NCBI GenBank assembly: GCA_963716145.1
Contig: OY970292.1
Coordinates: forward strand, 268,104-332,103
Source: Candidatus Levyibacteriota bacterium
GTDB lineage: Bacteria > Patescibacteriota > Microgenomatia > Levybacterales > UBA12049
Direction of reading: 5' to 3'
Length of the DNA stretch: 64,000 nt
How positions within the stretch are numbered: the stretch's first letter is position 1; each line of letters starts with the position of its first letter. The position numbers were made by a program, and so were the translations under genes. The notes beneath the pieces were generated by a model. That model saw nothing but the letters and a program-made list of their open reading frames with translations. It did not search any database and was not told the DNA's origin. Shown here piece by piece: positions 1-64,000 of the stretch.

Positions 1-1033
1 TCTTGATATTTGTCTGATATCAAACTTCTGAATATCTATCGGTTTTTTTCCTATAGATTCTAAAAAACTTGTGCATTTTTCATCGTATGTAATACCCAGA
101 AAATCAATTCTGTTGCGGTAAGAGAAGATAGCGGCGTGAAGACGCATAGAAATAAAAGAGTCCATAAGCTTAAATGAGGAGAAGAATTTAATAGGAAAAA
201 ATCCTGGGGGTACAATAATCATTGATCTTCTTATGTCTAAGTTTTTTCCAAGTGTTTTATAAATTTTTTGAGCAAATTGTTCATCATTAAAATAGCCATT
301 CTGATAGTCGCAAGCATAAAACCAAAAAGTCGTATCTTTATAATTTTTGTTTAACATTTTTTCTATTTCTGATAGAAGATACTTCTCTTCTTTAACACTG
401 TCAGGCTTAAGTAAAGCAAGTCCCATATTTTTCATTTTGGAATTATATTTTTTCTTAAAAAACTTATCTTTTAGTACTTCCGATTTTGCAGCAAGATTCA
501 TTAAGTAACTATTGTCTTTGTATAACCCTGCATGAAGTTTTTTGCTTTTCAGGTAGACAAACGAATGATAATCTCTGACTGTTACAATCTCAGCAAAACG
601 CAGCAAGTGTGTTGCAATGGATAGTATGATTGGATTTGAATTTTTATATATACCAAGACCCATTGCATATATTTTCTTTTTATAAATCCTAGGTATGATA
701 AAATATAAAAGCAGCATGTATAGCTGGTATATGAATCCAATAATTCCGCGGTCAGCCTTACATATGATTCCTCCACCACCTACAATTACAAAGTTTGACT
801 TTCTAACCTGTCTTATAATTGTCAATAACGAATATAATGAGATTGCTTTTACTTTATGAAGACTTTCTGTATTTTTTGGATTGCGGGAAACTACGCTTAC
901 TTTTAGATTTTTAATTTTACTCAGTTCATATATTTCTCCCGCCAGAATTGCTTCATCTCCTAAGTTCATAGCGCCAAAATTTCCAAAGATTACGCCACTT
1001 CTTTTTCCAGTTGGAAGGCTTTTTTTAATCATG
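1..1033 (-). CDS. polysaccharide pyruvyl transferase family protein (5' partial, runs off window)
   Basis: Hand translation of the minus strand from ATG at 1033 is open to position 1 (the stop lies outside the window, so it is absent from the ORF track). N-terminal GNFGAMNLGDEAILAGE and C-terminal MRLHAAIFS motifs are typical of the CsaB/WcaK pyruvyl transferase family. Confidence 0.55.
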
Positions 1034-1084
1034 TTTGCAAAATGAAATGTTTTTAAGTTTTTGTATTTATCATTTTTCATATAT

Positions 1085-1975
1085 TTATTTTTTCGTAGAA
1101 AGAGCTATGCTCCAGGTAGTCCCAATGTTGCTTTCTTTTCTAAACCTTGATAAAACATTTATAAAAAAATACGCTGAAAAGTTGATAGGGTTTGAAAAAA
1201 AACATTTTATAAAAGTAAAAAAATAAACTGATTTTGGAATATCATATTCCGGTTTTAAATCAAATTTAAAATATTTTTGCATTTCTAATTTAGAATTTTT
1301 AAACCGATTGGATTGTTTTAGGTGATCTGAAAAATTCCTGGGAGTTTTAAAATATATTGTCGCCTGGTCTATAAATTTAGGCTGAAGGCCCTTATCTCTT
1401 GCTGCAAAATAAAGATATGCATCGTTATTAACTATCTCATTTGGCACGTCTATTGATTTTGCAAAAGCTTGTGATAATCCTAAAAAACAACCTTTGAACA
1501 ACAAATAGTTGTTTCCTGTTCTCCATCTCTTACCAATCTCATAAGTTGCCAAAAGACCGGATTTCATAATTTTTCTAAATATACCTGATGACTTATGCGG
1601 CAATCCATTTATTCCAATAAGTCCGGACTTTTTAATACTAACTGAAGCTAAAATTTTTGATATTAATAGATTGTCGGTTATTATAATATCCGCGTCCGTC
1701 AAAAACAGAACTTCGCCTTTGAACATTTTAAATATCTGATCCAGCCTTGCTGATTTACCAATTCGTTCTTTACCAGTTACAAGTTTTATTTTTTTGCTGC
1801 TTATAGCCCCAACTTTATTAATTGTTGCATCAGTTGATCCATCTGAAATAACAATTATTTCAACAATTTTAAAATCATTCTCTGTTTGCGCGAGTATAGA
1901 CAGCAGCAGCTTTTTAATATTTGTTGATTCGTTATATGCTGGAATTCCAATTGAGACAGTAGTAATATTTTTCAT
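1085..1975 (-). CDS. family 2 glycosyltransferase
   Basis: 296 aa. N-terminal SIGIPAYNE...DGSTD motifs of GT-A/GT2. Co-oriented with neighbouring glycosylation genes. Confidence 0.8.
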   Translation of the reverse strand: MKNITTVSIGIPAYNESTNIKKLLLSILAQTENDFKIVEIIVISDGSTDATINKVGAISSKKIKLVTGKERIGKSARLDQIFKMFKGEVLFLTDADIIITDNLLISKILASVSIKKSGLIGINGLPHKSSGIFRKIMKSGLLATYEIGKRWRTGNNYLLFKGCFLGLSQAFAKSIDVPNEIVNNDAYLYFAARDKGLQPKFIDQATIYFKTPRNFSDHLKQSNRFKNSKLEMQKYFKFDLKPEYDIPKSVYFFTFIKCFFSNPINFSAYFFINVLSRFRKESNIGTTWSIALSTKK

Positions 1976-1984
1976 ATCAATAGA

Positions 1985-4957
1985 TTAGCTACCTGATACT
2001 AAAGACGCGTATGCTGGCTGAGTGATAGACACACTCTTAATGTTGTTGTCTATCAGCGCATGAAATTCCGATGCGCTTTTGTCCCAGTTGAAGTTTTTTG
2101 ACCACACTAGAGCATTTTTAGAAAGTAAATCTCTGTACTCATTATCTGTAATTAATTTCTTCATAGCTCTACTTAATTGTTCAATATTTTTTGGGTCAAC
2201 TAGTAAGCCTGTTTCTCCATCAATCACTGAGTCTATTAAACCGTTAACGCGGGATGCAATTACAGGCGTTCCATTTGCGTTGGCTTCTATGACTGTAATG
2301 CCCCATCCTTCAATTTGTGATGGCTGAACAACTACCCAGCTTTCCTTTAGCATAAGATTTTTTTGTTCTTCAGTAGCTTTGCCAACAAATGTGACGTTGT
2401 TCTCAAGCTTTAATTTAGACACCAATTTTTTAAGCTTAAGATAGCTTTCACCGGTCCCGATAATCGAAAGGGTGGCATTTTGATGGTCCGTAAGGACTCT
2501 TGCGAATGCTTTGATTGCAATATCTATGTTTTTATAATTTTTGAGTCTACCCAAATATAGAAAAGAAGGAGTGACTGTTTTTACGACTTGAGCATTGCTA
2601 TAACTATACACACCGTTAGAAACAATCTCTATATTTTCTGCAGCAGTAAATCCTATTTTAATTATCTCACGTTTGGATGATTCTGAAACTGTAATTATTT
2701 TTTTATTTTTGTAAACAATAGGCATAAGTTTTCCCTCTAAATATGCGGCTGTTTGAAGGAAGGGAAAGTGCAAAAACTCCCTAAATATTTCCTGATGCAC
2801 GTGATGAATTAAAAGTATCACAGGAATCCTTGAGTATAGAGGTGAGAAAAAGGGAATTCCATTTTCGCAATCTATAATCAGGTCAACTTTTTTCCTAAAA
2901 ATGAACATATAGTATAAAAAGGCAAAAAGATAAACCGTATATGTTCCGCCTCTTCTTATAATCTCAACCCCGTCCACCTTTTCATTTAATAGACTTTTGT
3001 TGTCATTTCCGCAAAAGACCGTTACCCGGCTTCCGGTTTTAACCCACCTTTTAGCAAGCTCATGTATATAAACCTCAGCACCTCCTGCGTAAATATGTCC
3101 CGTGTCACGCCAATTAAAAATTAAAATATGATTAAGTCTGTTCTGACTCTTTTCAGGGAAGTGCGTAGTAAGTAAATTGTAGATACTTAGAACGTTCATT
3201 TTCATACTTACAACTACTGAATTGAGACCGGTTACAATCAATTGAAGAACAGGATGAAACGTCATCGTTCCATCAAGTGCGTACTTTTTGTATTTGTTTG
3301 CTAAATGGAGGCCATGGGTAGTTTTTTCCCAATAATGAGGTTTTGCTATGAGCTGATATAAAGCAATTACTCCCGCCCAGCTCATCAATGCCCAGTAAAA
3401 GGGTATGAAAAAAACATATTTCATTAAGTCCCATTCTTTTTTTCTACCACAGGCGATCATATAGTAATAAACAAACAAAAAATTTCCAAAAATCCATGAG
3501 AATACAGCAATATAAGAAATAGGCGGGGTGTAAACTGTTTCAAGAAGCGGACCAGCGAAAGCATAGGAAGTAAAATAAAGTATGGTAATTATCCACATTA
3601 ACGGGTTTATCAGTACAAACAAAATTTTTCCACCTACAGTAAGCTGGAAAACTATATAGTGAAGTATGCCTTTTTCGTCAATAAAGTCCTTATAATTTCT
3701 TGTGTGTACCAAGTACGTCTGCATGTATCCTTTTAGCCATCTGGATCGCTGCCGTACCCAATTCTTTATTCCGCTCGTTGCTTCTTCTAACGTTGTTGAT
3801 TCAATAACAGCTGTTCGAAACCCTTTTTGAAAAAGTCTAACTCCTAAGTCAGCGTCTTCTGTAACGTTAAAAGGGTCCCATCCCTGAAGGGATTTTAGTC
3901 TTTCTGTTTTAAAATGATTACTAGTTCCACCGAGCGGGAGACTGGAGCTAAATGACTGTAATCCGGTAAGCATTATGTCAAACCACAGCGCGTACTCTAC
4001 TGTAAAAAAGCGTGTTAAGTAGTTTGCTCTCGAGTTATAATAATTAAGCTTTGCTTGAAGACACTGAACATCTTCAGGCACTGTCTGAAAACCAAGATAA
4101 GCCTTTTTAAGCTGCAAAGGGTCAGGAATATCTTCAGCATCATAAACCACTAAATATTCACCAACAGCCAAGTTTAATCCGTAATTACAGGCTTTTGGCT
4201 TGGTTTTGGGAAGAGAAGGAGGGACTATAATTTTCCTAATGTAGGAAGGTAGTATCAATTTATCAAGTATTTTAATTGTTTCTTTATCATCTTCCTCCAG
4301 AAGAAGCAGAACGTCCAATTTTTCTTTTGGGTAATCAAGATTGTTTATAGCTTCTAAGAATTGAGGAAAAATATGCGCTTCTTTATAAAGTGGGCATAAA
4401 ACCGAATAAATCGGGAGTTTTGATTCGTCAATCGATGCCAAATCAGAATTGCTAAATGCCAATTCTCTAGGGCGCTGCATGCTGCTGTATACAACAGCAA
4501 AATTGAAAATAACATCCGCAAAATAGAGAATGCTAACAATTGCGGCAACAAGCTTCAGCGTCAAAATTGGGGAGACTACTAGGCCCAAAACTATAGTAAT
4601 CGCGATCCCTCCAATTGCAGCTTTTTGGATTAGACTAAATGTTTTGGCAGCAGAAAGTGAAAATGGAAGCGTGGTATGGGTGATATATTGTTGCGTGTTG
4701 TAGACAATTCCAGCTCCTGTCATGGAGGAAGCAAATTCAGGAAGTATTGCAGTCACTTGTGGCTTTGAATCTAATTTACCAAGAATTATTGCTGCATAAT
4801 TGCCATACAACTCTCTTAACTTCTCAATTATTGTTAGAAAGTTTTCAGCAGTATTTGCTATCTCAGATCTTAGTGAAGAAATAACACTTCCTTCTGTTCG
4901 TGAGAAATCAACTATAACAACTGCGTTGTTTAGGTCAAAAGACCGTATTATGCTCAT
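1985..4957 (-). CDS. large membrane glycosyltransferase: processive GT2 (QxxRW) fused to C-terminal GT4 domain
   Basis: 990 aa. N-terminal TM segments followed by a GT2 core (DAEDIPDP, TEDADLG, QRSRW), more TM helices, then a GT4 domain (EGWGITVIEANANGTPVIASRVNGL...GETGLLV). Confidence 0.8.
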   Translation of the reverse strand: MSIIRSFDLNNAVVIVDFSRTEGSVISSLRSEIANTAENFLTIIEKLRELYGNYAAIILGKLDSKPQVTAILPEFASSMTGAGIVYNTQQYITHTTLPFSLSAAKTFSLIQKAAIGGIAITIVLGLVVSPILTLKLVAAIVSILYFADVIFNFAVVYSSMQRPRELAFSNSDLASIDESKLPIYSVLCPLYKEAHIFPQFLEAINNLDYPKEKLDVLLLLEEDDKETIKILDKLILPSYIRKIIVPPSLPKTKPKACNYGLNLAVGEYLVVYDAEDIPDPLQLKKAYLGFQTVPEDVQCLQAKLNYYNSRANYLTRFFTVEYALWFDIMLTGLQSFSSSLPLGGTSNHFKTERLKSLQGWDPFNVTEDADLGVRLFQKGFRTAVIESTTLEEATSGIKNWVRQRSRWLKGYMQTYLVHTRNYKDFIDEKGILHYIVFQLTVGGKILFVLINPLMWIITILYFTSYAFAGPLLETVYTPPISYIAVFSWIFGNFLFVYYYMIACGRKKEWDLMKYVFFIPFYWALMSWAGVIALYQLIAKPHYWEKTTHGLHLANKYKKYALDGTMTFHPVLQLIVTGLNSVVVSMKMNVLSIYNLLTTHFPEKSQNRLNHILIFNWRDTGHIYAGGAEVYIHELAKRWVKTGSRVTVFCGNDNKSLLNEKVDGVEIIRRGGTYTVYLFAFLYYMFIFRKKVDLIIDCENGIPFFSPLYSRIPVILLIHHVHQEIFREFLHFPFLQTAAYLEGKLMPIVYKNKKIITVSESSKREIIKIGFTAAENIEIVSNGVYSYSNAQVVKTVTPSFLYLGRLKNYKNIDIAIKAFARVLTDHQNATLSIIGTGESYLKLKKLVSKLKLENNVTFVGKATEEQKNLMLKESWVVVQPSQIEGWGITVIEANANGTPVIASRVNGLIDSVIDGETGLLVDPKNIEQLSRAMKKLITDNEYRDLLSKNALVWSKNFNWDKSASEFHALIDNNIKSVSITQPAYASLVSGS

Positions 4958-5072
4958 AATTAGACACTTTAGGCAGGGGATTTTAAAACTATTATATCTT
5001 ATAGTATCATTTTTGTCAATTAGGAGCGTTTGAAGACAAATCGGTGGTATTCAAACCTAAAATATAGCAATA

Positions 5073-7160
5073 TTAGAGTAGAATCATCTTCAGAGTTTTA
5101 AGCTTTACAGTTAAGCTGTTAGTGTTTGAAAATAAAAATGAAATTTTTTCTTTCTCTCTTGCGAATCTTAATGCAGTGTAAGCAGTCATAGTAGATAAAA
5201 GTATCCAAATATAGTTAAAATTTCCAGTAGTGCTTGATTTACTTGCTGAGTAGGGCAAGAGATAACTTGCCTTATAAGGATTTAGTTTAATGGTGCTTGC
5301 GCCGGCAATTAGTTGATTGTTTTCTACAAGCGTAGCAGTGACTCCTAATACATTAAAAATACTGTCAGAAACAGCCGATATGCTCTCACCGAGTGGCCCA
5401 ACGCTCCCCGTAGCCGTAGCTCTTGCTGTATATTTACCGTTAACTGTTTGTGACAAAACAAATCCTGTTGAGACATGAAGTGTTTTATTAGCTGGAATAT
5501 CCCCCAGGTTAAATTCCGCGCCGCCGGCATCTTTTCCATCTTGAATAAGACGAAGATTTAGCTTTGCTCCATAAATCTTACCACCTCCCGTATTTTTGAC
5601 ATCCACAAAAAATGTAACTGTGTCTCCTGGATTTACGTGATCAGCTACATTATTTTTTGAATCTATTGCCAATGCTCCGCCACTCTCCAGACTTGAATCG
5701 CTGTTATTTGCTGCATTTACTTTATTTTCAGGTTCAGACTGAGCTAGCTGATTATCTGAGGAGGAGTTTGCAATTTGTTTTTGCCCTCCTATATTTCCAT
5801 GCCAATTACCAAAAATGTTCAAAAATCCAAAAAAACCGGTAGAATTTATAAAATTACTGTTAATAAAGTTAATCAGTGAAACCGCGCTAAAAGCATTTCC
5901 GCTGGTTATTTTACCGGATCCTCCATTTATATTGTTTCCACCAGTATTGGCGTTTGAGACAATTTTATTGTTAACAATTGCAGTATTTAAGATTTCCGTG
6001 TCAGGACATAAATCGCAAGTACTACTGTTTTGGTTTTGATCTGAAAGAGCTAAGCTTTCTCCGCCTGGCTGAGCACCAAATTCATACCAACCCACAAAGC
6101 TGCCATCCCAATCTCCCAAAATATTTATAAATAAAGATTCTATGTTTGAATTAACAAAATTTTGATTAACCAAATTCAAAACATTAACAACACTTTTTGC
6201 GTCTCCTGTATTATTATCCGAGCTAGCTGATGCTGTATTTTCTCCGGAATTTGCGCTTGAGTCTACGGTATTGCCTACAACAGCACTGTTTTGAGAATCT
6301 ATGCCTGAGGGACAATCAATGCAATCTTGGTTTTCTGGATTTTCAGGCAGGATTATGTTTCCATTTAAGCTACCGAAAACATTAATTGTTACGATGTGTA
6401 TTGTTGAATTTATAATCGTGAAGTTTACCTTGTTGAGAAGTGAAACAGTAGAATAAGCATTTCCGGTAGATATACTTGAATTCCCTTCACCCGAATCTAC
6501 AATATTATTGCCTGTGTTGGCTGTTGACACAATTGTATTTGTGACATATGCAAAATTACTAACATTCACAACAGACATATTTATAATAGGATCATTTGGA
6601 TGATCCTGAATTGCCTGAGTTGCCAACTTATAAGGATCTGAGAGATTCAAATCACCATTTTGATCTACATAAATATTTATAGTCTGCATCACAACGCTTG
6701 AGTTAACAGAATTCGAGTTGACATCATTTTCAACGCTGGTTACCGAAACAGCATCTCCTGTCGTACTTGTTGATTCTGAGTTTTGAGAATTAGAATTATT
6801 ATTACTCGCGTTATCAGATTTTGGTGAAGACCCCGATGATACATTATTGCCTCCGGTATTTGAAGTCGTAGTCGCTTCAGTACTGACAACTGCCGTATTA
6901 TCATTTGTAGCAGGTGGCGCCTCTGTCGGCGTCACAGACTCATCAAATAATGCAGGGGTTGGCGTAGGGGATACCGAATCATCTGGAGTTGGACTTGGGG
7001 TGTCAGTTGGTGTATTAGTTGGAGTTACTGCAGGTGTTTCTGTAGGTGTGAGGTCAGAAGCTACTTCCTGAGCGTAGGAAATAACAGGATAGCCGGCAGA
7101 ATAAAACAGCATCAAAACCGTAAGACTAATTGCTAAGTATTTTTTAAATATTTTTTTCAT
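5073..7160 (-). CDS. secreted repeat-containing surface protein with putative C-terminal cell-wall sorting signal
   Basis: 695 aa. Signal peptide followed by a Thr/Pro-rich linker (TPTETPAVTPTNTPTDTPSPTP). Three ~70-aa N/S/T/G-rich repeats (NTGxNN...SGxG...SGNAxSxVSL.N..N). A DUF11/CARDB-like segment. C-terminus is LPYSASKS + hydrophobic stretch + RFAREKEK. Confidence 0.6.
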   Translation of the reverse strand: MKKIFKKYLAISLTVLMLFYSAGYPVISYAQEVASDLTPTETPAVTPTNTPTDTPSPTPDDSVSPTPTPALFDESVTPTEAPPATNDNTAVVSTEATTTSNTGGNNVSSGSSPKSDNASNNNSNSQNSESTSTTGDAVSVTSVENDVNSNSVNSSVVMQTINIYVDQNGDLNLSDPYKLATQAIQDHPNDPIINMSVVNVSNFAYVTNTIVSTANTGNNIVDSGEGNSSISTGNAYSTVSLLNKVNFTIINSTIHIVTINVFGSLNGNIILPENPENQDCIDCPSGIDSQNSAVVGNTVDSSANSGENTASASSDNNTGDAKSVVNVLNLVNQNFVNSNIESLFINILGDWDGSFVGWYEFGAQPGGESLALSDQNQNSSTCDLCPDTEILNTAIVNNKIVSNANTGGNNINGGSGKITSGNAFSAVSLINFINSNFINSTGFFGFLNIFGNWHGNIGGQKQIANSSSDNQLAQSEPENKVNAANNSDSSLESGGALAIDSKNNVADHVNPGDTVTFFVDVKNTGGGKIYGAKLNLRLIQDGKDAGGAEFNLGDIPANKTLHVSTGFVLSQTVNGKYTARATATGSVGPLGESISAVSDSIFNVLGVTATLVENNQLIAGASTIKLNPYKASYLLPYSASKSSTTGNFNYIWILLSTMTAYTALRFAREKEKISFLFSNTNSLTVKLKTLKMILL

Positions 7161-7216
7161 TTTTAAGTTTTAAGTTTTAAGTTTTAAGTTTTAAGTTTTA
7201 AGTTTTAAGTTTTAAG
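7161..7216. repeat. heptanucleotide tandem repeat (TTTTAAG)x8 immediately upstream of surface-protein start codon
   Basis: Eight perfect 7-nt units counted directly. They abut the minus-strand ATG at 7160 (read as CTTAAAA repeats ending at ATG). Confidence 0.9.
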
Positions 7217-7225
7217 TTTTTAAAT

Positions 7226-7277
7226 TCTTCTGTCCCGGGGAGAACGCCCAAAGGGCTTTGTCTCCCCGAAGACAGAA
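7226..7277. promoter_or_regulatory. compound stem-loop (nested 7-bp + 5-bp + 4-bp stems)
   Basis: TTCTGTC...GACAGAA outer arms, CCGGGG/CCCCGA inner arms, GCCC-aaa-GGGC tip. Located between the stop of the 136-aa repeat protein and the heptamer repeat. Likely a terminator or regulatory hairpin. Confidence 0.4.
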
Positions 7278-7300
7278 AACAAATATAACATTAGCTAATA

Positions 7301-7711
7301 TTAGTTAATGTTTGTATTAACTACTGTTGTTACACAAGCTGTAGAGCTTGCATTTCCTGTGCTTGATCTATTGCTGGAAAGTAACCCAGCTCCTCCTGTT
7401 GTTAAATTTAAACCAGTGTTTGAAGCAGTATTAACGTTGTTTCCTACTACTCCTACGTTTGTATTAAAACCAGATCCAGTGTTTGTATTTGCAACCGTTG
7501 TTACTGTTGCGTTTGAGCTTGCATTTCCAGTTCTAGATCTATTGCTGGAAAAAAATCCACCAGTTCCCATTGTTGCGTTTAAACCAGTGTTTGAGCTGGT
7601 GTTAACGTTATTTCCAACTAAGGCAAAGTTGAAATTTGCTGCAAATGATGGAACTGCAGATGCAGCTAGCATTACCGCTGCTGCTCCTGTTGCAATTAAT
7701 TTTTTGATCAT
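7301..7711 (-). CDS. small secreted protein with two ~52-aa N/S/T/G-rich repeats (paralogous to repeats of 5073..7160)
   Basis: 136 aa. Signal peptide (AAAVMLAASAVPSFA). Two internal repeats GNNVNTxSNTGLN..T.G.GG..SSNRSxTGNASS.A.VTTV.NTN. Strong SD (AAAGGAGGTGA) 7 nt upstream. Confidence 0.6.
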   Translation of the reverse strand: MIKKLIATGAAAVMLAASAVPSFAANFNFALVGNNVNTSSNTGLNATMGTGGFFSSNRSRTGNASSNATVTTVANTNTGSGFNTNVGVVGNNVNTASNTGLNLTTGGAGLLSSNRSSTGNASSTACVTTVVNTNIN

Positions 7712-7765
7712 TATATTTCACCTCCTTTCGTTTTGGGATAGTTTCGTTTAAACGAATCTAAACAC

Positions 7766-7801
7766 TAAAAAACCGCTGTCTGATTTCTCATACAACGGTC
7801 C
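7766..7801 (-). terminator. rho-independent terminator downstream of sortase gene
   Basis: Minus-strand hairpin ACCGTTGT...ACAGCGGT followed by TTTTTT, 170 nt after the sortase stop. Confidence 0.5.
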
Positions 7802-7969
7802 GCAAAAAATAATTGTGTTATTCTTTTCTTCATAACCTGCCTGAATTATTAGATTTTAATTAATAGATTTTAAAATGATCCGTTGGGGCAGAATTAGCGA
7901 GCAGCGTGTATATTTTTACACCTAAAACGATTTTCTGTCAATAGCCTATAAAGTTTTATTAATTTTCTC

Positions 7970-8578
7970 TTACAGATGCGGGGCAGCGGTTACAATTAAT
8001 CTTTTTTCGTCATTGTAACCTGTACATGTGTAAAGAGTAAGCGTTTCTTTTTTTGTGGGTTCAATAGCCTCCTTTTGATTAGGATATACTGCCGCTATTT
8101 TATTGACTTTGTAGGAATACCATTTATTTTTGGTAAATACATAAATACTATCTCCATTTTTTATATCTTTTAAATTGTAAAATAGTCCCGCTCGAGCATG
8201 AGCAAAAATTACAGTATTTGAATGTTGACCCGGTGTTCCACTTCCTTCACCATATGAAGCATAAGTTTCTGATGTTTCCCAATAACCGTCAACAATTTTT
8301 GCAGGGATAACTTTAAGGTCAATATCAGACTTAGGGATGATTACTCTGACCGGGATATTTTGACTACTTGCTGAGTTAAGCAATTCAGGACTAATAGTGA
8401 TGGGGTTTTTGCTGACACGCTTTGGTAAAAATGAAGGGATCAACAAAACAGTAAGAGCAAGTAACAACAAGATTACTCCAATTATTTTATTTGCAATCAG
8501 ATAAAAAACATTTCTTTTTGGAGGTAAGACCTTTTTCTGAGTATGTTGCTTGGAGTTTTTAGATTTACTCTTAGGCAT
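7970..8578 (-). CDS. sortase (transpeptidase)
   Basis: 202 aa. N-terminal TM anchor. Catalytic His (VIFAHAR), TLxTC motif (TLTLYTCTG) and downstream Arg (RLIVTA). Confidence 0.85.
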   Translation of the reverse strand: MPKSKSKNSKQHTQKKVLPPKRNVFYLIANKIIGVILLLLALTVLLIPSFLPKRVSKNPITISPELLNSASSQNIPVRVIIPKSDIDLKVIPAKIVDGYWETSETYASYGEGSGTPGQHSNTVIFAHARAGLFYNLKDIKNGDSIYVFTKNKWYSYKVNKIAAVYPNQKEAIEPTKKETLTLYTCTGYNDEKRLIVTAAPHL

Positions 8579-9002
8579 TCTTGATGAGGAACTTGCGAGC
8601 TGCCAAGCTTAATCCAAGCGCCGCAAACAATTGCGCAAATTCAATGTATCCGTTTTGCTTTGAGCTTGTATGAGAAAGCCCCTGGACTGCTTGAATAGCC
8701 GGCTGAGGAGAACTCGACCTTCCATCTGATCTACCATCGGACCTTCCATCTGATCTACCATCTCCCGGACCACCTGTATTATTGTTAGATGGAGGAGATG
8801 TTGGTGTTGGTGTGGGAGCTGAGGTTGGTTGAGCTAAAGTAGGAGTAACACAGTCGCAAGGAGGTATTGTAATCGGAAGTGATGGCAATATTATAGTTGG
8901 GACATTGCAATCATTACACTGTGCAGTAACCGTATTGGATGACAAAACTGGCGCAAGCCATAATGCAGCAAAAATTAAAATAAGAGCGAAAAGTTTTTTC
9001 AT
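8571..9002 (-). CDS. secreted Cys-rich protein with PT linker and (DGRS)4 repeat
   Basis: 143 aa. Signal peptide. Four Cys in CNDC...CDC. PT-rich linker. Four exact DGRS repeats. C-terminal LSHTSSK + hydrophobic stretch + ARKFLIK tail. Overlaps the sortase start by 8 nt (operon). Confidence 0.55.
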   Translation of the reverse strand: MKKLFALILIFAALWLAPVLSSNTVTAQCNDCNVPTIILPSLPITIPPCDCVTPTLAQPTSAPTPTPTSPPSNNNTGGPGDGRSDGRSDGRSDGRSSSPQPAIQAVQGLSHTSSKQNGYIEFAQLFAALGLSLAARKFLIKNA

Positions 9003-9124
9003 AACAAAAAAGTTAATGGGCAGAGTTTGGGGCAGTTAGTTTTTGGAGTATATTATAAAATTTCCTATTTGTCAACATCCAATTTAAGTTATATAATAAA
9101 AAGCATAATTGATTTTTACTCTGT

Positions 9125-9562
9125 ATGAAAAAACTTCTACAAAAATATAATCACAATATTCCATATGTCACACTTGTCTTAACAATTGTATCCACCCTGG
9201 CTAGCCTTTATTTTAGTGAGGTTTTGCACCTTATTCCGTGTGTTCTTTGCTGGTATCAAAGGATCGCGATGTATTCCATGGTTCCCGTTATAACAGTTGG
9301 AATCCTGTTAAAAGATAAAAATCTTCCCCTCTATATTTTACCCCTGAGCATAATTGGGTGGGGGATTGCGCTTTATCACAATCTATTGTATTACCATTTT
9401 CTGCCGGAAAGTATTGCACCATGTACTGCAGGTGTGTCCTGCACAAACCGATTTTTTCAAATCTTTGGATTTATTGATATTCCGCTAGGATCATTTATCG
9501 CCTTTACATTAATTAACATTTGTATGATAATATATCTTAAGAATTTAAAAATTAAAAAATAA
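9125..9562 (+). CDS. bdbC: disulfide bond formation protein B (DsbB/BdbC family)
   Basis: 145 aa with four TM segments. IPCVLCWYQR motif and a second Cys pair (CTAGVSC). Strong similarity to Bacillus BdbC. Confidence 0.7.
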   Translation: MKKLLQKYNHNIPYVTLVLTIVSTLASLYFSEVLHLIPCVLCWYQRIAMYSMVPVITVGILLKDKNLPLYILPLSIIGWGIALYHNLLYYHFLPESIAPCTAGVSCTNRFFQIFGFIDIPLGSFIAFTLINICMIIYLKNLKIKK

Positions 9563-9565
9563 ATT

Positions 9566-10219
9566 ATGAGTCAAGAAGCAAAAGTATTAACAGGTATAGG
9601 AATAGTTACGATTCTAATAATAGGATTTGGTGCTTTTTTCCTTGGGGGTAGTTCTACCCCTGAGAAACCTGCTCCTCCGGCAGATGCCAAAGTCTTAGTC
9701 CGCCCAGACAGCCATAAAGAGACATCGCCGTCCGCTAAAGTGATTCTTGTTGAATTTGGGGATTTCCAATGTCCTGCTTGTGGTGCTTCATATCCGATTG
9801 TAGAGCAGCTTCTTCAAGATTACAAAGGTAAAGTCAATTTTGTGTTCAGAAATTACCCTTTACCTATACATCCGAACGCTATGATTGCCGCCGAGGCCGC
9901 GGAAGCGGCAGGAGCTCAAGGAAAATACTTTGAGATGTACCAGGCGTTATTTTCTAACCAAAAAGAATGGGCGGAAAGCAAAAACCCACTGGAGATTTAT
10001 CTAAAGTATGCAAAAAATATCGGACTTGATACAGATAAATTTAAAAAGGAAGTTGAAGATAAAAAGTACGAATCAAGAATTAAAAAAGACCAGTCTGACG
10101 GCAACGCGCTTGGTGTAAATTCCACGCCCACATTTTTTATAAATGGAATAAAACAAACCGGCGGCCTGCCATATGATCAATTTAAAGTAAAAATAGATGA
10201 CGCACTTAAAAGTAAATAA
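9566..10219 (+). CDS. DsbA-family thiol:disulfide oxidoreductase (thioredoxin fold)
   Basis: 217 aa. N-terminal TM anchor. FGDFQCPACG active-site CxxC motif. Confidence 0.8.
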   Translation: MSQEAKVLTGIGIVTILIIGFGAFFLGGSSTPEKPAPPADAKVLVRPDSHKETSPSAKVILVEFGDFQCPACGASYPIVEQLLQDYKGKVNFVFRNYPLPIHPNAMIAAEAAEAAGAQGKYFEMYQALFSNQKEWAESKNPLEIYLKYAKNIGLDTDKFKKEVEDKKYESRIKKDQSDGNALGVNSTPTFFINGIKQTGGLPYDQFKVKIDDALKSK

Positions 10220-10228
10220 TTTAATAAA

Positions 10229-10747
10229 TTAAGGATTGAACTTGGAGTTTTTCTTAACCAGCTTTACAGTGCTTACAATCTCCATTATTTTTCCGTCTCT
10301 TGTCTCAATTTGAGTTGCGCCGGTTTTTTCCTTGTAATCCGCCACCAGATCTGAAAGAGTTTTATTTTTTTCGCTGATGTCTATTCTCAAATCCTTAACT
10401 TTCTGAGCCAAAAGAGCAACAGAGGGTTGTGAGCCGATTTGTTTTTTAACAGAAAGCTTTGCTTTTACAGCTTCTTTAGCTTTCTCCGAGTTCTCTCTGT
10501 AAATAGGATCATTTTCAAAAGAGTCTTCATACATTTCTCTTTGTGCTTTTAATTCTTCACGTAACTTTGCAATTGATTCAATATGGTTTTGGATCAGTTC
10601 ATCAAGACTAATCACAACAGCCGCTTCATCCGAACCGTTAACAGCAACGTTTGACGCAGCCGAGTTTGACTCGGACGTTGCATCTCCTACTTCATTATCA
10701 ATCGCGTCTGACGCGACTGCTTCGATAACCTTGTCGTCTTGATCCAT
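10229..10747 (-). CDS. hypothetical acidic coiled-coil protein
   Basis: 172 aa, D/E-rich with heptad-like segments. No recognisable catalytic motif. Confidence 0.4.
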   Translation of the reverse strand: MDQDDKVIEAVASDAIDNEVGDATSESNSAASNVAVNGSDEAAVVISLDELIQNHIESIAKLREELKAQREMYEDSFENDPIYRENSEKAKEAVKAKLSVKKQIGSQPSVALLAQKVKDLRIDISEKNKTLSDLVADYKEKTGATQIETRDGKIMEIVSTVKLVKKNSKFNP

Positions 10748-10816
10748 AGATCATTAACTATACTAGAGATTACGTAGCCAAGCAAGCGGCAAAATGTCAT
10801 CTGTTATAATGATTTT

Positions 10817-11446
10817 ATGAGCAAAGAGGAGAAGGTAAAAGAGATAATAAAAAGGTTGTTAAAAGTGTATCCAAATCCAAAAACTGCTTTACAGTTTTCA
10901 ACCCCACACGAATTACTTATCGCGACAATCCTTTCCGCTCAAGCCACTGATAAGCTTGTAAATCTTGTAACTCCAGAGTTATTTAAAAAATATAAATCTA
11001 TCAAGGATTTTGCGGATGCACCGGTTGAAGAAATTGACGCAATGGTTAAGCGTGTAAATTTTCACTTCAACAAATCAAAGTCCATAAAAGGGGCAGCTCA
11101 AATGATTATGCAAAAATTTGGAGGAAAAGTACCTGACAACATGGAAGATTTGGATTCTCTACCCGGAGTTGCTCGCAAAACTGCCAACGTTGTTTTGGGA
11201 AATGCTTTTCATATCGCCGCGGGGGTAGTTGTAGATACTCACGTTATGCGTTTGAGCCGCAAGCTGGGACTGACTGATCAAACTGATCCAGTAAAGATTG
11301 AACTCGATATTATGAAAATTGTCCCAAAAGATAAGTGGATCGATTTTTCTCATTTGTTGATCAACTTCGGCCGTGAATTTTGCCCAGCCCGGCCTCATAC
11401 ATGCGGCGACTGTCCTTTGGGTGATTTATGTCCGGATACGAATTAA
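10817..11446 (+). CDS. nth: endonuclease III
   Basis: 209 aa. HhH-GPD region (GVARKTANVVLGNAF) and C-terminal 4Fe-4S cluster CPARPHTCGDCPLGDLC. Confidence 0.9.
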   Translation: MSKEEKVKEIIKRLLKVYPNPKTALQFSTPHELLIATILSAQATDKLVNLVTPELFKKYKSIKDFADAPVEEIDAMVKRVNFHFNKSKSIKGAAQMIMQKFGGKVPDNMEDLDSLPGVARKTANVVLGNAFHIAAGVVVDTHVMRLSRKLGLTDQTDPVKIELDIMKIVPKDKWIDFSHLLINFGREFCPARPHTCGDCPLGDLCPDTN

Positions 11447-13313
11447 TTGGAGTTTGTTTGCGCCTTCATTCTTCTTGCCTCAACTTCATCTAAGATTGTT
11501 TTTCGCATTCTGACATTTTTTGGTGTAACTTCAACCAGTTCATCATCACTTATGTATTCCAGAGCGTCCTCAAGCGTCATCACACGCGGAGCGTCAAAAT
11601 GATCAGCTTTCCCATCTCCTTTTGAGCGCATATTTGATAATTGCTTGGTTTTACAGACATTGACACTCATATCTTCTGATCGGGAATTCTCACCAATTAC
11701 CTGTCCTTTATAGACTGGCACTGCTGAGCCGATAAATAATGTTCCTCTTTCCTGAGTATTTAGAAGCCCGTATAAATTACTCACGCCTGTTTCGTGTACC
11801 ACAAGAGAACCATGTTCGCGTTTCATTGGCTCACCTGAGTCTTCATCGTATTTATAAAAAGTTGTGTTGATTATTCCCAATCCTCTTGTATCTGTAATAA
11901 ATTCAGATCTATAACCAAAAAATGCGCTTGTTGGAATAATAAATTGAAGATAAACAATATTATTTACATCAGTTGTCATATCTTCCATTATTGCTTTACG
12001 AAGCCCCATTTTTTGCATGACAACCCCTGAATAATCTTGAGGCGTCTCAATAAAAATCCGCTCAAAAGGAGCCATCTTTTTGCCATCAACCACTTTTAGA
12101 ATAACTTGCGGACGTCCTACTTGAAATTCATATCCTTCACGCCTTAATCTTTCAATAAGTATTGCCAGATGCAGCTCTCCGCGGCCCGATACCATCCATG
12201 TTCCATCAGGCTGATCCTCAACTCTTAATGCTGTATCTGTCTCAAGTTCCTTATGCAGCCTTTCGTTGATTTGCCGTGAAGTTTTGAATTCCCCTTCTTT
12301 GCCTGCAAAAGGGGAGTCGTTTACTCTGAAAACCATTCTGACAGTTGGTTCTTCAATTGCCAATAATGGCAACGCGATCGGCTCTTCAACAGAAGCGATG
12401 GTCTCTCCAATAGTTATATCCGGAATTCCTGAAATTGCTATGATATCCCCGGCTGACACCTCTTTTGCGTCAACTCTTTCAAGTCCTTTAAAAGTCATAA
12501 GGGATGTTAAGCGGTATTTTTTCTGAACACCTTGTCTATTTATGTGAATTACATCCTGCCCGGACTTAACTGTTCCGTTATAAACCCTGCCTGTCGCGAT
12601 TCTGCCCTTATAGTCATCTCTTGAGAGAGTGGTAATAAGTATTTGTAGTGGTTTTTCAGCATCCCCGCTTGGTGGCGGCACATTCTTCAGAATTGAGTCA
12701 AAGATTGGGAAAATATCTGTCATTTTTGAAAGATCATCCTCAAGTCCTGCTTTTCCTTCTTTTGCTGAAGCATATACAATGGGAAAATCAGCAGTATCAT
12801 CATCTGCACCAAGTTCTATAAAAAGATCCAAAGTTTTATCGAGAACTTCGTGAATCCTGGCATCGGGCCTGTCAATTTTGTTGACAACTACGATTATTTT
12901 CAATTTTTTCAGCAACGCGTGCTTGAGAACGAACCTCGTCTGCGGCATAGGACCTTCTTTCGCGTCTATTAGAAGTAAGCATCCATCTGCCATGGTAAGA
13001 ACACGCTCAACTTCTCCACCAAAATCTGCATGCCCCGGGGTATCAATAATGTTTATTTTGTAGAATCTTGTCCTGAGCTTGCTGAAGGATTCCAGTCAAC
13101 AGAGGCATTTTTGGAAAAAATTGTAATTCCTCGCTCTTTTTCAAGCTCATTACTATCCATGATCAGATCAGTTCCTGAAACTTCTTTATTGAGATCTGTT
13201 TTTGATTGTCGCAAAAGTGCATCAACCAGAGTGGTCTTTCCGTGGTCAACGTGGGCTATAATTGCGACATTTCTGATATTCATAATAAATAACCTCGCAC
13301 TTCGCGAGGCCAC
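11443..13313 (-). CDS. typA: translational GTPase TypA/BipA, split by a 1-nt frameshift in this assembly
   Basis: N-terminal ORF 13053..13313 carries the G1 motif ([12 protein letters not shown]). C-terminal ORF 11443..12993 continues [15 protein letters not shown]...NKIDRP...C-terminal BipA domains. Adding one A to the A4 run at 13056-13059 restores a continuous BipA frame. Confidence 0.85.
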
Positions 13314-13351
13314 ATAATCTTACCATTTTAAACCCAAAATAGCAATAAAGT

Positions 13352-14377
13352 TTACTCCGGTAGAAAACTGTATTGGTATTTAAGAAAATCCTTTACGTTT
13401 TTTGCTTCAAGCTTATCTGTCTGTAAAAGTTCAGACATTTTTACAAAAGTGAAACCTTTTTTCTTCAATTCTGTGATTATATTCGGAAGCGCGTTGGCTG
13501 TCTCAGGCTCATTGGGAAATCCATTCATATGCAGAACAATTATTGAACCGTTTTTAACATTTTCAATCACATTATTTTCAATAAACTGACGGTCAGTATT
13601 AAAGCCGTCTTGTCCTTCTGCATCCCATTGTATGGGCAAAACTCCTGCTTTGGACGCAATATCAAGATCTTTCTGCGAGTAACAACCACCGGGAAAACGA
13701 AACGATTTATTTTCAACGCCTGTAATTTCTTTTAATAACTCTTGGGTTTTTTCTATTTCTAACTTATCTTGATCATCATTTGAAGGTAGTAGGCCGTAAC
13801 AGTCTCCATCAAAGGACGGATGAGAATATGAGTGATTAGCAAGCTCAAATAAAGAATTATTTGCCAAACTCTTGGATAACTCCCGATAGGCCTCAATCCA
13901 CATGCCTGCTAGGAAAAGAGTTGCCTTTGTATTCGTTTCAGTCAATATGTCGATTATTCGTCTATCATAGTAACTAGCGACAGCTCCTGACTCAAGGTTT
14001 TGTTTCATTTCAGGAGTCATATCCGCGTCAAATGTTAAAGCCAGTTGTTTCATGCCCCGATATCCATGGAAAATAATTCTATTTCTATTTGAAGAAAATA
14101 AAATTGGGCGGTCTTTTTTTACTTTCCCCAAAATCGGGCTCACCTTCTCAAGAAAAGGTGAAGTCTTTGTATAATATGAATTATCATAAAATAGCATTAC
14201 CAATCCTTTGCCAGCTCCAAAAACAACAAGAAAAGTTAAAAGCAAGAAAGCAATTTTTTTGATTAAGTTATATGGAAAAATTAATCTTGGTAATTTCTTT
14301 CTGGCAGGATATGAAAGGCTAATCTTGAGCGTAATTCCCAGGAAGTCAATTTTTTTACTTTTAGTTATTCGCTTCAC
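13352..14377 (-). CDS. polysaccharide deacetylase (NodB homology domain)
   Basis: 341 aa. TM anchor. TFDADM and NHSYSHP motifs of the CE4 family. Confidence 0.8.
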   Translation of the reverse strand: MKRITKSKKIDFLGITLKISLSYPARKKLPRLIFPYNLIKKIAFLLLTFLVVFGAGKGLVMLFYDNSYYTKTSPFLEKVSPILGKVKKDRPILFSSNRNRIIFHGYRGMKQLALTFDADMTPEMKQNLESGAVASYYDRRIIDILTETNTKATLFLAGMWIEAYRELSKSLANNSLFELANHSYSHPSFDGDCYGLLPSNDDQDKLEIEKTQELLKEITGVENKSFRFPGGCYSQKDLDIASKAGVLPIQWDAEGQDGFNTDRQFIENNVIENVKNGSIIVLHMNGFPNEPETANALPNIITELKKKGFTFVKMSELLQTDKLEAKNVKDFLKYQYSFLPE

Positions 14378-14410
14378 AGGAGTGAGTATAGGTTATGGCA
14401 GCAGTCTAAA

Positions 14411-15226
14411 TCAAGAGGCACTTCTCACAATTTCTGCACTCTCCAACAAACCTTTTAAATCTGTCTCTATCTCAAGCGTTAAAAGTCCCTGATAGTTTTC
14501 TTTTTTTAAAGTAGTTATAAATTCAGCAATGGGCAGCTGTCCTTTTCCCAAAGCCATATGCTTATAACGCATCGGGCGAAGCGAGTTATTAAGATAGTGG
14601 GGTTTATAATCGCTAAAATGAATGTTTATTATCCGATCGGCGTTTTCCTTAAAAAAGGAAACAATATTTCCTCCTGCTTGTCCCAAGTGACAAGTGTCTA
14701 GAGTTATATAAAAATCATTCTTTTTTAGAATCTCTGCAAATTTTTGCTCATGCCAAACGCTTGGTTTCATAATTGATCCTGCATGCTTTTCCATATTTTC
14801 AAATCCGATTTTGATGTCATATTTCTTTTGAAGTTCATGAATTTCTTCTATATACTTTTTGTTAAATATTTGTTTTTTTGCGGAATTCATATGCAACACA
14901 ATAACTTTTACAGAAAGATATTTAGCAACCTCAAATAATTTTCTTACTTCAGGCATGCGGGTTTTTGTAACAAAACGCAAATCTTGATGAATACTAAATA
15001 TTTCTATTTTGTTTACAGCTGTGATATTTCTTAAATCTTCAAGATCATGTTCATTTACGAAATTGGGGACTAGAACCTCAACTCCCTCAATCCCTGATTT
15101 TTTCATTTCTGAGAATACTTTTTCCGCTGATAAATTACCGAATATTTTATTTTTTACGACTTTATGGAATAATCTTCTTTTTTCAGGAAGTATGTCTGTT
15201 AAGAACAATAATACTGATGTTTTCAT
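14411..15226 (-). CDS. sugar phosphate isomerase/epimerase (xylose isomerase-like TIM barrel)
   Basis: 271 aa. IGFENM...LDTCHL...IHFSD pattern typical of AP-endonuclease-2 / xylose-isomerase-like TIM barrels. Confidence 0.6.
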   Translation of the reverse strand: MKTSVLLFLTDILPEKRRLFHKVVKNKIFGNLSAEKVFSEMKKSGIEGVEVLVPNFVNEHDLEDLRNITAVNKIEIFSIHQDLRFVTKTRMPEVRKLFEVAKYLSVKVIVLHMNSAKKQIFNKKYIEEIHELQKKYDIKIGFENMEKHAGSIMKPSVWHEQKFAEILKKNDFYITLDTCHLGQAGGNIVSFFKENADRIINIHFSDYKPHYLNNSLRPMRYKHMALGKGQLPIAEFITTLKKENYQGLLTLEIETDLKGLLESAEIVRSAS

Positions 15227-15267
15227 AGCTTAATTATAGCTGATTTTCTATGTCAATTTTTCGAATA

Positions 15268-16797
15268 CTAAGCTTCATATCCCGGGAAGAAGTCGGCTTT
15301 GTATTTTATCTTTCCTTTTCCTATTTCCTGAAGTAGGTCTTCATACGCCATAACCATTGGCTGTGGTCCTGAAATATAGAATAAATTGGATAAAAAGTCA
15401 GGAACGTATTTTTTAATTATATCCATATTCAGCCGTCCTGTTTCGCCTTTCCAGTCTTTAGGCGGATTGTCGCTGACAACATATATCGTCTTCACACCAA
15501 AGGCTTCCGCTTTTTTAAAAAGGTCTTTGTAGGCAAATTCCTTTGTATCTTTGGCAATATAAAATAAAGTAATCGGAAAAGTGAGATTTTTATCAACCAT
15601 ATACTTTATTATGCTTCTAAAAGGTGTAATTCCTATTCCTCCAGCTATGAATGCATATTCAGTCTTCGTGTCTTTATCCAGTATAAACTCTCCCTCAAGA
15701 TTTGTGGCGTAAATTTCACTTCCTTGTTTTAATTTAAGAAGAGCATTCTTAAAACTGCTTGGTTTTTCAGGGATTTTAACGGCAAGTTTTATTCTCTTCT
15801 CACTGGGACTTGAAGCAATTGTAAAGTATCTTCTGTTTCCACGGGAGTCAGTGTGAGAGTGGGGCAAGCTCCACTCCAAGTATTGTCCCGGAACAAAAGA
15901 AACCGGCCTTGTAGATTCAAAGATGAACTCCCAGATCGAGCTTGCTATCTCTTTTTTTTCCTGAAGAACCAGACTATATTTTTCACTAAAACTGACTATC
16001 CGGAAAATTAGATTCGCGCTCAGTAGGGAAAGCTCGAGAGTATAATAAACATTTAAGAATGTTGAGTAAAAAACATAAATAAATCCTGAAAAGATTCCAA
16101 AAAATATTCTCATTTTTCTATTTGCAGGACTGGTTATCGGCTCAGTCAGCATGACGAAGATGAAAAAAAGGAGTGGTGGAGACAAAAAAGCGCTTTGTAA
16201 TAAATCAGGTATCCCTGAAAATCCCGCAGACTTGAAACTAAATGCAGCCAGAAATAGCGCGTAGCTGAGGACAAAACTTGTAACCAGATGAAACCTCCGA
16301 AGTTTGCGAAGCATCAAAAATCCCCCAATAGCTATAAAAGGAAGCATTATCTTGTCCCCAATCCACCAGCTGGCACCTTGCCCAATTGCAATAGCGGTTA
16401 TAACAACTGCAAAAGCCGCGGGATTAAAAATGTGTTGCTTTTTGTAAGCAATAACATATTTTGAAGCCATAGCGATAAATGCAGCCAGTGAAAGGAATAG
16501 TGTGTTTGATAAAAGAGGCAAGGGACCCACAATTAGGGCCAAGATTAGGCCAGTTATTAACTGAGATTCATAGTTTGGTCTTGTCTTGTATATTCGCGAA
16601 AATAGCTGGTTTGTTAAGAAGCAAATCAAAACCAAATATAATCCTGAAGCAAGCAGATCAATGAAGTTATATGGAAGAAATTTGCCAAAACTCAAAACAA
16701 CTGTAAGCGAATATAAAACAGTGAGGTAATAAAGCATCAGGCGATACATCGTCACTTTATTTAGAAGATTATCAATCGGTTTTAGAAGACTTTGCAC
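15268..16797 (-). CDS. membrane-bound FNR-like oxidoreductase (polytopic N-domain + FAD/NAD(P)-binding C-domain)
   Basis: 509 aa. About eight TM helices, then RRYFTIASSP (RxYS FAD motif), IAGGIGITPFRS (NAD-binding GGxGxxP) and YISGPQPM (CGP-like). Confidence 0.6.
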   Translation of the reverse strand: MQSLLKPIDNLLNKVTMYRLMLYYLTVLYSLTVVLSFGKFLPYNFIDLLASGLYLVLICFLTNQLFSRIYKTRPNYESQLITGLILALIVGPLPLLSNTLFLSLAAFIAMASKYVIAYKKQHIFNPAAFAVVITAIAIGQGASWWIGDKIMLPFIAIGGFLMLRKLRRFHLVTSFVLSYALFLAAFSFKSAGFSGIPDLLQSAFLSPPLLFFIFVMLTEPITSPANRKMRIFFGIFSGFIYVFYSTFLNVYYTLELSLLSANLIFRIVSFSEKYSLVLQEKKEIASSIWEFIFESTRPVSFVPGQYLEWSLPHSHTDSRGNRRYFTIASSPSEKRIKLAVKIPEKPSSFKNALLKLKQGSEIYATNLEGEFILDKDTKTEYAFIAGGIGITPFRSIIKYMVDKNLTFPITLFYIAKDTKEFAYKDLFKKAEAFGVKTIYVVSDNPPKDWKGETGRLNMDIIKKYVPDFLSNLFYISGPQPMVMAYEDLLQEIGKGKIKYKADFFPGYEA

Positions 16798-16823
16798 AAA
16801 CTTATTGTAGCAAATAATAGAAG

Positions 16824-18041
16824 TTAATCAACAAATGTTACCGCGGAGCCAACTTTTCCGGCTCGTCCGGTTCTTCCGATTCTATGTACGTAATCTTCAT
16901 AAGTTGCCGGAACATCGTAATTAATAACGTGTGAGACATCATCAATATCCAACCCGCGGGATGCGACATCAGTTGCCAGAAGAACCTGAACTGCGCCTTG
17001 TTTGAAATCTGTTAATGCACGCTGTCTTTGGCCCTGAGACTTGTTGCCGTGAATTGCTGTTGCCCTAAATCCACGCTCAATTAACATTTTTGTCAGTTTT
17101 TCAATTCCGTATTTGGTTCTGCCAAAAATCATTACCTTATCATACCCTTCCATCGCCAAAAGATCGTGCAGCTGGTCAACTTTTTCCCCGGGTTTTACCT
17201 TTATAATGTCCTGATTTATATTTTCAGCTGTTTCAGCTGTTTTGACTGATACGGTAACCGGATCTTTGACAAAAGAGCCAAGTATTTCACGCGTTTGTCG
17301 GTCAACTGTTGCTGAGAAAAATAATGATTGCCTGGGGCTTGGGAGTAAGGCCACCATAAATTTAATATCTTTTATAAAACCAATATCCACCATTCTATCA
17401 ACCTCATCCAGCACCACGTTTCTAAAGTTATATAGATTCAAATTTTTTCGCTGGATAAGATCTTTTAATCTTCCCGGCGTACCGATAACGAATTGCGGAT
17501 TTTGGCGAAGCCTCTGAACTTGGCGGAACATTGAGGAACCACCGATTGAAAGAACACTGGAAATATTCATGCCGCGGGAAAAGGCAATTAGCTCTTCATT
17601 TATTTGAAAAGCTAATTCACGGGTGGGCGTAACTATTAGAAAATGCTCGTTTCTGTTCTGTATAGCTTTTTCGATAAGCGGAATCAGAAATGCTGCTGTT
17701 TTGCCTGTTCCGGTGTTGGCAATTCCGATTACATCACGACCCTCAAGAATAGGCAAGATTGTCTGATCTTGGATTTGAGTAGGAACAATGTAACCTTTAT
17801 CAATTATATTTTTCTTAAGTGATCCTGAAATTTTGAAGTCAACAAATGAATTTACAGCCTTATACGGCTCGACTGTTCCTATTTCAACCGCCTTACTGAC
17901 AAAGCGGTTTATGTCAATTTTTTCGCCGGGATTATTATTTCTACCTCGCGGACTAAACCTGTTTCTGAAACCAGAAGGGTTATTGTTTTGGAATTTTGAA
18001 CGCCCAGAAACGGATCGTGAATTATTATATTTTTTATACAT
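16824..18041 (-). CDS. DEAD-box ATP-dependent RNA helicase
   Basis: 405 aa. RG-rich N-terminus, Q motif, GTGKTAAF (motif I), DEVD box, SAT, HRIGRTGRAG (motif VI). Confidence 0.9.
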   Translation of the reverse strand: MYKKYNNSRSVSGRSKFQNNNPSGFRNRFSPRGRNNNPGEKIDINRFVSKAVEIGTVEPYKAVNSFVDFKISGSLKKNIIDKGYIVPTQIQDQTILPILEGRDVIGIANTGTGKTAAFLIPLIEKAIQNRNEHFLIVTPTRELAFQINEELIAFSRGMNISSVLSIGGSSMFRQVQRLRQNPQFVIGTPGRLKDLIQRKNLNLYNFRNVVLDEVDRMVDIGFIKDIKFMVALLPSPRQSLFFSATVDRQTREILGSFVKDPVTVSVKTAETAENINQDIIKVKPGEKVDQLHDLLAMEGYDKVMIFGRTKYGIEKLTKMLIERGFRATAIHGNKSQGQRQRALTDFKQGAVQVLLATDVASRGLDIDDVSHVINYDVPATYEDYVHRIGRTGRAGKVGSAVTFVD

Positions 18042-18205
18042 ATTTATAAGATGTGAAATGGAAATTATTTGGCAGAGAATGTTTAAGCTTTTCCGTCTCT
18101 TTTAGGAGCGATCAAAAATACTTAAACCTTTTGAGGTAAACGCAGCTGATGCTCTAATCTATTTCAACTTTGTATATTATACCAGATTAAACAAGAAATA
18201 GCAAT

Positions 18206-19348
18206 TTACTTGAGGGATTTTAGGATCTGTTTTGAGGCTCTTTTTACCTCTGCATTGCAGGCAATAACAGCCAGTAAAGTAACAATCGGAACGACAAGAA
18301 CAAGCCCCATTGACCCTGCTAGAGTCCTGACAATCTCATCACTTATATCCTCACTATTTACCATCACCCAGAAAGGTAGTTTTTGTGGATTGAGGATTAT
18401 AAATAGAAAAAGCGCCAGGGAACTACCGGCGTAAGCAAGAACAAGCGTATTCACCATTGAAACAACATGCTCCCGTCCTATTGAAAAACCTTTGGAAAAA
18501 AGTTTTTTAAATGTTAAAGTGGCATCTGTTTTTGCCAATTCAAAAACAGCAGCCGCTTGCGTGGTAGTAATATCATTAAGAGCTCCCAATGTTCCTATAA
18601 TAACCCCTCCAAGAAGAAGACCTTTAAGATTAATCATACTCGTTTGACCAAATTGCAGGGTTGATGATTCTTCATTAAATCCACTCAAATGAGCAAAGTT
18701 TACAAAAAGATAGGACAGAAAAGCAGTCAGCATTAGTGAAATAAATGTGGAAAATAGCGCAATAGTAGTTTGCTTGGAGACTCCGTGTGCCAGATAAGTG
18801 GTAAGTAGAAGTATAGCTAGTGAACCATAAATACTTGTCAAGAGGGGATCAGCTCCATGAAGAATTTGGGGGACAATGTAAAAAAATATTATGCTCAAAC
18901 TTATCGCAAGACCAACCAATGATCCAAGTCCTTTCCAGCCGGCAATTGCTACAACGACCACAAAAAATACCAGAAAAAGATAAAGCAGAGAATTTATGCG
19001 GTATGTGTCATAAACCTGGTAACTAAATTTTTTGTTTTGGTCCTGAACTTGAGTAACCACAATGGTCTGTCCTTCGCTCACAGTCTGCTGTGGCGTAAGA
19101 GTCGTTTGCAATCCGCTTTCAATTTTTATAATTTTACCTTTATCTTTTCCCTCCAAAACTTGCACTGATATTTTCTGATAACGGTTTTTTGCACCATTTG
19201 TTTCTTTTGTCCCCTGACTGTCGATTTTTAGCACTTTGGCTTTTGCAAATTCCTGCTGGGGGAGAGATTGCTTCGACTGAGCAAGAGCGGGGGAAACAAA
19301 TCCAATGGAAAATAAAATAACCAACAATAATGAAATAATTAACTTCAT
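18206..19348 (-). CDS. YibE/F-like integral membrane protein
   Basis: 380 aa. Signal peptide plus extracytoplasmic N-domain followed by about eight TM helices. Organisation matches the YibE/F family. Confidence 0.5.
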   Translation of the reverse strand: MKLIISLLLVILFSIGFVSPALAQSKQSLPQQEFAKAKVLKIDSQGTKETNGAKNRYQKISVQVLEGKDKGKIIKIESGLQTTLTPQQTVSEGQTIVVTQVQDQNKKFSYQVYDTYRINSLLYLFLVFFVVVVAIAGWKGLGSLVGLAISLSIIFFYIVPQILHGADPLLTSIYGSLAILLLTTYLAHGVSKQTTIALFSTFISLMLTAFLSYLFVNFAHLSGFNEESSTLQFGQTSMINLKGLLLGGVIIGTLGALNDITTTQAAAVFELAKTDATLTFKKLFSKGFSIGREHVVSMVNTLVLAYAGSSLALFLFIILNPQKLPFWVMVNSEDISDEIVRTLAGSMGLVLVVPIVTLLAVIACNAEVKRASKQILKSLK

Positions 19349-19395
19349 TTATGTATTTTATTATAACCTATTGAGACTGAGTTTCAAAATACTGC

Positions 19396-19436
19396 TTGAC
19401 AAATGCAAATCAGTTGCATATACTAAATGCAACTGA
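19396..19436 (+). promoter_or_regulatory. sigma70-type promoter (TTGACA-17-TATACT) overlapped by palindromic Fur-family operator
   Basis: TTGACA at 19396-19401 and TATACT at 19419-19424. The inverted repeat ATGCAAatcagTTGCAT lies in the spacer and a second AAATGCAACTGA copy overlaps +1. Directly upstream of the zur-like gene. Confidence 0.5.
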
Positions 19437-19867
19437 ATAACTTTATGAATATAGATCACGACTGTAAAGTTGAATTAAAAAATGCAAATTTGAAGATTAC
19501 TCCGGCCCGCTTGGGGGTACTGAAAGTATTAGAGAACGCGGAAACTCCCCTTGATATAGCAACAATTACCAGTTATCTAAAAAAACAAAAAATAAAAGCT
19601 GATAAGGTTACTGTTTTTAGAATAATTAATGCTTTCACGGAAAAAGGGATTGTTAAATCAATTCACTTTAACGAAGGGAGACTTCGATTTGAGCACGCGG
19701 GAGCCGCTGACCATCACCATTTCATTTGCGAAAAATGCGGTCATATTGAAGACATTTCAGATTGCCATATTGACCAGCTGGAAAAAGAGATAAATAATAA
19801 GAAAGGATTGCTTATCAAAAGACACTCACTTGAGTTTTTTGGAATTTGTAAATCATGTCAACTCTAA
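19427..19867 (+). CDS. zur: Fur-family metalloregulator (likely Zur)
   Basis: 146 aa. Winged helix, HHHF metal-site motif and two CxxC pairs. Forms an operon with a ZIP transporter. Confidence 0.85.
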   Translation: MQLNNFMNIDHDCKVELKNANLKITPARLGVLKVLENAETPLDIATITSYLKKQKIKADKVTVFRIINAFTEKGIVKSIHFNEGRLRFEHAGAADHHHFICEKCGHIEDISDCHIDQLEKEINNKKGLLIKRHSLEFFGICKSCQL

Positions 19868-20622
19868 CTAATATACTACTTTTTACATTTATCGGAAGCC
19901 TGGCAGCACTTGTGGGGGGGTTAATTTTACTAACCAGAGAAAAAATGGCATTAAAAATTTCTCATTTTCTTTCATCATTTGCTGCTGGAATTCTACTGGG
20001 AACCGCTTTTTTTGATTTATTGCCTGAGGCACTACACGAGGCAGAAGAGTTGGGAATAGACATATTTTTTTGGACCCTTTTTGGAATTATATTATTTTTT
20101 CTGATTGAACGAACAATTCACTGGTTTCATCATCACGATGACTATCATGAACACGAAAAAGAATCCAAAACAACTTTACCTCTTATTATTATTGGTGACA
20201 CTATGCATAATTTTATAGACGGAGTGGTGATTGCCGCGACCTTTATGGCAGATCCACGGCTAGGCGTAGTCACCTCGTTGGCAGTTTTTGCACACGAGCT
20301 CCCACAAGAAATAGGGGACTTTGGCTTAATGCTTCACAAGGGTATGAAACGGAAAAAAATAATCTGGGTCAATATCCTAAGCGCTGCGGCCGCATTCGCC
20401 GGTGCTATTATGACCTATCTTTTGGGAAATGTTCTGGAGGGATATATACCGATATTTATCGCAGTTACCGCCGGATTCTTTATATATATTGCGACATCAG
20501 ATATAATTCCTGAAATTCATTACGAAAAAAGATTCAGACACTCTATGTTTGAAAGCGCATTGCTTATCTTGGGAATTGTAGTAATGTGGGCTGCTGTCAC
20601 TTTTCTTGGTCACGGACATTAA
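19855..20622 (+). CDS. zupT: ZIP family zinc transporter
   Basis: 255 aa. HNFIDGVVIAATF and HELPQEIGDFGLM metal-binding TM motifs. Confidence 0.85.
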   Translation: MSTLTNILLFTFIGSLAALVGGLILLTREKMALKISHFLSSFAAGILLGTAFFDLLPEALHEAEELGIDIFFWTLFGIILFFLIERTIHWFHHHDDYHEHEKESKTTLPLIIIGDTMHNFIDGVVIAATFMADPRLGVVTSLAVFAHELPQEIGDFGLMLHKGMKRKKIIWVNILSAAAAFAGAIMTYLLGNVLEGYIPIFIAVTAGFFIYIATSDIIPEIHYEKRFRHSMFESALLILGIVVMWAAVTFLGHGH

Positions 20623-21587
20623 TTTGCTGCCAGAAACTTTTCTATTTCCTTCCTAAGGACTTTCAAGCTCTCATCATCCACAAATGAATAAGCTAAAACT
20701 TTTTTTTCCATTTTCTCAAAAATTTTAGTGTTTTTAGTTACTGCTTTTTGATCCACCAAATCAGTTTTTGTGAGAAGCACTATTTCCGGTTTCTCAAGCA
20801 ACAGGGGATTGAACTTTTCAAATTCCGCTCTGACTGTCTCATATCTTTTTTTCGCGTCTTCCTCAGAAAGTTCGATACAATGTATTATCAATTTTGTTTT
20901 TTCGATATGCTTTAAGAATTTAATTCCAAGCCCGCGTCCGGTTGACGCTCCTTCGATAAGACCGGGAATATCAGCAATGGGACGACTCCCCATCATCCCT
21001 ATGTTTGGTTCAAGCGTAGTGAAAGGATAATCAGCAATCTTAGGATGAGCGTGGGTGAGTACTGCCAGAAGACTGCTTTTTCCGGCATTTGGCAGACCAA
21101 TCAAGCCAATGTCCGCAATCAATTTTAATTCAAGAAAGAGAATCTTTTTCTGGCCTGGTGTACCGCTTTCTGCGTATGTTGGGGCTTGGTCAATAGAATT
21201 TTTAAACTCCACATTACCGCGTCCGCCTTTTCCGCCTTTTGCCAAAAGAATAGGTGTATTGATATCGGTAATTTCATAAGATTTGTCAGTATCAACATCT
21301 GTGATCTTGGTTCCGACAGGAACATAAATAGTCATGTCATCAGCGTTTTTCCCATACAATCTTTTTGATTTACCGGCGATTCCCGATTCGGCAGTCAATT
21401 TCTTTTTAAAACGGAAAAGACGCAAATCATTGATATTACTTGATCCCTGAAAATATATATTCCCACCGTTTCCGCCATTTCCGCCGTCCGGTCCGCCATG
21501 GGAAGTCTGGCCATTTCGCAGAAAAGTTGAAGCACCCGCTCCTCCATCCCCAGCTTTAATCGTGATTGTTACATTGTCAACAAACAT
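20619..21587 (-). CDS. obg: GTPase Obg/CgtA
   Basis: 322 aa. Gly-rich Obg fold (GGNGGNGG) followed by a G domain (GLIGLPNAGKSSLL, DIPG, TKTD). Confidence 0.9.
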   Translation of the reverse strand: MFVDNVTITIKAGDGGAGASTFLRNGQTSHGGPDGGNGGNGGNIYFQGSSNINDLRLFRFKKKLTAESGIAGKSKRLYGKNADDMTIYVPVGTKITDVDTDKSYEITDINTPILLAKGGKGGRGNVEFKNSIDQAPTYAESGTPGQKKILFLELKLIADIGLIGLPNAGKSSLLAVLTHAHPKIADYPFTTLEPNIGMMGSRPIADIPGLIEGASTGRGLGIKFLKHIEKTKLIIHCIELSEEDAKKRYETVRAEFEKFNPLLLEKPEIVLLTKTDLVDQKAVTKNTKIFEKMEKKVLAYSFVDDESLKVLRKEIEKFLAAN

Positions 21588-21621
21588 GCTTGCATTCTAG
21601 CAGGTTTCAGAGAAGAGGGTA

Positions 21622-23412
21622 CTATCTACCAACTTCCGCCGCCTCCGCCTGAGAAGCCGCCGCCTGAGTAACCCCGCCTGAAAAACCTCCGCTTGACGAG
21701 GGTGTTGAGGCAATTGCACTGGACATTGAATTTGAGAAGCTATTCATGCTTGATCCAAAATACGTTGCATTAAACGGATGTGTTCCTGTATACCATGTGG
21801 GTTGAGTGTTTTTAAGTCCCATTTCTTCCATTGCTTTTGCAAATTTACCGGTCAGCCCAAATACAATCGCGTAGGGGAGAACTTCGTTAAATAAGTTCTT
21901 TTTCTCAAAAAACTTTTGTCTGTATTTTTCAGACTTATCAATAAACAGACGGTACCCCTTAATTCTTCTGTAAAGCTCGCGTCCATAAGCAGTTCTTCGT
22001 GGCATGAAACGTGAAAATAATAAAAGAATCAATCCGCTAATCAAAATACCAAAACACAGGTCAGCAAAAAATATAACTCCGCTTGAGATAGAAAAACCGA
22101 TAAAAAATCCACTAAAAAATATCATAAGGATTGCAATGATCAGGTATTTTTGCCTGATTTTTTCCGGATTTGAAGGGAAAAGTCCTTTTGCCACAACATC
22201 TTCATATAGCGCTTCTTTTACTTTCCTTAAATCCTCATAAAAGGTATTTTTGAGGCTTGAAATTGTAACTGACGAACTGCTTCCAAATAACTTATTAAGT
22301 AGCATTTTTTCATAATCCAAAAGTTCATTATCTGTTTTTTCAATCCGCTTAAGACTGTAATCAACTTTCCCAAACAGCCATTTCTTCTCAACCTCTGTTA
22401 TTGTTAGAAAACCGCGGGACGCCAGATCTATAATTGTTGAAGTAACATCCAACGTATCCGCCCTTTCATCCATTAAAACACCAACTTCTGCAGGTCGTAG
22501 CTTTTCAGGTGATGTAAACTCTACGACAGTTGTTTCATGTGATCCGACTGGTTTGGCTGAGCCGCTGTCTTCTTTTTTGCCCGCTTCGCCGCGAGGCGAG
22601 CCAAAAGTTCCATCCCCAAACCAATAGTCCCGGCCATTTTTAAGCCATAAATAAACAACTGTTCCTATCCCAAAAAACAACATAATACCAAGCGTAGTTA
22701 GTGATGGCGCAGATATAAATTTCTCCCAAAAAGACTTTGGCCGCTCAACAGTAATAATGGGAACAAGACCCTTTTTATATGCTACTGCAATTGTCATTCC
22801 CTGTGATTCACCAAGCGCGCCGTCTGATTCAAATTGCGCCAAACTACCAGAGTCAAGTGATGGCTTACATTCTCTTTTTTCTCCTGCATAACCCTGAAAA
22901 CAAGCAAGCTCAATAATTCCACTCTGGGGCAACCTAACTGTTGATGAAGCTTTTGAAATAGTAACCGGCCAGCTATTACCGGTTGTGTTCCAGTACAGCT
23001 CGTCATGATCGGAAAAGCCGCGTAAAACTCCCCGGGCAATATATGAGATTTCATAGTTATTCTTACCGGTAATAGTTCTATCCGGATCCCCAATTTTAAG
23101 TCTGACATAACCGTCAGTACGCGTTGTACTGAACTTTGCCTTATTGCCATTCTGCCTGACAGATTCAACCTCAACTTCAGTATAAGTCTTTTTTCCATCA
23201 GCTTCGTAAACATAAGGAATATCACGGTAAATTCCGTGCTTTGATTGATAACCAAAATCAACATTAAGTGTTTCACTTACTTTAACTTCGCCAGATTTTT
23301 GGATCTCTATTTGGGAATCAAACTTTTCTATTACCCATCCTTCATCCGCAAAAACTGCATGGGGTATAAATAAAAATAATAGAGCTAATAAAAAAAGTAT
23401 CAAACGCCTCAT
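21622..23412 (-). CDS. DUF2207-like membrane protein
   Basis: 596 aa. Signal peptide, large extracytoplasmic domain, TM segments, and a cytoplasmic tail ending in a G/S-rich SSGGFSGG stretch. Confidence 0.55.
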   Translation of the reverse strand: MRRLILFLLALLFLFIPHAVFADEGWVIEKFDSQIEIQKSGEVKVSETLNVDFGYQSKHGIYRDIPYVYEADGKKTYTEVEVESVRQNGNKAKFSTTRTDGYVRLKIGDPDRTITGKNNYEISYIARGVLRGFSDHDELYWNTTGNSWPVTISKASSTVRLPQSGIIELACFQGYAGEKRECKPSLDSGSLAQFESDGALGESQGMTIAVAYKKGLVPIITVERPKSFWEKFISAPSLTTLGIMLFFGIGTVVYLWLKNGRDYWFGDGTFGSPRGEAGKKEDSGSAKPVGSHETTVVEFTSPEKLRPAEVGVLMDERADTLDVTSTIIDLASRGFLTITEVEKKWLFGKVDYSLKRIEKTDNELLDYEKMLLNKLFGSSSSVTISSLKNTFYEDLRKVKEALYEDVVAKGLFPSNPEKIRQKYLIIAILMIFFSGFFIGFSISSGVIFFADLCFGILISGLILLLFSRFMPRRTAYGRELYRRIKGYRLFIDKSEKYRQKFFEKKNLFNEVLPYAIVFGLTGKFAKAMEEMGLKNTQPTWYTGTHPFNATYFGSSMNSFSNSMSSAIASTPSSSGGFSGGVTQAAASQAEAAEVGR

Positions 23413-23431
23413 ATTTATTTTATTATAACCA

Positions 23432-24370
23432 ATGTTGTTATATAATCATAATATGAAAAAGCTCGGATTTCTAGTGGCAACACTTGCCGTATTAATGGCA
23501 GGATATGTCTTCAAATCCCCGATCAGTGCTTTTGCGGATAGTATTTTGTACCACTCGCCTTGTGACACTCCCAGAACCTATCATATCGGCTCAATTGACC
23601 CGAAATACAACTTAACCCAGGAAAAGTTTATCTTCAGCATCAACCAAGCTTCCGATATTTGGAGCAACGCTGAGAAAAAGGAGCTTTTTAGCTATGATCC
23701 CAAAGGCACAATTCAAATTAATCTTGTTTATGACCAGAGGTCATTATTGAATAGCCAAATTAATGACTTGAATTCAAAAGTAAAAGAGCAACAAAATGCA
23801 CTTGACCCGCAAATCGCTGATTATAAAAAACGCTCAGCGGAATTCAGAGCAAAAATCACTCAGCTGAATAACGATATTGAATATTGGAATGGGAAGGGAG
23901 GAGCACCACCGGATGAATATGAGAAATTGATTAACCGTCAAAAAAGCCTTCAAATCGAAGCAGACTCACTCAAAAATGAAGCAGTATCATTGAACCAATC
24001 AACAAACCTATACAACGAACAAGTGGGGCAACTTCATCAGACAGTTGATAGTTTTAATCAGGAATTGTCATTCAAGCCGGAAGAGGGCGAATACATTTAT
24101 GATAATGGGGAAGAAACTATTAATATTTATTTTGACAATTCCCAAAGTGAACTCGAACATACACTTGCGCATGAATTGGGACATGCGCTGGGAATAGGAC
24201 ACAATAACAACGTTTCATCAATCATGTATCCGCGTACTACTGAGGCTATTAGTCTTTCTGCTGATGACAAAGTAGGACTTGAAAAAGCTTGCCAAAAACA
24301 AAGCGTTGTTAAAACAGCAGGGACTAAGCTTGCTTTGATTATTAGAAGTTTGAGAATGAGGACTTTATGA
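23432..24370 (+). CDS. secreted metzincin (matrixin-like) zinc metalloprotease
   Basis: 312 aa. Signal peptide, coiled-coil middle, HELGHALGIGH zinc motif plus Met-turn (SIMYP). Confidence 0.7.
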   Translation: MLLYNHNMKKLGFLVATLAVLMAGYVFKSPISAFADSILYHSPCDTPRTYHIGSIDPKYNLTQEKFIFSINQASDIWSNAEKKELFSYDPKGTIQINLVYDQRSLLNSQINDLNSKVKEQQNALDPQIADYKKRSAEFRAKITQLNNDIEYWNGKGGAPPDEYEKLINRQKSLQIEADSLKNEAVSLNQSTNLYNEQVGQLHQTVDSFNQELSFKPEEGEYIYDNGEETINIYFDNSQSELEHTLAHELGHALGIGHNNNVSSIMYPRTTEAISLSADDKVGLEKACQKQSVVKTAGTKLALIIRSLRMRTL

Positions 24371-25660
24371 TTTCTTCTTTTTTACTTCGGAGACCAATAT
24401 TTTATCCACTCTATTCCCATCCATATCCACAACTTCTATCCTAAAATTCTCTACCACTAATTTATCGCCTGACTTCGGAATACGTCCTATTCTATCCATC
24501 ACAAAACCCCCAATTGTATGAAAATGTCCGGATTTTTCGGCAGGAAGCTTCTTGATATCAAAGTGCTCTTTGAATTCATCAATTGGAACGGTCCCATCAA
24601 CCAGATACGATCCGTCATCTCTTTTTATGATTTCCTTCTCCTCCAGCTGGTTAAGGGTAGGAATATCACCCACAATTGCTTCCAAAACATCGTTCAGCGA
24701 AACTAATCCCTGGACATGCCCGTACTCATCGATAATGAGAGCTACATGAATACCTGATTTCTTAAAAAGCTCAAGAGCCTTAAGGCCCGTTGTTCCCTCT
24801 GGAACAAAAAGCGGTTTGTGAAGATGTTTTCGTAAGTCAATTTCTCCCTCGATTAGGAAATTGGTGAGTATATCTTCAGTTCTTATAACTCCTTGTATAT
24901 TATCAAGGCTATCCTCAACAACCGGATAATAAGAATGGGGCTTTTTAGTTATTCTTTTTCTCAAAGCTGCAACCGTACTCTCAACATCCAGATAAGCAAT
25001 CTCAGCCCTGTGAGTCATAAGCGATTGCACTTTCTTGTCACTCATTCTAAATGTTCTTTCCACAATGTCTTTTTCTGCCATTTGAAATACACCGGCTCTT
25101 GTTCCCTCCCGGATCAGCATTCTCACCTCTTCTTCACTTACCGCAGGATCTTCCTTTGATTTTATCTGGAAAATTCTAAGTACAAAATCTGTTGATTTAC
25201 TAAGAATACCAACGATAGGTGAGGCTACAAATGATATAAAATTCATGGGACGTGCCAAAACCTTGGCATACCTTTCAGGATTATTAAGTGCCAGCCTTTT
25301 GGGAACCAACTCTCCTATGATTACGGAAAGATACGTAATAATAGTAACAACGATAATTAACGCGAGGGTATCGCCATATGGAGCAACAGCCGGGAAGGAC
25401 TTAAGATAACCCGCGACATCTGTTGTAATTGTTTTTTCTCCAAAAGCTCCCGCAAAAATCCCGATAAAAGTTATTCCGATCTGAACTGTTGAAAAAAATC
25501 TGTTTGGGGATTGAGCCAGGTCAAGCGCGGCTTGAGCATTTTTGTTGCCGTCATGAGCAAGCTGCTTGAGACGGGATTTCCGGGCTGAGATTATAGCAAT
25601 CTCGGCCATCGCGAATAAACCATTGAGAAGTATCAGGAAAAGAACAATAAGAATTTCCAC
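24365..25660 (-). CDS. HlyC/CorC (CNNM) family transporter, DUF21 + CBS pair + CorC_HlyC
   Basis: 431 aa. Four N-terminal TM helices, tandem CBS region, C-terminal transporter-associated domain. Confidence 0.85.
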   Translation of the reverse strand: MEILIVLFLILLNGLFAMAEIAIISARKSRLKQLAHDGNKNAQAALDLAQSPNRFFSTVQIGITFIGIFAGAFGEKTITTDVAGYLKSFPAVAPYGDTLALIIVVTIITYLSVIIGELVPKRLALNNPERYAKVLARPMNFISFVASPIVGILSKSTDFVLRIFQIKSKEDPAVSEEEVRMLIREGTRAGVFQMAEKDIVERTFRMSDKKVQSLMTHRAEIAYLDVESTVAALRKRITKKPHSYYPVVEDSLDNIQGVIRTEDILTNFLIEGEIDLRKHLHKPLFVPEGTTGLKALELFKKSGIHVALIIDEYGHVQGLVSLNDVLEAIVGDIPTLNQLEEKEIIKRDDGSYLVDGTVPIDEFKEHFDIKKLPAEKSGHFHTIGGFVMDRIGRIPKSGDKLVVENFRIEVVDMDGNRVDKILVSEVKKKKS

Positions 25661-25694
25661 TTAGTATATTATAGCAAAACTGTATAATATATTT

Positions 25695-26006
25695 GTGATT
25701 GAGCTGAAAGTTAATAAGCTGAGCGGAAAAGACAAAATAATAGGGTTATTAAACGCTAAGAAACCATATGCTATTTTTTTTAAAACACGCTTTGGAATTC
25801 ACACTTTTGGCCTTAAATTCGCAATAGACGCTCTGATTCTTGATAAAAATAATGTTGTGGTTAAAATCTCGGAAAACTTAAAACCCAATCGCATTTTCCT
25901 CTGGCACCCGAAGTTTGATAGAGTTATAGAACTACCTGCTGGGGAGATTGAAAAACGCTGTATCCGACATCAAAGCAAAATTGGCGTAAAATTTCATAGT
26001 CAATAG
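25695..26006 (+). CDS. DUF192 family protein
   Basis: 103 aa. IELPAGE C-terminal motif characteristic of DUF192/COG1430. Confidence 0.5.
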   Translation: MIELKVNKLSGKDKIIGLLNAKKPYAIFFKTRFGIHTFGLKFAIDALILDKNNVVVKISENLKPNRIFLWHPKFDRVIELPAGEIEKRCIRHQSKIGVKFHSQ

Positions 26007-26040
26007 CTTTTTAGCCCTAATTTTAGTAGAATTATCACAT

Positions 26041-26111
26041 TACCGAGTCGTCTAATGGTAGGACAACAGCCTTTGGAGCTGTTTATTCTGGTTCGAGTCC
26101 AGGCTCGGTAG
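26041..26111 (+). tRNA. tRNA-Gln(TTG)
   Basis: Manual cloverleaf. Acceptor TACCGAG/CTCGGTA (U1:A72), D-arm GTCT/GGAC, anticodon stem ACAGC/GCTGT, loop CTTTGGA (anticodon TTG), T-arm TCTGG-TTCGAGT-CCAGG. Confidence 0.7.
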
Positions 26112-26140
26112 CTCAGTGGCCTGACCCGTAAGAAAATAGC

Positions 26141-26560
26141 ATGAAAATTCAGCGTATTGATCATATCGGTCTAGTGGTAAATGACTTAGCGGCAGCCAAG
26201 GAATTCTTCCTGGATTTTGGCTTCACGGTTCAAGGTGAAGCCGAAGAACAGAGCGAGCTGCTGGACAAAGTAACGGGATTCAAAAACGCCAAGTCCCACA
26301 TAGTCTTCCTGCAGGCACCGAACGGCCAGATCACCCTAGAACTCAGCAAATTCCTTAATCCGGCGGATAAGTCGGGATTCCAAGAAAACTTTATCTACTC
26401 GCATGGCATGCAGCATCTGGCCTTCGTCGTTGAGGATATCGAGGACATTGTAGCTACGGTGAAGCAAAAGGGTTGGGACGTATTTGTAGATATATACAAT
26501 TATGAAAACGTTTATAAACTGTGCTACTTCCGGGGCCGGAAGGTATTATTCTTGAGCTAG
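26141..26560 (+). CDS. VOC (glyoxalase/bleomycin-resistance/dioxygenase) family protein
   Basis: 139 aa. IDHIGLVVNDLAAAKEFF motif. Confidence 0.75.
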   Translation: MKIQRIDHIGLVVNDLAAAKEFFLDFGFTVQGEAEEQSELLDKVTGFKNAKSHIVFLQAPNGQITLELSKFLNPADKSGFQENFIYSHGMQHLAFVVEDIEDIVATVKQKGWDVFVDIYNYENVYKLCYFRGRKVLFLS

Positions 26561-26583
26561 CAGAGAAGCTGTAACGTAAAACA

Positions 26584-26964
26584 TTATTTCTCTGGAATTT
26601 GGGGTTTTTGCTGAATTGTTAATTTATTACCATCAGGATCACTAAAGTAAATATGCCAAGCGCCCCACGGCATTTTTTCGACATCTGTCACTTTAACACC
26701 GTTTTCTACAAGCTTATCATGTGCTTTTTTGATATCCTCTACTACCAAAAGAATACTATCAATGGTTCCCGGTGGGGACTTGGTAATATTGTTGCCAATT
26801 ACGATGGAACATCCAGAACCAATTGGCGTCAATTGCATATAGCGTATCCCTCCATCCATTTTCCAATCGCCATCAATATGAAATCCAAGCTTGTCTGCAT
26901 AAAATTCCTTTGCACGATCGACATCAGAAACAGGGACTGTTACTACTTCTAATTTCATTTCCAT
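26584..26964 (-). CDS. VOC family protein
   Basis: 126 aa. VTVPVSDVDRAKEFYADKLGF glyoxalase-fold motif. Confidence 0.75.
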   Translation of the reverse strand: MEMKLEVVTVPVSDVDRAKEFYADKLGFHIDGDWKMDGGIRYMQLTPIGSGCSIVIGNNITKSPPGTIDSILLVVEDIKKAHDKLVENGVKVTDVEKMPWGAWHIYFSDPDGNKLTIQQKPQIPEK

Positions 26965-27082
26965 AATATGAGTATACTAAAGAACGTTTATAAATTCAAT
27001 TAATACCAAAAAAGATATTGAAAACGTATTTATTAAATTTTCATGCTTGCAATGAATTAAAAAAGTTGGTACATATGTATAT

Positions 27083-27676
27083 ATGAGAAAGATTCTTGTT
27101 CTCGAATTTATCACTCTTGATGGCGTCATGCAGGCACCAGGTGGATCTAAAGAAGATACAGCCGAAGGTTTTAAATACGGCGGATGGATGGGTCCGTACT
27201 TTGAAGATAAAGTTGGGGGCAAAGAGATGGGTAAGCAGATGAAAAAAACAGCTGCCCTTCTTCTTGGACGCAAAACGTATGACATCTGGACGGGATTTTG
27301 GCCAACACACCCAGAAACGTGGCCTCAAGTAAACAAAATTACAAAATATGTTGTCTCCAAAAACTTAAAAAACCCAACTTGGGAAAATACTGTTGTTGTA
27401 AACGATATCAAAGAATTAAAGGAGCTTAAGAACTCAGACGGTCCAGACCTACAGGTGTACGGAAGCGCTAATTTGGTTCAGACATTAATGCGGTATGATT
27501 TGGTAGATGAATTTTGGCTTAAAATATTTCCTATTACTTTAGGCCACGGAAAACGGTTATTTGAAAAAGGTACAATTCCTGCTGCTTTTAAACTCGTTTA
27601 TTCTAAAATTTCACCTACTGGTGTAATTTTTGCTTCATACAAACGCGCAGGAGAAGTCAAAACGAGTGAACTATAG
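27083..27676 (+). CDS. dihydrofolate reductase family protein (RibD C-terminal domain-like)
   Basis: 197 aa. MRKILVLEFITLDGVMQAPGG N-terminus typical of YwjB/RibD_C reductases. Confidence 0.8.
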   Translation: MRKILVLEFITLDGVMQAPGGSKEDTAEGFKYGGWMGPYFEDKVGGKEMGKQMKKTAALLLGRKTYDIWTGFWPTHPETWPQVNKITKYVVSKNLKNPTWENTVVVNDIKELKELKNSDGPDLQVYGSANLVQTLMRYDLVDEFWLKIFPITLGHGKRLFEKGTIPAAFKLVYSKISPTGVIFASYKRAGEVKTSEL

Positions 27677-27746
27677 TTAGCAAAATTATTTTTGATAAAA
27701 ATCCTCTAGAGTAAGCCACTGTCTGGATAAACATAAAGTAATACTA

Positions 27747-28205
27747 TCATCTTTCTTGCAATCCAATTAATCGACTATATTGCCAGTTACGTTCATTTTC
27801 TGCTTCTTCCAGTGAGTCCGTTGCTCTGAAAATTGCTTGTTGTGCATAAATTGCGGAACCATAAGCATGCCTCGGAACGTGCGCAGTTGCCACAGCTTGA
27901 CCGCAAGCGCGAGCTGCCGAGCGGGCGGGACTATCTTCACCCACTTCCCGAGCAGATGCATGAGCATCCAGTGAAGCTTTACGAATAACGTTCATCTTAA
28001 ATACACCAGTATCTATCCACGTTTTAAGTGTTTCCAGAGCTCTGCGCGGACGATGATCTTGCGAATATTTTTCCTCAAAGTAGGGAAGTATACGCTCGGC
28101 GCAATCAATTGCCCAAAGAGCTAAGGTTTTTTGATCAGTTTTCTCAACAAGCACGAGCATCTCTTCGTCTTCGTGTGCAATTGAAAACTTTTTAACAACA
28201 GGCAT
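27747..28205 (-). CDS. hypothetical protein (GC- and Arg/Ala-rich, atypical composition)
   Basis: 152 aa. Composition clearly differs from flanking Lys/Ile/Asn-rich host genes. Confidence 0.4.
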   Translation of the reverse strand: MPVVKKFSIAHEDEEMLVLVEKTDQKTLALWAIDCAERILPYFEEKYSQDHRPRRALETLKTWIDTGVFKMNVIRKASLDAHASAREVGEDSPARSAARACGQAVATAHVPRHAYGSAIYAQQAIFRATDSLEEAENERNWQYSRLIGLQER

Positions 28206-28658
28206 TTAGGATTTGGGCGTCATGTCCGGAGAGGGCTGGAGGAGGGTAAAGCGGTTTCCCTCTGTGTCTTCGCATTTGACATAAATTCCGATACCGGGAA
28301 TATCCATCTTTTCACCCAGCACTTTTCCATCAGGAGTTTTGTTATCATCAAAAACTTTACCTCCTGCCGCTTTCACATCAGCGATCGCTTTATCAACATC
28401 ATCAACGCCTATGACACACGAAAAGGCATTCAATTTTTTCTGTTCTTCCTGGTATATTCCGCCATTAATACCAATATCTTTCATGTCACCGGTATTCTCC
28501 CCGGTTTTCACGATAATGTATCCGCCGAAATCCTCGCCTTGCTCTTCCATCTTCCAACCAAAAGCACTGGCGTAGAAGTCTTTAGCGCGCTTTGCATCTT
28601 TTGCTTCTATTTCAAAATGAACAACCCTATTTGCCATACCTATTTTATACTCCTCCAA
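28206..28658 (-). CDS. VOC family protein
   Basis: 150 aa. VVHFEIEAKDAKRAKDFYASAFGW motif. Confidence 0.75.
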   Translation of the reverse strand: MEEYKIGMANRVVHFEIEAKDAKRAKDFYASAFGWKMEEQGEDFGGYIIVKTGENTGDMKDIGINGGIYQEEQKKLNAFSCVIGVDDVDKAIADVKAAGGKVFDDNKTPDGKVLGEKMDIPGIGIYVKCEDTEGNRFTLLQPSPDMTPKS

Positions 28659-28703
28659 TTTAGATTAGTCAATACATTTTTGTAAGAATGTTATAATAAT
28701 TTT

Positions 28704-29318
28704 ATGTCTACATACATTTGCCCCATGCATCCGGAGGTAAAAAGTGATAAAAAGGTGAGATGTCCCAAATGCGGGATGGAATTAGTATTATCCAAAAACG
28801 TAAACAAAACACAAACAGCCGAATCAGGTGATATTCAAAACAGTTACAGACCACTGGTTATAATAATCGGACTAATCATTCTGGTTTCTTTTGTTATCAC
28901 ACTACAACAAACTTCATTAGAAGCTTTTAGCTGGAAAAACTTTCTTTCCAACTTCATGGCTGGGTTTTTCATAGTATTCTCGGGATTTAAATTAATAGAT
29001 CTGAAAGGATTTGCAGAAGGTTACTCAACATACGATCTCCTTGCCAAAAAATGGTTTGCTTATGGCTATATTTATCCATTTATTGAATTGTTCTTTGGTC
29101 TTGCAATGATACTAAATTTTTACACTAAACCAATTCTCTGGGCGGAAGTACTCATCATGGCGTTCAGCGGGTGTGGAGTCGCGATCAAGCTCGCAAAAGG
29201 AGAAAAATTCCAATGTGCTTGTCTGGGAACTTTCCTCAAAGTACCGCTCACCAAAGTGACTTTGATTGAAGATTTTGGTATGAGCTTGCTAGCTCTAATC
29301 CTTCTTTTGAGCGGGTAA
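28704..29318 (+). CDS. membrane protein: N-terminal heavy-metal-binding CPxHPE/CPKCG motif + MauE/DoxX-like TM domain
   Basis: 204 aa. YICPMHPEV...CPKCGMEL metal-binding module followed by four TM helices. The stop overlaps the 3' end of tRNA-Gly on the opposite strand. Confidence 0.55.
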   Translation: MSTYICPMHPEVKSDKKVRCPKCGMELVLSKNVNKTQTAESGDIQNSYRPLVIIIGLIILVSFVITLQQTSLEAFSWKNFLSNFMAGFFIVFSGFKLIDLKGFAEGYSTYDLLAKKWFAYGYIYPFIELFFGLAMILNFYTKPILWAEVLIMAFSGCGVAIKLAKGEKFQCACLGTFLKVPLTKVTLIEDFGMSLLALILLLSG

Positions 29319-29379
29319 GGGGAATCGGACCCTGTAACCTGATTGGCAACCAGGTGTACTACCATTGTACTATACCCGC
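29310..29379 (-). tRNA. tRNA-Gly(GCC)
   Basis: Acceptor GCGGGTA/TACCCGC, D-arm GTAC-AATGGTA-GTAC, anticodon stem CCTGG/TCAGG with loop TTGCCAA. The T-stem is imperfect unless the G3 run is G4 (AGGGG/CCCCT), consistent with the homopolymer under-calling seen elsewhere. Confidence 0.8.
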
Positions 29380-29467
29380 AATTTATGCAGTATAGCAAAA
29401 TTTCGATCTATCCTCAAGGATATTTTTATTAGAGCCCATGGACAAAATGCTTATTGACAACATACTT

Positions 29468-29495
29468 TTGTGTAATATAATATCAAAATATAACA
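29468..29495 (+). promoter_or_regulatory. sigma70-like promoter TTGACA-16-TATAAT
   Basis: TTGACA at 29468-29473, TATAAT at 29490-29495, 33 nt upstream of ORF 29528. Confidence 0.4.
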
Positions 29496-29527
29496 TTGTA
29501 ATAATCCAGTAATAATTAGGTAAAGTT

Positions 29528-30262
29528 ATGAGCGTAAGTATAGAAGCGCCAAGACAAACAGAACCACAAAGAACTGCGCCCCGTCGCGTAAGACATACGA
29601 CCCTGCCTGCAGGCCATGAATCTCTTAAGCCTTTCGTACAAGCTGCATGGAAAGGGGCTGTAGCCAGAAGCGAAGAACCACTCAACGATCATTTGCAAAG
29701 TACTATACCTGACCCAAGCTTAGATACAATGATTGTTGTTGATCGCCTAACCCGAACGCTGCCAACTCGTGGATTAGTAATGCAGTTTCCCAATGATCCT
29801 CTTGCAAGGAGACAGGAATTAATCAGGGTGGCTGAAAACATAGCTGCAAAAATGTCACCCGAAGCAAAAAGAAGAATGGTTAAAAAATTAGGTGTGGCAG
29901 GTGGATTAGAGGGATTGATAGCAGACAATAAAACCACTAGACCAGAACCGGCTGCTCCTTCTGATGAACCGGTATTAACTCCCGCTGAGCAGAATAGGCT
30001 AAACATTAAGAAACTGAAAGCTAGAGTAGGCGTAAACGACGCTGAACGAGAAAAACAAGATGAAATAAGGCGAAGATTGAGTAGTACAGGCAAAATAGAT
30101 GTCAACACTCCGTTTGTTGATAGATTTGCTGCCCAAGTTGCTATCGTTGCTGCATTGACCCCTCCTGGACGATTGCCAAGGCTAAATTGGACTGGAGAAG
30201 GACCATTTCCGGCACCTGGTCCTCGGATTGTGAGCAGACCAAATGTGGAACCCAGGAAGTAG
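29528..30262 (+). CDS. hypothetical protein, compositional outlier (GC/Arg/Pro-rich)
   Basis: 244 aa ORF with its own promoter. No recognisable family. Coding status uncertain. Confidence 0.35.
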   Translation: MSVSIEAPRQTEPQRTAPRRVRHTTLPAGHESLKPFVQAAWKGAVARSEEPLNDHLQSTIPDPSLDTMIVVDRLTRTLPTRGLVMQFPNDPLARRQELIRVAENIAAKMSPEAKRRMVKKLGVAGGLEGLIADNKTTRPEPAAPSDEPVLTPAEQNRLNIKKLKARVGVNDAEREKQDEIRRRLSSTGKIDVNTPFVDRFAAQVAIVAALTPPGRLPRLNWTGEGPFPAPGPRIVSRPNVEPRK

Positions 30263-30444
30263 TGTTTAAGCGCAGAGATGCTAAAGCAGCAGGTAGATTT
30301 CCTGGGTTAGAAGAAAAAGTTGAGACAATATTGCTGGAGAAAGAAAGAGGAGATGCTAAACCTGAGGCAGCAGTAGTTGTTAGATTTCCTGGGTTAGAAG
30401 AAAAAAGAAAACTGCTTGAACTACGAAGAGCAGGCTAATAATCT

Positions 30445-31706
30445 CTATCCCTCACAGCAAGCTTTGCAAACACCCATGAATTTCTTCGCCACAGACTCCC
30501 AGCTTAGATCCTGGACGTTTTCATAGACTTCGCGACTCACCTTTTTATATTCCTTCTCATCCGACAACAACTTATGAATTTTCTGAGAAAGCATCAGAGG
30601 ATTGTTGGAGGAAGTCACCAGATGCTTGTGTTTTTTGTCAATCAGCCCAGAGACACCGGCCGCGTCTGTCGCGATAACCGGCGTGCCGCAGGCCATAGCT
30701 TCAAGCGCCGTCATCCCGAAAGATTCATAATGAGAGGGCATAACTACCATTTCCGCCGCCGCATAATAGCGTTGAAGATCTTTTTGCTCTTTCCTACCGA
30801 CAAATATTACAGAGGTTGAAATATTCAGCAGTTTTCTTAAAGTTTCCAAATTCTGAAGCTCATGAGACCACATCTTTTGCGCGTGAGACACATCTCCGCC
30901 AACAATCCAAAGACAAAGCGACGGATCCGGTATCTCTCAATTAAGATTTTTAACGCGTAAAGCAGTACATCAACACCTTTGAGAGGTTCAATTCTTCCAA
31001 CAAAGAGAATAATTTTGTGCCCCAGATCAGCTCCGATTTTCCTTTTCGCGCTATTTTTGTCCATAGGATGAAAAATCTCTAAATTTATTCCGGGAATCAG
31101 AACTTGAATTTTTTCTCTCGGGCAATCATAAAGAGTTGCAAGATATTCAGCATCATTTTCACTTGTCGCGATTATTCTTTCTGCTTTCCCAACCAAATCC
31201 AGCTCTGTCTCAATTCTCTGAATAGTTTCTTTTTCCTCACTTCCACGGGCAACCAAATTTTTCATGAGGGCTAGAGTATGAAAAGTCATAAGCATTGGGA
31301 GGCTGAATTTTTTTTTAATATCAAGACCGACAATTCCTGATAAGTAATAATGACAGCTCAGTAAGTCGTATTCCCTGTTTTCTTTCTCAACAAATTTATA
31401 AAAGTTTTTTAAGAATTCCGGAATATGATTTAAGAGCATTTTTGGTGGGATATACTTTTGCGGACCTGAAGGCAAATGAATCACTCTCAAATTTTTCATA
31501 ACCTGAACAATTTTGGGACTTTTTTCGCTTTGGGAGCGTGTAAAAATGTCAATTACATAACCATTTCGCGCCAGTTCTTTGGAAAGCTCAAGAACATACA
31601 CGTTCATGCCGCCGACTTCAGAGCCCTCATCAGAAAGGGGACAAGTATGATAGGAGACTACAGCCAATCGCTTATTTTGTTTATCCTGAACTTGCTGAAT
31701 GGACAT
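30445..31706 (-). CDS. GT4 glycosyltransferase (MshA-like), split by frameshift in this assembly
   Basis: N-terminal ORF 30837..31706 has GGMNVYV and GRIEPLKGVDVL. C-terminal ORF 30445..30891 has ESFGMTALEAMACGTPVIAT. Adding 1 nt at about 30928-30936 (minus-strand TACCGG/GAGAGA) gives continuous ...ILIERYPDPSLCLWIVGGDVSHAQ... Confidence 0.8.
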
Positions 31707-32340
31707 AGCGCCATTATACTATATAATTAATTTTAGATTTATGACTACCAATATTTATTTGGTCCGCCACGGCGAAGTCCACAATCCAAAACAAGTTTTG
31801 TATGGACGTTTGCCAAGATTTAGATTAACGGAAAAAGGCAAACAGCAGATTGAGCAAACAGCGAATTTTCTTAATGATAAAAATATCAATGCTATTTATT
31901 CAAGCCCGCTACTGCGCGGCCGGCAAACAGCTGAAATAATTCGAAAAAAATTGAACTTACCCAAGATTTTTTTATTAAACGGACTGCACGAAATAAAAAC
32001 GTCGGCAGAGGGACAACCTGGCAAAAAACTTGATCTGATAAACCATGACTACTATTCTCCGCCAATCTGGAAAATAAACGATGATACAATGGAGCGAATT
32101 GCAAACAGAATGAATAAATCTATTAAACAAATCCTGAAAAAATACCAGAGCAAGTCTGTGGTCGCGGTCTCCCACGGCGATCCTATTTTGATCTTAAAAT
32201 TATTTCTAAACAATTTACCTCTGCATATATCATCAATCAGAAAGGAGAAGTTTGACATAGCTCAAGGAGGAGTAGTAAGACTGCAACAAATAAACGACCA
32301 ACCAATAACTGTTAAAAGCGTTTTTACTCCAAAAATATGA
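31699..32340 (+). CDS. histidine phosphatase family protein (phosphoglycerate mutase-like)
   Basis: 213 aa. LVRHGE catalytic motif and AVSHGD. Confidence 0.8.
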   Translation: MDIAPLYYIINFRFMTTNIYLVRHGEVHNPKQVLYGRLPRFRLTEKGKQQIEQTANFLNDKNINAIYSSPLLRGRQTAEIIRKKLNLPKIFLLNGLHEIKTSAEGQPGKKLDLINHDYYSPPIWKINDDTMERIANRMNKSIKQILKKYQSKSVVAVSHGDPILILKLFLNNLPLHISSIRKEKFDIAQGGVVRLQQINDQPITVKSVFTPKI

Positions 32341-33527
32341 AACTATATAATTCGCTTAGCAAGAAAGCAGAAACTTTTATTCCGCTTGAAGAAAAGCAGG
32401 TTAAAATGTACGTTTGTGGTATAACCCCATACGACACCACTCACCTCGGCCATGCTTTCACCTATATATCTTTTGATGTATTGGTCAGGTATTTAAAATA
32501 CAAAGGCTTTGATGTAGTTTACACGCAAAATGTTACTGATATTAATGACCGGGACAATGATATCTTAAAGCGGGCCCAAGATCAAGGAATATCATGGCAA
32601 AACCTTGCTAAATTCTGGACAGATAAATTCCTTAAAGACATGCAGGATCTGAATTGGATTAAGCCCGATAACTATTTGTGGGCAAGTACGCAAATTCCCG
32701 CCATGACTGAGCTTATTGAACGTTTGATTGGTAGCAAGGCTGCTTACAAAATAAACGGGGGAGTGTACCTTGATATTCAAAAAGTGGATAATTTCGGGAA
32801 GCTTTCAGGACTTGATAAAAATAAAATGCTGACTGTTGCCAAAGAATTTGATGAGGATTTGGACAATCCTGATAAAAGAGACCCGCTTGATATAACTCTG
32901 TGGAGGCCAACTACTGAAAATCAAGCGCAACATATTCCATCCTTTGACAGCCCCTTTGGGCCCGGACGGCCCGGCTGGCATCTAGAATGCTCCGCCATGG
33001 CTATTTCATCACTTGGTGAGCAAATAGATATCCACGGGGGAGGCAGAGATCTTTTATACCCACATCATGAGAGTGAAATAGCCCAATCTGAAGGCGGGAC
33101 AGGGAAAATACCTTTTGCCAAATACTGGCTCCACACGGAAATTGTCAGCTTTGAGGGAAAGAAAATATCCAAGTCTATTGGGAACTTGGTAATGATTTCC
33201 GATCTTTTGAAAAAATATTCTTCCAACGCGATCCGCTATCTATTGCTTTCCCACCACTATAGAAAGCCATGGGAATTTAAGGAGTCTGAACTAATTGAAG
33301 CGGAAGAAAAAGTAAATAAACTAAAGCAGAAACTTAACTCTTCTCCGAGCGGACAAAGCATGCCGGACAGCAATTCAGCAATTCAGCAATTCAGCAATTT
33401 TTTAGACGATGATTTGAATACGCCTAAAGCACTTGAAATTTTGTTAAAATCAGTAGAGGCGGGATTTGTAAAAGAGGTTAAAGAAATGGCAACAATTCTG
33501 GGTTTTGCTATTAGCAATAAGCCATAG
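32337..33527 (+). CDS. cysS: cysteinyl-tRNA synthetase
   Basis: 396 aa. Class I HLGH and KISKS motifs, Cys-binding CGITPYDTTH, C-terminal DALR region (FLDDDLNTPKAL). Contains an 8-mer x4 tandem repeat at 33368-33399. Confidence 0.9.
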   Translation: MKLYNSLSKKAETFIPLEEKQVKMYVCGITPYDTTHLGHAFTYISFDVLVRYLKYKGFDVVYTQNVTDINDRDNDILKRAQDQGISWQNLAKFWTDKFLKDMQDLNWIKPDNYLWASTQIPAMTELIERLIGSKAAYKINGGVYLDIQKVDNFGKLSGLDKNKMLTVAKEFDEDLDNPDKRDPLDITLWRPTTENQAQHIPSFDSPFGPGRPGWHLECSAMAISSLGEQIDIHGGGRDLLYPHHESEIAQSEGGTGKIPFAKYWLHTEIVSFEGKKISKSIGNLVMISDLLKKYSSNAIRYLLLSHHYRKPWEFKESELIEAEEKVNKLKQKLNSSPSGQSMPDSNSAIQQFSNFLDDDLNTPKALEILLKSVEAGFVKEVKEMATILGFAISNKP

Positions 33528-33541
33528 GCTATTTGCCGACT

Positions 33542-34297
33542 TTAGATCACTCCATTGCTTCGCATTTTTTGCGCGCAGCCTGGGAATTGGGTATAGATGC
33601 TGGACCTGGCAACGAGTCTTTGGACTGCTGCTTTCTGAACATCAATTGGCGCAAGATCAGCGCGTTCATAGCCTGTCCCCATGCTATTCCACGTTCCAGC
33701 CGAGAATTGAAATGCACCGTAATATCCGTTTCCTGTATTTTTGGCAGGGTCCATTCCGGCTTCACAACTACCCAAGGCAGTTATTTGCGCGTCAGTTAGC
33801 GACTGGGGGGCACTGGATGCGACAGCTTGGGGAGCAACCGGCTGTTGTACCTGAGTTGGAGCAACATCTGTAGATCCAATTATTGAAACTGACTGCACCA
33901 AACTAGCTCCAGAATTTACATCATAGACATAAGTATCCTCTGCTGCTTCAGGATCTTGAGCCTGCCTTGAAATCAATTCCGGATTTAGAATTTCAGGCAT
34001 TGCAGTTTTATTTTCTCTAACCTTCAAAACCACGCCCTTCTCTAATTGCCAAGCGTCTTTCACTTCAGGATTGTCATTCCAGATATTGGTCCAGTAATCT
34101 TCACTACCATAGTAAGCCTCAGCTATCTTTGAAAGGTAATCACCTTCCTGAACGACATAATTGGAATACTCTGCCTGACTCTGAGTAGGGATAATAGATT
34201 GATAAGCGACTACGTTGGGAGTCGCAGGGAGAGACGATGTTATTAATGATGACGCGAAAACTCCGGCTAATAATGTAATTATCATATTTAAAAACAA
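33542..34297 (-). CDS. LysM domain + Rpf-like transglycosylase domain secreted protein
   Basis: 251 aa. Signal peptide, LysM (YVVQEGDYLSKIAEAYYG), C-terminal CEAG..NTGNGYYGAFQFSAGTW matching the resuscitation-promoting-factor transglycosylase-like domain. Confidence 0.7.
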   Translation of the reverse strand: MFLNMIITLLAGVFASSLITSSLPATPNVVAYQSIIPTQSQAEYSNYVVQEGDYLSKIAEAYYGSEDYWTNIWNDNPEVKDAWQLEKGVVLKVRENKTAMPEILNPELISRQAQDPEAAEDTYVYDVNSGASLVQSVSIIGSTDVAPTQVQQPVAPQAVASSAPQSLTDAQITALGSCEAGMDPAKNTGNGYYGAFQFSAGTWNSMGTGYERADLAPIDVQKAAVQRLVARSSIYTQFPGCAQKMRSNGVI

Positions 34298-34475
34298 AAA
34301 CCAATTCGCTCATAATGAGCAGAAGGTTTAGTTAAGCGGTAATTATATACTATTTTGATCCATTTGTCAAGTAGTATAGTTGTGGAAGTTGAGGCTAATG
34401 AGGAGTTATCTTAATATCCTATAACATTTTAATCTTTTAATCACATTAATTTATAAGAAACCACTAATTATTGGG

Positions 34476-34548
34476 TGCTGAGGGTCAGAGTCGAACTGAC
34501 ATAGCCTGTTCTTCAGACAGGTGCCTTGACCACCTTGGCTACCTCAGC
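34476..34548 (-). tRNA. tRNA-Phe(GAA) (atypical D-arm)
   Basis: Acceptor GCTGAGG/CCTCAGC, anticodon stem CCTGT/ACAGG with loop CTGAAGA, T-arm GTCAG-TTCGACT-CTGAC. D-arm is a 3-bp stem with an 11-nt loop, unusual for Phe. Confidence 0.55.
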
Positions 34549-34576
34549 GCTATATGGTTGAGTCTTATTATACAAT

Positions 34577-35795
34577 TTAAGAACGCTGTAGGCAAGAATC
34601 TGCTTCCTCAATCATTCTCTCTGCAATATTTTCCGCTCCTTTTAGTCCTTCACCTCCATCAAACACTACGTGAGCACGCTCATAATGCGCTCGCGCACTA
34701 TCTTCTCCACCACCAAAGAGAGATCGCAAAGTAAGGCCAAAGTCTTCAATTCCTGAGCTCGGCCCTGAAATCCTATGAAGCTTTGACCAATCCGTATTGT
34801 CCTCCATTTTTCTATTACCCTTAACTGGGTGAAGGGGGATTACCGGCATGGTTCCCGCTCCAGCCAACCCGCTCGCCCAAAGGCGTAACTATCAAATCTG
34901 CGGCATTAGCCATCGCAATAGATGTACTTACTGCTTCGTCAGGATCAGAGTTATAAAAAATTTGTACTCCAGTCGTTAAGTCAGGTCGATATTTTGTGAC
35001 TATTGTGGGATCATAGCCCAAAGCTTTAGCGTGTCTATATACCTCCCCTGACTGCTTCTTTCCATTCCACATATAAATATCGAGCTTCAGTCTACCCTCA
35101 GATATCCATTGTCTGACAATTGGGTCTTCCAAAACATTTCTATGCAATGGCTCCATGTGGGCAATTTGTCCTGTCATCAAGTATGCAATCCTCAAAGGGT
35201 TTTCGGGGTCCGGCCCTGCTTCTGAAAACTTATCCAGCCGTTCCCTTCGACGCTCGGGGTCCAAAAGTGTGTTCGGTACAATAAAACCGGCAACCACAAT
35301 CTCTCCTGTGTCACCCATTTCCGAAAGTGTGCTCTTTGTCTCCTCAAGCGGAACAAAAGCTATGGTCTTCGGATCAGCCGCAAGCACTTCCGGCCAGACA
35401 TCCCCTTCGGCGTAAAAACGGTCTGCTCCTTTTCCCCAAAGCCCATGCAAAGTGAGAAAAGGTTTATCAGAAGGTAAAACCCTTACCAACTCTCTATTGG
35501 CCAAACTGGTCAGCATTTGTCCTCCGCTACCTTTGGTGCCACTTACTCTCTTTCTTCCATACCAGTCTTGGAACCTTCCTTCTCTCCCCGCGTGTTTATA
35601 AATGGAGCCTATTCCTGTCCAAACTCCGCGGGTTAATAAGCCTCCGTCTTCCTGCCCGATAACCTGAACTGCTACTCCGTTGGGATTTGTCTCGGAATTT
35701 GCTAAATGCGGCTCAATACTGTGCCAAAATGTTCTTTTTCCTTGTCCTGCATTGGTCAGCCCAACAACAACTCCAGCTTCAGGATGAATTCTCAT
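34577..35795 (-). CDS. hypothetical protein (GC-rich), split by frameshift near 34821-34867
   Basis: ORFs 34821..35795 (324 aa) and 34577..34867 (96 aa) overlap in adjacent frames (…GWSGNHAG / AGAGTMPVIPL…). No family recognised. Composition atypical for the host. Confidence 0.4.
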
Positions 35796-35851
35796 GAAGG
35801 AATATTATACATCAGGGGAGTAACAAAGAAAACGCTAAGGCAAAATCAGTG

Positions 35852-35924
35852 TGGACGATGCAGGGATCGAACCCGCGACATCTTCAGTGTAAATGAAGCG
35901 CTCTACCAGCTGAGCTAATCGTCC
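35852..35924 (-). tRNA. tRNA-Val(TAC)
   Basis: GGACGAT-TA-GCTC-AGCTGGTA-GAGC-G-CTTCA-TTTACAC-TGAAG-ATGTC-GCGGG-TTCGATC-CCTGC-ATCGTCC-A. Clean 73-nt cloverleaf. Confidence 0.85.
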
Positions 35925-36006
35925 GCCTAAGCTTAATTATAGATGAATTTACCATTTCTATCAAGGTATCTTGTTTTATACTTTCAGCTATTTTAATGAG
36001 TGCGGT

Positions 36007-36561
36007 TTATTGTCTACGTTGTGCTTCTTTTAATTTGGCCAAAGCTTCACTTGTACTGACTGGCGGACGACGATTCAATGATGCAACAATTGGGTGGGTA
36101 GACTCCAGGGTAAATGTAAGTGATCCGTCACGCTCTGCACTTTCTTCAAAACCTACCATGTACCGCTCTCCTATGTATACTGCACCTAGTCCCGGGGTAA
36201 GATGTACAGGTATACTTCTAAATATTCCTTGTTTTCCTTGGAGCTCCCCAGCGGAAAGAGGCTTAGGGAGGACAGTTCCCGCTTGCGCTCTACTTTCCCA
36301 TACTACGGGAACAGTTAACTCCCGGGCAATATCTAAAAAGCCGCTAGCCCCTGGTCGATCATAAGCCAGAATTATATCTCCATCAATTATTACCACCTTA
36401 TCCGGAGGTAGATCAAAACTTTCTAGGTAAGGTCTTGGAATCTCAGCTAAGGGCTTGGACGCTGGGATTTCGCTCGCGAGGGAATCTACTTGATCTGGAT
36501 TATCATCTTCTGGTCGCGGCATAATACCCGCTATAATAACACAACTTTTCTCACAAATCAA
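36007..36561 (-). CDS. hypothetical protein (GC-rich compositional outlier)
   Basis: 184 aa with no recognised motifs. Lies between tRNA-Val and tRNA-Leu. Confidence 0.4.
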   Translation of the reverse strand: MICEKSCVIIAGIMPRPEDDNPDQVDSLASEIPASKPLAEIPRPYLESFDLPPDKVVIIDGDIILAYDRPGASGFLDIARELTVPVVWESRAQAGTVLPKPLSAGELQGKQGIFRSIPVHLTPGLGAVYIGERYMVGFEESAERDGSLTFTLESTHPIVASLNRRPPVSTSEALAKLKEAQRRQ

Positions 36562-36588
36562 CTATAGGATGCATCGTGTGAACATTTG

Positions 36589-36671
36589 TGCGGATGAGAG
36601 GAGTTGAACCTCCACGCCCTTGCGAGCACTACCACCTCAAGGTAGCGTGTATACCATTTCACCACATCCGC
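36589..36671 (-). tRNA. tRNA-Leu(GAG)
   Basis: Type II tRNA. Acceptor GCGGATG/CATCCGC, anticodon stem CTACC/GGTAG with loop TTGAGGT, long variable arm. Confidence 0.8.
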
Positions 36672-36711
36672 GTTTTGCGAAGCAAAACAACTTAAAACTC
36701 TGAACTTAGAA

Positions 36712-37111
36712 CTAAGAATGCGTTAGACTTTTGGAAAAGCCAATTAATTGCTTACCCACCTCTTCTGCCATAACTAATGCCTGATTCATTTCTTTCTGAT
36801 TAATACAACCATCATCCAATGCTAAATCAAGGCCTGCTATCACTTCTTCAAGCGATGTTAACGCCTGATTAAGAAAATGTGCTTTCTTTGTCTGTTGCCC
36901 TATTTGACCCTTCAGCAATATTTAAACACACTGACAATGCTGCTCGATTAATTTGATCAATTAGAACAAATCGTTCTGTCGCTGGTAACTTCTTTAATAA
37001 ATTCTTAACGAGCTTTCTAAATTCCTTTGACTTTTTATATACTGGAAAATCTCTAAATCTAAATAGCATATATTTTGCTGCGCAAAATAACTTTGAACAA
37101 AAAACATTCAA
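36712..37111 (-). CDS. four-helix-bundle protein (23S rRNA intervening-sequence protein family), frameshifted
   Basis: 36869..37111 has FPVYKKSKEFRKLVKNLLKKLPATERFVLIDQINRAALSVCLNIAEGSNR. 36712..36918 continues with FLNQALTSLEEVIAG... Removing one A at about 36893-36900 gives a continuous protein. Confidence 0.6.
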
Positions 37112-37185
37112 CTTAGAACTCCAAGGAATAATTGTTCTCTGTTCCTGGTTCTTAGCTCTGTGTAGTTCAGCTTCGCTGAACTATG

Positions 37186-37269
37186 TGCCGAAGAGGGGAC
37201 TTGAACCCCTACCTCTTTAACAAGACACGAACCTGAATCGTGCGCGTCTACCAATTCCGCCACTTCGGC
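37186..37269 (-). tRNA. tRNA-Leu(CAG)
   Basis: Acceptor GCCGAAG/CTTCGGC, anticodon stem CACGA/TCGTG with loop TTCAGGT, long variable arm. Confidence 0.8.
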
Positions 37270-37384
37270 GATTCGCTAATGCGAAACTAAAAACAATGGA
37301 CTTAAAACTTAGAATCATAAACTATCTAGTTCTTAGTTCCGCGTTCTTAGTTCATTGGTTGTATTTTGATTCTATCAAAAGACA

Positions 37385-37996
37385 GTGGACTTGACAATCT
37401 CAACAAATTTTGCAAATATAAATAGGCCCATGAGAAAGTTTTTTCTAACTGCTGCTTTCTTAGCCTCAACTCCTCTTATCTTAATTTTTGGACTTATTAT
37501 TATGCTTATTATTTATACTCAAAACACACATTCCGTGGCTTCTTCACCAACAGCTGTGTATGCAGCTCTTCCCACTACCCAGAATGTGCTTGCGGCTACT
37601 ATCATGGAAAGCGATGGGGGAAATGCCGAGAAAATTAGGCAATTTCTGGCCAGCTACAATTCACCCCTTGAGCCATATGCAGTTGACATAGTGGACGCTG
37701 CTGATGAGTATGGGCTCGATCACAGGCTAATCGTGGCTATTGCAATGCAAGAATCAGGCCTTTGCAAAACAATTCCTCAAGATTCATATAATTGCTGGGG
37801 ATTTGGAATTTACACAGGGCATGTGACAAGATTTGCGGATTACAAAGAAGGTATATACACCGTAACAAAAGCACTTGCTACAAAATATAAAAATAAAGGG
37901 TTGGTAACGCCAGAGCAAATTATGACCATGTACACTCCCAACAGCAATGGTAGTTGGGCTTTTAGCGTTAACCATTACATGGACAAGCTTCAATAA
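37385..37996 (+). CDS. membrane-anchored peptidoglycan hydrolase, SLT-like lytic transglycosylase motif (AIAMQESG)
   Basis: 203 aa. TM anchor. LIVAIAMQESGLC...YNCWGFGIY resembles the SLT consensus AIAxQES...GAxGLMQ. Paralogous to 38203..38757. Confidence 0.5.
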   Translation: MDLTISTNFANINRPMRKFFLTAAFLASTPLILIFGLIIMLIIYTQNTHSVASSPTAVYAALPTTQNVLAATIMESDGGNAEKIRQFLASYNSPLEPYAVDIVDAADEYGLDHRLIVAIAMQESGLCKTIPQDSYNCWGFGIYTGHVTRFADYKEGIYTVTKALATKYKNKGLVTPEQIMTMYTPNSNGSWAFSVNHYMDKLQ

Positions 37997-38202
37997 TTCT
38001 GCAAGGCAGAATTCTGTGCTATATATACTTCTCTTTGCCAGGAATTAAACCCAAATACTGTTATTTTAATCCTGCTTTACAACACTTGACAAACCTATAG
38101 TTATATGATATAATCCCCAACAGATCCTAAGGCATGTGCCCAAAACACATGCGTTAGGATTTTTCTTTGTCCGCCGAAGCTTTAGCGTAGGCGGATACTA
38201 AA

Positions 38203-38757
38203 ATGAAACTAAAACTGCTCAAAGTTTTTATTATTGTTTTCTTTGGATTCTTGCTGTCTGCTCATAAAGCATCAGCAAGCACTGCAGGAGCTTCCGCAAT
38301 GCTCGCCTCGATTGATATTTCATACCAAGAAACAGACAATCGGGCAGAAGTTTTACGAAGTTTCTTAGAGAAATACGATTCTCCTCTAGCGCTTTATTCC
38401 AGCAACTTCATTGAGGAGGCAGATAAAAATAATATTGACTGGAAGCTTGTTGCCGCTATTGCCGGGAATGAATCGTATTTTGGACAAATGATTCCTCCGT
38501 TTTCCTACAATGGATGGGGTTATGGTGTTTATGGAGATAATGTGCGCAGATTTTCTTCATGGGAAGAGGGTATCGCGGTAGTTTCAAGCGCAATCAGAAC
38601 GGATTATATTGATAAATGGGGAGCAACAAATGTCTATGAAATTGGATCCATCTATGCTGAGGACCCTATGTGGGCAAATAAAGTTACTAACTATATGAGC
38701 AAGATTGAAGATTTTAACAATCAAACATCCAACTCATCTCTTCCCATTTCACTCTAA
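38203..38757 (+). CDS. secreted peptidoglycan hydrolase, paralog of 37385..37996 (SLT-like)
   Basis: 184 aa. Signal peptide. LVAAIAGNESYFGQ...YNGWGYGVY. Same domain order as its paralog. Confidence 0.5.
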   Translation: MKLKLLKVFIIVFFGFLLSAHKASASTAGASAMLASIDISYQETDNRAEVLRSFLEKYDSPLALYSSNFIEEADKNNIDWKLVAAIAGNESYFGQMIPPFSYNGWGYGVYGDNVRRFSSWEEGIAVVSSAIRTDYIDKWGATNVYEIGSIYAEDPMWANKVTNYMSKIEDFNNQTSNSSLPISL

Positions 38758-38794
38758 ATAATTTATAATTGAAAATAACTAACTTGGGCGATGA

Positions 38795-38876
38795 GCGGAC
38801 GTGGTGAAATGGTAGACACGCAAGTTTTAGGAACTTGTGCTCAAAAGGCTTGGAGGTTCAAGTCCTCTCGTCCGCA
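38795..38876 (+). tRNA. tRNA-Leu(TAG)
   Basis: Acceptor GCGGACG/CGTCCGC, anticodon stem CAAGT/ACTTG with loop TTTAGGA, long variable arm, T-loop GTTCAAG. Confidence 0.8.
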
Positions 38877-38891
38877 CTCAACAATAAAACT

Positions 38892-39722
38892 ATGACAAAA
38901 TCATTAATCGAAAAACAGCCAGACGGAACAATCAAATTGACAATTTCAATTCCTAAAGAGCTTATATCCAAGGCTCGTGAGAAAGCTATAATTGATGTGA
39001 GTAAGCACACCAACGTTCCTGGTTTTAGGAAGGGAAAAGCTCCTGAAAAACTGGTTGAGGAAAAATTAAATAAAGAACAAATAGATGAAGACGCTCTTAA
39101 GGAACTTCTTCCTATGCAGTATCAGCAAGCAGTTGTGGAACATCAATTGAGGCCAGTTATGAACCCCAAGATACATATCAACAAGATGGAAGAAGGTAAA
39201 GATTGGACATTTGAAGCGCTAACCTGCGAAGCCCCAGCAGTTGAGGCCGGAGATTACAAAAAAAGTGTTCAAAAAGTAACAGCAAAAAGTAAAATAATCA
39301 TACCTGGAAAAGAACCGCAGAAGCCTTCATTTGAAGATATCGCCAAAGCCCTACTTGAAACTTCAACTGTAAAAGTTCCGACAATTCTACTTGAGCAGGA
39401 AACAGATAGACTTTTGGCACAGCTTCTCAATGATATTAAAAAACTTGGGCTCAACCTTGAACAATATCTGGCGTCAACCAAACGAACACCGGACGATCTG
39501 CGTGCCGAATATTCCAAAAGAGCGGAAGATGATATGAAGCTGGAATTTGTCTTGCAAAAAATTGCAGAACTTGAGAAAATAACAGTTGAGGAGAAAGAGA
39601 TAGAAGAGGCGATTCAAAAAGCAAAATCTGAGGAAGAAAAAAAGCATTTACAGGGCAATAAATACCTTCTCGCGGCGATACTAAGACAACAGAAAACACT
39701 TGATTTTTTGATGAGTTTGTGA
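38892..39722 (+). CDS. tig: trigger factor (short form lacking PPIase domain)
   Basis: Start set at ATG 38892, because the ORF-track start 38835 overlaps the tRNA. Ribosome-binding signature GFRKGKAP. About 277 aa with N- and C-domains only. Confidence 0.75.
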   Translation: MTKSLIEKQPDGTIKLTISIPKELISKAREKAIIDVSKHTNVPGFRKGKAPEKLVEEKLNKEQIDEDALKELLPMQYQQAVVEHQLRPVMNPKIHINKMEEGKDWTFEALTCEAPAVEAGDYKKSVQKVTAKSKIIIPGKEPQKPSFEDIAKALLETSTVKVPTILLEQETDRLLAQLLNDIKKLGLNLEQYLASTKRTPDDLRAEYSKRAEDDMKLEFVLQKIAELEKITVEEKEIEEAIQKAKSEEEKKHLQGNKYLLAAILRQQKTLDFLMSL

Positions 39723-39737
39723 TAGGATTACGCTGCT

Positions 39738-40421
39738 ATGGCAAGCAAAGTTTCAAAAAAGCGAATAATTAGAAATCACCTTGAAGCAGTTACCAATATT
39801 GGTGACTCAACCGGTATTGCAAAAGGTGTGGGAAAGTCTTTAATAGATGACTTGGCGTTGGATGGTGGAAAAGACTTCCTCAGCTTCCTCGGGATGGATA
39901 CCGGATCTGACAAAAAAAATTCTGCACACGAAGCTTCTTCTGAAGATCAAAAACATGACGCAGACGGATCAATTGATATAGTCAATTTCAAAACCAAATC
40001 CTTTGAGAAAAAAGCCAGACATATAGAACAGCGTGTTGAGGCTGCTATTGATTATCACCGTGACATTGTCAGATCTTCCGAAAGAGCATCAAGCCAGGAA
40101 TTGCAAGTAAGACAAAGTCAGATTCAGCAACTTAGAATGGAGATACAATCCCTTGTAAGCTCAACCAAAATGCTGCAAATGGAATTTGCACAGATTACAA
40201 CTGAGCAATCAGTCGCAAGCGTAGGAGCATATCATGAGCACTTCTTTGAATGGATAATAAAACAGGTTAAGGCGGCACGCGAAAACGTAGAAAATTCAAG
40301 TTCGTGCATGAACATACAGAAAAATAAAGCCGGCAAAAAAGGCTATTGGGGAATGTTCAAAAAACACGGCACAAGCTTCGCCATGTCAAACGAGCGCGGT
40401 GTAGCAACCCAGGTCGGATAA
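39738..40421 (+). CDS. hypothetical protein
   Basis: 227 aa, no recognisable family. Confidence 0.4.
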   Translation: MASKVSKKRIIRNHLEAVTNIGDSTGIAKGVGKSLIDDLALDGGKDFLSFLGMDTGSDKKNSAHEASSEDQKHDADGSIDIVNFKTKSFEKKARHIEQRVEAAIDYHRDIVRSSERASSQELQVRQSQIQQLRMEIQSLVSSTKMLQMEFAQITTEQSVASVGAYHEHFFEWIIKQVKAARENVENSSSCMNIQKNKAGKKGYWGMFKKHGTSFAMSNERGVATQVG

Positions 40422-40460
40422 ACGCTTGACTCGTCAACAAAAGTTTGATATTATCAATTT

Positions 40461-40508
40461 ATGAAATCACAAATTGCATTCACATTGGCACTTCTCCTTA
40501 CCCGATAG
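40461..40508 (+). CDS. putative Leu-rich leader peptide MKSQIAFTLALLLTR
   Basis: 15 codons. Four Leu codons within LALLL (TTG GCA CTT CTC CTT). The stop lies inside hairpin 1:2 of the downstream attenuator. Confidence 0.5.
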   Translation: MKSQIAFTLALLLTR

Positions 40509-40559
40509 GGCGGGAGAAGTCGTTGTGTTGAAAATCCCGCCAACTGAGCGGGTTTTTTT
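40490..40559 (+). promoter_or_regulatory. transcription attenuator (alternative 1:2 / 2:3 / 3:4 hairpins + U7 terminator)
   Basis: Segment 1 ACTTCTCC (40490-97) pairs with GGAGAAGT (40513-20). Segment 2 GGCGGGA (40509-15) pairs with TCCCGCC (40535-41). Terminator CCCGC-caactga-GCGGG + TTTTTTT (40536-40559). The three structures are mutually exclusive. Confidence 0.6.
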
Positions 40560-40597
40560 GTGGTTTTAGGATTAAAAATCAAAAGGAGGTAAAAATT

Positions 40598-41377
40598 ATG
40601 GGAGTTAGACAAGAAACAAACGAAAGAGGAGAAAGATTTAGAATCAAGGAAGGAGACCATACATGGCGCAGATTTGCTGCAAAAGCCATAAATGATTTGA
40701 GTCCTGATTCAGTCACTGTTAAGCGAGGAGAAAAAGGACAGCTTAGAATTGCGCACGCAGACAATAATCCTTTTGGAGCCTTTGTGCGTACAGCATATTA
40801 CCTTGATATTTCGTTGGAGGGTATTTATCCGGGTACTGGCGAGGAAGGAAGGGGATTTAACCGTGAGAGAGAGGCAGTAGTTAAAAAAATATTAGCACCA
40901 ATTTTCCGTGAGCATAGGACAAATGCAAATGAGCCTGGTAATCAAAGGGTAACGTGGCCTGATCCACAACACAATACATGGGAAAGTTTTGCAGCAACCG
41001 TAGTGAATGAAAAATATCCAAGATCAGTAACATTAACAGGGGAAAGACAATTTGGTCAATTGGGAGTCTTTGCCGCGCCAGATAGCCCATACAGGCTATT
41101 TGAAAGGACAGCGAGGTATACAGCTTCCTCGCTGGAAGATGTTATTCCAGATGCAGATAAACGTGTTGCCACAACGCAAGCCATATTAAGACCCATTTTT
41201 TCAACTCATATGGAGAAGCAAGAGGCTGAAAAAACAACGGAAATTGGCGGCGTAGTATATAGGAGAGTTACGGTCAGACCAGCAAGAGGCGCGGATTCGA
41301 TTAGGAGGGAATTGAGAATTAAACCAAAAGTGGGTAGAACAAGAGTAGAATATGTAGGAAACGGAAGAATAAGATAA
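40598..41377 (+). CDS. hypothetical Arg/Glu-rich protein with internal ~90-aa duplication
   Basis: 259 aa. Strong SD AAAGGAGGT 8 nt upstream. Repeat units end ILAPIFREH / ILRPIFSTH. GC-rich and compositionally atypical. Confidence 0.5.
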   Translation: MGVRQETNERGERFRIKEGDHTWRRFAAKAINDLSPDSVTVKRGEKGQLRIAHADNNPFGAFVRTAYYLDISLEGIYPGTGEEGRGFNREREAVVKKILAPIFREHRTNANEPGNQRVTWPDPQHNTWESFAATVVNEKYPRSVTLTGERQFGQLGVFAAPDSPYRLFERTARYTASSLEDVIPDADKRVATTQAILRPIFSTHMEKQEAEKTTEIGGVVYRRVTVRPARGADSIRRELRIKPKVGRTRVEYVGNGRIR

Positions 41378-41387
41378 ATCAATTAAT

Positions 41388-41435
41388 ATGAAAAAAGTAA
41401 TTTACAGTTTGGTAGTACTCCTCATAGCCCCTTAA
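41388..41435 (+). CDS. putative branched-chain (Val/Leu/Ile)-rich leader peptide MKKVIYSLVVLLIAP
   Basis: 15 codons, 8 of them Val/Ile/Leu. Followed by nested hairpin TGGATT..CACCC-gccaacag-GGGTG..AATCCA + T6 (41455-41498). Confidence 0.5.
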   Translation: MKKVIYSLVVLLIAP

Positions 41436-41540
41436 CGGCGGGGGTACGACGTAGTGGATTGAATCACCCGCCAACAGGGTGGGAAGAATCCATTTTTTGC
41501 AAATTGACATTCCCTAGGCCGATTTGCTATCATTCAATTA

Positions 41541-41585
41541 ATGGTAGCGCAAAAATTTATTATTGAGATTATTATTGCTCCTTAG
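41541..41585 (+). CDS. putative Ile-rich leader peptide MVAQKFIIEIIIAP
   Basis: 14 codons, five ATT Ile codons in IIEIII. The stop TAG sits in the CTCC-ttag-GGAG hairpin. Promoter-like TTGACA-18-TATCAT at 41504-41533 upstream. Confidence 0.55.
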   Translation: MVAQKFIIEIIIAP

Positions 41586-41610
41586 GGAGGGTTTCTAGGC
41601 ACGCGCTTTG

Positions 41611-41634
41611 AACCTCCCCAACGGGAGTTTTTTT
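41611..41634 (+). terminator. attenuator terminator CCTCCC-caac-GGGAG + T7
   Basis: The 5' arm is complementary to GGGAGGG (41586-41592) immediately after the leader stop, giving an antiterminator alternative. Confidence 0.6.
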
Positions 41635-41747
41635 GTATACAAAAATTATTTATAAATAGTATACAATCCGCCAAGAGTGCTCCTTGAGCCGTGTTCGAAT
41701 AGAACTGAAAAGGCGAAAGGTAAACGACGGCGGATGTGAATTTAAAT

Positions 41748-43015
41748 ATGGACAAAGTAACAGTCAAAACAATAGACGAGGCGGAAAAAGTGCTTGAAAA
41801 TGTGATACGCAAAACGCCGCTTCAGTATAACAAACGGCTTTCCGATTTATATGGGCCAAAATATACTTTAAACGCGAAGATCTGCAAGATGTCCGCTCAT
41901 ACAAAATAAGAGGCGCGTACAACCTGATGAATAGCCTAACGGCAAAAGAAAAATCAAAAGGCGTTGTGACAGCCAGCGCGGGAAACCATGCGCAGGGAGT
42001 AGCGATGAGTGCATATATTCTCAAGATAAAAGCTACAATTTTTATGCCTGTAATCACACCTCTTCAAAAAATTAATAAAGTAAAACATTTTGGAAAAGAA
42101 TGGATAACAGTAAAACTTGTGGGGCAGGTGTATGATGATGCCTCTAATGCTGCGCATCAGTATTGCGAAGAAAACAAACAAACATATGTTCACCCTTTCA
42201 ATGATCCGCGCACCATATCAGGGCAAGGGACAGTCGGAAAAGAGATTTTGGAACAACTGGAAGAAAAAAGCCTGCCAACCAAAGGAAAAGTTGATTTTGT
42301 TTTTTGCCCGATTGGCGGAGGCGGACTCATATCAGGAGCTGGCACTTACATCAAAACAAAATTCCCAGATGCAAAAATCATTGGAGTTGAGCCAAAAGGT
42401 GCTCCCGCAATGCTTGAGGCCTTCAAACAGAAAAAAGTAGTGACCCTCAAAAAGATAGACACTTTTGTCGACGGTGCAGCAATAACGACTGTTGGAGAAT
42501 TGAGCTTCAAGATTGCCTCAAAAGTCACTGACAAAATCGTGGTGAGCGATGAAGGGAAAGTCTGTGTAACTATGGTTGATCTTTACCAAAACGAGGGAAT
42601 AATCGCAGAACCCGCCGGAGCATTATCGATTTCAGCACTGGACGAATTTGCTAAAGAAATTAAAGGAAAAACTATAGTTTGTGTCTTGAGTGGGGGAAAT
42701 AATGATATTCTGCGTTATCCTGAGATAATGGAAAAGAGTCTGGTTTATAAAGGCTTGAAGCACTATTTTCTGATTGAGTTCGCTCAAAAACCCGGACAAT
42801 TAAGACAATTCCTCAATCACGCCCTGGGTCCGAGAGATGATATAGTTTTATTTGAATACATAAAAAGAAACTCCAGAGAAAAAGGACCGGCACTTATCGG
42901 GGTTGAGCTGAGTAAAAAAGAAGATCTTTCTCTTCTTCTTGACAACATGGACAAATTGCAGATACGCTATACAAAGATCACAGCAGACGACCCTCTTTAC
43001 GGGTTTGTGCTCTAA
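41748..43015 (+). CDS. ilvA: threonine dehydratase (threonine ammonia-lyase) with C-terminal regulatory domain, split by a frameshift in this assembly
   Basis: PLP motif SYKIRGAY, ASAGNHAQGVA, GGGGL. The N-terminal 53 codons are in another frame. Adding one A to the A4 run at 41858-41861 gives ...LSDLYGPKIYFKREDLQDVRSYKIRGAY... Confidence 0.85.
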
Positions 43016-43027
43016 TATTACTTCTAT

Positions 43028-43405
43028 ATGAAAATTATAAAAACAGATAATGCCCCAGCAGCAGTTGGCCCATATTCACAAGCAATTATAAGCAATGGTT
43101 TTGTTTTTTGCTCAGGTCAAATAGGACTAGATCCCAAAACAGGAGAGTTAAAGGGAGCGGATATAATTTCTCAGACAACTCAAATAATTTTTAATCTAAA
43201 ATCAGTGCTTGAGCAAGCAGGAAGTTCGCTGCAAAACGTTGTTAAAACTACTTGCTATCTAACTGATATTTCAGATTTCCAGAAATTCAATGATATTTAC
43301 GCAAAGCACTTCATATCCTCTCCTGCGCGGGCAACAGTTGAGGTATCTCATCTCCCAAAAGATGCTATAGTTGAGATCGAAGCGATCGCCGAAATCAATT
43401 CATGA
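43028..43405 (+). CDS. ridA: RidA/YjgF family enamine/imine deaminase
   Basis: 125 aa. DNAPAAVGPYSQAI...VKTTCYL...PARATVEV signature. The classic ilvA-ridA pairing. Confidence 0.9.
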   Translation: MKIIKTDNAPAAVGPYSQAIISNGFVFCSGQIGLDPKTGELKGADIISQTTQIIFNLKSVLEQAGSSLQNVVKTTCYLTDISDFQKFNDIYAKHFISSPARATVEVSHLPKDAIVEIEAIAEINS

Positions 43406-44484
43406 TCAATCAAGATAGACTGGTACAAACCTTCCTCGATCTGGTAAAGATAGACAGCCCCTCAGGTGATGAAAAAGAAATATCAAAATTTGTTGCGAAA
43501 AAATTAAAAAATTTAGGCGGAAAAGTTGTATTTGATAATTATGGAAACCTAATTGCGAAATTTGGAGGAATAGGCGAGTCCTTTATGCTCAACAGTCACT
43601 TGGATACCGTTGAGCCGGGACGCGGAATAAAACCAAAAATTCTAGGAGACAAAATAGTCTCATATGGAACGACAATACTTGGCGGGGACGCGAAAGCTGG
43701 CGTCGCGGTTATACTTGAAACGCTTGAATCGCTAAAAGAAGATCGTAGAAAGCCTGTCCCCATTGAAGTTGTACTTACGCTGGAGGAGGAGATAGGCTTG
43801 AAGGGGGCAGTAAATCTTGATTACTCCAAAATCCATTCAAAAATAGGAGTAACATTTGACGGAGATAAATCAGGCGTTGAAAATATTACTGTCTCAGCTC
43901 CGGGATATAACACAGTTGATGTTGAAATTATCGGTTGGGCTGCGCACGCCGGTTCTGAACCGGAGAAAGGAATTTCCGCAATTAAAATCGCCGCCGAAAT
44001 CATAACCCATCTTGAAGTTGGAAGGATTGATCAAGAAACTACTGCCAATGTCGGGTTGATTGAAGGAGGTAGCGCGCGAAACACAGTCCCTGAGAATGTG
44101 CATTTTAAAGCTGAGATAAGAAGCCGCAGTCTTACAAAACTTGAAAAGCATTCCATACATTTTGAACAGGTTTTCAAAATGGTTTCAGCAAAATATCCTG
44201 CAGCTAAAATTAAGTTGAATATTCAACGGGAATTTGATCCATACTTTTTTGTGGAAACTCAAGACGTGATACAGCAAATTAGCAAAGCGCTTAAAAAGAT
44301 TGGGCTGAAACCAAAACTGGGATCAGCAGGCGGGTCATCTGATGTTAATATCTTTTACGCACACGGAATAGAAGCAGTATGCGTGGGTGGCATGTATTAC
44401 AATCCGCACACAACAAGGGAATATGTTAAAATTTCAGATTTGGTAAATGGAGCCCGATTTTGCGAAGAATTGGTCCTAAATTAG
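43402..44484 (+). CDS. M20 family peptidase (peptidase T-like)
   Basis: 360 aa. HLDTV, GGDAKAG and EEEIGLKGA metal-binding motifs of M20B/PepT. Confidence 0.8.
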   Translation: MINQDRLVQTFLDLVKIDSPSGDEKEISKFVAKKLKNLGGKVVFDNYGNLIAKFGGIGESFMLNSHLDTVEPGRGIKPKILGDKIVSYGTTILGGDAKAGVAVILETLESLKEDRRKPVPIEVVLTLEEEIGLKGAVNLDYSKIHSKIGVTFDGDKSGVENITVSAPGYNTVDVEIIGWAAHAGSEPEKGISAIKIAAEIITHLEVGRIDQETTANVGLIEGGSARNTVPENVHFKAEIRSRSLTKLEKHSIHFEQVFKMVSAKYPAAKIKLNIQREFDPYFFVETQDVIQQISKALKKIGLKPKLGSAGGSSDVNIFYAHGIEAVCVGGMYYNPHTTREYVKISDLVNGARFCEELVLN

Positions 44485-44592
44485 ATTCTGTGGGCCCACG
44501 AGGAGTCGAACCTCGGTCCACCCCTGTCTCGCTTCGCTCGCAGGCGAACTCGACCTAAAGGTCTGCGTTCCTTTGCAATGTCAATGTAATTG

Positions 44593-44666
44593 TGGATCTA
44601 AGTGGATTCGAACCGCTGACCTCTTCAATGTCAATGAAGCGCTCTAACCAACTGAGCTATAGATCC
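44593..44666 (-). tRNA. tRNA-Val(GAC)
   Basis: GGATCTA-TA-GCTC-AGTTGGTTA-GAGC-G-CTTCA-TTGACAT-TGAAG-AGGTC-AGCGG-TTCGAAT-CCACT-TAGATCC-A, with one C:A mismatch in the T-stem. Confidence 0.85.
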
Positions 44667-44861
44667 AATTGCAACAAATAATTAACCAGCTGCCTGCCCC
44701 GTTATTCGCTCTTGCGATGCGAGGATGAAAACCTCGAGAGCAAGTAAGAATTTACGGGGAGCTATGAACCCTCTAATCCTCTCATTCTAACAAAATTTTG
44801 CCTTGAAAACAATCAACTCAGCACGCTTGACAGGCCTTTCTTCACCTCTTATACTATTTCT

Positions 44862-45092
44862 GTGGAGCAGCCTTACGAAAGATCAAGTCTCAAACTGTCC
44901 AAAAAACAAATTATCGTAAATAATTTTATTGGCGGGCTTTTTTGGGCGCTCGGAGCAACTGTGGGACTTGCGTTTATATTTACCCTCCTCAGCCTAATAA
45001 CAAAAAATATAAATCTCGTTCCCTATGTCGGATCATTTGTCTCTCAAATAATTGATTTCGTAATTTCACATAACCCCAATCTTCAAAAGTAA
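44862..45092 (+). CDS. small membrane protein
   Basis: 76 aa with one or two TM helices. Confidence 0.4.
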   Translation: MEQPYERSSLKLSKKQIIVNNFIGGLFWALGATVGLAFIFTLLSLITKNINLVPYVGSFVSQIIDFVISHNPNLQK

Positions 45093-45136
45093 CTCCTATC
45101 TTTATATAAAACAATAATTCGGTTATAATCCAAAGT

Positions 45137-46355
45137 ATGGATAAAAATCAAATTAAAAGCCACCAGCAAATTAGCCAGGAGCAGGATCTGTATGTTATGT
45201 CTGAGCTTGTTGGCTCAGGCCTGCCACTATTGACACCCAAAGGGACTGTCCTTAGAAGAACTCTTCAAGCATACATAGATAATTTGTTGGAAAAACAGGG
45301 ATACCAATTTGTAACGATTCCGCACATCGCGCGAAAAACACTTTACGAAAAATCCGGACATTTAGAAAAATTTTCCGAGGATATGTTTCCGGTTATGAAG
45401 ACAAAGGACCGCGAATATATGCTCAAACCGGCAAACTGCCCCCATCATATAGAAATTTTCGCCAGAAAACCACATTCTTACCGCGAGATGCCTCAGCGTT
45501 ACGCTGAAAGCACCACGCAATACCGATCCGAGCAGTCAGGAGAACTTGAGGGGCTCGCAAGAGTCCTGGCTTTAACACTTGATGATTCCCATGTTTTTGC
45601 CACACTTGATCAAATAAAAGATGAATTTAGAAGAGCGTTGAATATCAATAAGCAAATGCTTGAGGATTTTAAATTGAATTACTGGATTAGACTATCAGCA
45701 TGGGATCCAAAAAAGAAGACAAGGTACCTGGGTGATGAGAAGGTATGGGAGGAGATGCAGAATTTAATGGAACAGATTCTCAAGGATTCTAAAATTAATT
45801 ATAAAAAGGTTGAGGGCGAAGCCGCTTTTTACGACCAAAATGGATCTTATTACAACAGACTCAAACGGAAAAGAATGGCAGGTGTCAACAATTCAGGTGG
45901 ACTTCAATTTACCTGAAAGATTTAACATATCGTATATTGACGCAGACGGAAAAGAAAAAAGGCCTATCATGCTTCACAGGGCAACTTTTGGATCATATGA
46001 GCGTTTCCTGGCAATGATTATTGAACATTTTCAAGGTGCATTTCCCACTTGGCTTGCGCCTGTTCAGATGACGCTTCTACCAATTGCCGATAGACATATT
46101 GAATTTGCTGAGCAAGTGAATAAACAACTACTAGATGCGGGGTTCCGCTCAGAGGTTGATACGCGCTCTGAACGGCTTCAGGCCAAAATCCGAGATGCTG
46201 CTTTACAAAAAGTACCATTTATGGGTATAATAGGGGATAAAGAAATTGATACCAAAGAGGTATCTGTTAGAATGCGCGGGGGAGAAGACTTAGGTTCCCT
46301 TACAAACGAATCCCTAATTAATAAGTTACAAGAAAACATTGATAAGAAAATATAA
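45137..46355 (+). CDS. thrS: threonyl-tRNA synthetase (catalytic core + anticodon-binding domain; no N-terminal TGS/editing domains), split by a frameshift in this assembly
   Basis: Class II motifs (YMLKPANCPHH, FRRALN). The second ORF continues ...QVDFNLPERF...HRATFGSYERF...PTWLAPVQ. Frames join at the T5 run 45826-45830. Confidence 0.85.
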
Positions 46356-46905
46356 GCCAACTCAAAAGAAAATATATAGACTTAATCAGCGTATTTTCGC
46401 GTCGCCCTTGAGAGTACTGGACGCGGAAGGAAAATTGATTGGGGTACTAACAAAGTTTGAAGCACTGAAGCTTGCCCAGGAGCAGGAATTGGATTTGGTC
46501 GAAATTGCGCCAAAGGCACAGCCCCCGGTTGCAAAAATAGTAGATTTTAACAAATTTCTTTACCAACAGGAAAAAAAGAAAAAAGAGGAAAAGAAAAAAG
46601 CAAAAGTGAGTGAGACCAAGGAGCTAAGACTTGGTCCTTTTATGTCTGAGCATGATTTGCAAGTGGTAATTAGAAGAGGACGCGAATTCCTGGAAGAAGG
46701 ACACAAATTAAGATTGGTCTTAAAATTCAGAGGAAGACAAATCGTTCATCCTGAATTTGGACACAAGACAATTGGAAAACTGGTTGAATCATTAAAAGAT
46801 ATATCAAAAATAGATAGGGAGGCACATTTTGAAGGAAAACAATTAGTAGCACTTCTCTCAGCTGAGAAGGGAAAGAAAAAAGATGAAAACAAAACAGAAA
46901 GTTAG
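46339..46905 (+). CDS. infC: translation initiation factor IF-3
   Basis: 188 aa. INQRI...VRVID N-domain and C-domain. Lys-rich linker. Canonical position after thrS. Confidence 0.9.
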   Translation: MIRKYKPTQKKIYRLNQRIFASPLRVLDAEGKLIGVLTKFEALKLAQEQELDLVEIAPKAQPPVAKIVDFNKFLYQQEKKKKEEKKKAKVSETKELRLGPFMSEHDLQVVIRRGREFLEEGHKLRLVLKFRGRQIVHPEFGHKTIGKLVESLKDISKIDREAHFEGKQLVALLSAEKGKKKDENKTES

Positions 46906-47083
46906 AGGATCTGTCAGTAAAAGATTTAAAGTGACCAAAACAGGCAAAGTAAAATTTGCCCATCAATTTGGCAGCCACAAAAAGCTGCATAAGTCCAAGT
47001 CCAGAATTAGGCGTCAAAAAGAACCGGGAACGCTAACAGGCGCATTTGCAAAGAAGGTAAAACAGATGTTGGCAGTAGCCTAG
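46883..47083 (+). CDS. rpmI: 50S ribosomal protein L35
   Basis: 66 aa, basic. [10 protein letters not shown] motif. Confidence 0.9.
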
Positions 47084-47093
47084 AAAGGAAATT

Positions 47094-47444
47094 ATGGCAA
47101 GAATTAAAAGAGGAGTTGTATCAAAAAGAAAACATAATAAATTACTGGATCTGACCAAAGGCTTCAGGGGTACAAAAAGCACCCTGATCCGGGAAGCAAA
47201 AGCAGCCAGTCTTCACGCGGGTCAATACGCGTACAATGGGCGCAAGGAGAGAAAAAGCGACTTCCGCTCCCTTTGGATCATAAGGATAGGCGAGGCTGTC
47301 AAACAATACGGGCTTTCTTACAGTGTTTTTATCAATAAATTGAAAAAAGCCAATATTGAACTTGATAGAAAAATTTTAAGCAGCTTGGTGGTTGAGGATC
47401 CGGAAGCATTCAAACACGTCGTTAACTTAGCCAAAAAAATATAA
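47094..47444 (+). CDS. rplT: 50S ribosomal protein L20
   Basis: 116 aa. [17 protein letters not shown]-terminus. Confidence 0.95.
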
Positions 47445-47445
47445 T

Positions 47446-47541
47446 ATGATTAACTCAGTGAAAAACTTACAATTAAATTGGTATTACTTTTACTTTACTT
47501 CTCGCAAAAGCGGGAGGTTGAGTTATGGTTTAAATAACTAA
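47446..47541 (+). CDS. putative aromatic (Trp/Tyr/Phe)-rich leader peptide MINSVKNLQLNWYYFYFTSRKSGRLSYGLNN
   Basis: 31 codons. TGG TAT TAC TTT TAC TTT run at 47479-47496. Begins 2 nt after the rplT stop. Confidence 0.5.
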   Translation: MINSVKNLQLNWYYFYFTSRKSGRLSYGLNN

Positions 47542-47588
47542 AAAGAAATAAACCAAAACCCAATACCTCCCAAACGGGAGGTTTTTTT
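47501..47588 (+). promoter_or_regulatory. attenuator: hairpin CTCGC-aaaa-GCGGG, antiterminator GGGAGGT/ACCTCCC, terminator ACCTCCC-aaac-GGGAGGT + T7
   Basis: GGGAGG occurs at 47512-17 and 47576-82, and CCTCCC at 47566-71. Terminator U-run at 47582-47588. Confidence 0.55.
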
Positions 47589-47604
47589 ATGGGAAAAATA
47601 AAAT

Positions 47605-47976
47605 ATGAGAACACAAGAACTACAGCGCGACAGAATAGAAATATGGGAAAGAAGAAAATCTGCAAAACCCAGTGGCAAGGATGTTGTTACGGCTATGATA
47701 TTCCCGCTGCCATGGGGCGCTGGTGTTCATCAGTTTGAATCCCCTGCCGGGACAATAACCGTTGATATGAGCTTTGGAAGAATAAATCCGGCAAATGAAA
47801 CTCAACAAGTCGTCGTAAAAGGACCTCGGAGTGGCGGGACGATTGTAATGGATCTTATAAATGGAAAGGGAAGAGCAATGCCTAGCCCTGGTGTTGAAGT
47901 GGTTTTTGACGCGTCCCGGCTTACAAGCGCGTTGGATGCGGACAATATGCGCTCAAAATCTAGGCGAGGCTGGTAG
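47605..47976 (+). CDS. hypothetical 123-aa protein under aromatic-leader control
   Basis: No family recognised (…TITVDMSFGRINPANETQQVVVKGPRSGGTIVMDLINGKGR…). Moderately GC-rich. Confidence 0.45.
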   Translation: MRTQELQRDRIEIWERRKSAKPSGKDVVTAMIFPLPWGAGVHQFESPAGTITVDMSFGRINPANETQQVVVKGPRSGGTIVMDLINGKGRAMPSPGVEVVFDASRLTSALDADNMRSKSRRGW

Positions 47977-47991
47977 TCAAATATATTTTTG

Positions 47992-48020
47992 TTGACTAGC
48001 ATAAAAAAGTCTGATATACT
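47992..48020 (+). promoter_or_regulatory. sigma70 promoter TTGACT-17-TATACT
   Basis: TTGACT at 47992-47997 and TATACT at 48015-48020. The leader ATG is 8 nt downstream. Confidence 0.6.
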
Positions 48021-48027
48021 ATATCCA

Positions 48028-48084
48028 GATGAAGAATCTTATTAAAACAAACGCATTTTACTTTACCTTCGCTAAGCGGGGGTA
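48028..48084 (+). CDS. putative Phe/Tyr-rich leader peptide MKNLIKTNAFYFTFAKRG
   Basis: 18 codons. TTT TAC TTT ACC TTC at 48055-48069. The stop TAG (48082-84) lies inside segment 2 of the attenuator. Confidence 0.6.
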
Positions 48085-48133
48085 GGTTTTTGCGTAAAAA
48101 CAAAAATGCACCTCCGGAAACGGAGGTTTTTTT
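48058..48133 (+). promoter_or_regulatory. Phe attenuator (1:2 TACCTTCG/CGGGGGTA; 2:3 CGGGGGT/ACCTCCG; 3:4 terminator ACCTCCG-gaaa-CGGAGGT + T7)
   Basis: Mutually exclusive pairings verified by hand. U-run at 48127-48133 immediately before ATGGAAAAAATATG. Confidence 0.6.
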
Positions 48134-48144
48134 ATGGAAAAAAT

Positions 48145-49422
48145 ATGGTAAGAATAGATACATTGAGAGGAAAAGACAACCTAAGAGATCCGGAAGTACA
48201 ACCAGTGTCAACAATTGCGTACCTTAGTCCAAATGGGAATTTCACGCACGTTGCTGCTTTGGAACTACAGCGGAAACAAAGCGCATATGAAGGAGCGCTG
48301 CTCATGGGCATACCATCAATAGATGGTATGTTTGAAGCGGTTGTGTCGGGCGGAGCATCATATGCACTAGTTCCAGTTGAAAATTCAACAGATGGAGCTG
48401 TGCCTAAAACGCATAAAAATTTATATGAACGGGAGGGATTACAAATCGTTGGAGAATTCGTATTGCCAATATCGCAAACCCTTTATTATCAAAATATCGA
48501 TATGGTTAGAATTGTAGCATCCAAAGATTCGGCTCTTGGGCAGTGCAGGAAAAACATCAAACGCTTGAACGATGAAATAAATAAAAAAAGAGTAAAAGAA
48601 GGAAAAGAAAAAATTATTCTACGGCTAGAAACCATGGAAAGCACGGGCGCTGCAGTTGCTGAAGCCGCGATAAAACCCTGGATTGCAGCATTGGGAAGTT
48701 CCATTTCCGCTGAGGCACAAAAAATTACAAATCTTCATAAAGAAGATGATTTTAACGATAGGGAATCTAACGCAACTACATTTGCGCTGGTTCAGCTTGC
48801 GAGAGAGCTGCCTCCTCCGACTGGAAATGACAAAACCACATTTACAATGACAATTCCTGACACGCAAGGATCGCTTGTGCATGCTCTTGATGTCCTTGCG
48901 AGAAACAACGTTGATCTGAACAAAATCAAATCAATCGGTAAGGAGAGTGGGACTGTTACATTCTTAATGTCTGCCGACGGCCATTTACAAGATGGTATCA
49001 TGCAGGAAGCACTTATCGCATTGGAAACAGATCCTGAAAGAGACATTAAGGTAAAAAGACTAGGTTCATATGCCAAAGATGATTATACTCCGGAGGAGAG
49101 TGAAGAAACATATGATTTTGAGGCAGCCATTGAAAGAATTGATAAAGAAGCAGGGAATGGTGAAGCAATGGATGAAAATAAAATGATTGCAATCTTCACG
49201 CTAAAAGACCACCCCGGAGCACTAAGAGATGCTTTAAGACCATTTGCTAACGCAGGGGTGAATCTTACGAAAATTGACTCACAGCCAAGCGGCATACATA
49301 ATGAGCACATCTTTTATGTAGCTTTTGATAAAACTACTAAAAACCAAGAAGCTCTATTGGATGAATTAAAGAGACAATCTCATTTTCATAAGGTAATTCC
49401 CGGCGGGGGAAAGAAAAAATAA
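48145..49422 (+). CDS. pheA: prephenate dehydratase with tandem ACT-like regulatory region
   Basis: PDT domain (TIAYLSPNGNFTHVAALE, ESTGAA, NATTFALV) and ACT (PGALRDALRPFANAGVNLTKIDSQPS). Start set at 48145, because the ORF-track start 48106 would translate the terminator hairpin. Confidence 0.8.
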   Translation: MVRIDTLRGKDNLRDPEVQPVSTIAYLSPNGNFTHVAALELQRKQSAYEGALLMGIPSIDGMFEAVVSGGASYALVPVENSTDGAVPKTHKNLYEREGLQIVGEFVLPISQTLYYQNIDMVRIVASKDSALGQCRKNIKRLNDEINKKRVKEGKEKIILRLETMESTGAAVAEAAIKPWIAALGSSISAEAQKITNLHKEDDFNDRESNATTFALVQLARELPPPTGNDKTTFTMTIPDTQGSLVHALDVLARNNVDLNKIKSIGKESGTVTFLMSADGHLQDGIMQEALIALETDPERDIKVKRLGSYAKDDYTPEESEETYDFEAAIERIDKEAGNGEAMDENKMIAIFTLKDHPGALRDALRPFANAGVNLTKIDSQPSGIHNEHIFYVAFDKTTKNQEALLDELKRQSHFHKVIPGGGKKK

Positions 49423-49442
49423 ATATATGCTACAATTTAATT

Positions 49443-50471
49443 ATGGAACATGAATTACTGACAATTAAAAATAACGCGCTTTCTCTCATCTTTGACGCGA
49501 AAGAGAAAAAAGAGCTTGAGGAAATAAAACTGCAATTTCTCGGACGATCTGGAGAACTTACACGAGTTCTTAAAGGGCTTCCCAAATTATCAGAAGATGA
49601 AAAACCAACTATCGGCAAAGTGGCCAATGAGGTAAAAACGATTATTGAAAACGCTATCAAGCAGAAAGAATCGGAACTTGGCAAGAAAAAAGACACAAAC
49701 TTTATACTTGATGTCACGGAACCTGGTATTAAACCGCCTCTGGGACATCTGCATTTAGTTACACAGGCTATCCGTGAAATAACACGGATTTTTGAGAGCA
49801 TAGGATTTACCAGAGTCAGTTATCCTGAAATTGAATGGGATTGGTACGCGTTTGAAGCGCTAAATTTCCCAAAGCACCATCCGGCAAGAGATGATTGGGA
49901 GACATTTTTCATCGACCAAAAACCAGATAGCAAAAAAGGGCCTGTTGTTCTAACTCCTCACACTTCATCCGGTCAAATCCGGGAATATGAAAAAGGTGAG
50001 CTTCCTATTAAGTGCTTAAATATTGCCAAATGCTATCGGAGGCAATCTGATGTCTCACATACTCCGGTGTTTCATCAATTTGAAACAATGGTTGTCGGAG
50101 AAAATATATCAATAGCAGATCTTAAGGGGGTTCTTGATTATTTTGTAAAGTCATACTTTGGACCTGATAGAAAATCAAGAATACGACCATATCATTTTCA
50201 ATTTACTGAGCCCTCATTTGAAACAGATATTTCTTGTGGCGTATGTAATGGAAAAGGCTGCAAGCTTTGCAAGGAGGGCTGGCTTGAGTTGGGAGGAGCA
50301 GGTATGGTTCATCCGAATGTATTAAAAAACACGGGTCTTGATCCGAAAAAATATTCAGGGTTTGCATCGGGCTGGGGCGTGGAGCGCGTTCTCATGATGA
50401 AAGACGGAATTCAAATAGATGATTTAAGGACGCTCTACGCAAATGATCTGGATTTTCTGCAACAATTTTAA
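49443..50471 (+). CDS. pheS: phenylalanyl-tRNA synthetase alpha subunit
   Basis: 342 aa. Class II motifs. FETMVVGE, GLDPKKYSGFASGWGVERVLM. Confidence 0.95.
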   Translation: MEHELLTIKNNALSLIFDAKEKKELEEIKLQFLGRSGELTRVLKGLPKLSEDEKPTIGKVANEVKTIIENAIKQKESELGKKKDTNFILDVTEPGIKPPLGHLHLVTQAIREITRIFESIGFTRVSYPEIEWDWYAFEALNFPKHHPARDDWETFFIDQKPDSKKGPVVLTPHTSSGQIREYEKGELPIKCLNIAKCYRRQSDVSHTPVFHQFETMVVGENISIADLKGVLDYFVKSYFGPDRKSRIRPYHFQFTEPSFETDISCGVCNGKGCKLCKEGWLELGGAGMVHPNVLKNTGLDPKKYSGFASGWGVERVLMMKDGIQIDDLRTLYANDLDFLQQF

Positions 50472-50473
50472 TT

Positions 50474-52425
50474 ATGAATATACAAATTCTGGACAGTTGG
50501 TTAAGAGAAAATTTAAAGACAAAAGCGTCTCCTAAACAAATTGCGGAGAAACTTTCTTTATCAAGTGTTTCTGTTGAGAAACTTGAGAAAAAGGGCGAGG
50601 ACTACCTTTACGATATTGAAGTAACCACCAATCGACCGGATCTTATGTCTGTTGTGGGTTTGGCACGCGAAGCAGCAACTGTCCTATCTCACAATGGCAT
50701 AGCTGCAGAATTCCAAAAACTTACCTTCCCAACTGTAACCACAAAACTAATTAAAGAAGAATTCACTATCGAAAATGATCCAAAACTTGTAAATAGAGTT
50801 TGTGCTGTCGTGATAGAAGTAACAGCAAAACCATCTCCCAAAAAAATAAAAGAAAGGCTTGAAGCAAGTAACATACGAAGTCTTAATAATATTATTGACG
50901 TTACAAATTATGTCATGCGGGCAATCGGTAATCCTATGCACGCGTTTGATTATGACTTGCTTGCGACCAAAAAATTTGTTATCCGCGAGTCCAGACCAGG
51001 CGAGAAATATACAACTCTTGATAATAAAGAATATATACTTCCTGGAGGCGATATTGTTGCAGATTACGGCACAGGAAAGATTGCCGATCTTCTGGGCGTA
51101 ATGGGTCCTAAGCAAAGCGCAGTTAGCGATGCAACGAAAAGAATTTTATTCTTTGTTGACAACAATGAACCGCATCGTATCCGCAAAACCTCAATGTCAC
51201 TTGGTCTTCGGACAGAGGCAGCTATTCTTAATGAAAAAGGAATTGATCCTGAACTCTCTATGGATGCGCTTTTGTATGGAGTAAAACTTTATGAGGAATT
51301 TGCTGATGGAAAAGTGATTTCTGAAATCATTGACATATATCCAAATAAAGTAAAACGCAACGAGATAATAGTGAATGAGGATAAAATAAACTCCGTAATT
51401 GGTATCGCAGTTCCGCTTAAGACTTCATCATCGATTTTGAAGAGTCTTGGATTTGAAGTTGAAATTAAAGATAGATCCCTTTTAGTTAAACCGCCATCTT
51501 TCAGAACCCGTGACGTAGAAATCACGGAAGATGTAATTGAGGAAATTGCAAGAATCTATGGATATGAAAACATTCCCAACCGGATACCTGAACTTACCAA
51601 TCAAAAACCATTTAATTTTTCAAAAAATCAATTCTTTTTTGAAGATAGAACAAAAGACGCCCTTAAGTATTGGGGCTTTACTGAAAGCTATACCTACCCG
51701 ATGGTTTCAGAAGATCTATATGAGGGCCACCAGACTCTTCAGTAAAAATAAAAAATCCCTTGAATGAAGAATTTGTCTATATGAGGATGAGTCTCGTGCC
51801 AAGCCTGTTAAAGGTAGTAAAGGATAATAAAACTCACCCGATTATAAAAATCTTTGAAATTGCAAATGTTTATGAAAAAAACGGCGATGGTCTGCCAAAG
51901 CAAATTCAAAAAATTGCGGGAATCGTTAAAAAACCAGGAGCATCTTTTTATGAGGTAAAAGGAGTAATTGAGCAGCTTTTTTTGGATCTTGGAATAAAAA
52001 ATGCGATCTTTAAACAAACGATGGCCGGTACCGGGGCAACAATTTCTATAGGTAAAGAAGAATTGGGAGATATTGAAGTCTTAGCCCGGGACACAATTGA
52101 TTTTGAGCTGAATTTTGAACAAATCCTCAAACACGCAACTGTCAAAAAAGTATATAAAACAATCAGCAAGTTCCCGCAATTCGTTGAAGATCTGGCAATT
52201 ATCGCGCCGGAGAAAATTCAAACAGGAGAGATAATTGAAACAATCAAAGCTCAAAATGAGCTTGTCATCGACGTATCGCTTCTGGATAAATATGAGGAGA
52301 CAAGAACGTTTCATATTGCTTATCAGAGTGATAGTAGAAATCTTACGGGAAAAGAGGTGGGAGAAATTAGAGAAAAGATTCTAAAAGCTCTAAAAGAAAA
52401 ACATAACGCACTGCTTAAAGAATAA
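50474..52425 (+). CDS. pheT: phenylalanyl-tRNA synthetase beta subunit (short form without N-terminal tRNA-binding domain), split by a frameshift in this assembly
   Basis: B3/B4 (TNRPDLMSVVGLAREAA), B5, and core (NPLNEEFVYMRMSLVPSLL) domains. Making the G3 run at 51724-51726 a G4 run joins ...EDLYEGPPDSSVKIKNPLNEE... Confidence 0.85.
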
Positions 52426-52427
52426 GT

Positions 52428-53150
52428 ATGAAAACTACACAAATTTATCTAGACGATTCTTATCAAACAGAAATGGACGCAAAGATATTAGAAATCCAAC
52501 CGGAAGCTGACGGTAAATGGAGAATAATACTTGACCAAACGGTTTTTTACCCTATGGGTGGAGGGCAGCCTACAGATCAAGGGAAATTATCTTCTGATTC
52601 ATGGAGTGGGGATGTGTATCAAGTGATGATGAAGGATGGGGAGATCTGGCACTACGTAAATGCACAAAATTCTCCGACAGCCGGAGACACCGTACATGGA
52701 ACAATTGACTGGGATAGAAGATACAAAAACATGAGAGTGCATACAGGGGGACATATAGTGGATTTTGCGATGTATCTTCTCGGATATTCACCAAAGCAGC
52801 TTTCACCTCTAAAAGCAGATCACGGAAAAAAAGCTTATATCGTTTATCAAGGGACTGTGCGGGATGAAATAAAACAAAAGCTCGAAGAAAAAGCAAATGA
52901 GTTGGTAGAAAAAGATTTAAAGTTTTCTTGGGATTTCCAACCTTTGGAAGCTTTGCAAAAAGAAGCGATTTATCTTCAACCAAATCTGCCGACAAATAAA
53001 CCTCTCCGAACATTCCGGCTTGAAGGAGTAGGCGCGGTGGCAGATGGGGGAACTCAACTTCACTCGACAAAAGAAGCAGGAAAAATCCTGATTGACGAAA
53101 TAACATCTGACGAAGAGAATACAATAGTGAAATATTCACTCGGTAATTGA
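52428..53150 (+). CDS. AlaX-type alanyl-tRNA editing protein (Ala-tRNA synthetase second additional domain)
   Basis: 240 aa. FYPMGGGQPTDQG, HTGGHIV (HxxxH) and DGGTQLH (CGGTH-like) zinc motifs. Confidence 0.75.
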   Translation: MKTTQIYLDDSYQTEMDAKILEIQPEADGKWRIILDQTVFYPMGGGQPTDQGKLSSDSWSGDVYQVMMKDGEIWHYVNAQNSPTAGDTVHGTIDWDRRYKNMRVHTGGHIVDFAMYLLGYSPKQLSPLKADHGKKAYIVYQGTVRDEIKQKLEEKANELVEKDLKFSWDFQPLEALQKEAIYLQPNLPTNKPLRTFRLEGVGAVADGGTQLHSTKEAGKILIDEITSDEENTIVKYSLGN

Positions 53151-53154
53151 AAAT

Positions 53155-53424
53155 ATGTCAGAAATTGCAGAGTTAAGAAACGAAATTAAAAAATTAAAAG
53201 AGCGAAATAAAAAAGTGGAAACAAATAAAGCTTGGGAATTAAGTTGGACACGAAGATTAATATTAGCTATTCTTACTTATGTAATAGCAGCCATTACTTT
53301 GCAGACATTAAGCAACTCGTCTCCCTGGACGAACGCCGTAATTCCGGCAATCGGCTTTTTCCTATCAACTCTTACTCTTACCCTTGTCAAAAACTTCTGG
53401 AAAACATATATATACGGCAGATAA
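53155..53424 (+). CDS. small membrane protein
   Basis: 89 aa. Coiled N-terminus plus two TM helices. Confidence 0.4.
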   Translation: MSEIAELRNEIKKLKERNKKVETNKAWELSWTRRLILAILTYVIAAITLQTLSNSSPWTNAVIPAIGFFLSTLTLTLVKNFWKTYIYGR

Positions 53425-55792
53425 TTAAGGAGTTGGCGACAGCGTTGGTGTGATTGCGGCTCCGCTGACTGCTGGAACAGGTGTTGGAGTAGGTTCGTCT
53501 TTTTTGTCCTCATGCTTTGGATTTTTTACATCATCCGGCGCATGATACATCTTGTCATCTTTATGGTTTTGCTCAATCCATGCATCAATTCCTTCCTGCC
53601 ATCTATTTTTGCCGTCAGTCGAAACAGGATCATCTTCGTGAAATATCAGATAGTTTTGCCCATCTTTGCTTTTATAGATAGGCGATTCGCTTGTGGGCTC
53701 TGTCCCTTTGACAAAATATTCTGACCTTGTTGGCTGCCCTCCGTGAGGCAAACCTCCGGCCAAAGTATCAATCTGAAGCGCTACCACGCTATCAGGCTTT
53801 TGCGGCTGCTCATCCGCTTTATCCTTAAGTACAAAAGTCATTATCTTATTCCAGATAGGCGAAGCTCCCGTTACACCACTGGCAATAACAGGATTCATTG
53901 GCGCATTGTTATTGTTGCCGACCCATACCCCAACCACATATGATGGAGTATATCCTACCGTCCAGTTATCTCTTTTGTCATCAGTCGTACCTGTTTTGAC
54001 AGATACGGTTTTACCGGGGATATTGAGAGCGGAGCTTGGTCCAAACGCCGCGGATCTTGCATTATTATCCAAAAGCATATGAGAAATTACGAATGCTACT
54101 CCCTCCGACAGTACTTTTTTTCCTTCCGTTTTTTTCTTCTCGTATAACACCTTTCCTTTTGGATCTGTCACTTTAAGTATTGTGACCGATTCTTGCTTCA
54201 CCCCTTTATTTGCAAAAACACTGTAAGCCGTAACTTCATCAAGCAAAGATGCTTCACGTCCTCCCAAAACCAGAGACAATCCAACGCTCGCGCGGTTTTT
54301 TGCTGTGGCTCCCAATTTTGAATCCCCATTTCATAAGCTTTTCGCATCACAGGCTCTATGCCCACCATTGCGAGCATTTTCACAGCGGGGATGTTAAATG
54401 AGTTACCTAAAGCAAACCTGGCCTGCACCGGCCCCTAAATTTTCCATCGTAGTTTGGTGGTGTATAAATAGGGGGTACACCGCTCACTGGAAAATCAGTT
54501 TTGGTATCCATTATCAAGGTAGCAGCTGTATATCCCTTTTCCAAGGCCACAGCGTATATAACAGGCTTCATTGATGATCCTGGTTGTCTGGTATTTTTGA
54601 TTGCGACATTTGGGTCAGGATCAAATACGCAGTCTGCTCCGGAGGTACAACCCTCAGGCGCCGACTTGCCAAAATAATCCTTACTTCCAACCATTGCCAG
54701 AATTTCACCACTTTTAGGATCAGCAACTACTGCTGCTCCATTACCCACCTTGTATGTTTTCAATTTATCTACCTCATCCTGCACGATTTGTTCGGCTTTT
54801 TCTTGAATTTTGTAATCAAGAGAAGTTGTGACCTGAAGACCTCCTGTAGCAACAGCCTGTTCACCAAACTGTTTTGCCAAAATTTCCCTTACATACATTA
54901 CAAAATGGGGAGCTTTGATTGCTTCATCGCGTTCCGAAAATTTATAATTTTTTATCTCATTGAATGCATCGTTTGATTCACTTTGCGAGATATAATTATT
55001 TGCAACCATTTGGCGAAGAACTGCCTGTGTGCGCTCAATATAATATTTTTGACCACTAAAAGGCGCGTAACGCGACGGGCTTTGGGGAAGACCGGCCAGA
55101 AAAGCAGATTCGGCAAGATCCATATCTTTTGATTTTTTTCCAAAATATTGCTGAGAGGCAGCTTCAACTCCTATTGCGGTTCCGCCATAAGGAATGTTAT
55201 TCAAATACATTTCCAATATTTCGTCTTTTTTATACTTTTGATTAACTTGGATGGCCAAAATCAGTTCTTTAATTTTTCTTGGCAAACTCCGCTCGTTGGA
55301 AAGAAGCACGTTCTTTACTAATTGCTGAGTAATTGTCGATCCTCCGGTCAATCCATGACCAAGGAGTGCATCTCTCGCAACTCTAACATAGGCGAGAGGG
55401 GAAAAACCATTATTTTTGTAAAAATCCTTATCCTCAATTGAAATAGTCGCTTCCTGAAGCTTTTTGGGGATTTGATCCAACTTTACATAAGTTCTGTTCT
55501 CATCCTGATAAACTGAGTAAAGAAGATCTCCTTTTCTATCGTAAATCCGTGTTGCGTCTTTGTATTTTGAAGTCACCAGTTTTCCAGGTGTAGGCAGATC
55601 ACGAGAGAACCATAAGAACATTAAGGGGATAGCTACAATTACCCCAATTAATGCATACAATGCGTATTTGAATATCTTGTCATTGGTCAATATTCCGGAA
55701 AGGTCGAATTTAGTCTTTTGCCTATTTAGTCTGCTGCGCCGCCGCCTGGGTCTGTAATCCATAGAACTATCTATATTATAGCAAAAATTCAA
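53425..55792 (-). CDS. class A penicillin-binding protein (GT51 transglycosylase + transpeptidase), split into three ORFs by two frameshifts in this assembly
   Basis: 54407..55792 has GT51 EDKDFYKNNGFSP and the SxxK active-site motif SSMKP. 54198..54428 has ALGNSFNIPAVKML. 53425..54315 has KTGTT and a PT-rich tail. Junctions at about 54407-54428 and about 54198-54315. Confidence 0.85.
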
Positions 55793-55816
55793 AATAAATA
55801 TGTTATACTTTTAGAA

Positions 55817-57022
55817 ATGGAGAAGATTGAAGAATTATTGACAAGAGGAGTTGACAAAATTTACCCAACCAAAGAAGTATTAGAAAAAGTTCTAAGATCC
55901 GGAAAGAAACTTAGGCTTTATCAGGGTTTTGACCCCACAGGAACACAGCTCCACATCGGCCACATGGTGGGCTTTCGCAAACTTAGACAATGGCAAGATT
56001 TAGGACATCACGTTATTTTCTTGATAGGGGACGGCACTGGACAAGCAGGAGATCCGTCTGGCAAGACGAAAGCGAGGGACAAGTTTATGACACAGGAAGA
56101 GCTTCGTAAAAATGCAAATGATTACGTCCTGCAAGCCAAAAACATAGTTAATTTTGAGGGAGAAAATCCTGTTGAAATTCTTTACAATGGAGATTGGCTT
56201 AACAAACTGAGGTTAGTGGACATCTTGGATATTGCCGGTAATTTTTCGCTCCAACAGTTAGCAGAACGGGATCTTTTTCAAGAAAGGATGAAAAAAGGCG
56301 AAACTGTGAATCTTCGCGAATTTCTTTACCCGATTCTACAAGGATATGATTCAGTCGCTATGAAAGTAGATCTTGAAATTGGCGGATCCGACCAAACCTT
56401 CAACATGCTTGCCGGCAGATCTCTTGTCAAAACAATGCAAAACAGAGATAAATTTGTTATGACGACTCCGCTCCTTACGGATTCTGAGGGTCGGAAAATT
56501 GGAAAAACCGAAGGAAACATCATAGGCTTAACAGATCACCCAAATGAACTGTTTGCAAAAATAATGGGCCTATCCGACGATGTAATCGTAAAAGCATTTG
56601 AATATTTGACTGGCATTCCAATGGATTCAATAAGCGAAATTGAAAATAGAATTAAAAAGGGAGATAATCCAATTAAATATAAAAAACAGCTTGCGTATGA
56701 AATCACAAAACAGTTAAACTCCGGAGAAGAAGCTGAAAAGGCTCAAAGACATTTTGAAAAGACCGTTCAGGATAGAGAAATCCCAACCGACATCCCAGTG
56801 GTTGCTGTTAAAACGGGCAGAAATATACTAGATGTTCTTGTTGAAATAGGTCTTGTCCTTAGTAAATCTGATGCGAAAAGATTGATAGAGCAAGGTGGGG
56901 TGGAAATTGACAATGAAAGAATTATGGATGGCAATTTGCCTTTTGAAACTTTAGCAAAAAATGAAGAGACTGTTATTCAAGTTGGCAAAAGAAAATTTGT
57001 TAAGGTAAAAATAGAAAAATAA
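55817..57022 (+). CDS. tyrS: tyrosyl-tRNA synthetase
   Basis: 401 aa. HIGH motif (TQLHIGHMVG), KIGKT (KMSKS-like), C-terminal S4 domain. Confidence 0.9.
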   Translation: MEKIEELLTRGVDKIYPTKEVLEKVLRSGKKLRLYQGFDPTGTQLHIGHMVGFRKLRQWQDLGHHVIFLIGDGTGQAGDPSGKTKARDKFMTQEELRKNANDYVLQAKNIVNFEGENPVEILYNGDWLNKLRLVDILDIAGNFSLQQLAERDLFQERMKKGETVNLREFLYPILQGYDSVAMKVDLEIGGSDQTFNMLAGRSLVKTMQNRDKFVMTTPLLTDSEGRKIGKTEGNIIGLTDHPNELFAKIMGLSDDVIVKAFEYLTGIPMDSISEIENRIKKGDNPIKYKKQLAYEITKQLNSGEEAEKAQRHFEKTVQDREIPTDIPVVAVKTGRNILDVLVEIGLVLSKSDAKRLIEQGGVEIDNERIMDGNLPFETLAKNEETVIQVGKRKFVKVKIEK

Positions 57023-57158
57023 TTTGTTATAATATACCTTATGGAAACTTTTGGAAAACACAAAACTATTTGGAAAGTAATTATGATAGTAGCAAGCCTT
57101 GCCCTAATCGCGGCAACATTCCTCCCGTACATTACACTATTAAATCAATAATAACTTT

Positions 57159-59255
57159 ATGAGTTTGCAATCTCCTATTACCCAGGGAAGCAGGTCTCTT
57201 AAAATGTTTGCCGGAAGACTGGAAAAACTCGGAATTTTCACATACGAAGACTTTCTTTTTCATCTTCCAACTCGTTATGAAGATTACTCAATAATCTCCA
57301 AAATAGGCCAAGTCCAAGCAGGAGAAACAGTGACTATCCAAGGGAAGGTAATAGATATTAAAAATCAATACCTAAAAGGTAGGCGGATTAAAACTATTCA
57401 AAAGGCAATAGTTGCCGATGAGACCGGCAAAATCGAGCTAGTATGGTTTAACCAGCCTTTTCTTATAAAATCCTTGATTGAAGGAAGCGCCGTTTCAGTC
57501 TCCGGCAAAATCGAATCATCCAAAAAAGGATTATCTATCTCTTCACCAATTTATGAAATAATTTATGAGAATCAACCAAATCCTATACACACTGGGCGCT
57601 TAATTCCTGTTTACCCTGAAACAAAAGGAGTATCCTCCAAATGGTTAAGGCGGCAAATTCATAATACAATTGATCAATACGAGGGCGAACTCGATGAATA
57701 CCTGCCTTTAGATTTAATTGAGCAGAATAATTTTTTGGATTTAAAAACTGCGATAAAAGAAATTCACTTCCCCGTATCCTTTGATAAGGCGGAAAAAGCA
57801 CGTATCAGACTTTCATTTGATGAATTACTTCTTGTCCAACTCGCAGCTGACAAAAGAAGATATGCGTGGAAAGAAAAAAATACAATAAAACCATTTAGTG
57901 TTGGGGAATATAAAAAAGAGCTTGATGAGCTCATTGCTTCTTTGCCGTTTCAACTTACCAATTCTCAAACCAAAGCAATAGGGGAAATCCTAAGAGATCT
58001 TGCAAAAAATAAACCCATGAACAGACTTTTGCAGGGTGATGTAGGGTCGGGTAAAACAGTTGTAGCTGCAATCGCGATATATTTATCTTTTTTGAACGGC
58101 TATCAGTCAGTATTCATGGCGCCAACCGAGATACTCGCCAATCAACATTTTGAAACAATTTCCAAACTTTTATCTCCCTTGGGAATTAAGGTTGAGTTAG
58201 CAACTGGTAGCAACAAAAGTATAAAGGATAAAGTATTAAGTATAAAGCAAAATAAAAACGTCGAAAAAAAGCTTAATACTTTATACTTTCCCCTTGATAC
58301 TGACATATTGGTCGGGACACATGCTGTGCTCTCGGAAAAAGTTAAATTTAAAAAGCTCGGCTTTGTTGTAATTGATGAGCAGCAGCGCTTTGGAGTAGCG
58401 CAAAGAGGAGTAATAAGAGGCAAAGGAAAAAATCCACATCTCTTGACCATGACCGCTACTCCGATTCCGCGGACAGTCGCCCTGACAATGTATGGCGACT
58501 TGGATCTTTCCTATTTACATGATATGCCAATGGGGCGAAAAATTATCAAAACATGGCTTGTGCCGCCTGAAAAAAGAGATCCCGGATATGAGTGGATAAA
58601 AAGGCAAATTAAAGAAACCAGCTCGCAGGTATTTATTATCTGTCCTTTCATTGAAGAATCTGAAAGCATGCAGACCATTAAAGCAGCAAAGGGGGAGTTT
58701 GAAAGACTGCAAAATGAGGTTTTTCAAAACTTCAAACTTGGACTACTTCATGGAAGACTAAAATCCAAAGAAAAAGAAGAAGTGCTCAGCAAGTTCAGAA
58801 AAGGTGAATTTGATATTTTAGTGGCAACACCTGTAGTAGAAGTCGGAATTGATATTCCTAACGCGACAATAATCATGATTGAGGCCGCTGAACGGTTTGG
58901 TCTTGCCCAGCTCCACCAATTAAGAGGCCGTGTTGGAAGGGGAGAGAAGCAATCTTATTGTCTTTTGTTTACAGACAGCAAGCAAGCTCAAAATTCACAA
59001 CGACTTAAAGGGATGGAAACTCTCTATTCGGGAGCGGAGCTGGCTGAGCTGGATTTAAAACTCCGTGGACCGGGTAATATGTATGGAACTGCTCAGCATG
59101 GGATCCCCAAATTAAAAGCTGCCTCATTTTCTGATACAGATTTAATTAAAAGAGCCAAGCGCGTTGCTGACCGGATATTTTCTGACTTGGCAAAATATCC
59201 AAAGTTACAAGAAAAAGTAGATATCATAACTGAGCAATTAGTCTCACCTGATTGA
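57159..59255 (+). CDS. recG: ATP-dependent DNA helicase RecG
   Basis: 698 aa. Wedge domain. GDVGSGKT, DEQQRFG, MTATPIPRT, QLRGRVGRG. Confidence 0.9.
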   Translation: MSLQSPITQGSRSLKMFAGRLEKLGIFTYEDFLFHLPTRYEDYSIISKIGQVQAGETVTIQGKVIDIKNQYLKGRRIKTIQKAIVADETGKIELVWFNQPFLIKSLIEGSAVSVSGKIESSKKGLSISSPIYEIIYENQPNPIHTGRLIPVYPETKGVSSKWLRRQIHNTIDQYEGELDEYLPLDLIEQNNFLDLKTAIKEIHFPVSFDKAEKARIRLSFDELLLVQLAADKRRYAWKEKNTIKPFSVGEYKKELDELIASLPFQLTNSQTKAIGEILRDLAKNKPMNRLLQGDVGSGKTVVAAIAIYLSFLNGYQSVFMAPTEILANQHFETISKLLSPLGIKVELATGSNKSIKDKVLSIKQNKNVEKKLNTLYFPLDTDILVGTHAVLSEKVKFKKLGFVVIDEQQRFGVAQRGVIRGKGKNPHLLTMTATPIPRTVALTMYGDLDLSYLHDMPMGRKIIKTWLVPPEKRDPGYEWIKRQIKETSSQVFIICPFIEESESMQTIKAAKGEFERLQNEVFQNFKLGLLHGRLKSKEKEEVLSKFRKGEFDILVATPVVEVGIDIPNATIIMIEAAERFGLAQLHQLRGRVGRGEKQSYCLLFTDSKQAQNSQRLKGMETLYSGAELAELDLKLRGPGNMYGTAQHGIPKLKAASFSDTDLIKRAKRVADRIFSDLAKYPKLQEKVDIITEQLVSPD

Positions 59256-59305
59256 TTCAGGCAAATACTTGACAAATTACCTATAGATCAATTAGGCTTA
59301 AATAG

Positions 59306-60016
59306 ATGAATAAAAAAATATTACTTTTATCCGCACTGCTTTTTGTCTTTTTTACGCCTGTCACCTCAGCTCACGATGAACCTACAAGCTCCTCAGCAAA
59401 ACCTCACGACATAAAACAACCTGTTATGCGGGTAATGGAGCAGAAAGAAAATTTTAAGATAAAAAAAGAAGAATCCAAAGAAAAATATCAAGAGAAAATA
59501 GACGCAATGCGGCTTGAATTTAAGGCAAAACGTGAAGAATTCAAAGCAAAACTGGCAGAATTGAAAGATACTCGCAAAAAAAATATTGTTGAGCACGTTG
59601 ATTTGAAACTTTCCAACATAAATAAGAACAGCACGGCTAGGATGAGTCAATCACTCTCCAAACTCGACACTCTTCTTGAAAAATTTTCATCCCGTGCCGC
59701 CATTCTCAAAACCGAAGGCAAAGACACAACAGAAGTAGACGCAGCAATAGTTACCGCAAAAGCTGCAATAAAAACCGCTACAGAAGCAGTCGCGATACAA
59801 GCAGCCAGAGAATATGCAGCTGAGATCAAAGACGAGCAAACTCTAAAGAATACTGTTGGTGAGGCAGTTAAATCTTTGCGACAAGATCTGAAAGCAACAC
59901 AGGATCAAGTTAAAATTGCCAAAGAAAAAGTAATGGATGTCGCAAGAGCTCTTGCAAAATTGCATTCACCAAAAACCACATCAACACCCAGCGCAGCAGT
60001 TGAGTCGGGTATATAA
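59306..60016 (+). CDS. secreted coiled-coil protein
   Basis: 236 aa. Signal peptide, K/E-rich heptad repeats. Confidence 0.4.
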   Translation: MNKKILLLSALLFVFFTPVTSAHDEPTSSSAKPHDIKQPVMRVMEQKENFKIKKEESKEKYQEKIDAMRLEFKAKREEFKAKLAELKDTRKKNIVEHVDLKLSNINKNSTARMSQSLSKLDTLLEKFSSRAAILKTEGKDTTEVDAAIVTAKAAIKTATEAVAIQAAREYAAEIKDEQTLKNTVGEAVKSLRQDLKATQDQVKIAKEKVMDVARALAKLHSPKTTSTPSAAVESGI

Positions 60017-60021
60017 TAATT

Positions 60022-60348
60022 ATGGAAGAATCACAAATTCAACCAACACCACCTGTAACCTCACAGCAACAGCCTTCAGCTGTACAACAATCCAAAAACA
60101 ATAAAAATCTCTACGTTGTATTTATTGTCGTATTAATTCTGGCAGCTGGAATGGTTTTTTATATAATAACAAATAACCGAAATCCAGTAAGCAATCAGGC
60201 ACAAAACAGCTCTATACCTACTCAACCACCAGTAGTTTCTCCAATTTCAACCGGTTCTGCTGAAGAAAAAGAAGTCGAGCAAGTTGATGTGATTGATACA
60301 GCACCCACAGATTTTCCCGAAGTTGAAAAAGACGTTCAGGGATTATAA
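60022..60348 (+). CDS. hypothetical single-pass membrane protein (Q/P-rich)
   Basis: 108 aa with a central TM helix. Confidence 0.35.
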   Translation: MEESQIQPTPPVTSQQQPSAVQQSKNNKNLYVVFIVVLILAAGMVFYIITNNRNPVSNQAQNSSIPTQPPVVSPISTGSAEEKEVEQVDVIDTAPTDFPEVEKDVQGL

Positions 60349-60417
60349 GTTTTTATCACCCAAACTATCAGCCAGTTCCCCTTGCAACTAAAGCCAAAAT
60401 AAAGTAAAATAGAGTTA

Positions 60418-60621
60418 ATGTCACAAGAACCAAAAAGACGTCATTCAATTGCCCGCAAAGGCAAAAGACGCGCAAGTATCAAACTTACTGTTACCAAATC
60501 AGTTGTTTGCAAAAACTGCCAAAGCCTATATCTTTCCCATACCGTATGCGCAAATTGCGGTTTCTATAACGGAAAACAGGTAGTTGCCACCAAAACAGTC
60601 AAAGCTCAGCCAGCCGAATGA
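60418..60621 (+). CDS. rpmF: 50S ribosomal protein L32
   Basis: 67 aa. KRRHSIARKGKRR and a Cys cluster CKNC...CANCGFYNGKQV. Confidence 0.75.
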   Translation: MSQEPKRRHSIARKGKRRASIKLTVTKSVVCKNCQSLYLSHTVCANCGFYNGKQVVATKTVKAQPAE

Positions 60622-60977
60622 AAACATCGCATGACCCCAGGCATAAAAAAAGACAAAGCATCGTTCAGCAACTATTTGGAGTTGAATTTCACATCCAGTC
60701 AGTAAGCGCTGAAACGGAAAAAGTAATGAAGTATAAAGATACTATTGATAAAAATATAAGGGACGCGGCTCCTGATTTTCCGGTTGAGAAGATTAATAAA
60801 ATTGATTTGGCTGTGCTTAGACTTGCTACGTATGAATTATTGATTGATAAAAAAGAACCGCAAAACGTAGTAATTGATGAAGCGGTTGAGTTGGCTAAAG
60901 AATTTGGAGGGGAGACTAGTCCTGCTTTCGTAAATGGGGTATTAGGCCACATACTTTCCTATGAACACACTACCTAA
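60618..60977 (+). CDS. nusB: transcription antitermination factor NusB
   Basis: 119 aa. IDLAVLRLATYELL...AVELAKEFGGETSPAFVNGVLG. Confidence 0.8.
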   Translation: MKTSHDPRHKKRQSIVQQLFGVEFHIQSVSAETEKVMKYKDTIDKNIRDAAPDFPVEKINKIDLAVLRLATYELLIDKKEPQNVVIDEAVELAKEFGGETSPAFVNGVLGHILSYEHTT

Positions 60978-61626
60978 ATTCAAAAATCCCAAACTACATC
61001 GATTGGCTTTTATTCACCGTTCATATTTAAATGAGTCAAAGTCCGAAACCGAATCCAACGAAAGACTCGAGTTTTTGGGAGATAGTATAATTTCTTTTGT
61101 CATATCCGAGCATTTATACAAAACATATCCAGGTTTTGATGAAGGTATTCTAACCAATCTTCGTTCTTTGGTAGTAAACACAAAAAGTCTTGCAAAAATG
61201 AGCAAGAATCTAAATTTCGGCGACCAGCTACTCCTCTCAAAAGGTGAGGAAGACTCGGGAGGGAGAAATAATCAGTCTCTTCTGGCAAATACATTTGAAG
61301 CATTTACAGGCGCACTGTACATAGATCAGGGGATAGATGCTGTATCTAAATTTTTAAGCGATGTACTCGTTCCAACAATCGCGGAGCATGTTCAGAAAAA
61401 AGTATTCAAAGACCCAAAGAGCCTACTCCAGGAACAAATTCAGGCTAAAAAGCAAAATTCTCCATTATATAAAGTGCTTGAAGAAGTTGGGCCTGCACAT
61501 GCAAAAAGATTTACTATTGGAGTATTTGTTGCAAATGAACTCCTAGGACAGGGGAGTGGCAAATCCAAACAGGAAGCTGAGGAAATAGCAGCAGGAGCAG
61601 CTCTTGAGAAGATAGGTAAACTCTGA
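60961..61626 (+). CDS. rnc: ribonuclease III
   Basis: 221 aa. ERLEFLGDS signature plus C-terminal dsRBD. Confidence 0.9.
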   Translation: MNTLPKFKNPKLHRLAFIHRSYLNESKSETESNERLEFLGDSIISFVISEHLYKTYPGFDEGILTNLRSLVVNTKSLAKMSKNLNFGDQLLLSKGEEDSGGRNNQSLLANTFEAFTGALYIDQGIDAVSKFLSDVLVPTIAEHVQKKVFKDPKSLLQEQIQAKKQNSPLYKVLEEVGPAHAKRFTIGVFVANELLGQGSGKSKQEAEEIAAGAALEKIGKL

Positions 61627-61707
61627 TACAATATAGATCTGCTAATAGCAAATGGCGTATGGCAAATAGTTACCATAAGCTATAAGCACTTAGCCATAAG
61701 CAAAACT

Positions 61708-61935
61708 ATGTCACTCGTAATAAGACTTACAAGAACAGGAAAAAAAGGAGAACGTAAATTCCGCGTAGTTGTCAAAGAAAAGCGTAGTAAGCGTGATGGC
61801 GGCTATATTGATCTCTTGGGCTGGTATAACAAAACAAAAGATATGAAAAATAAGAAAATTGATATGGAAAAATACAATCGCTGGATAGCTCAAGGCGCGC
61901 AGCCTAGCGCGACTGTTCAGGAAATTGTTAAGTAA
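61708..61935 (+). CDS. rpsP: 30S ribosomal protein S16
   Basis: 75 aa. MSLVIRLTRTGKKGERKFRVVV. Confidence 0.9.
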   Translation: MSLVIRLTRTGKKGERKFRVVVKEKRSKRDGGYIDLLGWYNKTKDMKNKKIDMEKYNRWIAQGAQPSATVQEIVK

Positions 61936-61959
61936 TAACTATCCGTTAAAACCAAATTT

Positions 61960-62202
61960 ATGAAAGATACTCTTCAATACATTATTTCCGCAATTGTTGA
62001 TGACCCCGATGCTGTAAAAATTGAAGAGAAAGAAGAAGATGGAATGCTCAACCTTGTTGTAACGGTAGCCAAAGATGATATGGGGAAAATAATCGGAAAA
62101 GAAGGAAAAGTTATAAGAAGCATTCGCAATATCATGAAAATCAAAGCGATGAAGCATGACGTGCGGATCAATATCACCCTCGCCGAAATCCCCCAGGAAT
62201 AA
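61960..62202 (+). CDS. KH domain RNA-binding protein (YlqC/UPF0109)
   Basis: 80 aa. GKIIGKEGKVIRSIR KH motif. Conserved position after rpsP. Confidence 0.8.
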   Translation: MKDTLQYIISAIVDDPDAVKIEEKEEDGMLNLVVTVAKDDMGKIIGKEGKVIRSIRNIMKIKAMKHDVRINITLAEIPQE

Positions 62203-62223
62203 GCCATCTGGTACAATCAAAAT

Positions 62224-62745
62224 GTGTTAACTAATCTTCTTGAACTAAGTATCGTCTTTGTTGTTCTTGCTTTAATACTTTTTCCGCTTGCTTTATCTTT
62301 ATCTTTTTTCTTCGGCGCACCTTTTGTCGCAACGCCTAAAAAAATTATTAAGGAGATGATTACACTTTCTGAAATGAAATCAACCGACACCGTTTTTGAT
62401 CTGGGCTCAGGAGATGGACGGGTACTAATGGAATGTGCAAAAGTTTGTAAAAAAGCAATTGGATATGAAATTAATCTATTTTTAGTTGCCTGGACAATGA
62501 TTAAAATAATGATAGGTCAACAATCAAAAGTAGATGTGAAGTGGCAAGATTATAATAAAGCCAAGTTCAATGATGCTACAATTATTTTTTTGTACAGCAT
62601 TCGCGGATTTATCCCAAAGCTTCAGGAAAAACTCAAAAAAGAATTAAGGCCCGGAACAAAAATCATTTCCTACAAATTTCCTTTATCCGGCCTCAAGCTT
62701 ATTAAAAAAACTAAAACTGATATTTATCTTTATTTGGTTAAATAA
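62224..62745 (+). CDS. class I SAM-dependent methyltransferase (small, N-terminal TM)
   Basis: 173 aa. VFDLGSGDGRVL motif I. Confidence 0.55.
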   Translation: MLTNLLELSIVFVVLALILFPLALSLSFFFGAPFVATPKKIIKEMITLSEMKSTDTVFDLGSGDGRVLMECAKVCKKAIGYEINLFLVAWTMIKIMIGQQSKVDVKWQDYNKAKFNDATIIFLYSIRGFIPKLQEKLKKELRPGTKIISYKFPLSGLKLIKKTKTDIYLYLVK

Positions 62746-62815
62746 TCTTCGAATCTGCTACAATACAGGTATGATTCTTCGACTTTGCTCAGAATCATAT
62801 TGAGTTTATCGAAAT

Positions 62816-63523
62816 ATGAAAATAACGATTTTGACACTTTTTCCCGAAATGTTTGCAGGTCCGTTTGATCATTCAATCATCAAAAATGCCAAGCAAAAAG
62901 GACTTGTGGAGATAGACTTTGTAAATATCCGTGATTTTGGAGTTGGGAGACATAGAATGGTTGATGATACTGAGTACGGCGGGGGAGTGGGAATGGTAAT
63001 GAAAGTTGACGTACTTGATGCCGCAATTAAAGCATCAAAGATCAAAGATCAAAGATCAAAGATCAAAGAAAAGATTGTATTGCTTAGCGCGACGGGCCAA
63101 ACATACAATCAAAAAACAGCAAAAGAATTTTCAAATCTTGACCATCTGATACTAATCTGCGGACATTATGAGGGAGTTGACGAACGAATAAAAAGCTATA
63201 TTGATGATGAAATTTCAATCGGGGACTTTATTCTTACGGGTGGAGAGATTCCTGCGATGCTTATAATAGATAGTGTCGCGAGGTTGATAAGCGGAGTCTT
63301 GCCACCTGGCGCGGTAGAGGACGAATCTTTTTCCAAGATAGACGATCAAACTCTACTTGAATATCCGCACTATACTAAGCCTCAAATATATGAAAACGCT
63401 GAGGTACCTGAAGTCTTGCTTTCCGGAAATCATCCAAAAATAAAAGAGTGGAGGAATAAAAAAGCCCAAGAGTTGACGAAAAAACTCCGCCCCGATCTTC
63501 TAAAAAAGCGGCACAGCGGATGA
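62816..63523 (+). CDS. trmD: tRNA (guanine37-N1)-methyltransferase
   Basis: 235 aa. MKITILTLFPEMF, GGGVGMVMK, LICGHYEGVDERI. Contains a 7-mer x5 tandem repeat at 63033-63067. Confidence 0.9.
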   Translation: MKITILTLFPEMFAGPFDHSIIKNAKQKGLVEIDFVNIRDFGVGRHRMVDDTEYGGGVGMVMKVDVLDAAIKASKIKDQRSKIKEKIVLLSATGQTYNQKTAKEFSNLDHLILICGHYEGVDERIKSYIDDEISIGDFILTGGEIPAMLIIDSVARLISGVLPPGAVEDESFSKIDDQTLLEYPHYTKPQIYENAEVPEVLLSGNHPKIKEWRNKKAQELTKKLRPDLLKKRHSG

Positions 63524-64000
63524 AGTCCCCGCTTGGGAAGTATTTTCTTGAACGATTGAAGTTTCCTGCCAGGCAGACAATTGCCGGATCAGAGCCTGCT
63601 TTGAATCGGAGACAGAAGTAATTAGCTCATCTTCTTTAAAAGCAATTTTGGGTAAAGTTTTGTAATAAAAATGCATATCAATAATTAGAGAATTAGAATC
63701 TCCCTTAACATTTGTGATTTCAACCACAGGAATTTTTTCAGCAATTTCAGCTAGAAATTTTTTCCCTCCATCTGTACTACCTTTAATATCTACAGTAATA
63801 TCTATGGCCACAAGGTCGCTTTTGTGATCACTTTTGACTTGGCCGTTAGTCTGCGCTGGCTTATCAAGCTGAAAACTAAAGTCAGAAACAGAAACACCTG
63901 ACCTAACTGAAGCTTGAGAAATTACATTTAAAATGCCCTCAAAATCTTTGTCTGCCGGAAGAGAACGGGTTACGACCTGCAGCTGAGAGTCAACTACTGA
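63500..64000 (-). CDS. hypothetical protein, possibly PilO-like pilus assembly component (3' part; gene continues beyond window)
   Basis: Minus-strand frame is open from 64000 down to the stop at 63500. C-terminal pattern ...DITVDIKGSTDGGKKFLAEIAEKIPVVEITNV...MHFYYK weakly resembles PilO. Confidence 0.35.
   Translation of the reverse strand, partial: SVVDSQLQVVTRSLPADKDFEGILNVISQASVRSGVSVSDFSFQLDKPAQTNGQVKSDHKSDLVAIDITVDIKGSTDGGKKFLAEIAEKIPVVEITNVKGDSNSLIIDMHFYYKTLPKIAFKEDELITSVSDSKQALIRQLSAWQETSIVQENTSQAGTSSAVPLF

What the first reader, a model, noticed from the sequence alone, without database searches (positions are those of the whole stretch)
41388..41747. Tandem branched-chain (Val/Leu/Ile) and Ile-rich leader peptides with terminator hairpins upstream of ilvA-ridA-pepT
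Two mini-ORFs ending ...LLIAP* and ...IIIAP*. MKKVIYSLVVLLIAP (8/15 branched-chain codons) is followed by a nested hairpin + T6. A TTGACA-18-TATCAT promoter then precedes MVAQKFIIEIIIAP (five consecutive-ish ATT Ile codons), whose stop sits in CTCC-ttag-GGAG. Next come GGGAGGG / CCTCCC / GGGAG + U7, an alternative antiterminator/terminator arrangement. Threonine dehydratase (the first Ile-pathway step, feedback-regulated by Ile) and RidA follow. This is the ilv attenuation logic known from enterobacteria (ilvL), appearing in a reduced genome. The 97-nt segment between the terminator and the ilvA ATG (41651-41747) is additionally closed by CCGCC...GGCGG and may be a further structured element.
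Basis: partly seen in the sequence, partly recalled or inferred. Interest (0 to 1): 0.8.

Follow-up and report, generated by a model that had tools for sequence, protein, structure and literature searches.

The report
Isoleucine leader-peptide attenuator upstream of ilvA
A 14-codon, isoleucine-rich mini-gene with switchable RNA hairpins sits in front of the threonine dehydratase gene of a tiny-genome (Patescibacteria) bacterium and is conserved in its relatives, so these poorly known bacteria very probably tune amino-acid synthesis by the classical ribosome-stalling attenuation trick.

Summary
The Ile-rich mini-ORF (41541-41585, MVAQKFIIEIIIAP) lies behind a strong promoter, 7 nt after the -10 box, so it is probably leaderless. 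It is followed by four mutually complementary segments and U7. The same element precedes ilvA in all nine sequenced relatives examined (IlvA 67-84% identical). Those relatives have synonymous Ile codon changes, three different stop codons at one fixed position, and a CUCC motif kept in two codon phases. Masked folding gives a terminator without translation or with the ribosome at the stop codon, and an antiterminator with the ribosome in the Ile run, in 10 of 10 sequences. I conclude it is an Ile-sensing leader-peptide transcription attenuator of ilvA-ridA-pepT-like. The first mini-ORF (41388-41435) is also a genuine attenuator-like element. However, it belongs to a second, Leu-rich family (a copy at 40426-40559) that normally precedes orphan small genes, so the "tandem ilvA control" reading is not supported. 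The 41666-41735 hairpin is conserved in three genomes, with compensatory changes, but is absent from the other relatives. A Phe/Tyr-rich leader precedes pheA 6 kb away. The mechanism is known; these are new, un-catalogued members in a new phylum. No experiment exists.

The parts
41504..41533 (+). Sigma-70-type promoter of the ilvA leader (TTGACA-18-TATCAT with TG extension)
   Evidence: One search gives an 11/12 match. A TTGAC(A/G/T)-17/18-TAT(C/T/G/A)(A/G)T promoter is conserved in all 10 orthologous loci, with the leader ATG 6-7 nt after the -10 box.
41541..41585 (+). Leader mini-ORF MVAQKFIIEIIIAP* (5 ATT Ile codons), probably translated from a leaderless transcript
   Evidence: Orthologues: MASQQFIIEIIINS, MLSKQIIIEIIINS, MATKSIIIEIIINS, MTRQIIIIGIIIAP, MTEQSIIIKIIIAP, MPREFSIIAIIINS, MRENIDSISIIIIP, MTIKNISIKIITS, MKAKLFLNEISINS. 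Ile is found at position -3 in 10/10 and at -4 and -5 in 9/10. Codon usage is ATT 41, ATC 7, ATA 5. The stop is TAG, TAA or TGA at the same place. It is the only Ile-run mini-ORF among 692 in the window.
41578..41581 (+). Segment 1 (CUCC) inside the last two leader codons; it pairs with segment 2 or segment 4
   Evidence: CUCC is kept in two codon phases (GCU CCU or AAC UCC). In the free RNA it pairs with GGGAG (segment 4) in 10/10 orthologues.
41585..41591 (+). Segment 2 (GGGAGGG), starting with the G of the stop codon; 5' arm of the antiterminator
   Evidence: It pairs with segment 3 in all 10 orthologues (dG -9 to -17 kcal/mol). Shuffles did as well in 0-6 of 300.
41613..41619 (+). Segment 3 (CCUCCCC); shared by the antiterminator (with segment 2) and the terminator (with segment 4)
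41623..41634 (+). Segment 4 (GGGAG) plus U7: 3' arm and U-tract of the intrinsic terminator
   Evidence: terminator-like site 41614-41627 plus T7. The sequence is invariant in 10/10 orthologues. In L019, L164 and L172, GGGAG-U7 lies directly before the ilvA ATG at Shine-Dalgarno spacing. In L170 and L171 it precedes a 4-5 codon ORF instead.
41666..41735 (+). Accessory extended stem-loop (AUCCGCC...GGCGGAU) between the terminator and the ilvA start
   Evidence: Fold z = -4.6. It is shared with L163 and L171 only: 16 pairs, 3 with compensatory changes, and a non-conserved apical part. There is no other copy in the window or the fetched loci and no Rfam match.
41748..43015 (+). ilvA (threonine ammonia-lyase with one C-terminal regulatory domain); split in the window by a 1-nt homopolymer difference at 41853-41855
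   Evidence: L001 carries the intact 422-aa gene.
43028..43405 (+). ridA (Rid-family enamine/imine deaminase)
43402..44484 (+). PepT-like M20 peptidase, overlapping ridA by 4 nt (same operon)
   Evidence: The gene order ilvA-ridA-M20 is conserved in L019, L162-L165 and L169-L171.
41388..41498 (+). Element E1. It comprises mini-ORF MKKVIYSLVVLLIAP* (41388-41435), GGCGGGGG (41437-41444), CACCCGCC (41465-41472), a nested terminator and T6. It belongs to the Leu-rich leader family and has no promoter of its own; it starts 11 nt after the stop of the 259-aa ORF.
   Evidence: The orthologue in L163 is MKKVFNSLVVLLISP, which lies 6 nt after an ORF stop and upstream of a 168-aa gene.
40426..40559 (+). 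Element E0, a paralogue of E1. It comprises promoter TTGACT-17-TATTAT, a leaderless mini-ORF MKSQIAFTLALLLTR* (40461-40508), GGCGGGAG, CCCGCC, and GCGGG plus T7. It lies upstream of the orphan 259-aa ORF (40598-41377).
   Evidence: Orthologues lie upstream of small orphan genes in L162, L164, L165, L169, L170 and L171.

Best explanation
The region 41504-41634 is an isoleucine-responsive, ribosome-mediated (leader-peptide) transcription attenuator of the ilvA-ridA-pepT-like operon in a Patescibacteria (Microgenomates, Levybacteria-like) genome.

**Proposed mechanism**
- Transcription starts about 7 nt after TATCAT, at or one base before the AUG of a 14-codon ORF. A 70S ribosome therefore loads on a leaderless 5' end (inferred).
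- The RNA carries four segments: 1 = CUCC (last two codons), 2 = GGGAGG (abutting the stop codon), 3 = CCUCCC, and 4 = GGGAG followed by U7.
- Ile-tRNA plentiful: the ribosome runs to the stop codon and covers segment 2. Segments 3 and 4 then form the terminator and transcription ends at about 41630-41634.
- No translation: a composite hairpin (1:4 enclosing 2:3) abuts U7 and also terminates.
- Ile-tRNA scarce: the ribosome stalls in the run of Ile codons (codons 7-12) and covers segment 1. Segments 2 and 3 pair, with an apical hairpin, and segment 4 stays single-stranded. RNA polymerase reads through into ilvA.

**Shown in silico:** conservation of the ORF, the promoter, the segments and the position-dependent folds.

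**Inferred, not shown:** the transcription start, translation of the ORF, termination, and the response to Ile.

**Neighbouring elements**
- E1 (41388-41498) is a second attenuator-like element of a different, Leu-rich family. Here it acts as the terminator or attenuator at the end of the upstream 259-aa gene. It is not a second ilvA sensor.
- The hairpin at 41666-41735 is a lineage-specific accessory insert.
For: 1. **Conserved Ile-rich ORF.** An Ile-rich mini-ORF of 13-14 codons lies upstream of ilvA in 10 of 10 loci with IlvA 67-100% identical. One of them (L172) has a different upstream neighbour.
   - The N-terminal half is variable, but Ile is fixed at positions -3, -4, -5, -7 and -8.
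   - Ile codons vary synonymously (ATT/ATC/ATA), and TAG, TAA and TGA all occur at one fixed position.
2. **Promoter geometry.** The promoter is conserved, with the ATG 6-7 nt after the -10 box in 10/10.
3. **Segment 1.** CUCC is maintained in two codon phases, Ala-Pro versus Asn-Ser.
4. **Masked folding**.
   - Free RNA: composite terminator in 10/10.
   - Ribosome at the stop codon: 3:4 terminator in 10/10.
   - A site on the Ile codon five positions before the stop: 2:3 antiterminator in 10/10, 3:4 terminator in 0/10.
5. **Shuffle control.** The 2:3 hairpin beats dinucleotide shuffles; 0-6 of 300 shuffles did as well per sequence.
6. **Uniqueness.** It is the only Ile-run mini-ORF among 692 in the window.
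7. **Matching targets.** IlvA carries the Ile-feedback regulatory domain. RidA detoxifies the enamine that IlvA releases (plus established biochemistry).
8. **Same design elsewhere, with matching amino acids.**
   - FYFTF leader before pheA at 47992-48137. Its masked folds behave classically.
   - FYFWFYF leader before pheA, and a BCAA-rich leader before an ilvA operon, in L177.
   - WW leaders before trpB in L052 and L108.
9. **Independent assembly.** A short-read contig, L001, is identical across the region.
Against: - There are no transcriptomic, ribosome-profiling or genetic data for this organism.
- The key segments (CUCC, GGAGG, CCUCC, GGGAG) are invariant among the orthologues, so there is no column-wise covariation for the decisive pairings. 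RNAalifold found only 2 compensatory pairs, in a partial 1:2 helix.
- The ten sequences are related, so the per-sequence shuffle tests are not independent.
- One orthologue (L164, MKAKLFLNEISINS) keeps only 2 Ile.
- With a 13-nt downstream footprint, a stall on the last Ile codon of the window's leader would already mask segment 2. Only stalls at codons 7-11 would then give read-through.
- The 97-nt element alone does not fold unusually well (z = -1.1).
- ilvA in the window has no Shine-Dalgarno sequence near its AUG. It sits 113 nt from the terminator.
- No other ilv or leu genes lie in this 64-kb window, so whether the Ile pathway is complete is unknown.
Confidence: 0.8

Rival explanations
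1. The control is mainly translational. The 3:4 hairpin hides a Shine-Dalgarno sequence (GGGAG), and ribosome stalling in the leader frees it, without regulated transcription termination.
For: In L019, L164 and L172, GGGAG-U7(-11) lies directly before the ilvA AUG at Shine-Dalgarno spacing. E3, E4 and L177 show GGAGG-U7-AUG as well.
Against: In the window, L163, L171, L162, L169 and L165, between 70 and 150 nt of inserted sequence separate GGGAG from the ilvA AUG. There the hairpin cannot occlude ilvA's initiation site. An uninterrupted U7 tract is invariant in 10/10, which points to intrinsic termination. The two modes may coexist in relatives that lack the insert.
Confidence: 0.1
2. The mini-ORFs encode stand-alone small hydrophobic peptides (for example membrane peptides or toxins) with their own promoter and terminator, unrelated to ilvA regulation.
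For: The peptides are short and hydrophobic, and each has a promoter and a terminator.
Against: Only the Ile run and the RNA motif are conserved. The C-terminus switches between Ala-Pro and Asn-Ser while keeping CUCC. The element is always immediately upstream of ilvA, even where the upstream neighbour differs (L172). Analogous leaders match the amino acid of their downstream gene: Phe/Tyr with pheA, Trp with trpB.
Confidence: 0.04
3. E1 and E2 act together as a true tandem attenuator, so that ilvA responds to Leu/Val (E1) and to Ile (E2).
For: E1 is a well-formed attenuator-like element 6 nt upstream of the E2 promoter. Read-through from the 259-aa gene would enter the ilvA leader.
Against: E1 has no promoter of its own. 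Its family (E0/E1) precedes orphan small genes in seven relatives. Its L163 orthologue is separated from the ilvA leader by a 168-aa gene. On a read-through transcript the E2 AUG would be internal and lack a Shine-Dalgarno sequence, so E2 would default to its terminator fold (free RNA). None of the nine relatives has E1 adjacent to E2.
Confidence: 0.08
4. The region is a ligand-, tRNA- or protein-binding leader RNA (riboswitch, T-box, or a protein-mediated attenuator), and the ORFs are incidental.
For: Many Firmicutes control ilv-leu genes through T-boxes (established knowledge). The hairpin at 41666-41735 is structured and conserved in three genomes.
Against: There is no Rfam match even at E <= 10. 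The leader is only about 94 nt and has no conserved unpaired nucleotides apart from the four complementary segments. The reading frame, stop position and Ile codons are conserved. The apical part of the 41666-41735 hairpin is replaced in L163, and the element is absent in most relatives.
Confidence: 0.03

Closest known systems
Corynebacterium glutamicum ilvBNC attenuator (leader peptide IlvL, MTIIRLVVVTARRLP)
   Same: It has a short (15-aa) leader peptide rich in branched-chain codons. Transcription starts one nucleotide from the leader start codon, and there is no ribosome-binding site. Terminator, antiterminator and anti-antiterminator hairpins are present. Attenuation is translation-dependent (PMC11857589, citing Morbach et al. 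2000).
   Different: There is no sequence homology. The Corynebacterium leader region is 292 nt, mixes Ile, Val and Leu codons, and controls acetohydroxyacid synthase and isomeroreductase. The element here is about 94 nt from start to U-tract, senses essentially Ile alone, controls ilvA-ridA, and has four mutually complementary segments. It is found in Patescibacteria, not Actinobacteria.
Enterobacterial ilvGMEDA leader (ilvL) and ilvBN leader (ivbL)
   Same: They share the logic: regulatory Ile/Val/Leu codons in a leader ORF, alternative 1:2, 2:3 and 3:4 pairings, an intrinsic terminator, and ilvA among the regulated genes (textbook knowledge; not tested here).
   Different: The enterobacterial leaders have Shine-Dalgarno-dependent 32-aa peptides and multivalent control by three amino acids. 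Here the ORF is 14 codons, apparently leaderless and Ile-specific. No homology was detected, and no Rfam family matched.
E. coli pheA leader (pheL) and pheST leader (pheM, located just after rplT)
   Same: The window has an FYFTF leader with a classical 1:2, 2:3, 3:4 design before pheA (47992-48137). It also has a WYYFYF mini-ORF directly after rplT in the order thrS-infC-rplT-[leader]-...-pheA-pheS-pheT.
   Different: These are neighbours of the finding, not the finding itself. The alternative pairing for the post-rplT element was not reproduced in masked folds. The comparison with E. coli rests on my own knowledge of that operon.
T-box riboswitches controlling ilv-leu and aminoacyl-tRNA synthetase genes in Firmicutes
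   Same: The purpose is the same: sensing uncharged or charged tRNA supply to switch a terminator or antiterminator upstream of amino-acid genes.
   Different: A T-box is a tRNA-binding RNA of about 200 nt without a leader ORF. No T-box match was found here.

Membership tests
Ribosome-mediated (leader-peptide) transcription attenuators | Short ORF upstream of a biosynthetic operon, enriched in codons of the amino acid made by that pathway | tested here: met
   There are 5 Ile in 14 codons, and 5-7 Ile in 8 of 9 orthologues. It is unique among 692 mini-ORFs. The downstream gene is ilvA.
Ribosome-mediated (leader-peptide) transcription attenuators | Intrinsic terminator (G+C-rich hairpin plus U-tract) between the leader ORF and the first structural gene | tested here: met
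   CUCCC-caac-GGGAG plus U7 at 41614-41634; invariant in 10/10 orthologues. Termination itself was not measured.
Ribosome-mediated (leader-peptide) transcription attenuators | Mutually exclusive antiterminator that uses the 5' arm of the terminator | tested here: met
   The 2:3 hairpin forms in 10/10 orthologues and is better than shuffles, which did as well in 0-6 of 300. Covariation is uninformative because the arms are invariant.
Ribosome-mediated (leader-peptide) transcription attenuators | Geometry in which ribosome position selects the fold: a stall at the regulatory codons frees segment 2, while a ribosome at the stop codon masks it | tested here: met
   Segment 2 starts 0-6 nt after the stop codon in all orthologues. 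Masked folds switch as predicted, assuming a 13-nt footprint.
Ribosome-mediated (leader-peptide) transcription attenuators | The leader ORF is translated | not testable with these tools
   Only indirect evidence is available: the frame, length and stop position are conserved, Ile codons change synonymously, and the AUG lies 6-7 nt after the -10 box, which fits leaderless initiation.
Ribosome-mediated (leader-peptide) transcription attenuators | Read-through rises when the cognate aminoacyl-tRNA is limiting | not testable with these tools
   This needs term-seq, reporter or in vitro coupled assays.
Curated RNA leader families in Rfam (Leu, His, Thr and Trp leaders, T-box and others) | Significant match to the family covariance model | tested here: not met
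   No match in 41000-42000 even at E <= 10, apart from a spurious U7 snRNA hit. No gathering-score hit other than tRNAs in the whole window.
Leu-rich leader family E0/E1 of these genomes (defined here) | A roughly 15-codon ORF MK..(L/V).LL..; stop codon next to GGCGGG; then CCCGCC; then GCGGG plus a U-tract | tested here: met
   The window's E1 aligns with E0 and seven relatives at 68% mean column identity, and each forms 1:2 plus 3:4 hairpins. The column-wise covariation test was negative: 0 compensatory pairs and 74.9% paired, against 75.7% in shuffles.

The most novel reading that the evidence does not exclude
Microgenomates-type Patescibacteria may carry a previously undescribed, lineage-wide set of ultra-compact, leaderless leader-peptide attenuators. 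Classes seen here are Ile (ilvA), Phe/Tyr (pheA), Trp (trpB) and a Leu-type class.

In this set the terminator's 3' arm doubles as the Shine-Dalgarno sequence of the regulated gene. The Leu-type class (E0/E1) wires an amino-acid starvation signal to fast-evolving orphan small proteins, not to biosynthetic enzymes.

The conserved hairpin between the terminator and ilvA could be a further, unknown regulatory RNA.
Probability: 0.3. Interest if true: 0.7.

Novelty: new member of a known kind. Interest (0 to 1): 0.5.

Why it matters
Patescibacteria (the candidate phyla radiation) are mostly uncultured, have about 1-Mb genomes and are usually described as metabolically dependent on hosts. Almost nothing is known about how they regulate genes.

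A conserved Ile-sensing attenuator before ilvA, with sister elements for aromatic amino acids and Trp, implies three things:
- These organisms make at least some amino acids and adjust that synthesis to tRNA charging.
- Transcription and translation are coupled in them.
- Leaderless initiation is used for regulatory ORFs.

The elements are small, clear-cut and absent from Rfam. They could seed covariance models for annotating such genomes, and they offer simple constructs for in vitro tests of gene regulation in this group. A full-text search found no paper linking leader-peptide attenuation with Patescibacteria or the candidate phyla radiation.

Tried and rejected
- **Rfam scans** of the window, of the region at E <= 10, and of five related loci gave nothing but tRNAs. 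My suspicion of a T-box upstream of trpE in L174 was not confirmed.
The genome scan gave only five Patescibacteria loci. The useful relatives came from exact-protein contig look-ups.
- **More distant Patescibacteria lack this leader.**
  - In L002, L003, L010 and L082, ilvA lies inside ilvBN or ilvC operons.
  - In L083 and L084, ilvA itself looks leaderless.
  - L174 has ridA-ilvA with a short intergenic region.
- **Covariation.** RNAalifold on the MAFFT alignment of ten ilvA leaders recovered only the invariant terminator and a partial 1:2 helix. The column-wise test on the E0/E1 alignment was negative. My first impression of compensatory changes between E0 and E1 turned out to be a register shift, so I dropped it. 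I did not build a covariance model, because the decisive segments never vary.
- **The 259-aa upstream protein.** It has no Pfam or NCBIfam hit and no homologue outside its own genome, so it gives no clue to the role of E1.
- **Mobile-element test for 41635-41747.** No second copy was found in the window or in 1.17 Mb of fetched loci. L162 and L169 carry a different, repeated hairpin insert at the same place.
- **Coding potential of the 41666-41735 hairpin.** Rejected: the reading frame is not conserved between the window and L163.
- **Other ilv or leu genes.** None were found in the window.
- **The post-rplT element (E3).** Masked folds did not show the expected antiterminator.
Full report
**1. 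What is in the sequence**

- After the stop codon of a 259-aa ORF (40598-41377) comes mini-ORF 1 (41388-41435, MKKVIYSLVVLLIAP*).
- It is followed by GGCGGGGG (41437-41444) and CACCCGCC (41465-41472).
- Next is a nested hairpin (TGGATT...AATCCA around CACCC...GGGTG) and T6 (41493-41498).
- Six bases later lies one of the best promoter matches in this 9-kb stretch: TTGACA-18-TATCAT, 41504-41533, 11/12 with a TG extension.
- Seven bases after the -10 box starts mini-ORF 2 (41541-41585, MVAQKFIIEIIIAP*; ATT ATT GAG ATT ATT ATT).
- The following segments are:
  - CTCC (41578-41581, inside the last two codons);
  - GGGAGGG (41585-41591, beginning with the G of TAG);
  - CCTCCCC (41613-41619);
  - GGGAG (41623-41627) with T7 (41628-41634).
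- A long hairpin closed by ATCCGCC and GGCGGAT (41666-41735) follows. The ilvA ATG is at 41748.
- Downstream are ilvA, ridA and a PepT-like M20 peptidase, in one tightly packed unit.
  - IlvA matches the NCBIfam equivalog NF006390 at 611 bits, and carries one Thr_dehydrat_C regulatory domain.
  - RidA matches TIGR00004.
  - The peptidase matches TIGR01883, just at its cutoff.
- No Rfam family matches the region, even at E <= 10.

**2. Source and sequence quality**

The neighbouring genes are trigger factor, DUF5660 and DUF5665. The best IlvA relatives are labelled Levybacteria or Levyibacteriota, Roizmanbacteria and other Patescibacteria. The genome's own contig is 1.14 Mb (P0001). "Reduced genome" is therefore right.

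In the window ilvA is split. A 5.8-kb contig from an independent short-read assembly (L001) is identical except for GGGG instead of GGG at 41853-41855, and it encodes an intact 422-aa IlvA. thrS (45137-46355) is split in a similar way near short G and A runs. These look like homopolymer under-calls, not pseudogenes. L001 also independently confirms every base of the leader region.

**3. The Ile leader is conserved**

I fetched the DNA around nine IlvA homologues that are 67-84% identical: L019, L162, L163, L164, L165, L169, L170, L171 and L172. All nine share the same layout:
- a TTGACx-17/18-TATxxT promoter;
- an ATG 6-7 nt after the -10 box;
- an ORF of 13-14 codons;
- a stop codon followed within 0-6 nt by a GGAG(G)-type segment;
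- a variable hairpin;
- CCUCC(C), a 3-6 nt loop, GGGAG and U7.

The nine peptides are MASQQFIIEIIINS, MLSKQIIIEIIINS, MATKSIIIEIIINS, MTRQIIIIGIIIAP, MTEQSIIIKIIIAP, MPREFSIIAIIINS, MRENIDSISIIIIP, MTIKNISIKIITS and MKAKLFLNEISINS.

Counted back from the stop codon:
- Ile occupies position -3 in 10/10 sequences, positions -4 and -5 in 9/10, and positions -7 and -8 in 8/10.
- Codons 2-6 vary freely.
- The 53 Ile codons are ATT 41, ATC 7 and ATA 5.
- The stop is TAG, TAA or TGA, always at the same place.

This is the signature of a translated frame that is selected for its Ile codons and not for a peptide sequence.

L172 has a different upstream neighbour (DUF1361), so the element travels with ilvA. 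In the window itself, only this one of 692 ATG mini-ORFs has at least 5 Ile in 7 codons, against a proteome Ile frequency of 8.0%.

**4. RNA logic**

The last two codons are either GCU CCU (Ala-Pro) or AAC UCC (Asn-Ser). Both keep CUCC, but in different codon phases.

Segments 1 and 3 are alike, and segments 2 and 4 are alike. Pairings 1:2, 2:3, 3:4 and 1:4 are therefore all possible.

I ran constraint folding on all ten sequences, assuming the ribosome protects 13 nt from the first base of the A-site codon:
- Free RNA: a composite hairpin (1:4 enclosing 2:3) that abuts U7, in 10/10.
- Ribosome at the stop codon: segment 2 masked and the 3:4 terminator formed, in 10/10.
- A site on the Ile codon five positions before the stop: 2:3 formed in 10/10 and the 3:4 terminator in 0/10. 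Segment 4 is then free, or holds at most 3-4 weak pairs.

The 2:3 hairpin that captures the terminator's 5' arm has dG -9 to -17 kcal/mol. It is matched by only 0-6 of 300 dinucleotide shuffles per sequence. The sequences are related, so these tests are not independent.

Limits of the RNA evidence:
- The four segments never vary, so column-wise covariation is uninformative. RNAalifold found only the invariant terminator and a partial 1:2 helix with 2 compensatory pairs.
- In the window, a stall on the very last Ile codon would already mask segment 2.
- The 97-nt element as a whole does not fold unusually well (z = -1.1). Its 63-nt core gives z = -2.8.

**5. Mechanism proposed**

This is a classical leader-peptide attenuator in compact form. 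It spans about 94 nt from the start codon to the end of the U-tract, and its leader ORF is probably leaderless.
- Plentiful Ile-tRNA, or no translation at all, leads to termination at about 41630.
- A stall in the Ile run leads to the antiterminator and to read-through into ilvA-ridA-pepT-like.

The targets fit. IlvA is the Ile-committed, Ile-inhibited enzyme, and RidA removes the reactive enamine it releases (established biochemistry).

In L019, L164 and L172 the ilvA AUG follows GGGAG-U7 at Shine-Dalgarno spacing. In those genomes the terminator hairpin may also hide the ribosome-binding site. In L170 and L171 a 4-5 codon ORF occupies that place. In the window a 113-nt insert separates the two, so only termination can act there.

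**6. The first mini-ORF (E1)**

E1 is not a second ilvA leader. A paralogue, E0 (40426-40559), lies upstream of the 259-aa ORF. It consists of:
- the promoter TTGACT-17-TATTAT;
- an ATG 6 nt later;
- the ORF MKSQIAFTLALLLTR*;
- GGCGGGAG, CCCGCC, and GCGGG plus T7.

E0-type elements precede small hypothetical genes in six relatives:
- L170: MKSQIAYTLSLLLNP
- L162: MKSQKSITLVLLLNP
- L164: MKSQKFVTLSLLLNP
- L171: MKIQRVNTLSLLLTC
- L165: MKTRILINLSLLLNLA
- L169: MSKSLNLCYVILMTP

E1's orthologue in L163 (MKKVFNSLVVLLISP) starts 6 nt after an ORF stop and is followed by a 168-aa gene. That gene lies before the ilvA leader.

E0 and E1 align at 68% mean column identity. Each folds into a 1:2 hairpin containing the Leu/Val codons, plus a 3:4 terminator. 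A formal pair count found no compensatory changes, because the 1:2 helices use different registers.

The regulated genes are fast-evolving orphans. The 259-aa protein has no homologue outside its own genome, and the relatives' proteins resemble it only weakly.

In the window, E1 lacks a promoter and most likely serves as the terminator or attenuator at the end of the 259-aa gene. It may be a remnant of a leader whose downstream gene was lost. On a read-through transcript the E2 AUG would be internal and lack a Shine-Dalgarno sequence, so E2 should default to termination.

**7. The third element**

The hairpin at 41666-41735 folds far better than shuffles (z = -4.6). It is shared with L163 and L171. 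The consensus has 16 pairs, 3 of them with compensatory double changes and none broken in the basal stems. The apical part is replaced in L163.

It is absent in L019, L164, L170 and L172. L162 and L169 carry a different, repeated hairpin insert at the same site, and L165 has a shorter stem-loop containing a true GGAGG.

It has no second copy in the window, no conserved reading frame and no Rfam match. I regard it as a lineage-specific structured insert, not a sensor. Its 3' arm (GGCGGA, 12 nt before the AUG) is the only Shine-Dalgarno-like sequence left for ilvA.

**8. Context**

The same design occurs elsewhere:
- At 47992-48137: promoter, leaderless ORF MKNLIKTNAFYFTFAKRG*, then 1:2, 2:3 and 3:4 segments, and CGGAGG plus U7 before pheA. 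Its masked folds switch classically.
- At 47446-47541: a WYYFYF mini-ORF starts 2 nt after rplT. Its alternative fold was not reproduced.
- In L177 (Gottesmanbacteria): an FYFWFYF leader precedes pheA, and a Leu/Ile/Val-rich leader precedes an ilvA operon.
- In L052 and L108: leaderless WW leaders precede trpB. L075 (Shapirobacteria) and L115 carry single-Trp leaders.

Attenuation by leader peptides therefore seems common in these lineages.

**9. Comparison with the known**

The mechanism is the textbook one.

The closest described case is the C. glutamicum ilvBNC attenuator. Its 15-aa leader is translated without a ribosome-binding site, from a transcript that starts one base before the start codon (PMC11857589). 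Leader peptides for trpE, leuA, ilvB and aroF in that organism are noted in PMC3890552.

Attenuation is documented mainly in Proteobacteria and Actinobacteria (PMC4833913).

Full-text searches found no paper combining leader peptide or attenuation with Patescibacteria, candidate phyla radiation or Microgenomates.

I file the finding as a new, un-catalogued member of a known kind.

**10. Verdict**

It is corrected for the first mini-ORF and for the downstream hairpin.
- Interest is moderate. The principle is not new. It is a clean, testable regulatory element, with sister elements, in a phylum whose gene regulation is essentially unknown.

Noticed in passing
window 41853-41855 (ilvA) and 45828-45845 (thrS): ilvA is split by GGG, where an otherwise identical short-read contig (L001) has GGGG. 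thrS is split into two ORFs (45137-45916 and 45810-46355) near short G and A runs. This looks like homopolymer under-calling in the assembly and not like pseudogenes.
   Followed up: partly
window 40426-40559: A third attenuator-like element (E0): a promoter, a leaderless ORF MKSQIAFTLALLLTR*, and GGCGGG/CCCGCC/GCGGG plus T7. It lies upstream of an orphan 259-aa ORF (40598-41377) and is conserved upstream of orphan small genes in six relatives. Why a Leu-type leader should control such genes is unexplained.
   Followed up: partly
window 47992-48137: A Phe/Tyr-rich leaderless leader (MKNLIKTNAFYFTFAKRG*) with classical 1:2, 2:3 and 3:4 segments and CGGAGG plus U7, upstream of prephenate dehydratase (48145-49422). 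Masked folds switch as expected. An FYFWFYF leader precedes pheA in L177 (4130-4290).
   Followed up: partly
window 47446-47590: A mini-ORF with WYYFYF starts 2 nt after the rplT stop and is followed by CCTCCC-aaac-GGGAGG plus T7. The gene order thrS-infC-rplT-[leader]-...-pheA-pheS-pheT recalls the position of E. coli pheM. The alternative pairing was not reproduced in folds.
   Followed up: partly
window 48127-48150; L170 2474-2500; L171 2347-2361; L177 1843-1851: After several of these terminators, the 3' arm (GGAGG-like) plus U7 is followed by an ATG that opens a 2-5 codon ORF. One example is MEKIW*, whose stop overlaps the pheA ATG as ATGGTAA. This suggests the terminator arm doubles as a Shine-Dalgarno sequence, with translational coupling into the structural gene.
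   Followed up: no
L162 2386-2500; L169 700-790 and 2083-2108; L170 3809-3831; L019 1259-1279: Small repeated hairpin or palindrome elements (GTCATTCCC...GGGAATGAC, ATTCCCGCCTACGCGGGAAT, CCTGCCTGCCGGCAGGCAGG) are inserted between the ilvA attenuator and ilvA, and also at other intergenic sites. They look like REP- or MITE-like repeats.
   Followed up: partly
L052 3541-3845; L108 1807-2309; L075 3644-3848; L115 1472-1647: Leaderless mini-ORFs containing Trp codons, followed by terminators, lie upstream of trpB-like genes. The peptides are MVKKVNYMNAAWWTTHICG, MNNLTIKLNLNWWATCNSRR, MTLKISTLSWRNLVAQLGDVFMA and MFTIKLSFSWRNLVAQLGDVLMA. No Rfam family matches them.
   Followed up: partly
L083 1985-2045; L084 2445-2505: In more distant Patescibacteria, ilvA itself appears to be leaderless: a TTGACT ... 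TATTAT promoter with the ATG 5 nt later, and no attenuator.
   Followed up: no
window 44484-44515, minus strand: A sequence resembling the T-arm and 3' acceptor strand of a tRNA (GTGGACCGAGGTTCGACTCCTCGTGGGCCCA) lies next to tRNA-Val. Neither ARAGORN nor Rfam calls it.
   Followed up: no

Follow-up and report, generated by a model that had tools for sequence, protein, structure and literature searches.

Probable leader-peptide transcription attenuators in a small Patescibacteria genome

The window analyzed here, a 64,000-nt stretch of DNA from the small genome of an uncultured Patescibacteria/CPR bacterium, contains three loci (units C, D, and E) that very probably are classical ribosome-mediated (leader-peptide) transcription attenuators. 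A preliminary description had already taken these loci for attenuators. Their anatomy and conservation, as well as the thermodynamic feasibility of the switch, were computed here and support C, D, and E as genuine units, with orthologues of the same specificity at the same positions in relatives. New are the phylum, the leaders being leaderless, and the possible dual use of the terminator 3' arm as a Shine-Dalgarno (SD) sequence, whereas the mechanism itself had been known before.

Results

Each unit possesses its own sigma-70-type promoter (Table 1), from which transcription would start either on the leader start codon or slightly 5' of it, by a few bases, with 6–8 nt between the -10 box and the start. 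The leader ORF comprises 14–27 codons, is SD-less, and carries a codon run of a single amino acid or group of amino acids near its end (Ile in C, Trp/Tyr/Phe in D, Phe in E, and Leu in A). Its last sense codons, which are C/U-rich, form segment 1, and the stop codon adjoins or falls within the G-rich segment 2. Segment 3 (C-rich), segment 4 (G-rich), and U7 follow in this order. The terminator stems (at 40536, 41614, 47565, and 48110) consist of 5–7 bp with 4–5 GC pairs, followed by U7.

Two more copies, absent from the preliminary description, are located just upstream of the three: a strong Leu attenuator (unit A, 40426-40559) and a weaker, possible branched-chain one (unit B, 41388-41498). 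The main role of unit B may be termination of the upstream unit.

Table 1. Positions of the attenuator features in the window (all on the + strand)
Feature	Position	Details
Promoter A	40426-40454	TTGACT-17-TATTAT; -10 box ends 6 nt 5' of leader ATG
Leader ORF A	40461-40508	MKSQIAFTLALLLTR, stop; 4 Leu in 15 codons; Leu codons CTT CTC CTT; orthologues in L001, L003, L005, L006, L092, L095
RNA switch A	40493-40559	segment 1, 40493-40504
Segment 2, A	40508-40516	GGGCGGGAG
Segment 3, A	40535-40542	TCCCGCCA
Terminator A	40536-40552	CCCGC-caactga-GCGGG; U7, 40553-40559
Target of A	40598-41377	259-aa protein; no Pfam match; own GGAGG SD; low Leu content (4.2%)
Candidate attenuator B	41388-41498	leader MKKVIYSLVVLLIAP, stop; segment 2 GGCGGGGGU; long hairpin 41453-41494, U6
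Promoter C	41504-41533	TTGACA-18-TATCAT; -10 box ends 7 nt 5' of leader ATG
Leader ORF C	41541-41585	MVAQKFIIEIIIAP, stop; 5 Ile in 14 codons; orthologues in relatives
RNA switch C	41577-41634	stop codon between segments 1 and 2
Segment 1, C	41577-41581	GCUCC
Segment 2, C	41585-41593	GGGAGGG(UU)
Segment 3, C	41611-41617	AACCUCC
Terminator C	41614-41627	CUCCC-caac-GGGAG; direct read: hairpin CCTCCCCAACGGGAG, 41613-41627, then T7 (U7), 41628-41634
Structured 5'-UTR RNA, attenuator C to ilvA	41662-41740	closing helix AUCCGCC/GGCGGAU; GAAUA-loop hairpin
Target of C	41748-43015	ilvA (threonine dehydratase); frameshift near 41853; then ridA, M20 peptidase
Promoter D	47422-47450	TTAACT-17-TATGAT, within rplT end; -10 box ends 7 nt 5' of GTG 47458
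Leader ORF D	47458-47541	MKNLQLNWYYFYFTSRKSGRLSYGLNN, stop; GTG start; in-frame ATG 47446; read as (M)KNLQLNWYYFYFTS...; 7 aromatic residues in 27; aromatic codons (Trp/Tyr/Phe) 47479-47496
RNA switch D	47496-47588	segment 1 UACUUCUCGC, 47496-47505
Segment 2, D	47511-47519	CGGGAGGUU
Segment 3, D	47564-47571	
Terminator D	47565-47582	ACCUCCC-aaac-GGGAGGU; direct read: hairpin ACCTCCCAAACGGGAGGT; T7 (U7) ends 47588
Junction 5' of D target start codon	47589-47604	AUGGGAAAAAUAAAAU; target without own SD
Target of D	47605-47976	123-aa protein; no Pfam match; orthologues only in L001, L005
Promoter E	47992-48020	TTGACT-17-TATACT; -10 box ends 8 nt 5' of leader ATG
Leader ORF E	48029-48085	MKNLIKTNAFYFTFAKRG, stop; Phe-rich run FYF.F
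RNA switch E	48063-48133	segment 1 UUACCUUCGC, 48063-48072
Segment 2, E	48076-48084	GCGGGGGUA
Segment 3, E	48109-48116	CACCUCCG
Terminator E	48110-48127	ACCUCCG-gaaa-CGGAGGU; direct read: hairpin ACCTCCGGAAACGGAGGT; T7 (U7) ends 48133
Mini-ORF	48134-48151	AUG GAA AAA AUA UGG UAA; 7 nt past GGAGG; stop overlaps PDT start (48145)
Target of E	48145-49422	prephenate dehydratase (PDT) + ACT protein, 425 aa; then pheS, pheT

Cognate targets are found in the window for unit C (ilvA) and for unit E (PDT-ACT and pheST). The window targets of A and D have no Pfam match, so that the case for their cognate regulation comes from relatives, in which the D slot holds genes matching the sensed amino acids (DAHP-synthase-like in L006, CM + PDH/PDT in L170). 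Indel errors are present in the window assembly, with frameshifts in ilvA, thrS, and pheT, which makes the exact leader ends uncertain, above all for E and D. As the Phe leaders of relatives end with ...FFFTFA before the stop, leader E of the window is probably short of one base, at GC[C]TAA.

The attenuator classes are kept at the same positions in Patescibacteria (Microgenomatia-like) relatives. This holds for syntenic relatives with a PDT that is 53–85% identical, although not all units occur everywhere (L003 is without D), and attenuators are still present in more distant contigs with a PDT of 35–40% identity. Among syntenic relatives, the leader sequences differ, and with very few exceptions they sense an unchanged amino acid. 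Ile leaders such as MVGQTIIIGIINS were found in 4/5 cases, the exception being L005 (MKAKLFLNEISINS), which is not Ile-enriched; aromatic leaders end, for example, with ...WFYFYYTS and Leu leaders with ...SLLLNLA. Codon enrichment is characterized by P values of 1e-2 to 4e-5 for most leaders and is weaker for several Leu leaders (P 0.04–0.17) and for unit C of L005 (P 0.32). Both enrichment and specificity of the codon run are kept in about 40 copies. A good promoter (at least 9/12) ends 6–12 nt 5' of the leader start in 33/41 copies, and an SD before the leader start was found in none of the 41.

The stem class is tracked by the pairing of segment 2 with segment 3 (GGCGGGA/CCCGCC, CGGGAGGUU/ACCUCCC, GCGGAGGUU/ACCUCCG, ACGGGGA/GACCCCGU, and GCGGGGU/ACCCGC). 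Where the terminator stem differs between copies, the antiterminator segment differs along with it. The preliminary description had presented the recurring element as a shared RNA module. What recurs is an architecture and no fixed sequence: further attenuators that are built alike have CCCGCC/GCGGG (the class of unit A), CCCCG/CGGGG, or UCCCC/GGGGA stems.

The three CCUCC/GGAG(G) hairpins with U7 described before at C, D, and E are indeed present far above chance. The pattern CCTCC-N3-8-GGAG occurs seven times on both strands of the window compared with 1.19 expected occurrences, a count that 0/100 shuffles reached, and one match (site 4714) lies outside loci C, D, and E. The same applies to the codon block common to the two phe units and to the GGAGG-U7-AUGG junction that follows the terminators of D and E. 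TTTTACTTTAC is found in exactly two copies (47488 and 48056; 0.08 expected), as is GGAGGTTTTTTTATGG (47577 and 48122; 0.04 expected).

From this anatomy, we infer how the units would respond to ribosome stalling. With charged tRNA plentiful, a ribosome at the stop codon would mask segment 2, so that helix 3:4 forms and transcription terminates at U7. Without translation, helices 1:2 and 3:4 would form, which would lead to termination, too. When the cognate charged tRNA is scarce, a ribosome stalled on the codon run would mask segment 1, and segment 2 could pair with the emerging segment 3. The terminator would then not form, and read-through would reach ilvA-ridA-M20 (C), the 123-aa ORF (D), or PDT-ACT with pheST (E).

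The computed folds make such a switch feasible. The 2:3 duplexes range from -8 to -19 kcal/mol, with <2% of shuffles being as good for most copies, and units A, B, D, and E show 1:2 hairpins in their MFE folds. In ribosome-masking folds of A, C, and E, the terminator gives way to the antiterminator with the A site on most regulatory codons (exceptions without a switch are Leu-11 in A, Ile-12 in C, and Phe-14 in E), and the terminator forms again with the ribosome at the stop codon. The two states of unit D are iso-energetic (-22.1 versus -22.4 kcal/mol), and the antiterminator is not favored by thermodynamics alone; helix 2:3 forms first during transcription. Over 11 E-type sequences, helices 1:2, 2:3, and 3:4 are 90–93% paired. 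The helices are too conserved to yield significant covariation within a class, and it is the variation from class to class, together with a small number of variants, that provides support.

The preliminary description also suggested that one attenuator cassette had been duplicated and retargeted. For D and E, this part of the proposal has good support, and by their sequences the two are credibly old paralogues that have the codon block, segment 2, terminator, post-terminator junction, and leader start MKNL in common. When E-type orthologues were used to train a covariance model (noise ceiling ≤25 bits), the window's unit D scored 47 bits with an E value of about 1e-5. As D-type and E-type copies flank the PDT gene even in contigs with a PDT 35–40% identical to that of the window, any duplication must be ancient. 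For the Ile unit C, a common origin is unproven. The model did not detect this unit at an E value ≤10, other C-type copies score 24–34 bits, level with the noise ceiling or slightly higher, and C and A copies other than the window's C score 22–34 bits. It is an even question whether the likeness of C, D, and E results from convergent design constraints, leaving only D and E as true paralogues. Such constraints would be SD-like G-rich segments 2 and 4, C/U-rich segments 1 and 3 made of Thr/Ser/Pro/Ala codons, a tetraloop, and U7; the CCUCC/GGAGG look of the three units can be traced to segments 1 and 3 being anti-SD-like and segments 2 and 4 SD-like. Convergence is further favored by the same architecture occurring with unrelated stems (CCCGCC, CCCCG, and UCCCC) and by the orthologous E unit of L090, the stem of which is now ACCCGC/GCGGGU, indicating that stems drift freely. 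However, part order and similar lengths are common to all classes, which descent from one ancestor predicts likewise, and pairwise local alignment against 500 shuffles gave z=8.7 for C-D (D-E, z=9.5; C-E, z=3.3). The C-D similarity comprises essentially little beyond the short terminator.

Discussion

That the hairpins are the organism's standard intrinsic terminator, closing upstream genes behind small ORFs that arose by chance, is scarcely credible. The stem form is stereotyped between loci and genomes, no good promoter was found for unit B of the window, and one U7 hairpin (9123 in L172, 30 nt past the rplT stop) has no leader ORF. However, when the window was scanned in full with a terminator consensus, terminator-like sites were not in excess over shuffles, and all other gene ends in the window are without such a hairpin. 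The four perfect-U7 hairpins of the window (units C, D, and E, and 40536-40552 in unit A) all sit 3' of promoter-proximal leader ORFs with cognate codon runs, and a blind scan for a promoter and a short SD-less ORF with a T-run ∼40 nt past the stop returned exactly A, C, D, and E. Nearly all perfect-U7 hairpins in 304 kb of related DNA are likewise positioned 3' of a leader ORF, by which a generic terminator is already largely refuted, and relatives with a PDT only 35–85% identical have kept the leader ORFs along with their specificity and a complementary segment 2. It is also very improbable that a trans-acting factor (T-box-like tRNA binding, a TRAP-like protein, or a metabolite riboswitch) drives the switch in place of the translating ribosome. 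No direct evidence speaks for such a factor, although a distinct structured RNA, which is a separate element outside the attenuator, is located between attenuator C and ilvA. Rfam gave no T-box or metabolite riboswitch match, either in the whole window at gathering thresholds or in 40300-48600 at E values ≤10, and the leaders span no more than about 100 nt. Moreover, ∼40 divergent copies retain an ORF that begins close to the promoter, includes the codon run, and stops by segment 2, while its N-terminal codons vary freely.

Less remote than these two, but still unlikely, is a mainly translational action, in which the hairpin hides a GGAGG SD that translation of the leader ORF opens, with termination being secondary. 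D- and E-type targets begin 10–18 nt past the U-tract without an own SD. Under transcription attenuation, too, freeing of the 3' arm (GGAGG) could therefore provide the targets of D and E with a ribosome-binding site, with U7 as the spacer. We infer that, in E, this role would run via the 5-codon mini-ORF, the stop of which overlaps the PDT start. The AUGG(A)AAAAAUAUG “linker”, which the preliminary description had counted as part of the RNA module, is no filler of such a module but the region in which translation of the downstream gene is initiated. Class A units possess a non-SD stem, and their targets bear their own GGAGGUGA SD. In L005, the target ORF of unit C itself begins at an AUG 7 nt past GGGAG. 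Unit E of L090 and L097 as well as L099 have an AUG there, too, but the ORF ends after 10–25 codons; in the window, L001, L005, and L006, the mini-ORF at that AUG ends on the PDT start codon. On the other hand, the perfect U7 right behind a GC-rich stem is invariant and typical of intrinsic termination. The start codon past U7 lacks conservation in many copies, among them D-type copies and distant E-type copies. An SD core is present in 4/51 ORFs, so that the genome is largely SD-independent, and a U-tract:A-tract hairpin, which could shorten the distance from SD to AUG, does not exceed shuffles in stability. A terminator 3' arm that doubles as SD, and with it the role of the mini-ORF, may thus be considered a weak idea, and transcription attenuation remains the preferred reading of the units.

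The window units resemble the E. coli pheST leader (pheM), in which a Phe-codon-rich leader and an intrinsic terminator also lie directly 3' of rplT. The gene order is as in E. coli (thrS-infC-rpmI-rplT-leader (pheM)-...-pheS-pheT), and the stalled-ribosome logic would be common to both. RF01859 (Phe_leader) is the best Rfam match at both phe/aromatic units, with 36.3 bits (47462-47591) and 28 bits (48040-48133), below the gathering score of 55; E. coli pheM as positive control reached 75 bits. In the reverse search, the E-type model gave only 8.4 bits on E. coli pheM. In contrast to pheM, the window units are leaderless, two stand in tandem, and the 123-aa ORF and the PDT-ACT gene are regulated first, instead of pheS. 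On unit A, Leu_leader (RF00512) and Trp_leader (RF00513) stayed below their gathering scores (19.7 versus 50 bits and 22.9 versus 41 bits, respectively).

Similarly, the Phe-rich E. coli pheA leader (pheL, reviewed in PMC3082878) controls a prephenate dehydratase gene. The E. coli ilvGMEDA and ilvBN leaders are rich in Ile/branched-chain codons and act on an operon with ilvA, whereas the Ile leader here controls ilvA-ridA-peptidase only. No sequence relationship to the E. coli pheA, ilvGMEDA, or ilvBN leaders was detectable. Proteobacterial pheA and ilv leaders feature an SD and longer 5' regions. Deinococcus deserti has leaderless leader peptides (PMC4007540) and mycobacteria have poly-Cys attenuators (bioRxiv 10.1101/834739), in both of which the leader ORF is SD-less and located at the transcript 5' end. 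These belong to other phyla and have other sequences, and their starts were mapped by RNA-seq, whereas the starts proposed here derive from promoter-to-ATG spacing alone. A premature terminator together with a short ORF with an amino-acid run defines the same class of attenuators in Naville & Gautheret 2010 (PMC2965389), who added Firmicutes to the leader-peptide systems then known only in Proteobacteria and Actinobacteria. A literature search returned no report on attenuation in Patescibacteria/CPR.

It is conceivable, albeit doubtful, that leaderless attenuators constitute essentially all strong intrinsic terminators of the clade and, jointly, have a dual-use 3' arm and control starvation effectors. 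If so, there would be one expandable attenuator family (Leu, Ile, branched-chain, Thr, Phe, and aromatic), and the 3' arm as ribosome-binding site of the next ORF would create a combined transcription/translation switch. Many copies would then control fast-evolving, small uncharacterised proteins that are poor in the sensed amino acid, possibly starvation-induced effectors of an episymbiont that needs host amino acids.

Further specificities were observed among relatives. Branched-chain leaders occur, and those of L171 and L172 resemble the leader of unit B. A Thr leader (KTTTS before the stop) is located 5' of a HAD hydrolase gene and thrS; by its N-terminal motif alone, the hydrolase is called SerB/ThrH-like.

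Leader-Peptide Attenuators in the Window

The window carries the leader-peptide attenuators A (Leu), C (Ile), D (aromatic), and E (Phe), together with a fifth, weaker branched-chain unit, B. They are distributed over two blocks of genes, the first of which has the order tig, DUF5660, unit A, 259-aa ORF, units B and C, ilvA, ridA, M20 peptidase. In the later block, thrS, infC, rpmI, rplT, unit D, and a 123-aa ORF are followed by unit E, the prephenate dehydratase gene (PDT, with ACT domain), pheS, and pheT.

Coordinates of the attenuators and neighboring features in the window
Feature	Position	Description
Unit A, hairpin	40536-40552	perfect U7 tail
Target of unit A	40598-41377	259-aa ORF
Unit B	41388-41498	leader MKKVIYSLVVLLIAP and stop, long hairpin, U6; directly before promoter of C
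Unit C (Ile)	41541-41634	
Unit C, hairpin	41613-41627	CCTCCCCAACGGGAG, then T7
Structured 5'-UTR RNA	41662-41740 (+)	between unit C and ilvA
ilvA, frameshift	41853	
tRNA-like fragment	44485-44520 (-)	T-arm and acceptor 3' half (GGTTCGACTCCTCGTGGGCCCA)
thrS	45137	looks leaderless
thrS, frameshift	about 45800	
Unit D (aromatic)	47458-47588	
Unit D, hairpin	47565-47582	ACCTCCCAAACGGGAGGT, then T7
Target of unit D	47605-47976	123-aa ORF
Unit E (Phe)	48029-48133	
Unit E, hairpin	48110-48127	ACCTCCGGAAACGGAGGT, then T7
Block upstream in D and E	47488; 48056	TTTTACTTTAC
GGAGG-U7-AUGG junction in D and E	47577; 48122	GGAGGTTTTTTTATGG
pheS	49443	looks leaderless
pheT, frameshift	about 51720	
tyrS	55817	looks leaderless

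Reading of the sequence places the hairpins of C, D, and E exactly where the preliminary description had reported them, and the upstream block that it had ascribed to the two phe units and the GGAGG-U7-AUGG junction are found in D and E only. The motif CCTCC-N3-8-GGAG is present in 7 copies, with 1.19 expected and 0 of 100 shuffles reaching this count, and when the units are aligned locally and compared with shuffles, z is 9.5 for D-E, 8.7 for C-D, and 3.3 for C-E. A consensus scan of all 64 kb detects a perfect U7 tail on four hairpins only, those of C, D, and E and one that is absent from the preliminary description and forms part of unit A. This unit comprises, in order, a promoter (TTGACT-17-TATTAT), the leader MKSQIAFTLALLLTR starting 6 nt on, GGCGGGAG directly after the stop codon, and CCCGCC-loop-GCGGG-U7. 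When we scanned blindly for a promoter followed by a short ORF without Shine-Dalgarno (SD) sequence, A, C, D, and E were the sole candidates with a T-run ∼40 nt past the stop codon.

The recurrent hairpin might simply be a generic terminator of this organism, an alternative that the preliminary description had raised itself. A stricter scan of the window and 20 related loci, which required a perfect stem with three or more GC pairs and six or more T, contains one clear exception that would suit such a role, located 30 nt past rplT (L172 9123), and one ambiguous match (L097 3893). Nearly all strong-stem matches on the gene strand come after a leader ORF, and the consensus scan above shows no excess of terminator-like sites over shuffles, which together largely rule out, within the 304 kb covered, that the hairpin is a generic terminator.

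Each of ilvA, thrS, and pheT is split by one frameshift, with intact orthologues in the related contig L001. The frameshifts are either assembly indel errors or signs of gene decay; therefore, single-base details of the leaders have to be read with caution, and leaders D and E carry single-base uncertainties. The thrS gene of the window is also short of about 178 N-terminal residues.

RNA Architecture and Switching

Every unit is organized in four segments that pair alternately as 1:2, 2:3 (antiterminator), and 3:4 (terminator). Segment 1 consists of the last sense codons (ACC UUC GCC in E, ACU UCC in D, GCU CC in C, and CUU CUC CUU ACC CG in A), followed by the stop codon inside or beside the 1:2 loop, a G-rich segment 2 (GCGGAGGUU, CGGGAGGUU, GGGAGGGUU, or GGGCGGGAG), and segments 3 and 4 as the terminator arms. 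CCUCC/GGAGG recurs because segment 1 resembles segment 3 and segment 2 resembles segment 4. In most of the ∼40 copies, the 2:3 duplex significantly surpasses duplexes with shuffled upstream sequence. Segment 2 tracks the class of the stem even in variants, as in L090-E (segment 2 GCGGGGU, stem ACCCGC/GCGGGU) and L090-D (segment 2 ACGGGGA, stem GACCCCGU/GCGGGGUU).

Helices 1:2 and 3:4 are present in the MFE folds of A, B, D, and E. With the ribosome modeled as a mask on the RNA that reaches 12 nt past the A-site codon, units A, C, and E change from terminator to antiterminator with most of the regulatory codons in the A site (no clean switch is seen at Leu-11 of A, Ile-12 of C, and Phe-14 of E) and revert to the terminator with the stop codon in the A site. 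For D, terminator and antiterminator are iso-energetic (-22.1 vs. -22.4 kcal/mol), and the antiterminator is the first to form, provided that segment 2 is free as segment 3 is transcribed. The helices 1:2, 2:3, and 3:4 are 90-93% paired among 11 E-type sequences, within which they are too invariant to give significant covariation.

Leaderless Leaders in an SD-Poor Genome

A promoter of the form TTGACn-16-18-TAnnnT (at least 9/12) ends 6-12 nt, mostly 6-8 nt, ahead of the leader start in 33 of 41 copies, and an SD sequence precedes the leader ORF in 0 of 41. The promoter of window D, TTAACT-17-TATGAT, puts the leader start at GTG 47458; read from there, the leader begins with MKNLQLNW, matching MKNLIKTN of E, and the alignment of D to an E-type covariance model likewise begins at this position. 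The genome is nearly SD-less, with an SD core in 4 of 51 window ORFs of at least 150 aa, and thrS, pheS, and tyrS look leaderless. A separate leaderless promoter for pheS seems to lie within the end of the PDT gene. In several genes, a -10 box lies 6-7 nt ahead of the ATG, which suggests that leaderless mRNAs are widespread. Leaderless leader peptides are known from Deinococcus deserti (PMC4007540) and mycobacteria (bioRxiv 10.1101/834739).

Relationship of the Units and Conservation in Relatives

The preliminary description had interpreted C, D, and E as copies of one attenuator cassette that was duplicated and retargeted. We built a covariance model from 11 E-type orthologues and ran it on both strands of 304 kb. 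The E copies, which are the training set, score 58-111 bits; outside this set, a new Phe unit (L171 9381-9496) scores 55 bits, D-type copies 28-53 bits (window D 47 bits, E value about 1e-5), a Thr unit 40 bits, C-type copies 24-34 bits, and A-type copies 22-29 bits, with noise at up to 25 bits. Given the score of D, units D and E are credibly paralogous. In contigs whose PDT is 35-40% identical to that of the window, an E-like and a D-like unit flank the gene in the order E-PDT-D, indicating that the duplication is old. Unit C has the design and the short stem in common with D and E, but the model misses window C at E ≤ 10. The observation of a shared module is confirmed and its interpretation partly supported: duplication with retargeting is credible for D and E, and for C a common origin and convergence on the same design are about equally probable.

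Syntenic loci were collected via PDT and PheS homologues. PDT is 85, 70, 57, and 53% identical to that of the window in these loci and 35-40% identical in more distant contigs; PheS relatives at 72-77% identity are labeled Patescibacteria or Candidatus Levybacteria, which assigns the window to a Microgenomatia-like CPR genome. A PDT-profile scan of the contigs of GTDB species representatives returned one close relative only. The compared loci carry attenuators at matching positions, although not all units everywhere (L003 is devoid of D and its gene). Leader sequences differ, whereas the amino acid sensed is nearly always conserved. Ile leaders include MVGQTIIIGIINS, MIKHSNIIAIIINS, MTEQSIIIKIIIAP, and MLIKKAQIIINIITP; Phe leaders end in AFFFTS, SFFFTFA, or FRFFFTFA or read MTHITNIFFAFFAFR; aromatic leaders contain WNYYYFTS or SFWFYFYFP or end in KWFYFYYTS; and Leu leaders end in SLNLLLTR or LSLLLNLA. 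An exception is the C-type leader of L005, MKAKLFLNEISINS, which is not enriched in Ile. Branched-chain leaders (LILNVVIVLL) also occur in relatives, as does a Thr leader (ending in KTTTS) upstream of a HAD hydrolase gene and thrS. The hydrolase matches generic HAD families only in Pfam; its N-terminal motif by itself would suggest a SerB/ThrH-like enzyme. A Thr attenuator is present upstream of thrS in L171 and was not found upstream of thrS in the window.

Comparison with Known Attenuators

The E. coli K-12 gene order is thrS-infC-rpmI-rplT-pheM-pheS-pheT, and D and E therefore sit where the pheM attenuator does. The Rfam Phe_leader model scores 75 bits on E. coli pheM and 36.3 and 28 bits on window units, with a gathering score of 55; all leader matches of the window units in Rfam are below threshold. 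Reciprocally, the E-type model reaches a non-significant 8.4 bits on E. coli pheM. The window units appear to operate like pheM, and membership in the pheM family is not demonstrable.

In 2010, Naville and Gautheret described such systems as then known in Proteobacteria and Actinobacteria only and added Firmicutes (PMC2965389). Our literature search returned no report joining Patescibacteria with transcription attenuation, and publications in which "leader peptide" appears alongside "candidate phyla radiation," judged mainly by their titles, use the former in other senses. The units belong to a textbook class of regulators, in a phylum for which no earlier report was found in the literature searched. 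What goes beyond the textbook are the leaderless leaders across the clade, a possible dual use of terminator and SD, and the presence among the targets of unknown small proteins with a low content of the amino acid sensed. Leader-peptide attenuation requires that the ribosome closely trails RNA polymerase. The conserved attenuators are therefore sequence-level evidence of transcription-translation coupling in CPR/Patescibacteria, of which very few members are cultured. They also label genes that would be induced by shortage of Ile, Leu, Phe, aromatic amino acids, or Thr (among them ilvA, PDT/pheST, and several lineage-specific small proteins without known domain), opening a route to small-protein function and to the sensing of host supply by reduced-genome symbionts. 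As all current Rfam models stay below threshold on the ∼40 copies, these could serve as seeds of new RNA families.

Target Genes and the Junction after the U-Tract

The 259-aa target of A has no Pfam match, and 10 attenuator-controlled ORFs of relatives are mostly matchless as well. A word-based search for homologues of the 123-aa target of D returned only the protein itself; orthologues were recognized via synteny in L001 and L005 only, and an AlphaFold model of the protein alone is unusable (pLDDT 41). We determined the composition of the targets of A and D together with that of targets from L001, L003, L005, L006, L089, L090, L092, L094, and L172. Unknown proteins after Leu leaders contain 0.9-5.6% Leu vs. 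9.0% in the background, and those after aromatic leaders 0-5.7% Phe+Tyr+Trp vs. 7.4%, both from few and partly orthologous samples. Depletion in the sensed amino acid is compatible with synthesis of the targets under the corresponding starvation.

In most D- and E-type units, the target starts 10-18 nt past the U-tract and lacks an SD of its own. In class A units, the stems are not SD-like, and five of seven targets start 23-47 nt downstream with their own SD, GGAGGUGA. The junctions hint that the freed 3' arm of the terminator may double as an SD, although we regard this as rather unlikely. In L005-C, an AUG 7 nt past GGGAG is the start of the target ORF itself. An AUG is also found there in L090-E, L097-E, and L099, where its ORF ends within 10-25 codons and the long ORF begins downstream, and in the E units of the window, L001, L005, and L006, where a mini-ORF of 4-5 codons ends at the start codon of PDT (AUGA or AUGGUAA). 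Conservation of the start codon past U7 does not extend to D-type or distant E-type copies. A hairpin between the U-tract and an A-tract, by which GGAGG would come to lie beside the target AUG, has -1 to -5 kcal/mol, no better than in shuffles, and was dropped.

Additional Elements near the Attenuators

The structured RNA between C and ilvA is closed by the helix AUCCGCC/GGCGGAU, contains the inner hairpin GUUC-GAAUA-GAAC (fold z -3.4), and is without an Rfam match. A search for further copies returned only L171 5362-5511, giving two in all; in this copy, the same core carries two additional stem-loops as insertions, and the hairpin is compensated (CUAC-GAAUA-GUAG; z -4.2). It lies behind the Thr-leader attenuator and ahead of the HAD hydrolase gene and thrS, so that the context is threonine-related in the window and L171 alike. 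The tRNA-like fragment adjoins tRNA-Val and occurs only once in the window; gene calling yields neither a tRNA nor a tmRNA at this site, and models of both kinds fail to fit. It may be the remnant of an integration site.

The same aromatic-leader attenuator precedes different genes in L091 (1508-1631) and L094 (1141-1264), encoding a protein whose N terminus, judged by eye, is like that of ribosomal protein L7/L12 and a 76-aa unknown protein, respectively; the two sequences part ways directly past the U-tract and SD. L172 contains a repeated module, AUCCCC-gnaa-GGGGAU-U7-AUGCYUGUCUCGCCG...GGAGGUGAA (4014-4090 and 9123-9196), upstream of two small ORFs of 72-76 aa, with the leader ORF missing from one copy. 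In this clade, the rplT-pheS interval is a hotspot of aromatic-pathway genes, holding a near-complete shikimate operon with CM, PDH/PDT, and an aminotransferase in one relative (L169 1-10000), CM and PDH/PDT in another (L170 8379-9982), and a DAHP-synthase-like gene in a third (L006 8922-9842).

Follow-up and report, generated by a model that had tools for sequence, protein, structure and literature searches.

Genes and leader units between rplT and pheS

In the window, i.e., the whole stretch of 64,000 nucleotides that was analyzed, two genes lie between rplT and pheS, and each is preceded by a short open reading frame (ORF) with a run of aromatic codons.

47094 to 47444, plus strand: rplT, ribosomal protein L20 (Pfam Ribosomal_L20, E = 5.7e-40)
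47605 to 47976, plus strand: ORF123, small cytosolic protein of 123 amino acids
48145 to 49422, plus strand: prephenate dehydratase (PDT)-like gene, 425 amino acids (Pfam PDT, 9.6e-29; ACT, 3.1e-14)
49428 to 49436, plus strand: extended -10-like element TGcTACAAT, 6 nt before the pheS ATG
49443 to 50471, plus strand: pheS (Pfam tRNA-synt_2d, 2e-77)

An exhaustive representative search together with a profile search recovered an ORF123 family of eight members, all of which are located between rplT and pheS behind a leader rich in Trp and Phe/Tyr codons (W/F/Y leader). Fold and family searches with ORF123 gave no significant match, and in a word-indexed protein database it matched only itself. 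The AF2 model obtained with the family alignment (pLDDT 79.9) consists of eight beta strands and a C-terminal helix. The giant repeat proteins P0127, P0128, and P0130 were rejected as relatives, since they look like compositional or Ig-like-repeat noise.

The second gene had been named pheA in the initial annotation. It does encode PDT and ACT domains, but the product is a distinct PDT-ACT-ACT protein, with a divergent ACT domain followed by a second, canonical-looking one, and scores 187 bits against the NCBIfam prephenate dehydratase model (PRK11898), below the equivalog cut-off of 219. It belongs to a clade of its own with 14 full-length relatives; in the window and its close relatives TTF stands in place of the TRF motif, which is present in more distant clade members. 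No further aromatic-pathway genes were found among the 36 window ORFs scanned with Pfam. Upstream of pheS, the arrangement of TGnTACAAT, 6 to 7 nt, and ATG is kept in L004, L088, L100, and L102; pheS may have a leaderless promoter of its own here. Given this apparent promoter, the attenuators proposed below may chiefly regulate ORF123 and the PDT gene, with pheST an uncertain target of unit 2.

The unit preceding ORF123 (unit 1) comprises the following elements.

47422 to 47450, plus strand: promoter-like site P1, TTAACT-17-TATGAT, within and just past the rplT 3' end
47446 to 47541, plus strand: leader ORF 1, 31 codons, ATG 47446 adjoining the rplT stop (MINSVKNLQLNWYYFYFTSRKSGRLSYGLNN)
47497 to 47518, plus strand: hairpin 1:2, ACTTCTCGC-aaaa-GCGGGAGGT (minimum free energy fold; ribosome-mask folding)
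47565 to 47588, plus strand: terminator 3:4, ACCTCCC-aaac-GGGAGGT (47565-47582) and then T7; 7-bp stem with 5 GC pairs

The promoter-like site of unit 1 is thus carried by the rplT 3' end. P1 lies 7 nt 5' of GTG 47458, an alternative start that shortens leader ORF 1 to 27 codons, and relatives have TTGACx-17-TAxxxT at this position, 6 to 8 nt before the leader ATG. The regulatory run Trp-Tyr-Tyr-Phe-Tyr-Phe (WYYFYF) occupies 47479-47496. Region 2 corresponds to 47510-47518 and is the alternative partner of region 3 (47565-47571), with which it can form an antiterminator. The leader 1 stop of the window is located about 20 nt beyond region 2, and most relatives differ in this respect.

Unit 2, preceding the PDT gene, is organized as follows.

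47992 to 48020, plus strand: promoter P2, TTGACT-17-(TGa)TATACT, 8 nt before the leader 2 ATG
48029 to 48085, plus strand: leader ORF 2, 18 codons (MKNLIKTNAFYFTFAKRG)
48064 to 48084, plus strand: hairpin 1:2, TACCTTCGC-taa-GCGGGGGTA (folding, pairing statistics)
48110 to 48133, plus strand: terminator 3:4, ACCTCCG-gaaa-CGGAGGT (48110-48127) and then T7; 7-bp stem with 5 GC pairs
48134 to 48151, plus strand: mini-ORF ATG GAA AAA ATA TGG TAA, starting 7 nt past the GGAGG of terminator arm 4

P2 had been called perfect; the hexamers and spacing are present, but 10 of 12 consensus positions are matched, plus the TG extension, which predicts a strong promoter, not a perfect one. In a by-eye reading, the sequence around P2 resembles the rplT 3' end of relatives with a single leader, 23 of 30 bases being identical to the rplT end of L004. 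Leader ORF 2, missing from the program-made ORF list because it is shorter than 20 amino acids, has the 18 codons originally assigned to it, but starts at 48029 rather than 48030. Its regulatory codons Phe-Tyr-Phe-Thr-Phe (FYFTF) span 48056-48070, and its TAG stop (48083-48085) does lie within region 2 (GCGGGGGTA, 48076-48084), which is also the alternative partner of region 3. Leader ORF 1, the WYYFYF run, the hairpins, and both U7 terminators were likewise found where the initial annotation had placed them. The mini-ORF ends 4 nt inside the PDT gene and is a putative translational-coupling device.

Over 46364-53457, an independent Logan assembly (run ERR11593400) differs by a single base, in pheT, so the leader sequences are not assembly artefacts. 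A CPR-like identity of the genome is plausible: a contig of 1,142,061 bp (genome about 1.1 Mb), a GC content of 39%, and DUF5660 and DUF5665 domains point to CPR, and one relative labeled Candidatus Limnocylindrales (Chloroflexota) points away from it.

Conservation of the leaders in relatives

Short aromatic-rich stretches are not rare in this DNA. The six frames of the window contain about 22 aromatic-rich six-codon windows, of which WYYFYF is the only one with six of six, and the region holds 12 terminator-like sites, not far above the 7.9 ± 2.7 of shuffled sequences. Taken alone, these counts would fit ordinary operon-end terminators after rplT and ORF123, with aromatic ORFs arising by chance in T-rich DNA. 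The significance of the units therefore rests on the conjunction of codon run, promoter, stop, and terminator and on conservation in relatives.

When contigs were scanned with the complete PDT alignment, ordinary PheA genes dominated the matches, and L008 was the single close relative recovered; the metagenome scan was therefore restricted to the clade-specific C-terminal segment. Altogether, 21 homologous units at 16 related loci share four features: an in-frame run of Phe or Trp/Tyr/Phe codons, a stop codon within hairpin 1:2 or shortly past it, an antiterminator (2:3), and a terminator (3:4) followed by a T-run. Codon runs and hairpins are kept in all related loci found. A Phe leader with terminator is located directly 5' of the PDT-ACT-ACT gene in all relatives with readable upstream DNA (L002, L004, L006, L007, L008, L088, L091, L093, L094, L095, L096, and L098, plus the 5'-cut L092), which were drawn from NCBI, JGI, ENA, and Logan and range from 85% to about 35% protein identity. 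At the position of leader ORF 2, 12 relatives have xFFFTF(A) or FFFTS, in each case directly followed by the stop. The N-terminal residues of these peptides drift, whereas the frame, the length of 14 to 17 codons, the FFFTF run, and the position of the stop in the 1:2 loop are constant.

The type of leader correlates perfectly with the gene downstream. Phe-only leaders (FFFTF) are followed by the PDT-ACT-ACT gene in every case, and W/F/Y leaders homologous to leader ORF 1 (L002, L008, L088, L100, L101, and L102) precede ORF123 in six of six loci (the window, L002, L008, L100, L101, and L102). In L088, a leader of this type lies 5' of a gene similar to that for DAHP synthase, the enzyme that opens the pathway to all three of these aromatic amino acids. 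Chance ORFs next to operon ends would not give such a correlation, nor would they preserve the aromatic run, the region 2/3 complementarity, the reading frame, the start, and the position of the stop across over 20 units, whose neighboring proteins are as little as about 35% identical, while the remaining peptide drifts. With no relative having intact genes without the ORFs, the comparative data effectively refute the chance reading, which we regard as extremely improbable.

ORF123 and the PDT gene had been described as inserted between rplT and pheS. This is half the story, as relatives usually have just one leader here, either Phe or W/Y/F, and the window is a composite of both. Paralogy of the two units, also proposed initially, was borne out: a covariance model (R1) trained on Phe units alone finds all seven W/F/Y units (30 to 52 bits) as well as L091, and matches unit 1 at 47461-47591 with 52.4 bits (E = 3.7e-6). 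The same attenuator design with Ile or Leu runs occurs 5' of ilvA in the window and in L096, indicating that the lineage uses the mechanism generally.

These data also bear on whether something other than a translating ribosome is the sensor, be it T-box-like tRNA contact, a ligand riboswitch, or an L20- or TRAP-like protein. The site directly after rplT is suggestive in this respect, L20 being a known RNA-binding autoregulator, and Firmicutes pheST is under T-box control (PMC1262725). However, T-box, L20_leader, and riboswitch families gave no Rfam match even at E <= 10, and an identity as T-box, L20 leader, or riboswitch was therefore rejected. Furthermore, the units are only about 105 to 145 nt long, in-frame codons rather than an aptamer-like fold are conserved, and the Ile and Leu versions differ in the codon run only. 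A different sensor thus appears very unlikely.

RNA folding and proposed mechanism

Both units of the window fold far better than shuffled sequences (z = -4.82 and -4.83), and none among 200 shuffles equaled them. Hairpin 1:2 and terminator 3:4 both emerge from RNAalifold, and in the 12 Phe units the terminated state is 98.8 to 98.9% paired, compared with 38 to 56% in slid controls. Four pairs of this state show double changes, a number reached by none of 500 shuffles. The 2:3 antiterminator is 94% paired versus 43 to 63% when slid; its covariation is not significant against a column-shuffle control. Covariation is thin because the stems, apparently built from GGAGG/CCTCC, are almost invariant, and most double changes trace to one sequence, L007, in which regions 2, 3, and 4 changed together (CTCGGGGGT / AACCCCGA / TCGGGGTT).

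Ribosome-mask folding of 20 units, using the A-site codon plus 10 nt as the masking footprint (a modeling choice), yielded the terminator when the RNA was free or when the ribosome sat on the stop. With the ribosome stalled on the final two or three aromatic codons, 2:3 formed and arm 4 was left unpaired. Nearly all units behaved in this way; the switch failed in L088_L2. At equilibrium, a nested 1:4 plus 2:3 structure competes in some units (L093 to L095), so that the argument leans on co-transcriptional order.

Based on their elements, their conservation, the alternative pairings, and this in silico thermodynamic switch, we consider it highly probable that the two units are paralogous, classical ribosome-mediated (leader-peptide) transcription attenuators. 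The initial annotation had proposed two such attenuators between rplT and pheS, and comparative and folding tests support it. In each unit, a sigma-70-type promoter lies 6 to 11 nt 5' of an ORF of 14 to 31 codons. With the -10 hexamer this close, the RNA is probably leaderless or nearly so, and the leader ORFs are probably translated as such. The aromatic run forms the last sense codons, with its end and the next two or three codons serving as region 1 and region 2 (GCGGRGGT) located at or just past the stop. Region 3 (ACCTCCS) can pair with region 2 or, as a 7-bp terminator with U7, with region 4 (SGGAGGT). When charged tRNA is ample, the ribosome at the stop would cover region 2, or 1:2 would re-form, allowing 3:4 pairing and termination. 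A shortage of charged tRNA-Phe (unit 2) or tRNA-Phe/Tyr/Trp (unit 1) would stall the ribosome on the last aromatic codons, masking region 1 and favoring 2:3 and hence readthrough into ORF123 (unit 1) or into the PDT-like gene and towards pheST (unit 2). Such a response to starvation is predicted for both units; the genes behind unit 2, PDT-ACT-ACT and then pheST, fit the sensing of Phe, the former by its metabolism and the latter by its charging.

Arm 4 is also a perfect Shine-Dalgarno (SD) sequence, 7 nt before an ATG, GTG, or ATT. The stop of the mini-ORF that follows overlaps the main ATG in 14 of the 21 units, in 5 of the 21 the mini-ORF shares the reading frame of the main gene, and the regulated main genes have no SD of their own (AAAAATATG). 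Control might accordingly be mainly translational, the leader switch exposing or hiding the GGAGG ribosome-binding site and the T-run terminating little. Yet every unit carries a run of 6 to 8 T straight after a GC-rich stem of 6 to 7 bp, the canonical signature of an intrinsic terminator, which SD sequestration alone does not need. We therefore consider predominantly translational control unlikely. The two layers are compatible, and SD gating is an addition to transcription attenuation, not a replacement for it: the terminator 3' arm (GGAGG) would act as the SD of a mini-ORF whose stop overlaps the start of the regulated gene, presumably limiting efficient translation to antiterminated transcripts.

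More tentatively, in a reading that is somewhat less likely than not, a whole uncultured small-genome lineage, possibly CPR/Patescibacteria, could run its residual amino acid metabolism on ultra-compact Phe, Trp/Tyr/Phe, Ile, and Leu attenuators. These would depart from the textbook design in having leaderless ORFs, SD/anti-SD sequences (GGAGG/CCTCC) in all four stem segments, and a terminator arm that doubles as ribosome-binding site of a coupled mini-ORF. The ORF123 beta-sandwich family would then be a hitherto unrecognized part of the aromatic starvation response, linked to pheST. If so, transcriptional and translational gating would be combined within about 110 nt, and this design, if confirmed, could serve as a small synthetic-biology part. 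The set of attenuators would imply that organisms with tiny, uncultured genomes sense tRNA charging and control the synthesis of Phe and Ile at the least, counter to the usual view of such organisms as auxotrophs with few regulators. As an annotation from sequence only, the leaders would place the ORF123 family and the PDT-ACT-ACT enzyme in an aromatic amino acid starvation regulon, to which the DAHP-synthase-like gene under the same leader type in a relative can be added.

Comparison with known attenuators

The analogy to E. coli pheM drawn at the outset proved apt. The pheM leader occupies the same chromosomal position between rplT and pheS (thrS-infC-rpmI-rplT-leader-pheS-pheT) and follows the same logic, and its peptide is strikingly similar to ...TIFRFFFTFA (L095), ...TFRFFFTFV (L096), and ...NWFYFYFTS (L100). 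Its stems are likewise GGAGGC/GCCTCC, with the terminator AGCCTCCCagtGGAGGCT followed by T7. However, beyond the general design, pheM and this family of units share just the peptide motif IFRFFF, and covariance model R1 gave no match (E <= 10) in the rplT-pheS region of E. coli. The regulated gene follows 12 to 17 nt after the leader here, whereas E. coli pheS is located about 280 nt downstream; the first regulated gene is the PDT gene or ORF123 instead of pheS; and the leaders appear leaderless, unlike pheM. The near-identical position and peptide raise the question of ancient conservation, transfer, or convergence.

The E. coli pheL-pheA system (RF01859, Phe_leader) also regulates a prephenate dehydratase gene, by a Phe-rich leader ending in ...FFFTFP-stop, whose last Phe codon and stop codon fall inside hairpin 1:2, and by a CCUCCC/GGGAGG-type terminator, as here. 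In an Rfam scan of the whole window, no Phe_leader match appeared at the gathering threshold of 55 bits. Both units do align with the model end to end (positions 1-125), but as weak matches of 36.3 bits (E = 0.0025; 47462-47591) and 28 bits (E = 0.16; 48040-48133), and falling below the gathering score they are analogues rather than demonstrated members of pheL. Compared with P-proteins, the PDT protein has no chorismate mutase domain but an extra ACT domain, and only about 34% of residues are identical across 68% of its length.

In the literature searched, documented cases of leader-peptide attenuation come from Proteobacteria and Actinobacteria, and for a few Firmicutes it has been predicted (PMC2965389, PMC1262725). 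Predictions outside Proteobacteria include trp, ilvB, leuS, and hisS of Actinobacteria and Firmicutes, some before aminoacyl-tRNA synthetase genes (PMC1262725, PMC2965389). These attenuators differ from the window units in phylum, sequence, and amino acid, and the literature searched contained no paper connecting leader peptides or attenuation with CPR/Patescibacteria. In mycobacterial cysteine-rich uORF attenuators, a short ORF on a leaderless transcript senses the supply of one amino acid, with no obvious intrinsic terminator involved. Terminator-less cys leaders are noted in PMC1262725. A sensing ORF on a leaderless transcript, which is probable for the units described here, would be common to both; these units, in contrast, have canonical terminators. 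The mechanism as such is textbook; what is new is the lineage, the compact design, and the orphan regulated gene ORF123.

Two leader units between rplT and pheS

The initial annotation proposed two tandem aromatic leader-peptide attenuators in the rplT-pheS interval, and every element it named (aromatic runs, hairpins, terminators, promoter and a stop codon inside region 2) was found in the sequence. Unit 1 lies upstream of a gene of 123 codons (ORF123) and unit 2 upstream of a prephenate-dehydratase-like gene (PDT gene). In both, leader RNA regions 1 and 2 form a hairpin, 2 and 3 the antiterminator, and 3 and 4 the terminator, whose 3' side is referred to as arm 4.

Features of the rplT-pheS region (window coordinates)
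45137-46355: thrS, split; first in the cluster order thrS, infC, rpmI, rplT
47094-47444: rplT, after rpmI
47446-47541: leader ORF 1, 31 codons, just after rplT
47479-47496: aromatic run WYYFYF of unit 1, whose hairpin ACTTCTCGC-aaaa-GCGGGAGGT is likewise present in the window
47565-47588: unit 1 terminator, ACCTCCC-aaac-GGGAGGT + T7
47605-47976: ORF123, 123 aa, between the two short leader ORFs
47992-48020: unit 2 promoter, TTGACT-17-TATACT, 10/12 consensus matches plus a TG extension
48029-48085: leader ORF 2, 18 codons, after ORF123; encodes MKNLIKTNAFYFTFAKRG, TAG stop inside region 2
48110-48133: unit 2 terminator, ACCTCCG-gaaa-CGGAGGT + T7
48134-48151: mini-ORF of unit 2, directly after the terminator T-run
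48145-49422: PDT gene, 425 aa, PDT domain plus ACT domains, after leader ORF 2
49443-50471: pheS, followed by pheT

Each unit folds far better than its dinucleotide shuffles (z = -4.8 for both). In Rfam, both units align end-to-end with Phe_leader, but at 36.3 and 28 bits they remain under the gathering score of 55. No T-box, L20 leader or riboswitch model of Rfam matched, even at E <= 10. Run ERR11593400 was independently assembled in Logan, and over 46364-53457 that assembly differs from the window by a single base in pheT; the leader sequences are therefore reliable.

The window copy of pheT is split at 51723. L104, an independent Logan contig, contains an additional A and an unbroken pheT of 650 aa, so that the split reflects either strain variation or an indel of the window assembly. 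Apparent single-base frameshifts also split other essential genes, namely thrS (45810-45916), ilvA (about 41850) and PBP1 (53425-55792, minus strand), which may be errors of the same kind or real pseudogenes. A tRNA gene (44593-44666, minus strand, 67.8 bits) is located between an M20 peptidase gene and the DUF5665/thrS genes, and seven other tRNA genes were seen at 26041-38876 of the window.

Conservation of the leaders and of the genes they precede

Related loci were collected by exact-protein look-up (L002-L008 and L088-L092), among GTDB representatives (L008), and in JGI metagenomes, which were scanned with a profile of the C-terminal part of the PDT protein specific to the clade (L093-L099). 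All loci with readable upstream DNA have the same order of promoter, short ORF with a terminal Phe run, terminator and PDT gene, so that both the Phe run and the terminator are kept in every readable relative.

Phe leader peptides upstream of the PDT gene in related loci
L002: MKNLVKVNAFFFTS
L004: MQKTLNNGSFFFTFA
L006: MGVINVNNQVNFFFTFA
L007: MKKQILVNTFFFTS
L008: MKNLTKINAFFFAFA
L088: MNKQIVNSAFFFTFA
L091: MIKGLNFGFYFTYPTGR
L093: MKQYKNVTIFSFFFTFA
L094: MENRQELAFGFFFTFA
L095: MKQYNNLTIFRFFFTFA
L096: MRQCSNSKTFRFFFTFV
L098: MQKLQRGAFRFFFAFA

Region 2 and the terminator are still visible in the 5'-truncated locus L092. The N-terminal halves of the Phe leaders are not conserved, and what is retained is the frame, the length, the Phe run and a stop codon within the 1:2 hairpin loop, a pattern expected of a regulatory leader and not of a functional peptide. 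In L007, rplT and the Phe leader are separated by a different, unrelated 114-aa ORF (2227-2571) that has neither a family match nor its own leader and whose 3' end looks like that of rplT, promoter included (…SVDLAQKA and stop).

The PDT clade comprises 14 full-length relatives (37-100% identity), all with a PDT domain, an ACT domain and a second ACT domain, and is separated by a gap from ordinary PheA/P-proteins (about 34% identity, covering 68% of the length). The PDT domain is clear, and the C-terminal ACT domain, with the motifs GALRDAL...NLTKIDSQP, is akin to Phe-binding ACT domains and also matches the regulatory domain of phenylalanine hydroxylase; the first ACT domain is divergent in our alignment (A1). 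At the catalytic TRF motif, the window protein and its close relatives have TTF and the more distant clade members TRF. Two members, one of them the window protein, show an insertion of 13 residues, rich in lysine, within the PDT domain. Prephenate dehydratase activity of the protein is plausible.

ORF123 had no homologue in a word-indexed protein search; an exhaustive HMMER search and a profile search yielded a family of eight members. In all five with readable context (L002, L008, L100, L101 and L102) the gene is located between rplT and pheS, together with the PDT gene in L002 and L008 and without a PDT gene in the other three. The leader run begins with Trp, followed by Phe/Tyr, in 6/6 loci including the window, and each of these leaders is followed by ACCTCCC-N3-4-GGGAGGT + T7.

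Aromatic runs of the ORF123 leaders
Window: NWYYFYF
L002: FWNYYYF
L008: SWNFYYF
L100: NWFYFYF
L101: SWSFYYF
L102: NWFYFYF

In L088, a leader of the W/F/Y type (MNKFAAKWFYFYYTS) precedes a divergent DAHP-synthase-like gene (2922-3842; NF006421, a weak match at 33.5 bits) in place of ORF123. A clearer DAHP-synthase-like gene (137 bits against a cut-off of 335) is found in L092 at 1303-2061, between the PDT gene and pheS. Judged from these matches, the entry step of the shikimate pathway appears to be present at least partly in this clade. The pairing across loci amounts to a rule of leader type by gene type: Phe-only leaders would control the enzyme of the Phe-specific branch, and mixed Trp/Tyr/Phe leaders would act either on ORF123 or on a gene that should be important for all the aromatic amino acids. 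For ORF123 itself, neither a signal peptide nor a family match was detected. Its AF2 model from the eight-sequence alignment (pLDDT 79.9, pTM 0.70) has eight beta strands and a C-terminal helix, and fold searches with it returned nothing significant. The invariant position and the W/Y/F leader are the sole functional clues. The units point to this uncharacterised family as one predicted to be regulated by aromatic amino acids.

Folding, transcript layout and possible origin of the units

RNAalifold on 17 units recovered the 1:2 hairpin and the terminator. For the terminated conformation, 98.9% of cells were paired among 12 Phe units, versus 38-56% in slid controls, and four pairs showed double changes, which none of 500 shuffles reached; in L007, regions 2, 3 and 4 are replaced coherently. 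For the antiterminator 2:3, 94% of cells were paired (slid controls, 43-63%), and covariation in the 12 Phe units was not significant because the 2:3 columns are nearly invariant.

To mimic the ribosome in 20 units, pairing was forbidden from the 5' end to the A-site codon plus 10 nt. The terminator formed without a ribosome or with one on the stop codon, and when the final two or three aromatic codons occupied the A site, regions 2 and 3 paired and arm 4 was single stranded. This switch worked in nearly all units, the exception being L088_L2; the effective stall codons in the window are Tyr16/Phe17 in unit 1 and Tyr11/Phe12 in unit 2. In some units a nested 1:4 + 2:3 structure is the equilibrium fold, a reminder that the real decision between terminator and antiterminator would be kinetic. 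Comparison and folding together support the reading as two tandem aromatic leader-peptide attenuators, and we consider it very probable that the units are functional as such.

Leader promoters follow TTGACx-17-TAxAxT, mostly with a TGn extension. In essentially every unit, 6-11 nt separate the end of the -10 hexamer from the leader start codon, and with such short spacing the transcript's 5' end is probably at, or immediately beside, the start of the leader ORF. Where there is a single leader, the 3' end of rplT contains the promoter, with the TGA stop of rplT supplying its TG. For unit 1, the promoter-like TTAACT-17-TATGAT would place the 5' end near GTG 47458 (MKNLQLNWYYFYF..., compare MKNL... 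of unit 2), and ATG 47446 could serve transcripts arriving from rplT.

All four stem segments are of the GGAGG/CCTCC type. A mini-ORF opens right behind the T-run, at an ATG, GTG, ATT or ATA codon spaced 7 nt from the GGAGG in arm 4. In 14 of 21 units the mini-ORF ends in an overlap with the first codon of the regulated gene (ATGA or ATGGTAA), and in five of 21 it shares the frame of that gene; unit 1 of the window is an exception, its frame being 49 codons long. The regulated genes otherwise have no Shine-Dalgarno sequence (…AAAAATATG). This arrangement suggests that arm 4 acts as a Shine-Dalgarno site, with translation of the regulated gene coupled via the mini-ORF. In the antiterminated fold this site would be accessible; a terminator hairpin forming on a readthrough transcript would sequester it. 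Furthermore, TGnTACAAT occurs 6-7 nt before the ATG of pheS (window 49428-49442; also L004, L088, L100 and L102), without -35 element or Shine-Dalgarno sequence, and looks like an extended -10 promoter for a leaderless pheS mRNA. Given its conservation, pheST may be transcribed independently of the attenuators.

The suggested paralogy of the two units was confirmed with R1, a covariance model built from the 12 Phe units alone, which matched all seven mixed units at 30-52 bits (window unit 1, 52.4 bits, E about 4e-6). The surroundings of the unit 2 promoter in the window (GTTGACTAGCATAAAAAAGTCTGATATACT) resemble the true rplT 3' end in single-leader relatives (L004, GTTGACCTTGCAAAAAAAGTTTGATATACT), which points to a possible origin by duplication or recombination of a module of rplT 3' end, promoter and leader.

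R1 also found further attenuators in relatives (L096, 1476-1587 and 1870-1991; L098, 2436-2569). Their leaders are of the Leu type (MNCRNLSNKLVLLLTR) and Ile type (MNLQTISIINIIITSSEGGVFA) in L096 and of the Phe/Tyr type (MKKVNFANTSFYYFNYTFQKGGSL), downstream of the PDT gene, in L098, each with a promoter and a CCTCCC/GGGAGG terminator. Two more candidates are located in the window (41389-41640), both upstream of the ilvA-like threonine dehydratase and RidA genes.

Leader units near ilvA in the window
41389-41436: Unit A, MKKVIYSLVVLLIAP and stop, then G/C hairpins and a T-run
Before the Unit B leader: Unit B promoter, TTGACA-18-TATCAT
41541-41585: Unit B leader, MVAQKFIIEIIIAP and stop, the stop in the loop of a GCTCCT/GGGAGG hairpin
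41613-41634: Unit B terminator, CCTCCCcaacGGGAG + T7

In mask folding of Unit B, a stall at Ile10/Ile11 led to the antiterminator; the unit appears to be an attenuator for Ile, built like the aromatic units. The about 110 nt from it to the ilvA ATG at about 41749 (41640-41750) contain no ORF and no Rfam match.

Lineage and comparison with known attenuators

Hints of a CPR-type genome are a contig of 1,142,061 bp and, in the window, 39% GC, DUF5660 and DUF5665 proteins and mostly housekeeping gene content. Threonine dehydratase and RidA genes are encoded as well, so some amino-acid metabolism is present in the genome. L008 (DATLDE010000011.1), the sole relative with a taxonomic label, is assigned to Candidatus Limnocylindrales (Chloroflexota) and shares low GC, DUF5665 and the entire locus architecture with the window; this may reflect an error in its label or bin, or a lineage outside CPR.

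Leader-peptide attenuators are known in Proteobacteria and Actinobacteria and have been predicted in some Firmicutes (PMC2965389; PMC1262725). A literature search combining leader peptide or attenuation with CPR or Patescibacteria returned no paper on that topic among its results. The likeness to E. coli pheM drawn in the initial annotation held on inspection, since the E. coli cluster has the identical order thrS-infC-rpmI-rplT-pheM-pheS-pheT, with the leader likewise between rplT and pheS. There, pheM encodes a 14-residue peptide followed by a GGAGGC/GCCTCC-based attenuator, and position, peptide (IFRFFF...) and stem chemistry are strikingly alike; nucleotide-level homology to pheM was not detected with R1. 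The units also resemble pheL-pheA (Rfam Phe_leader), yet score under its threshold. Mechanistically, they are classical attenuators in a lineage without an earlier description of such elements, in a compact design whose leaderless leader, Shine-Dalgarno-bearing terminator arm and coupled mini-ORF are possibly new.
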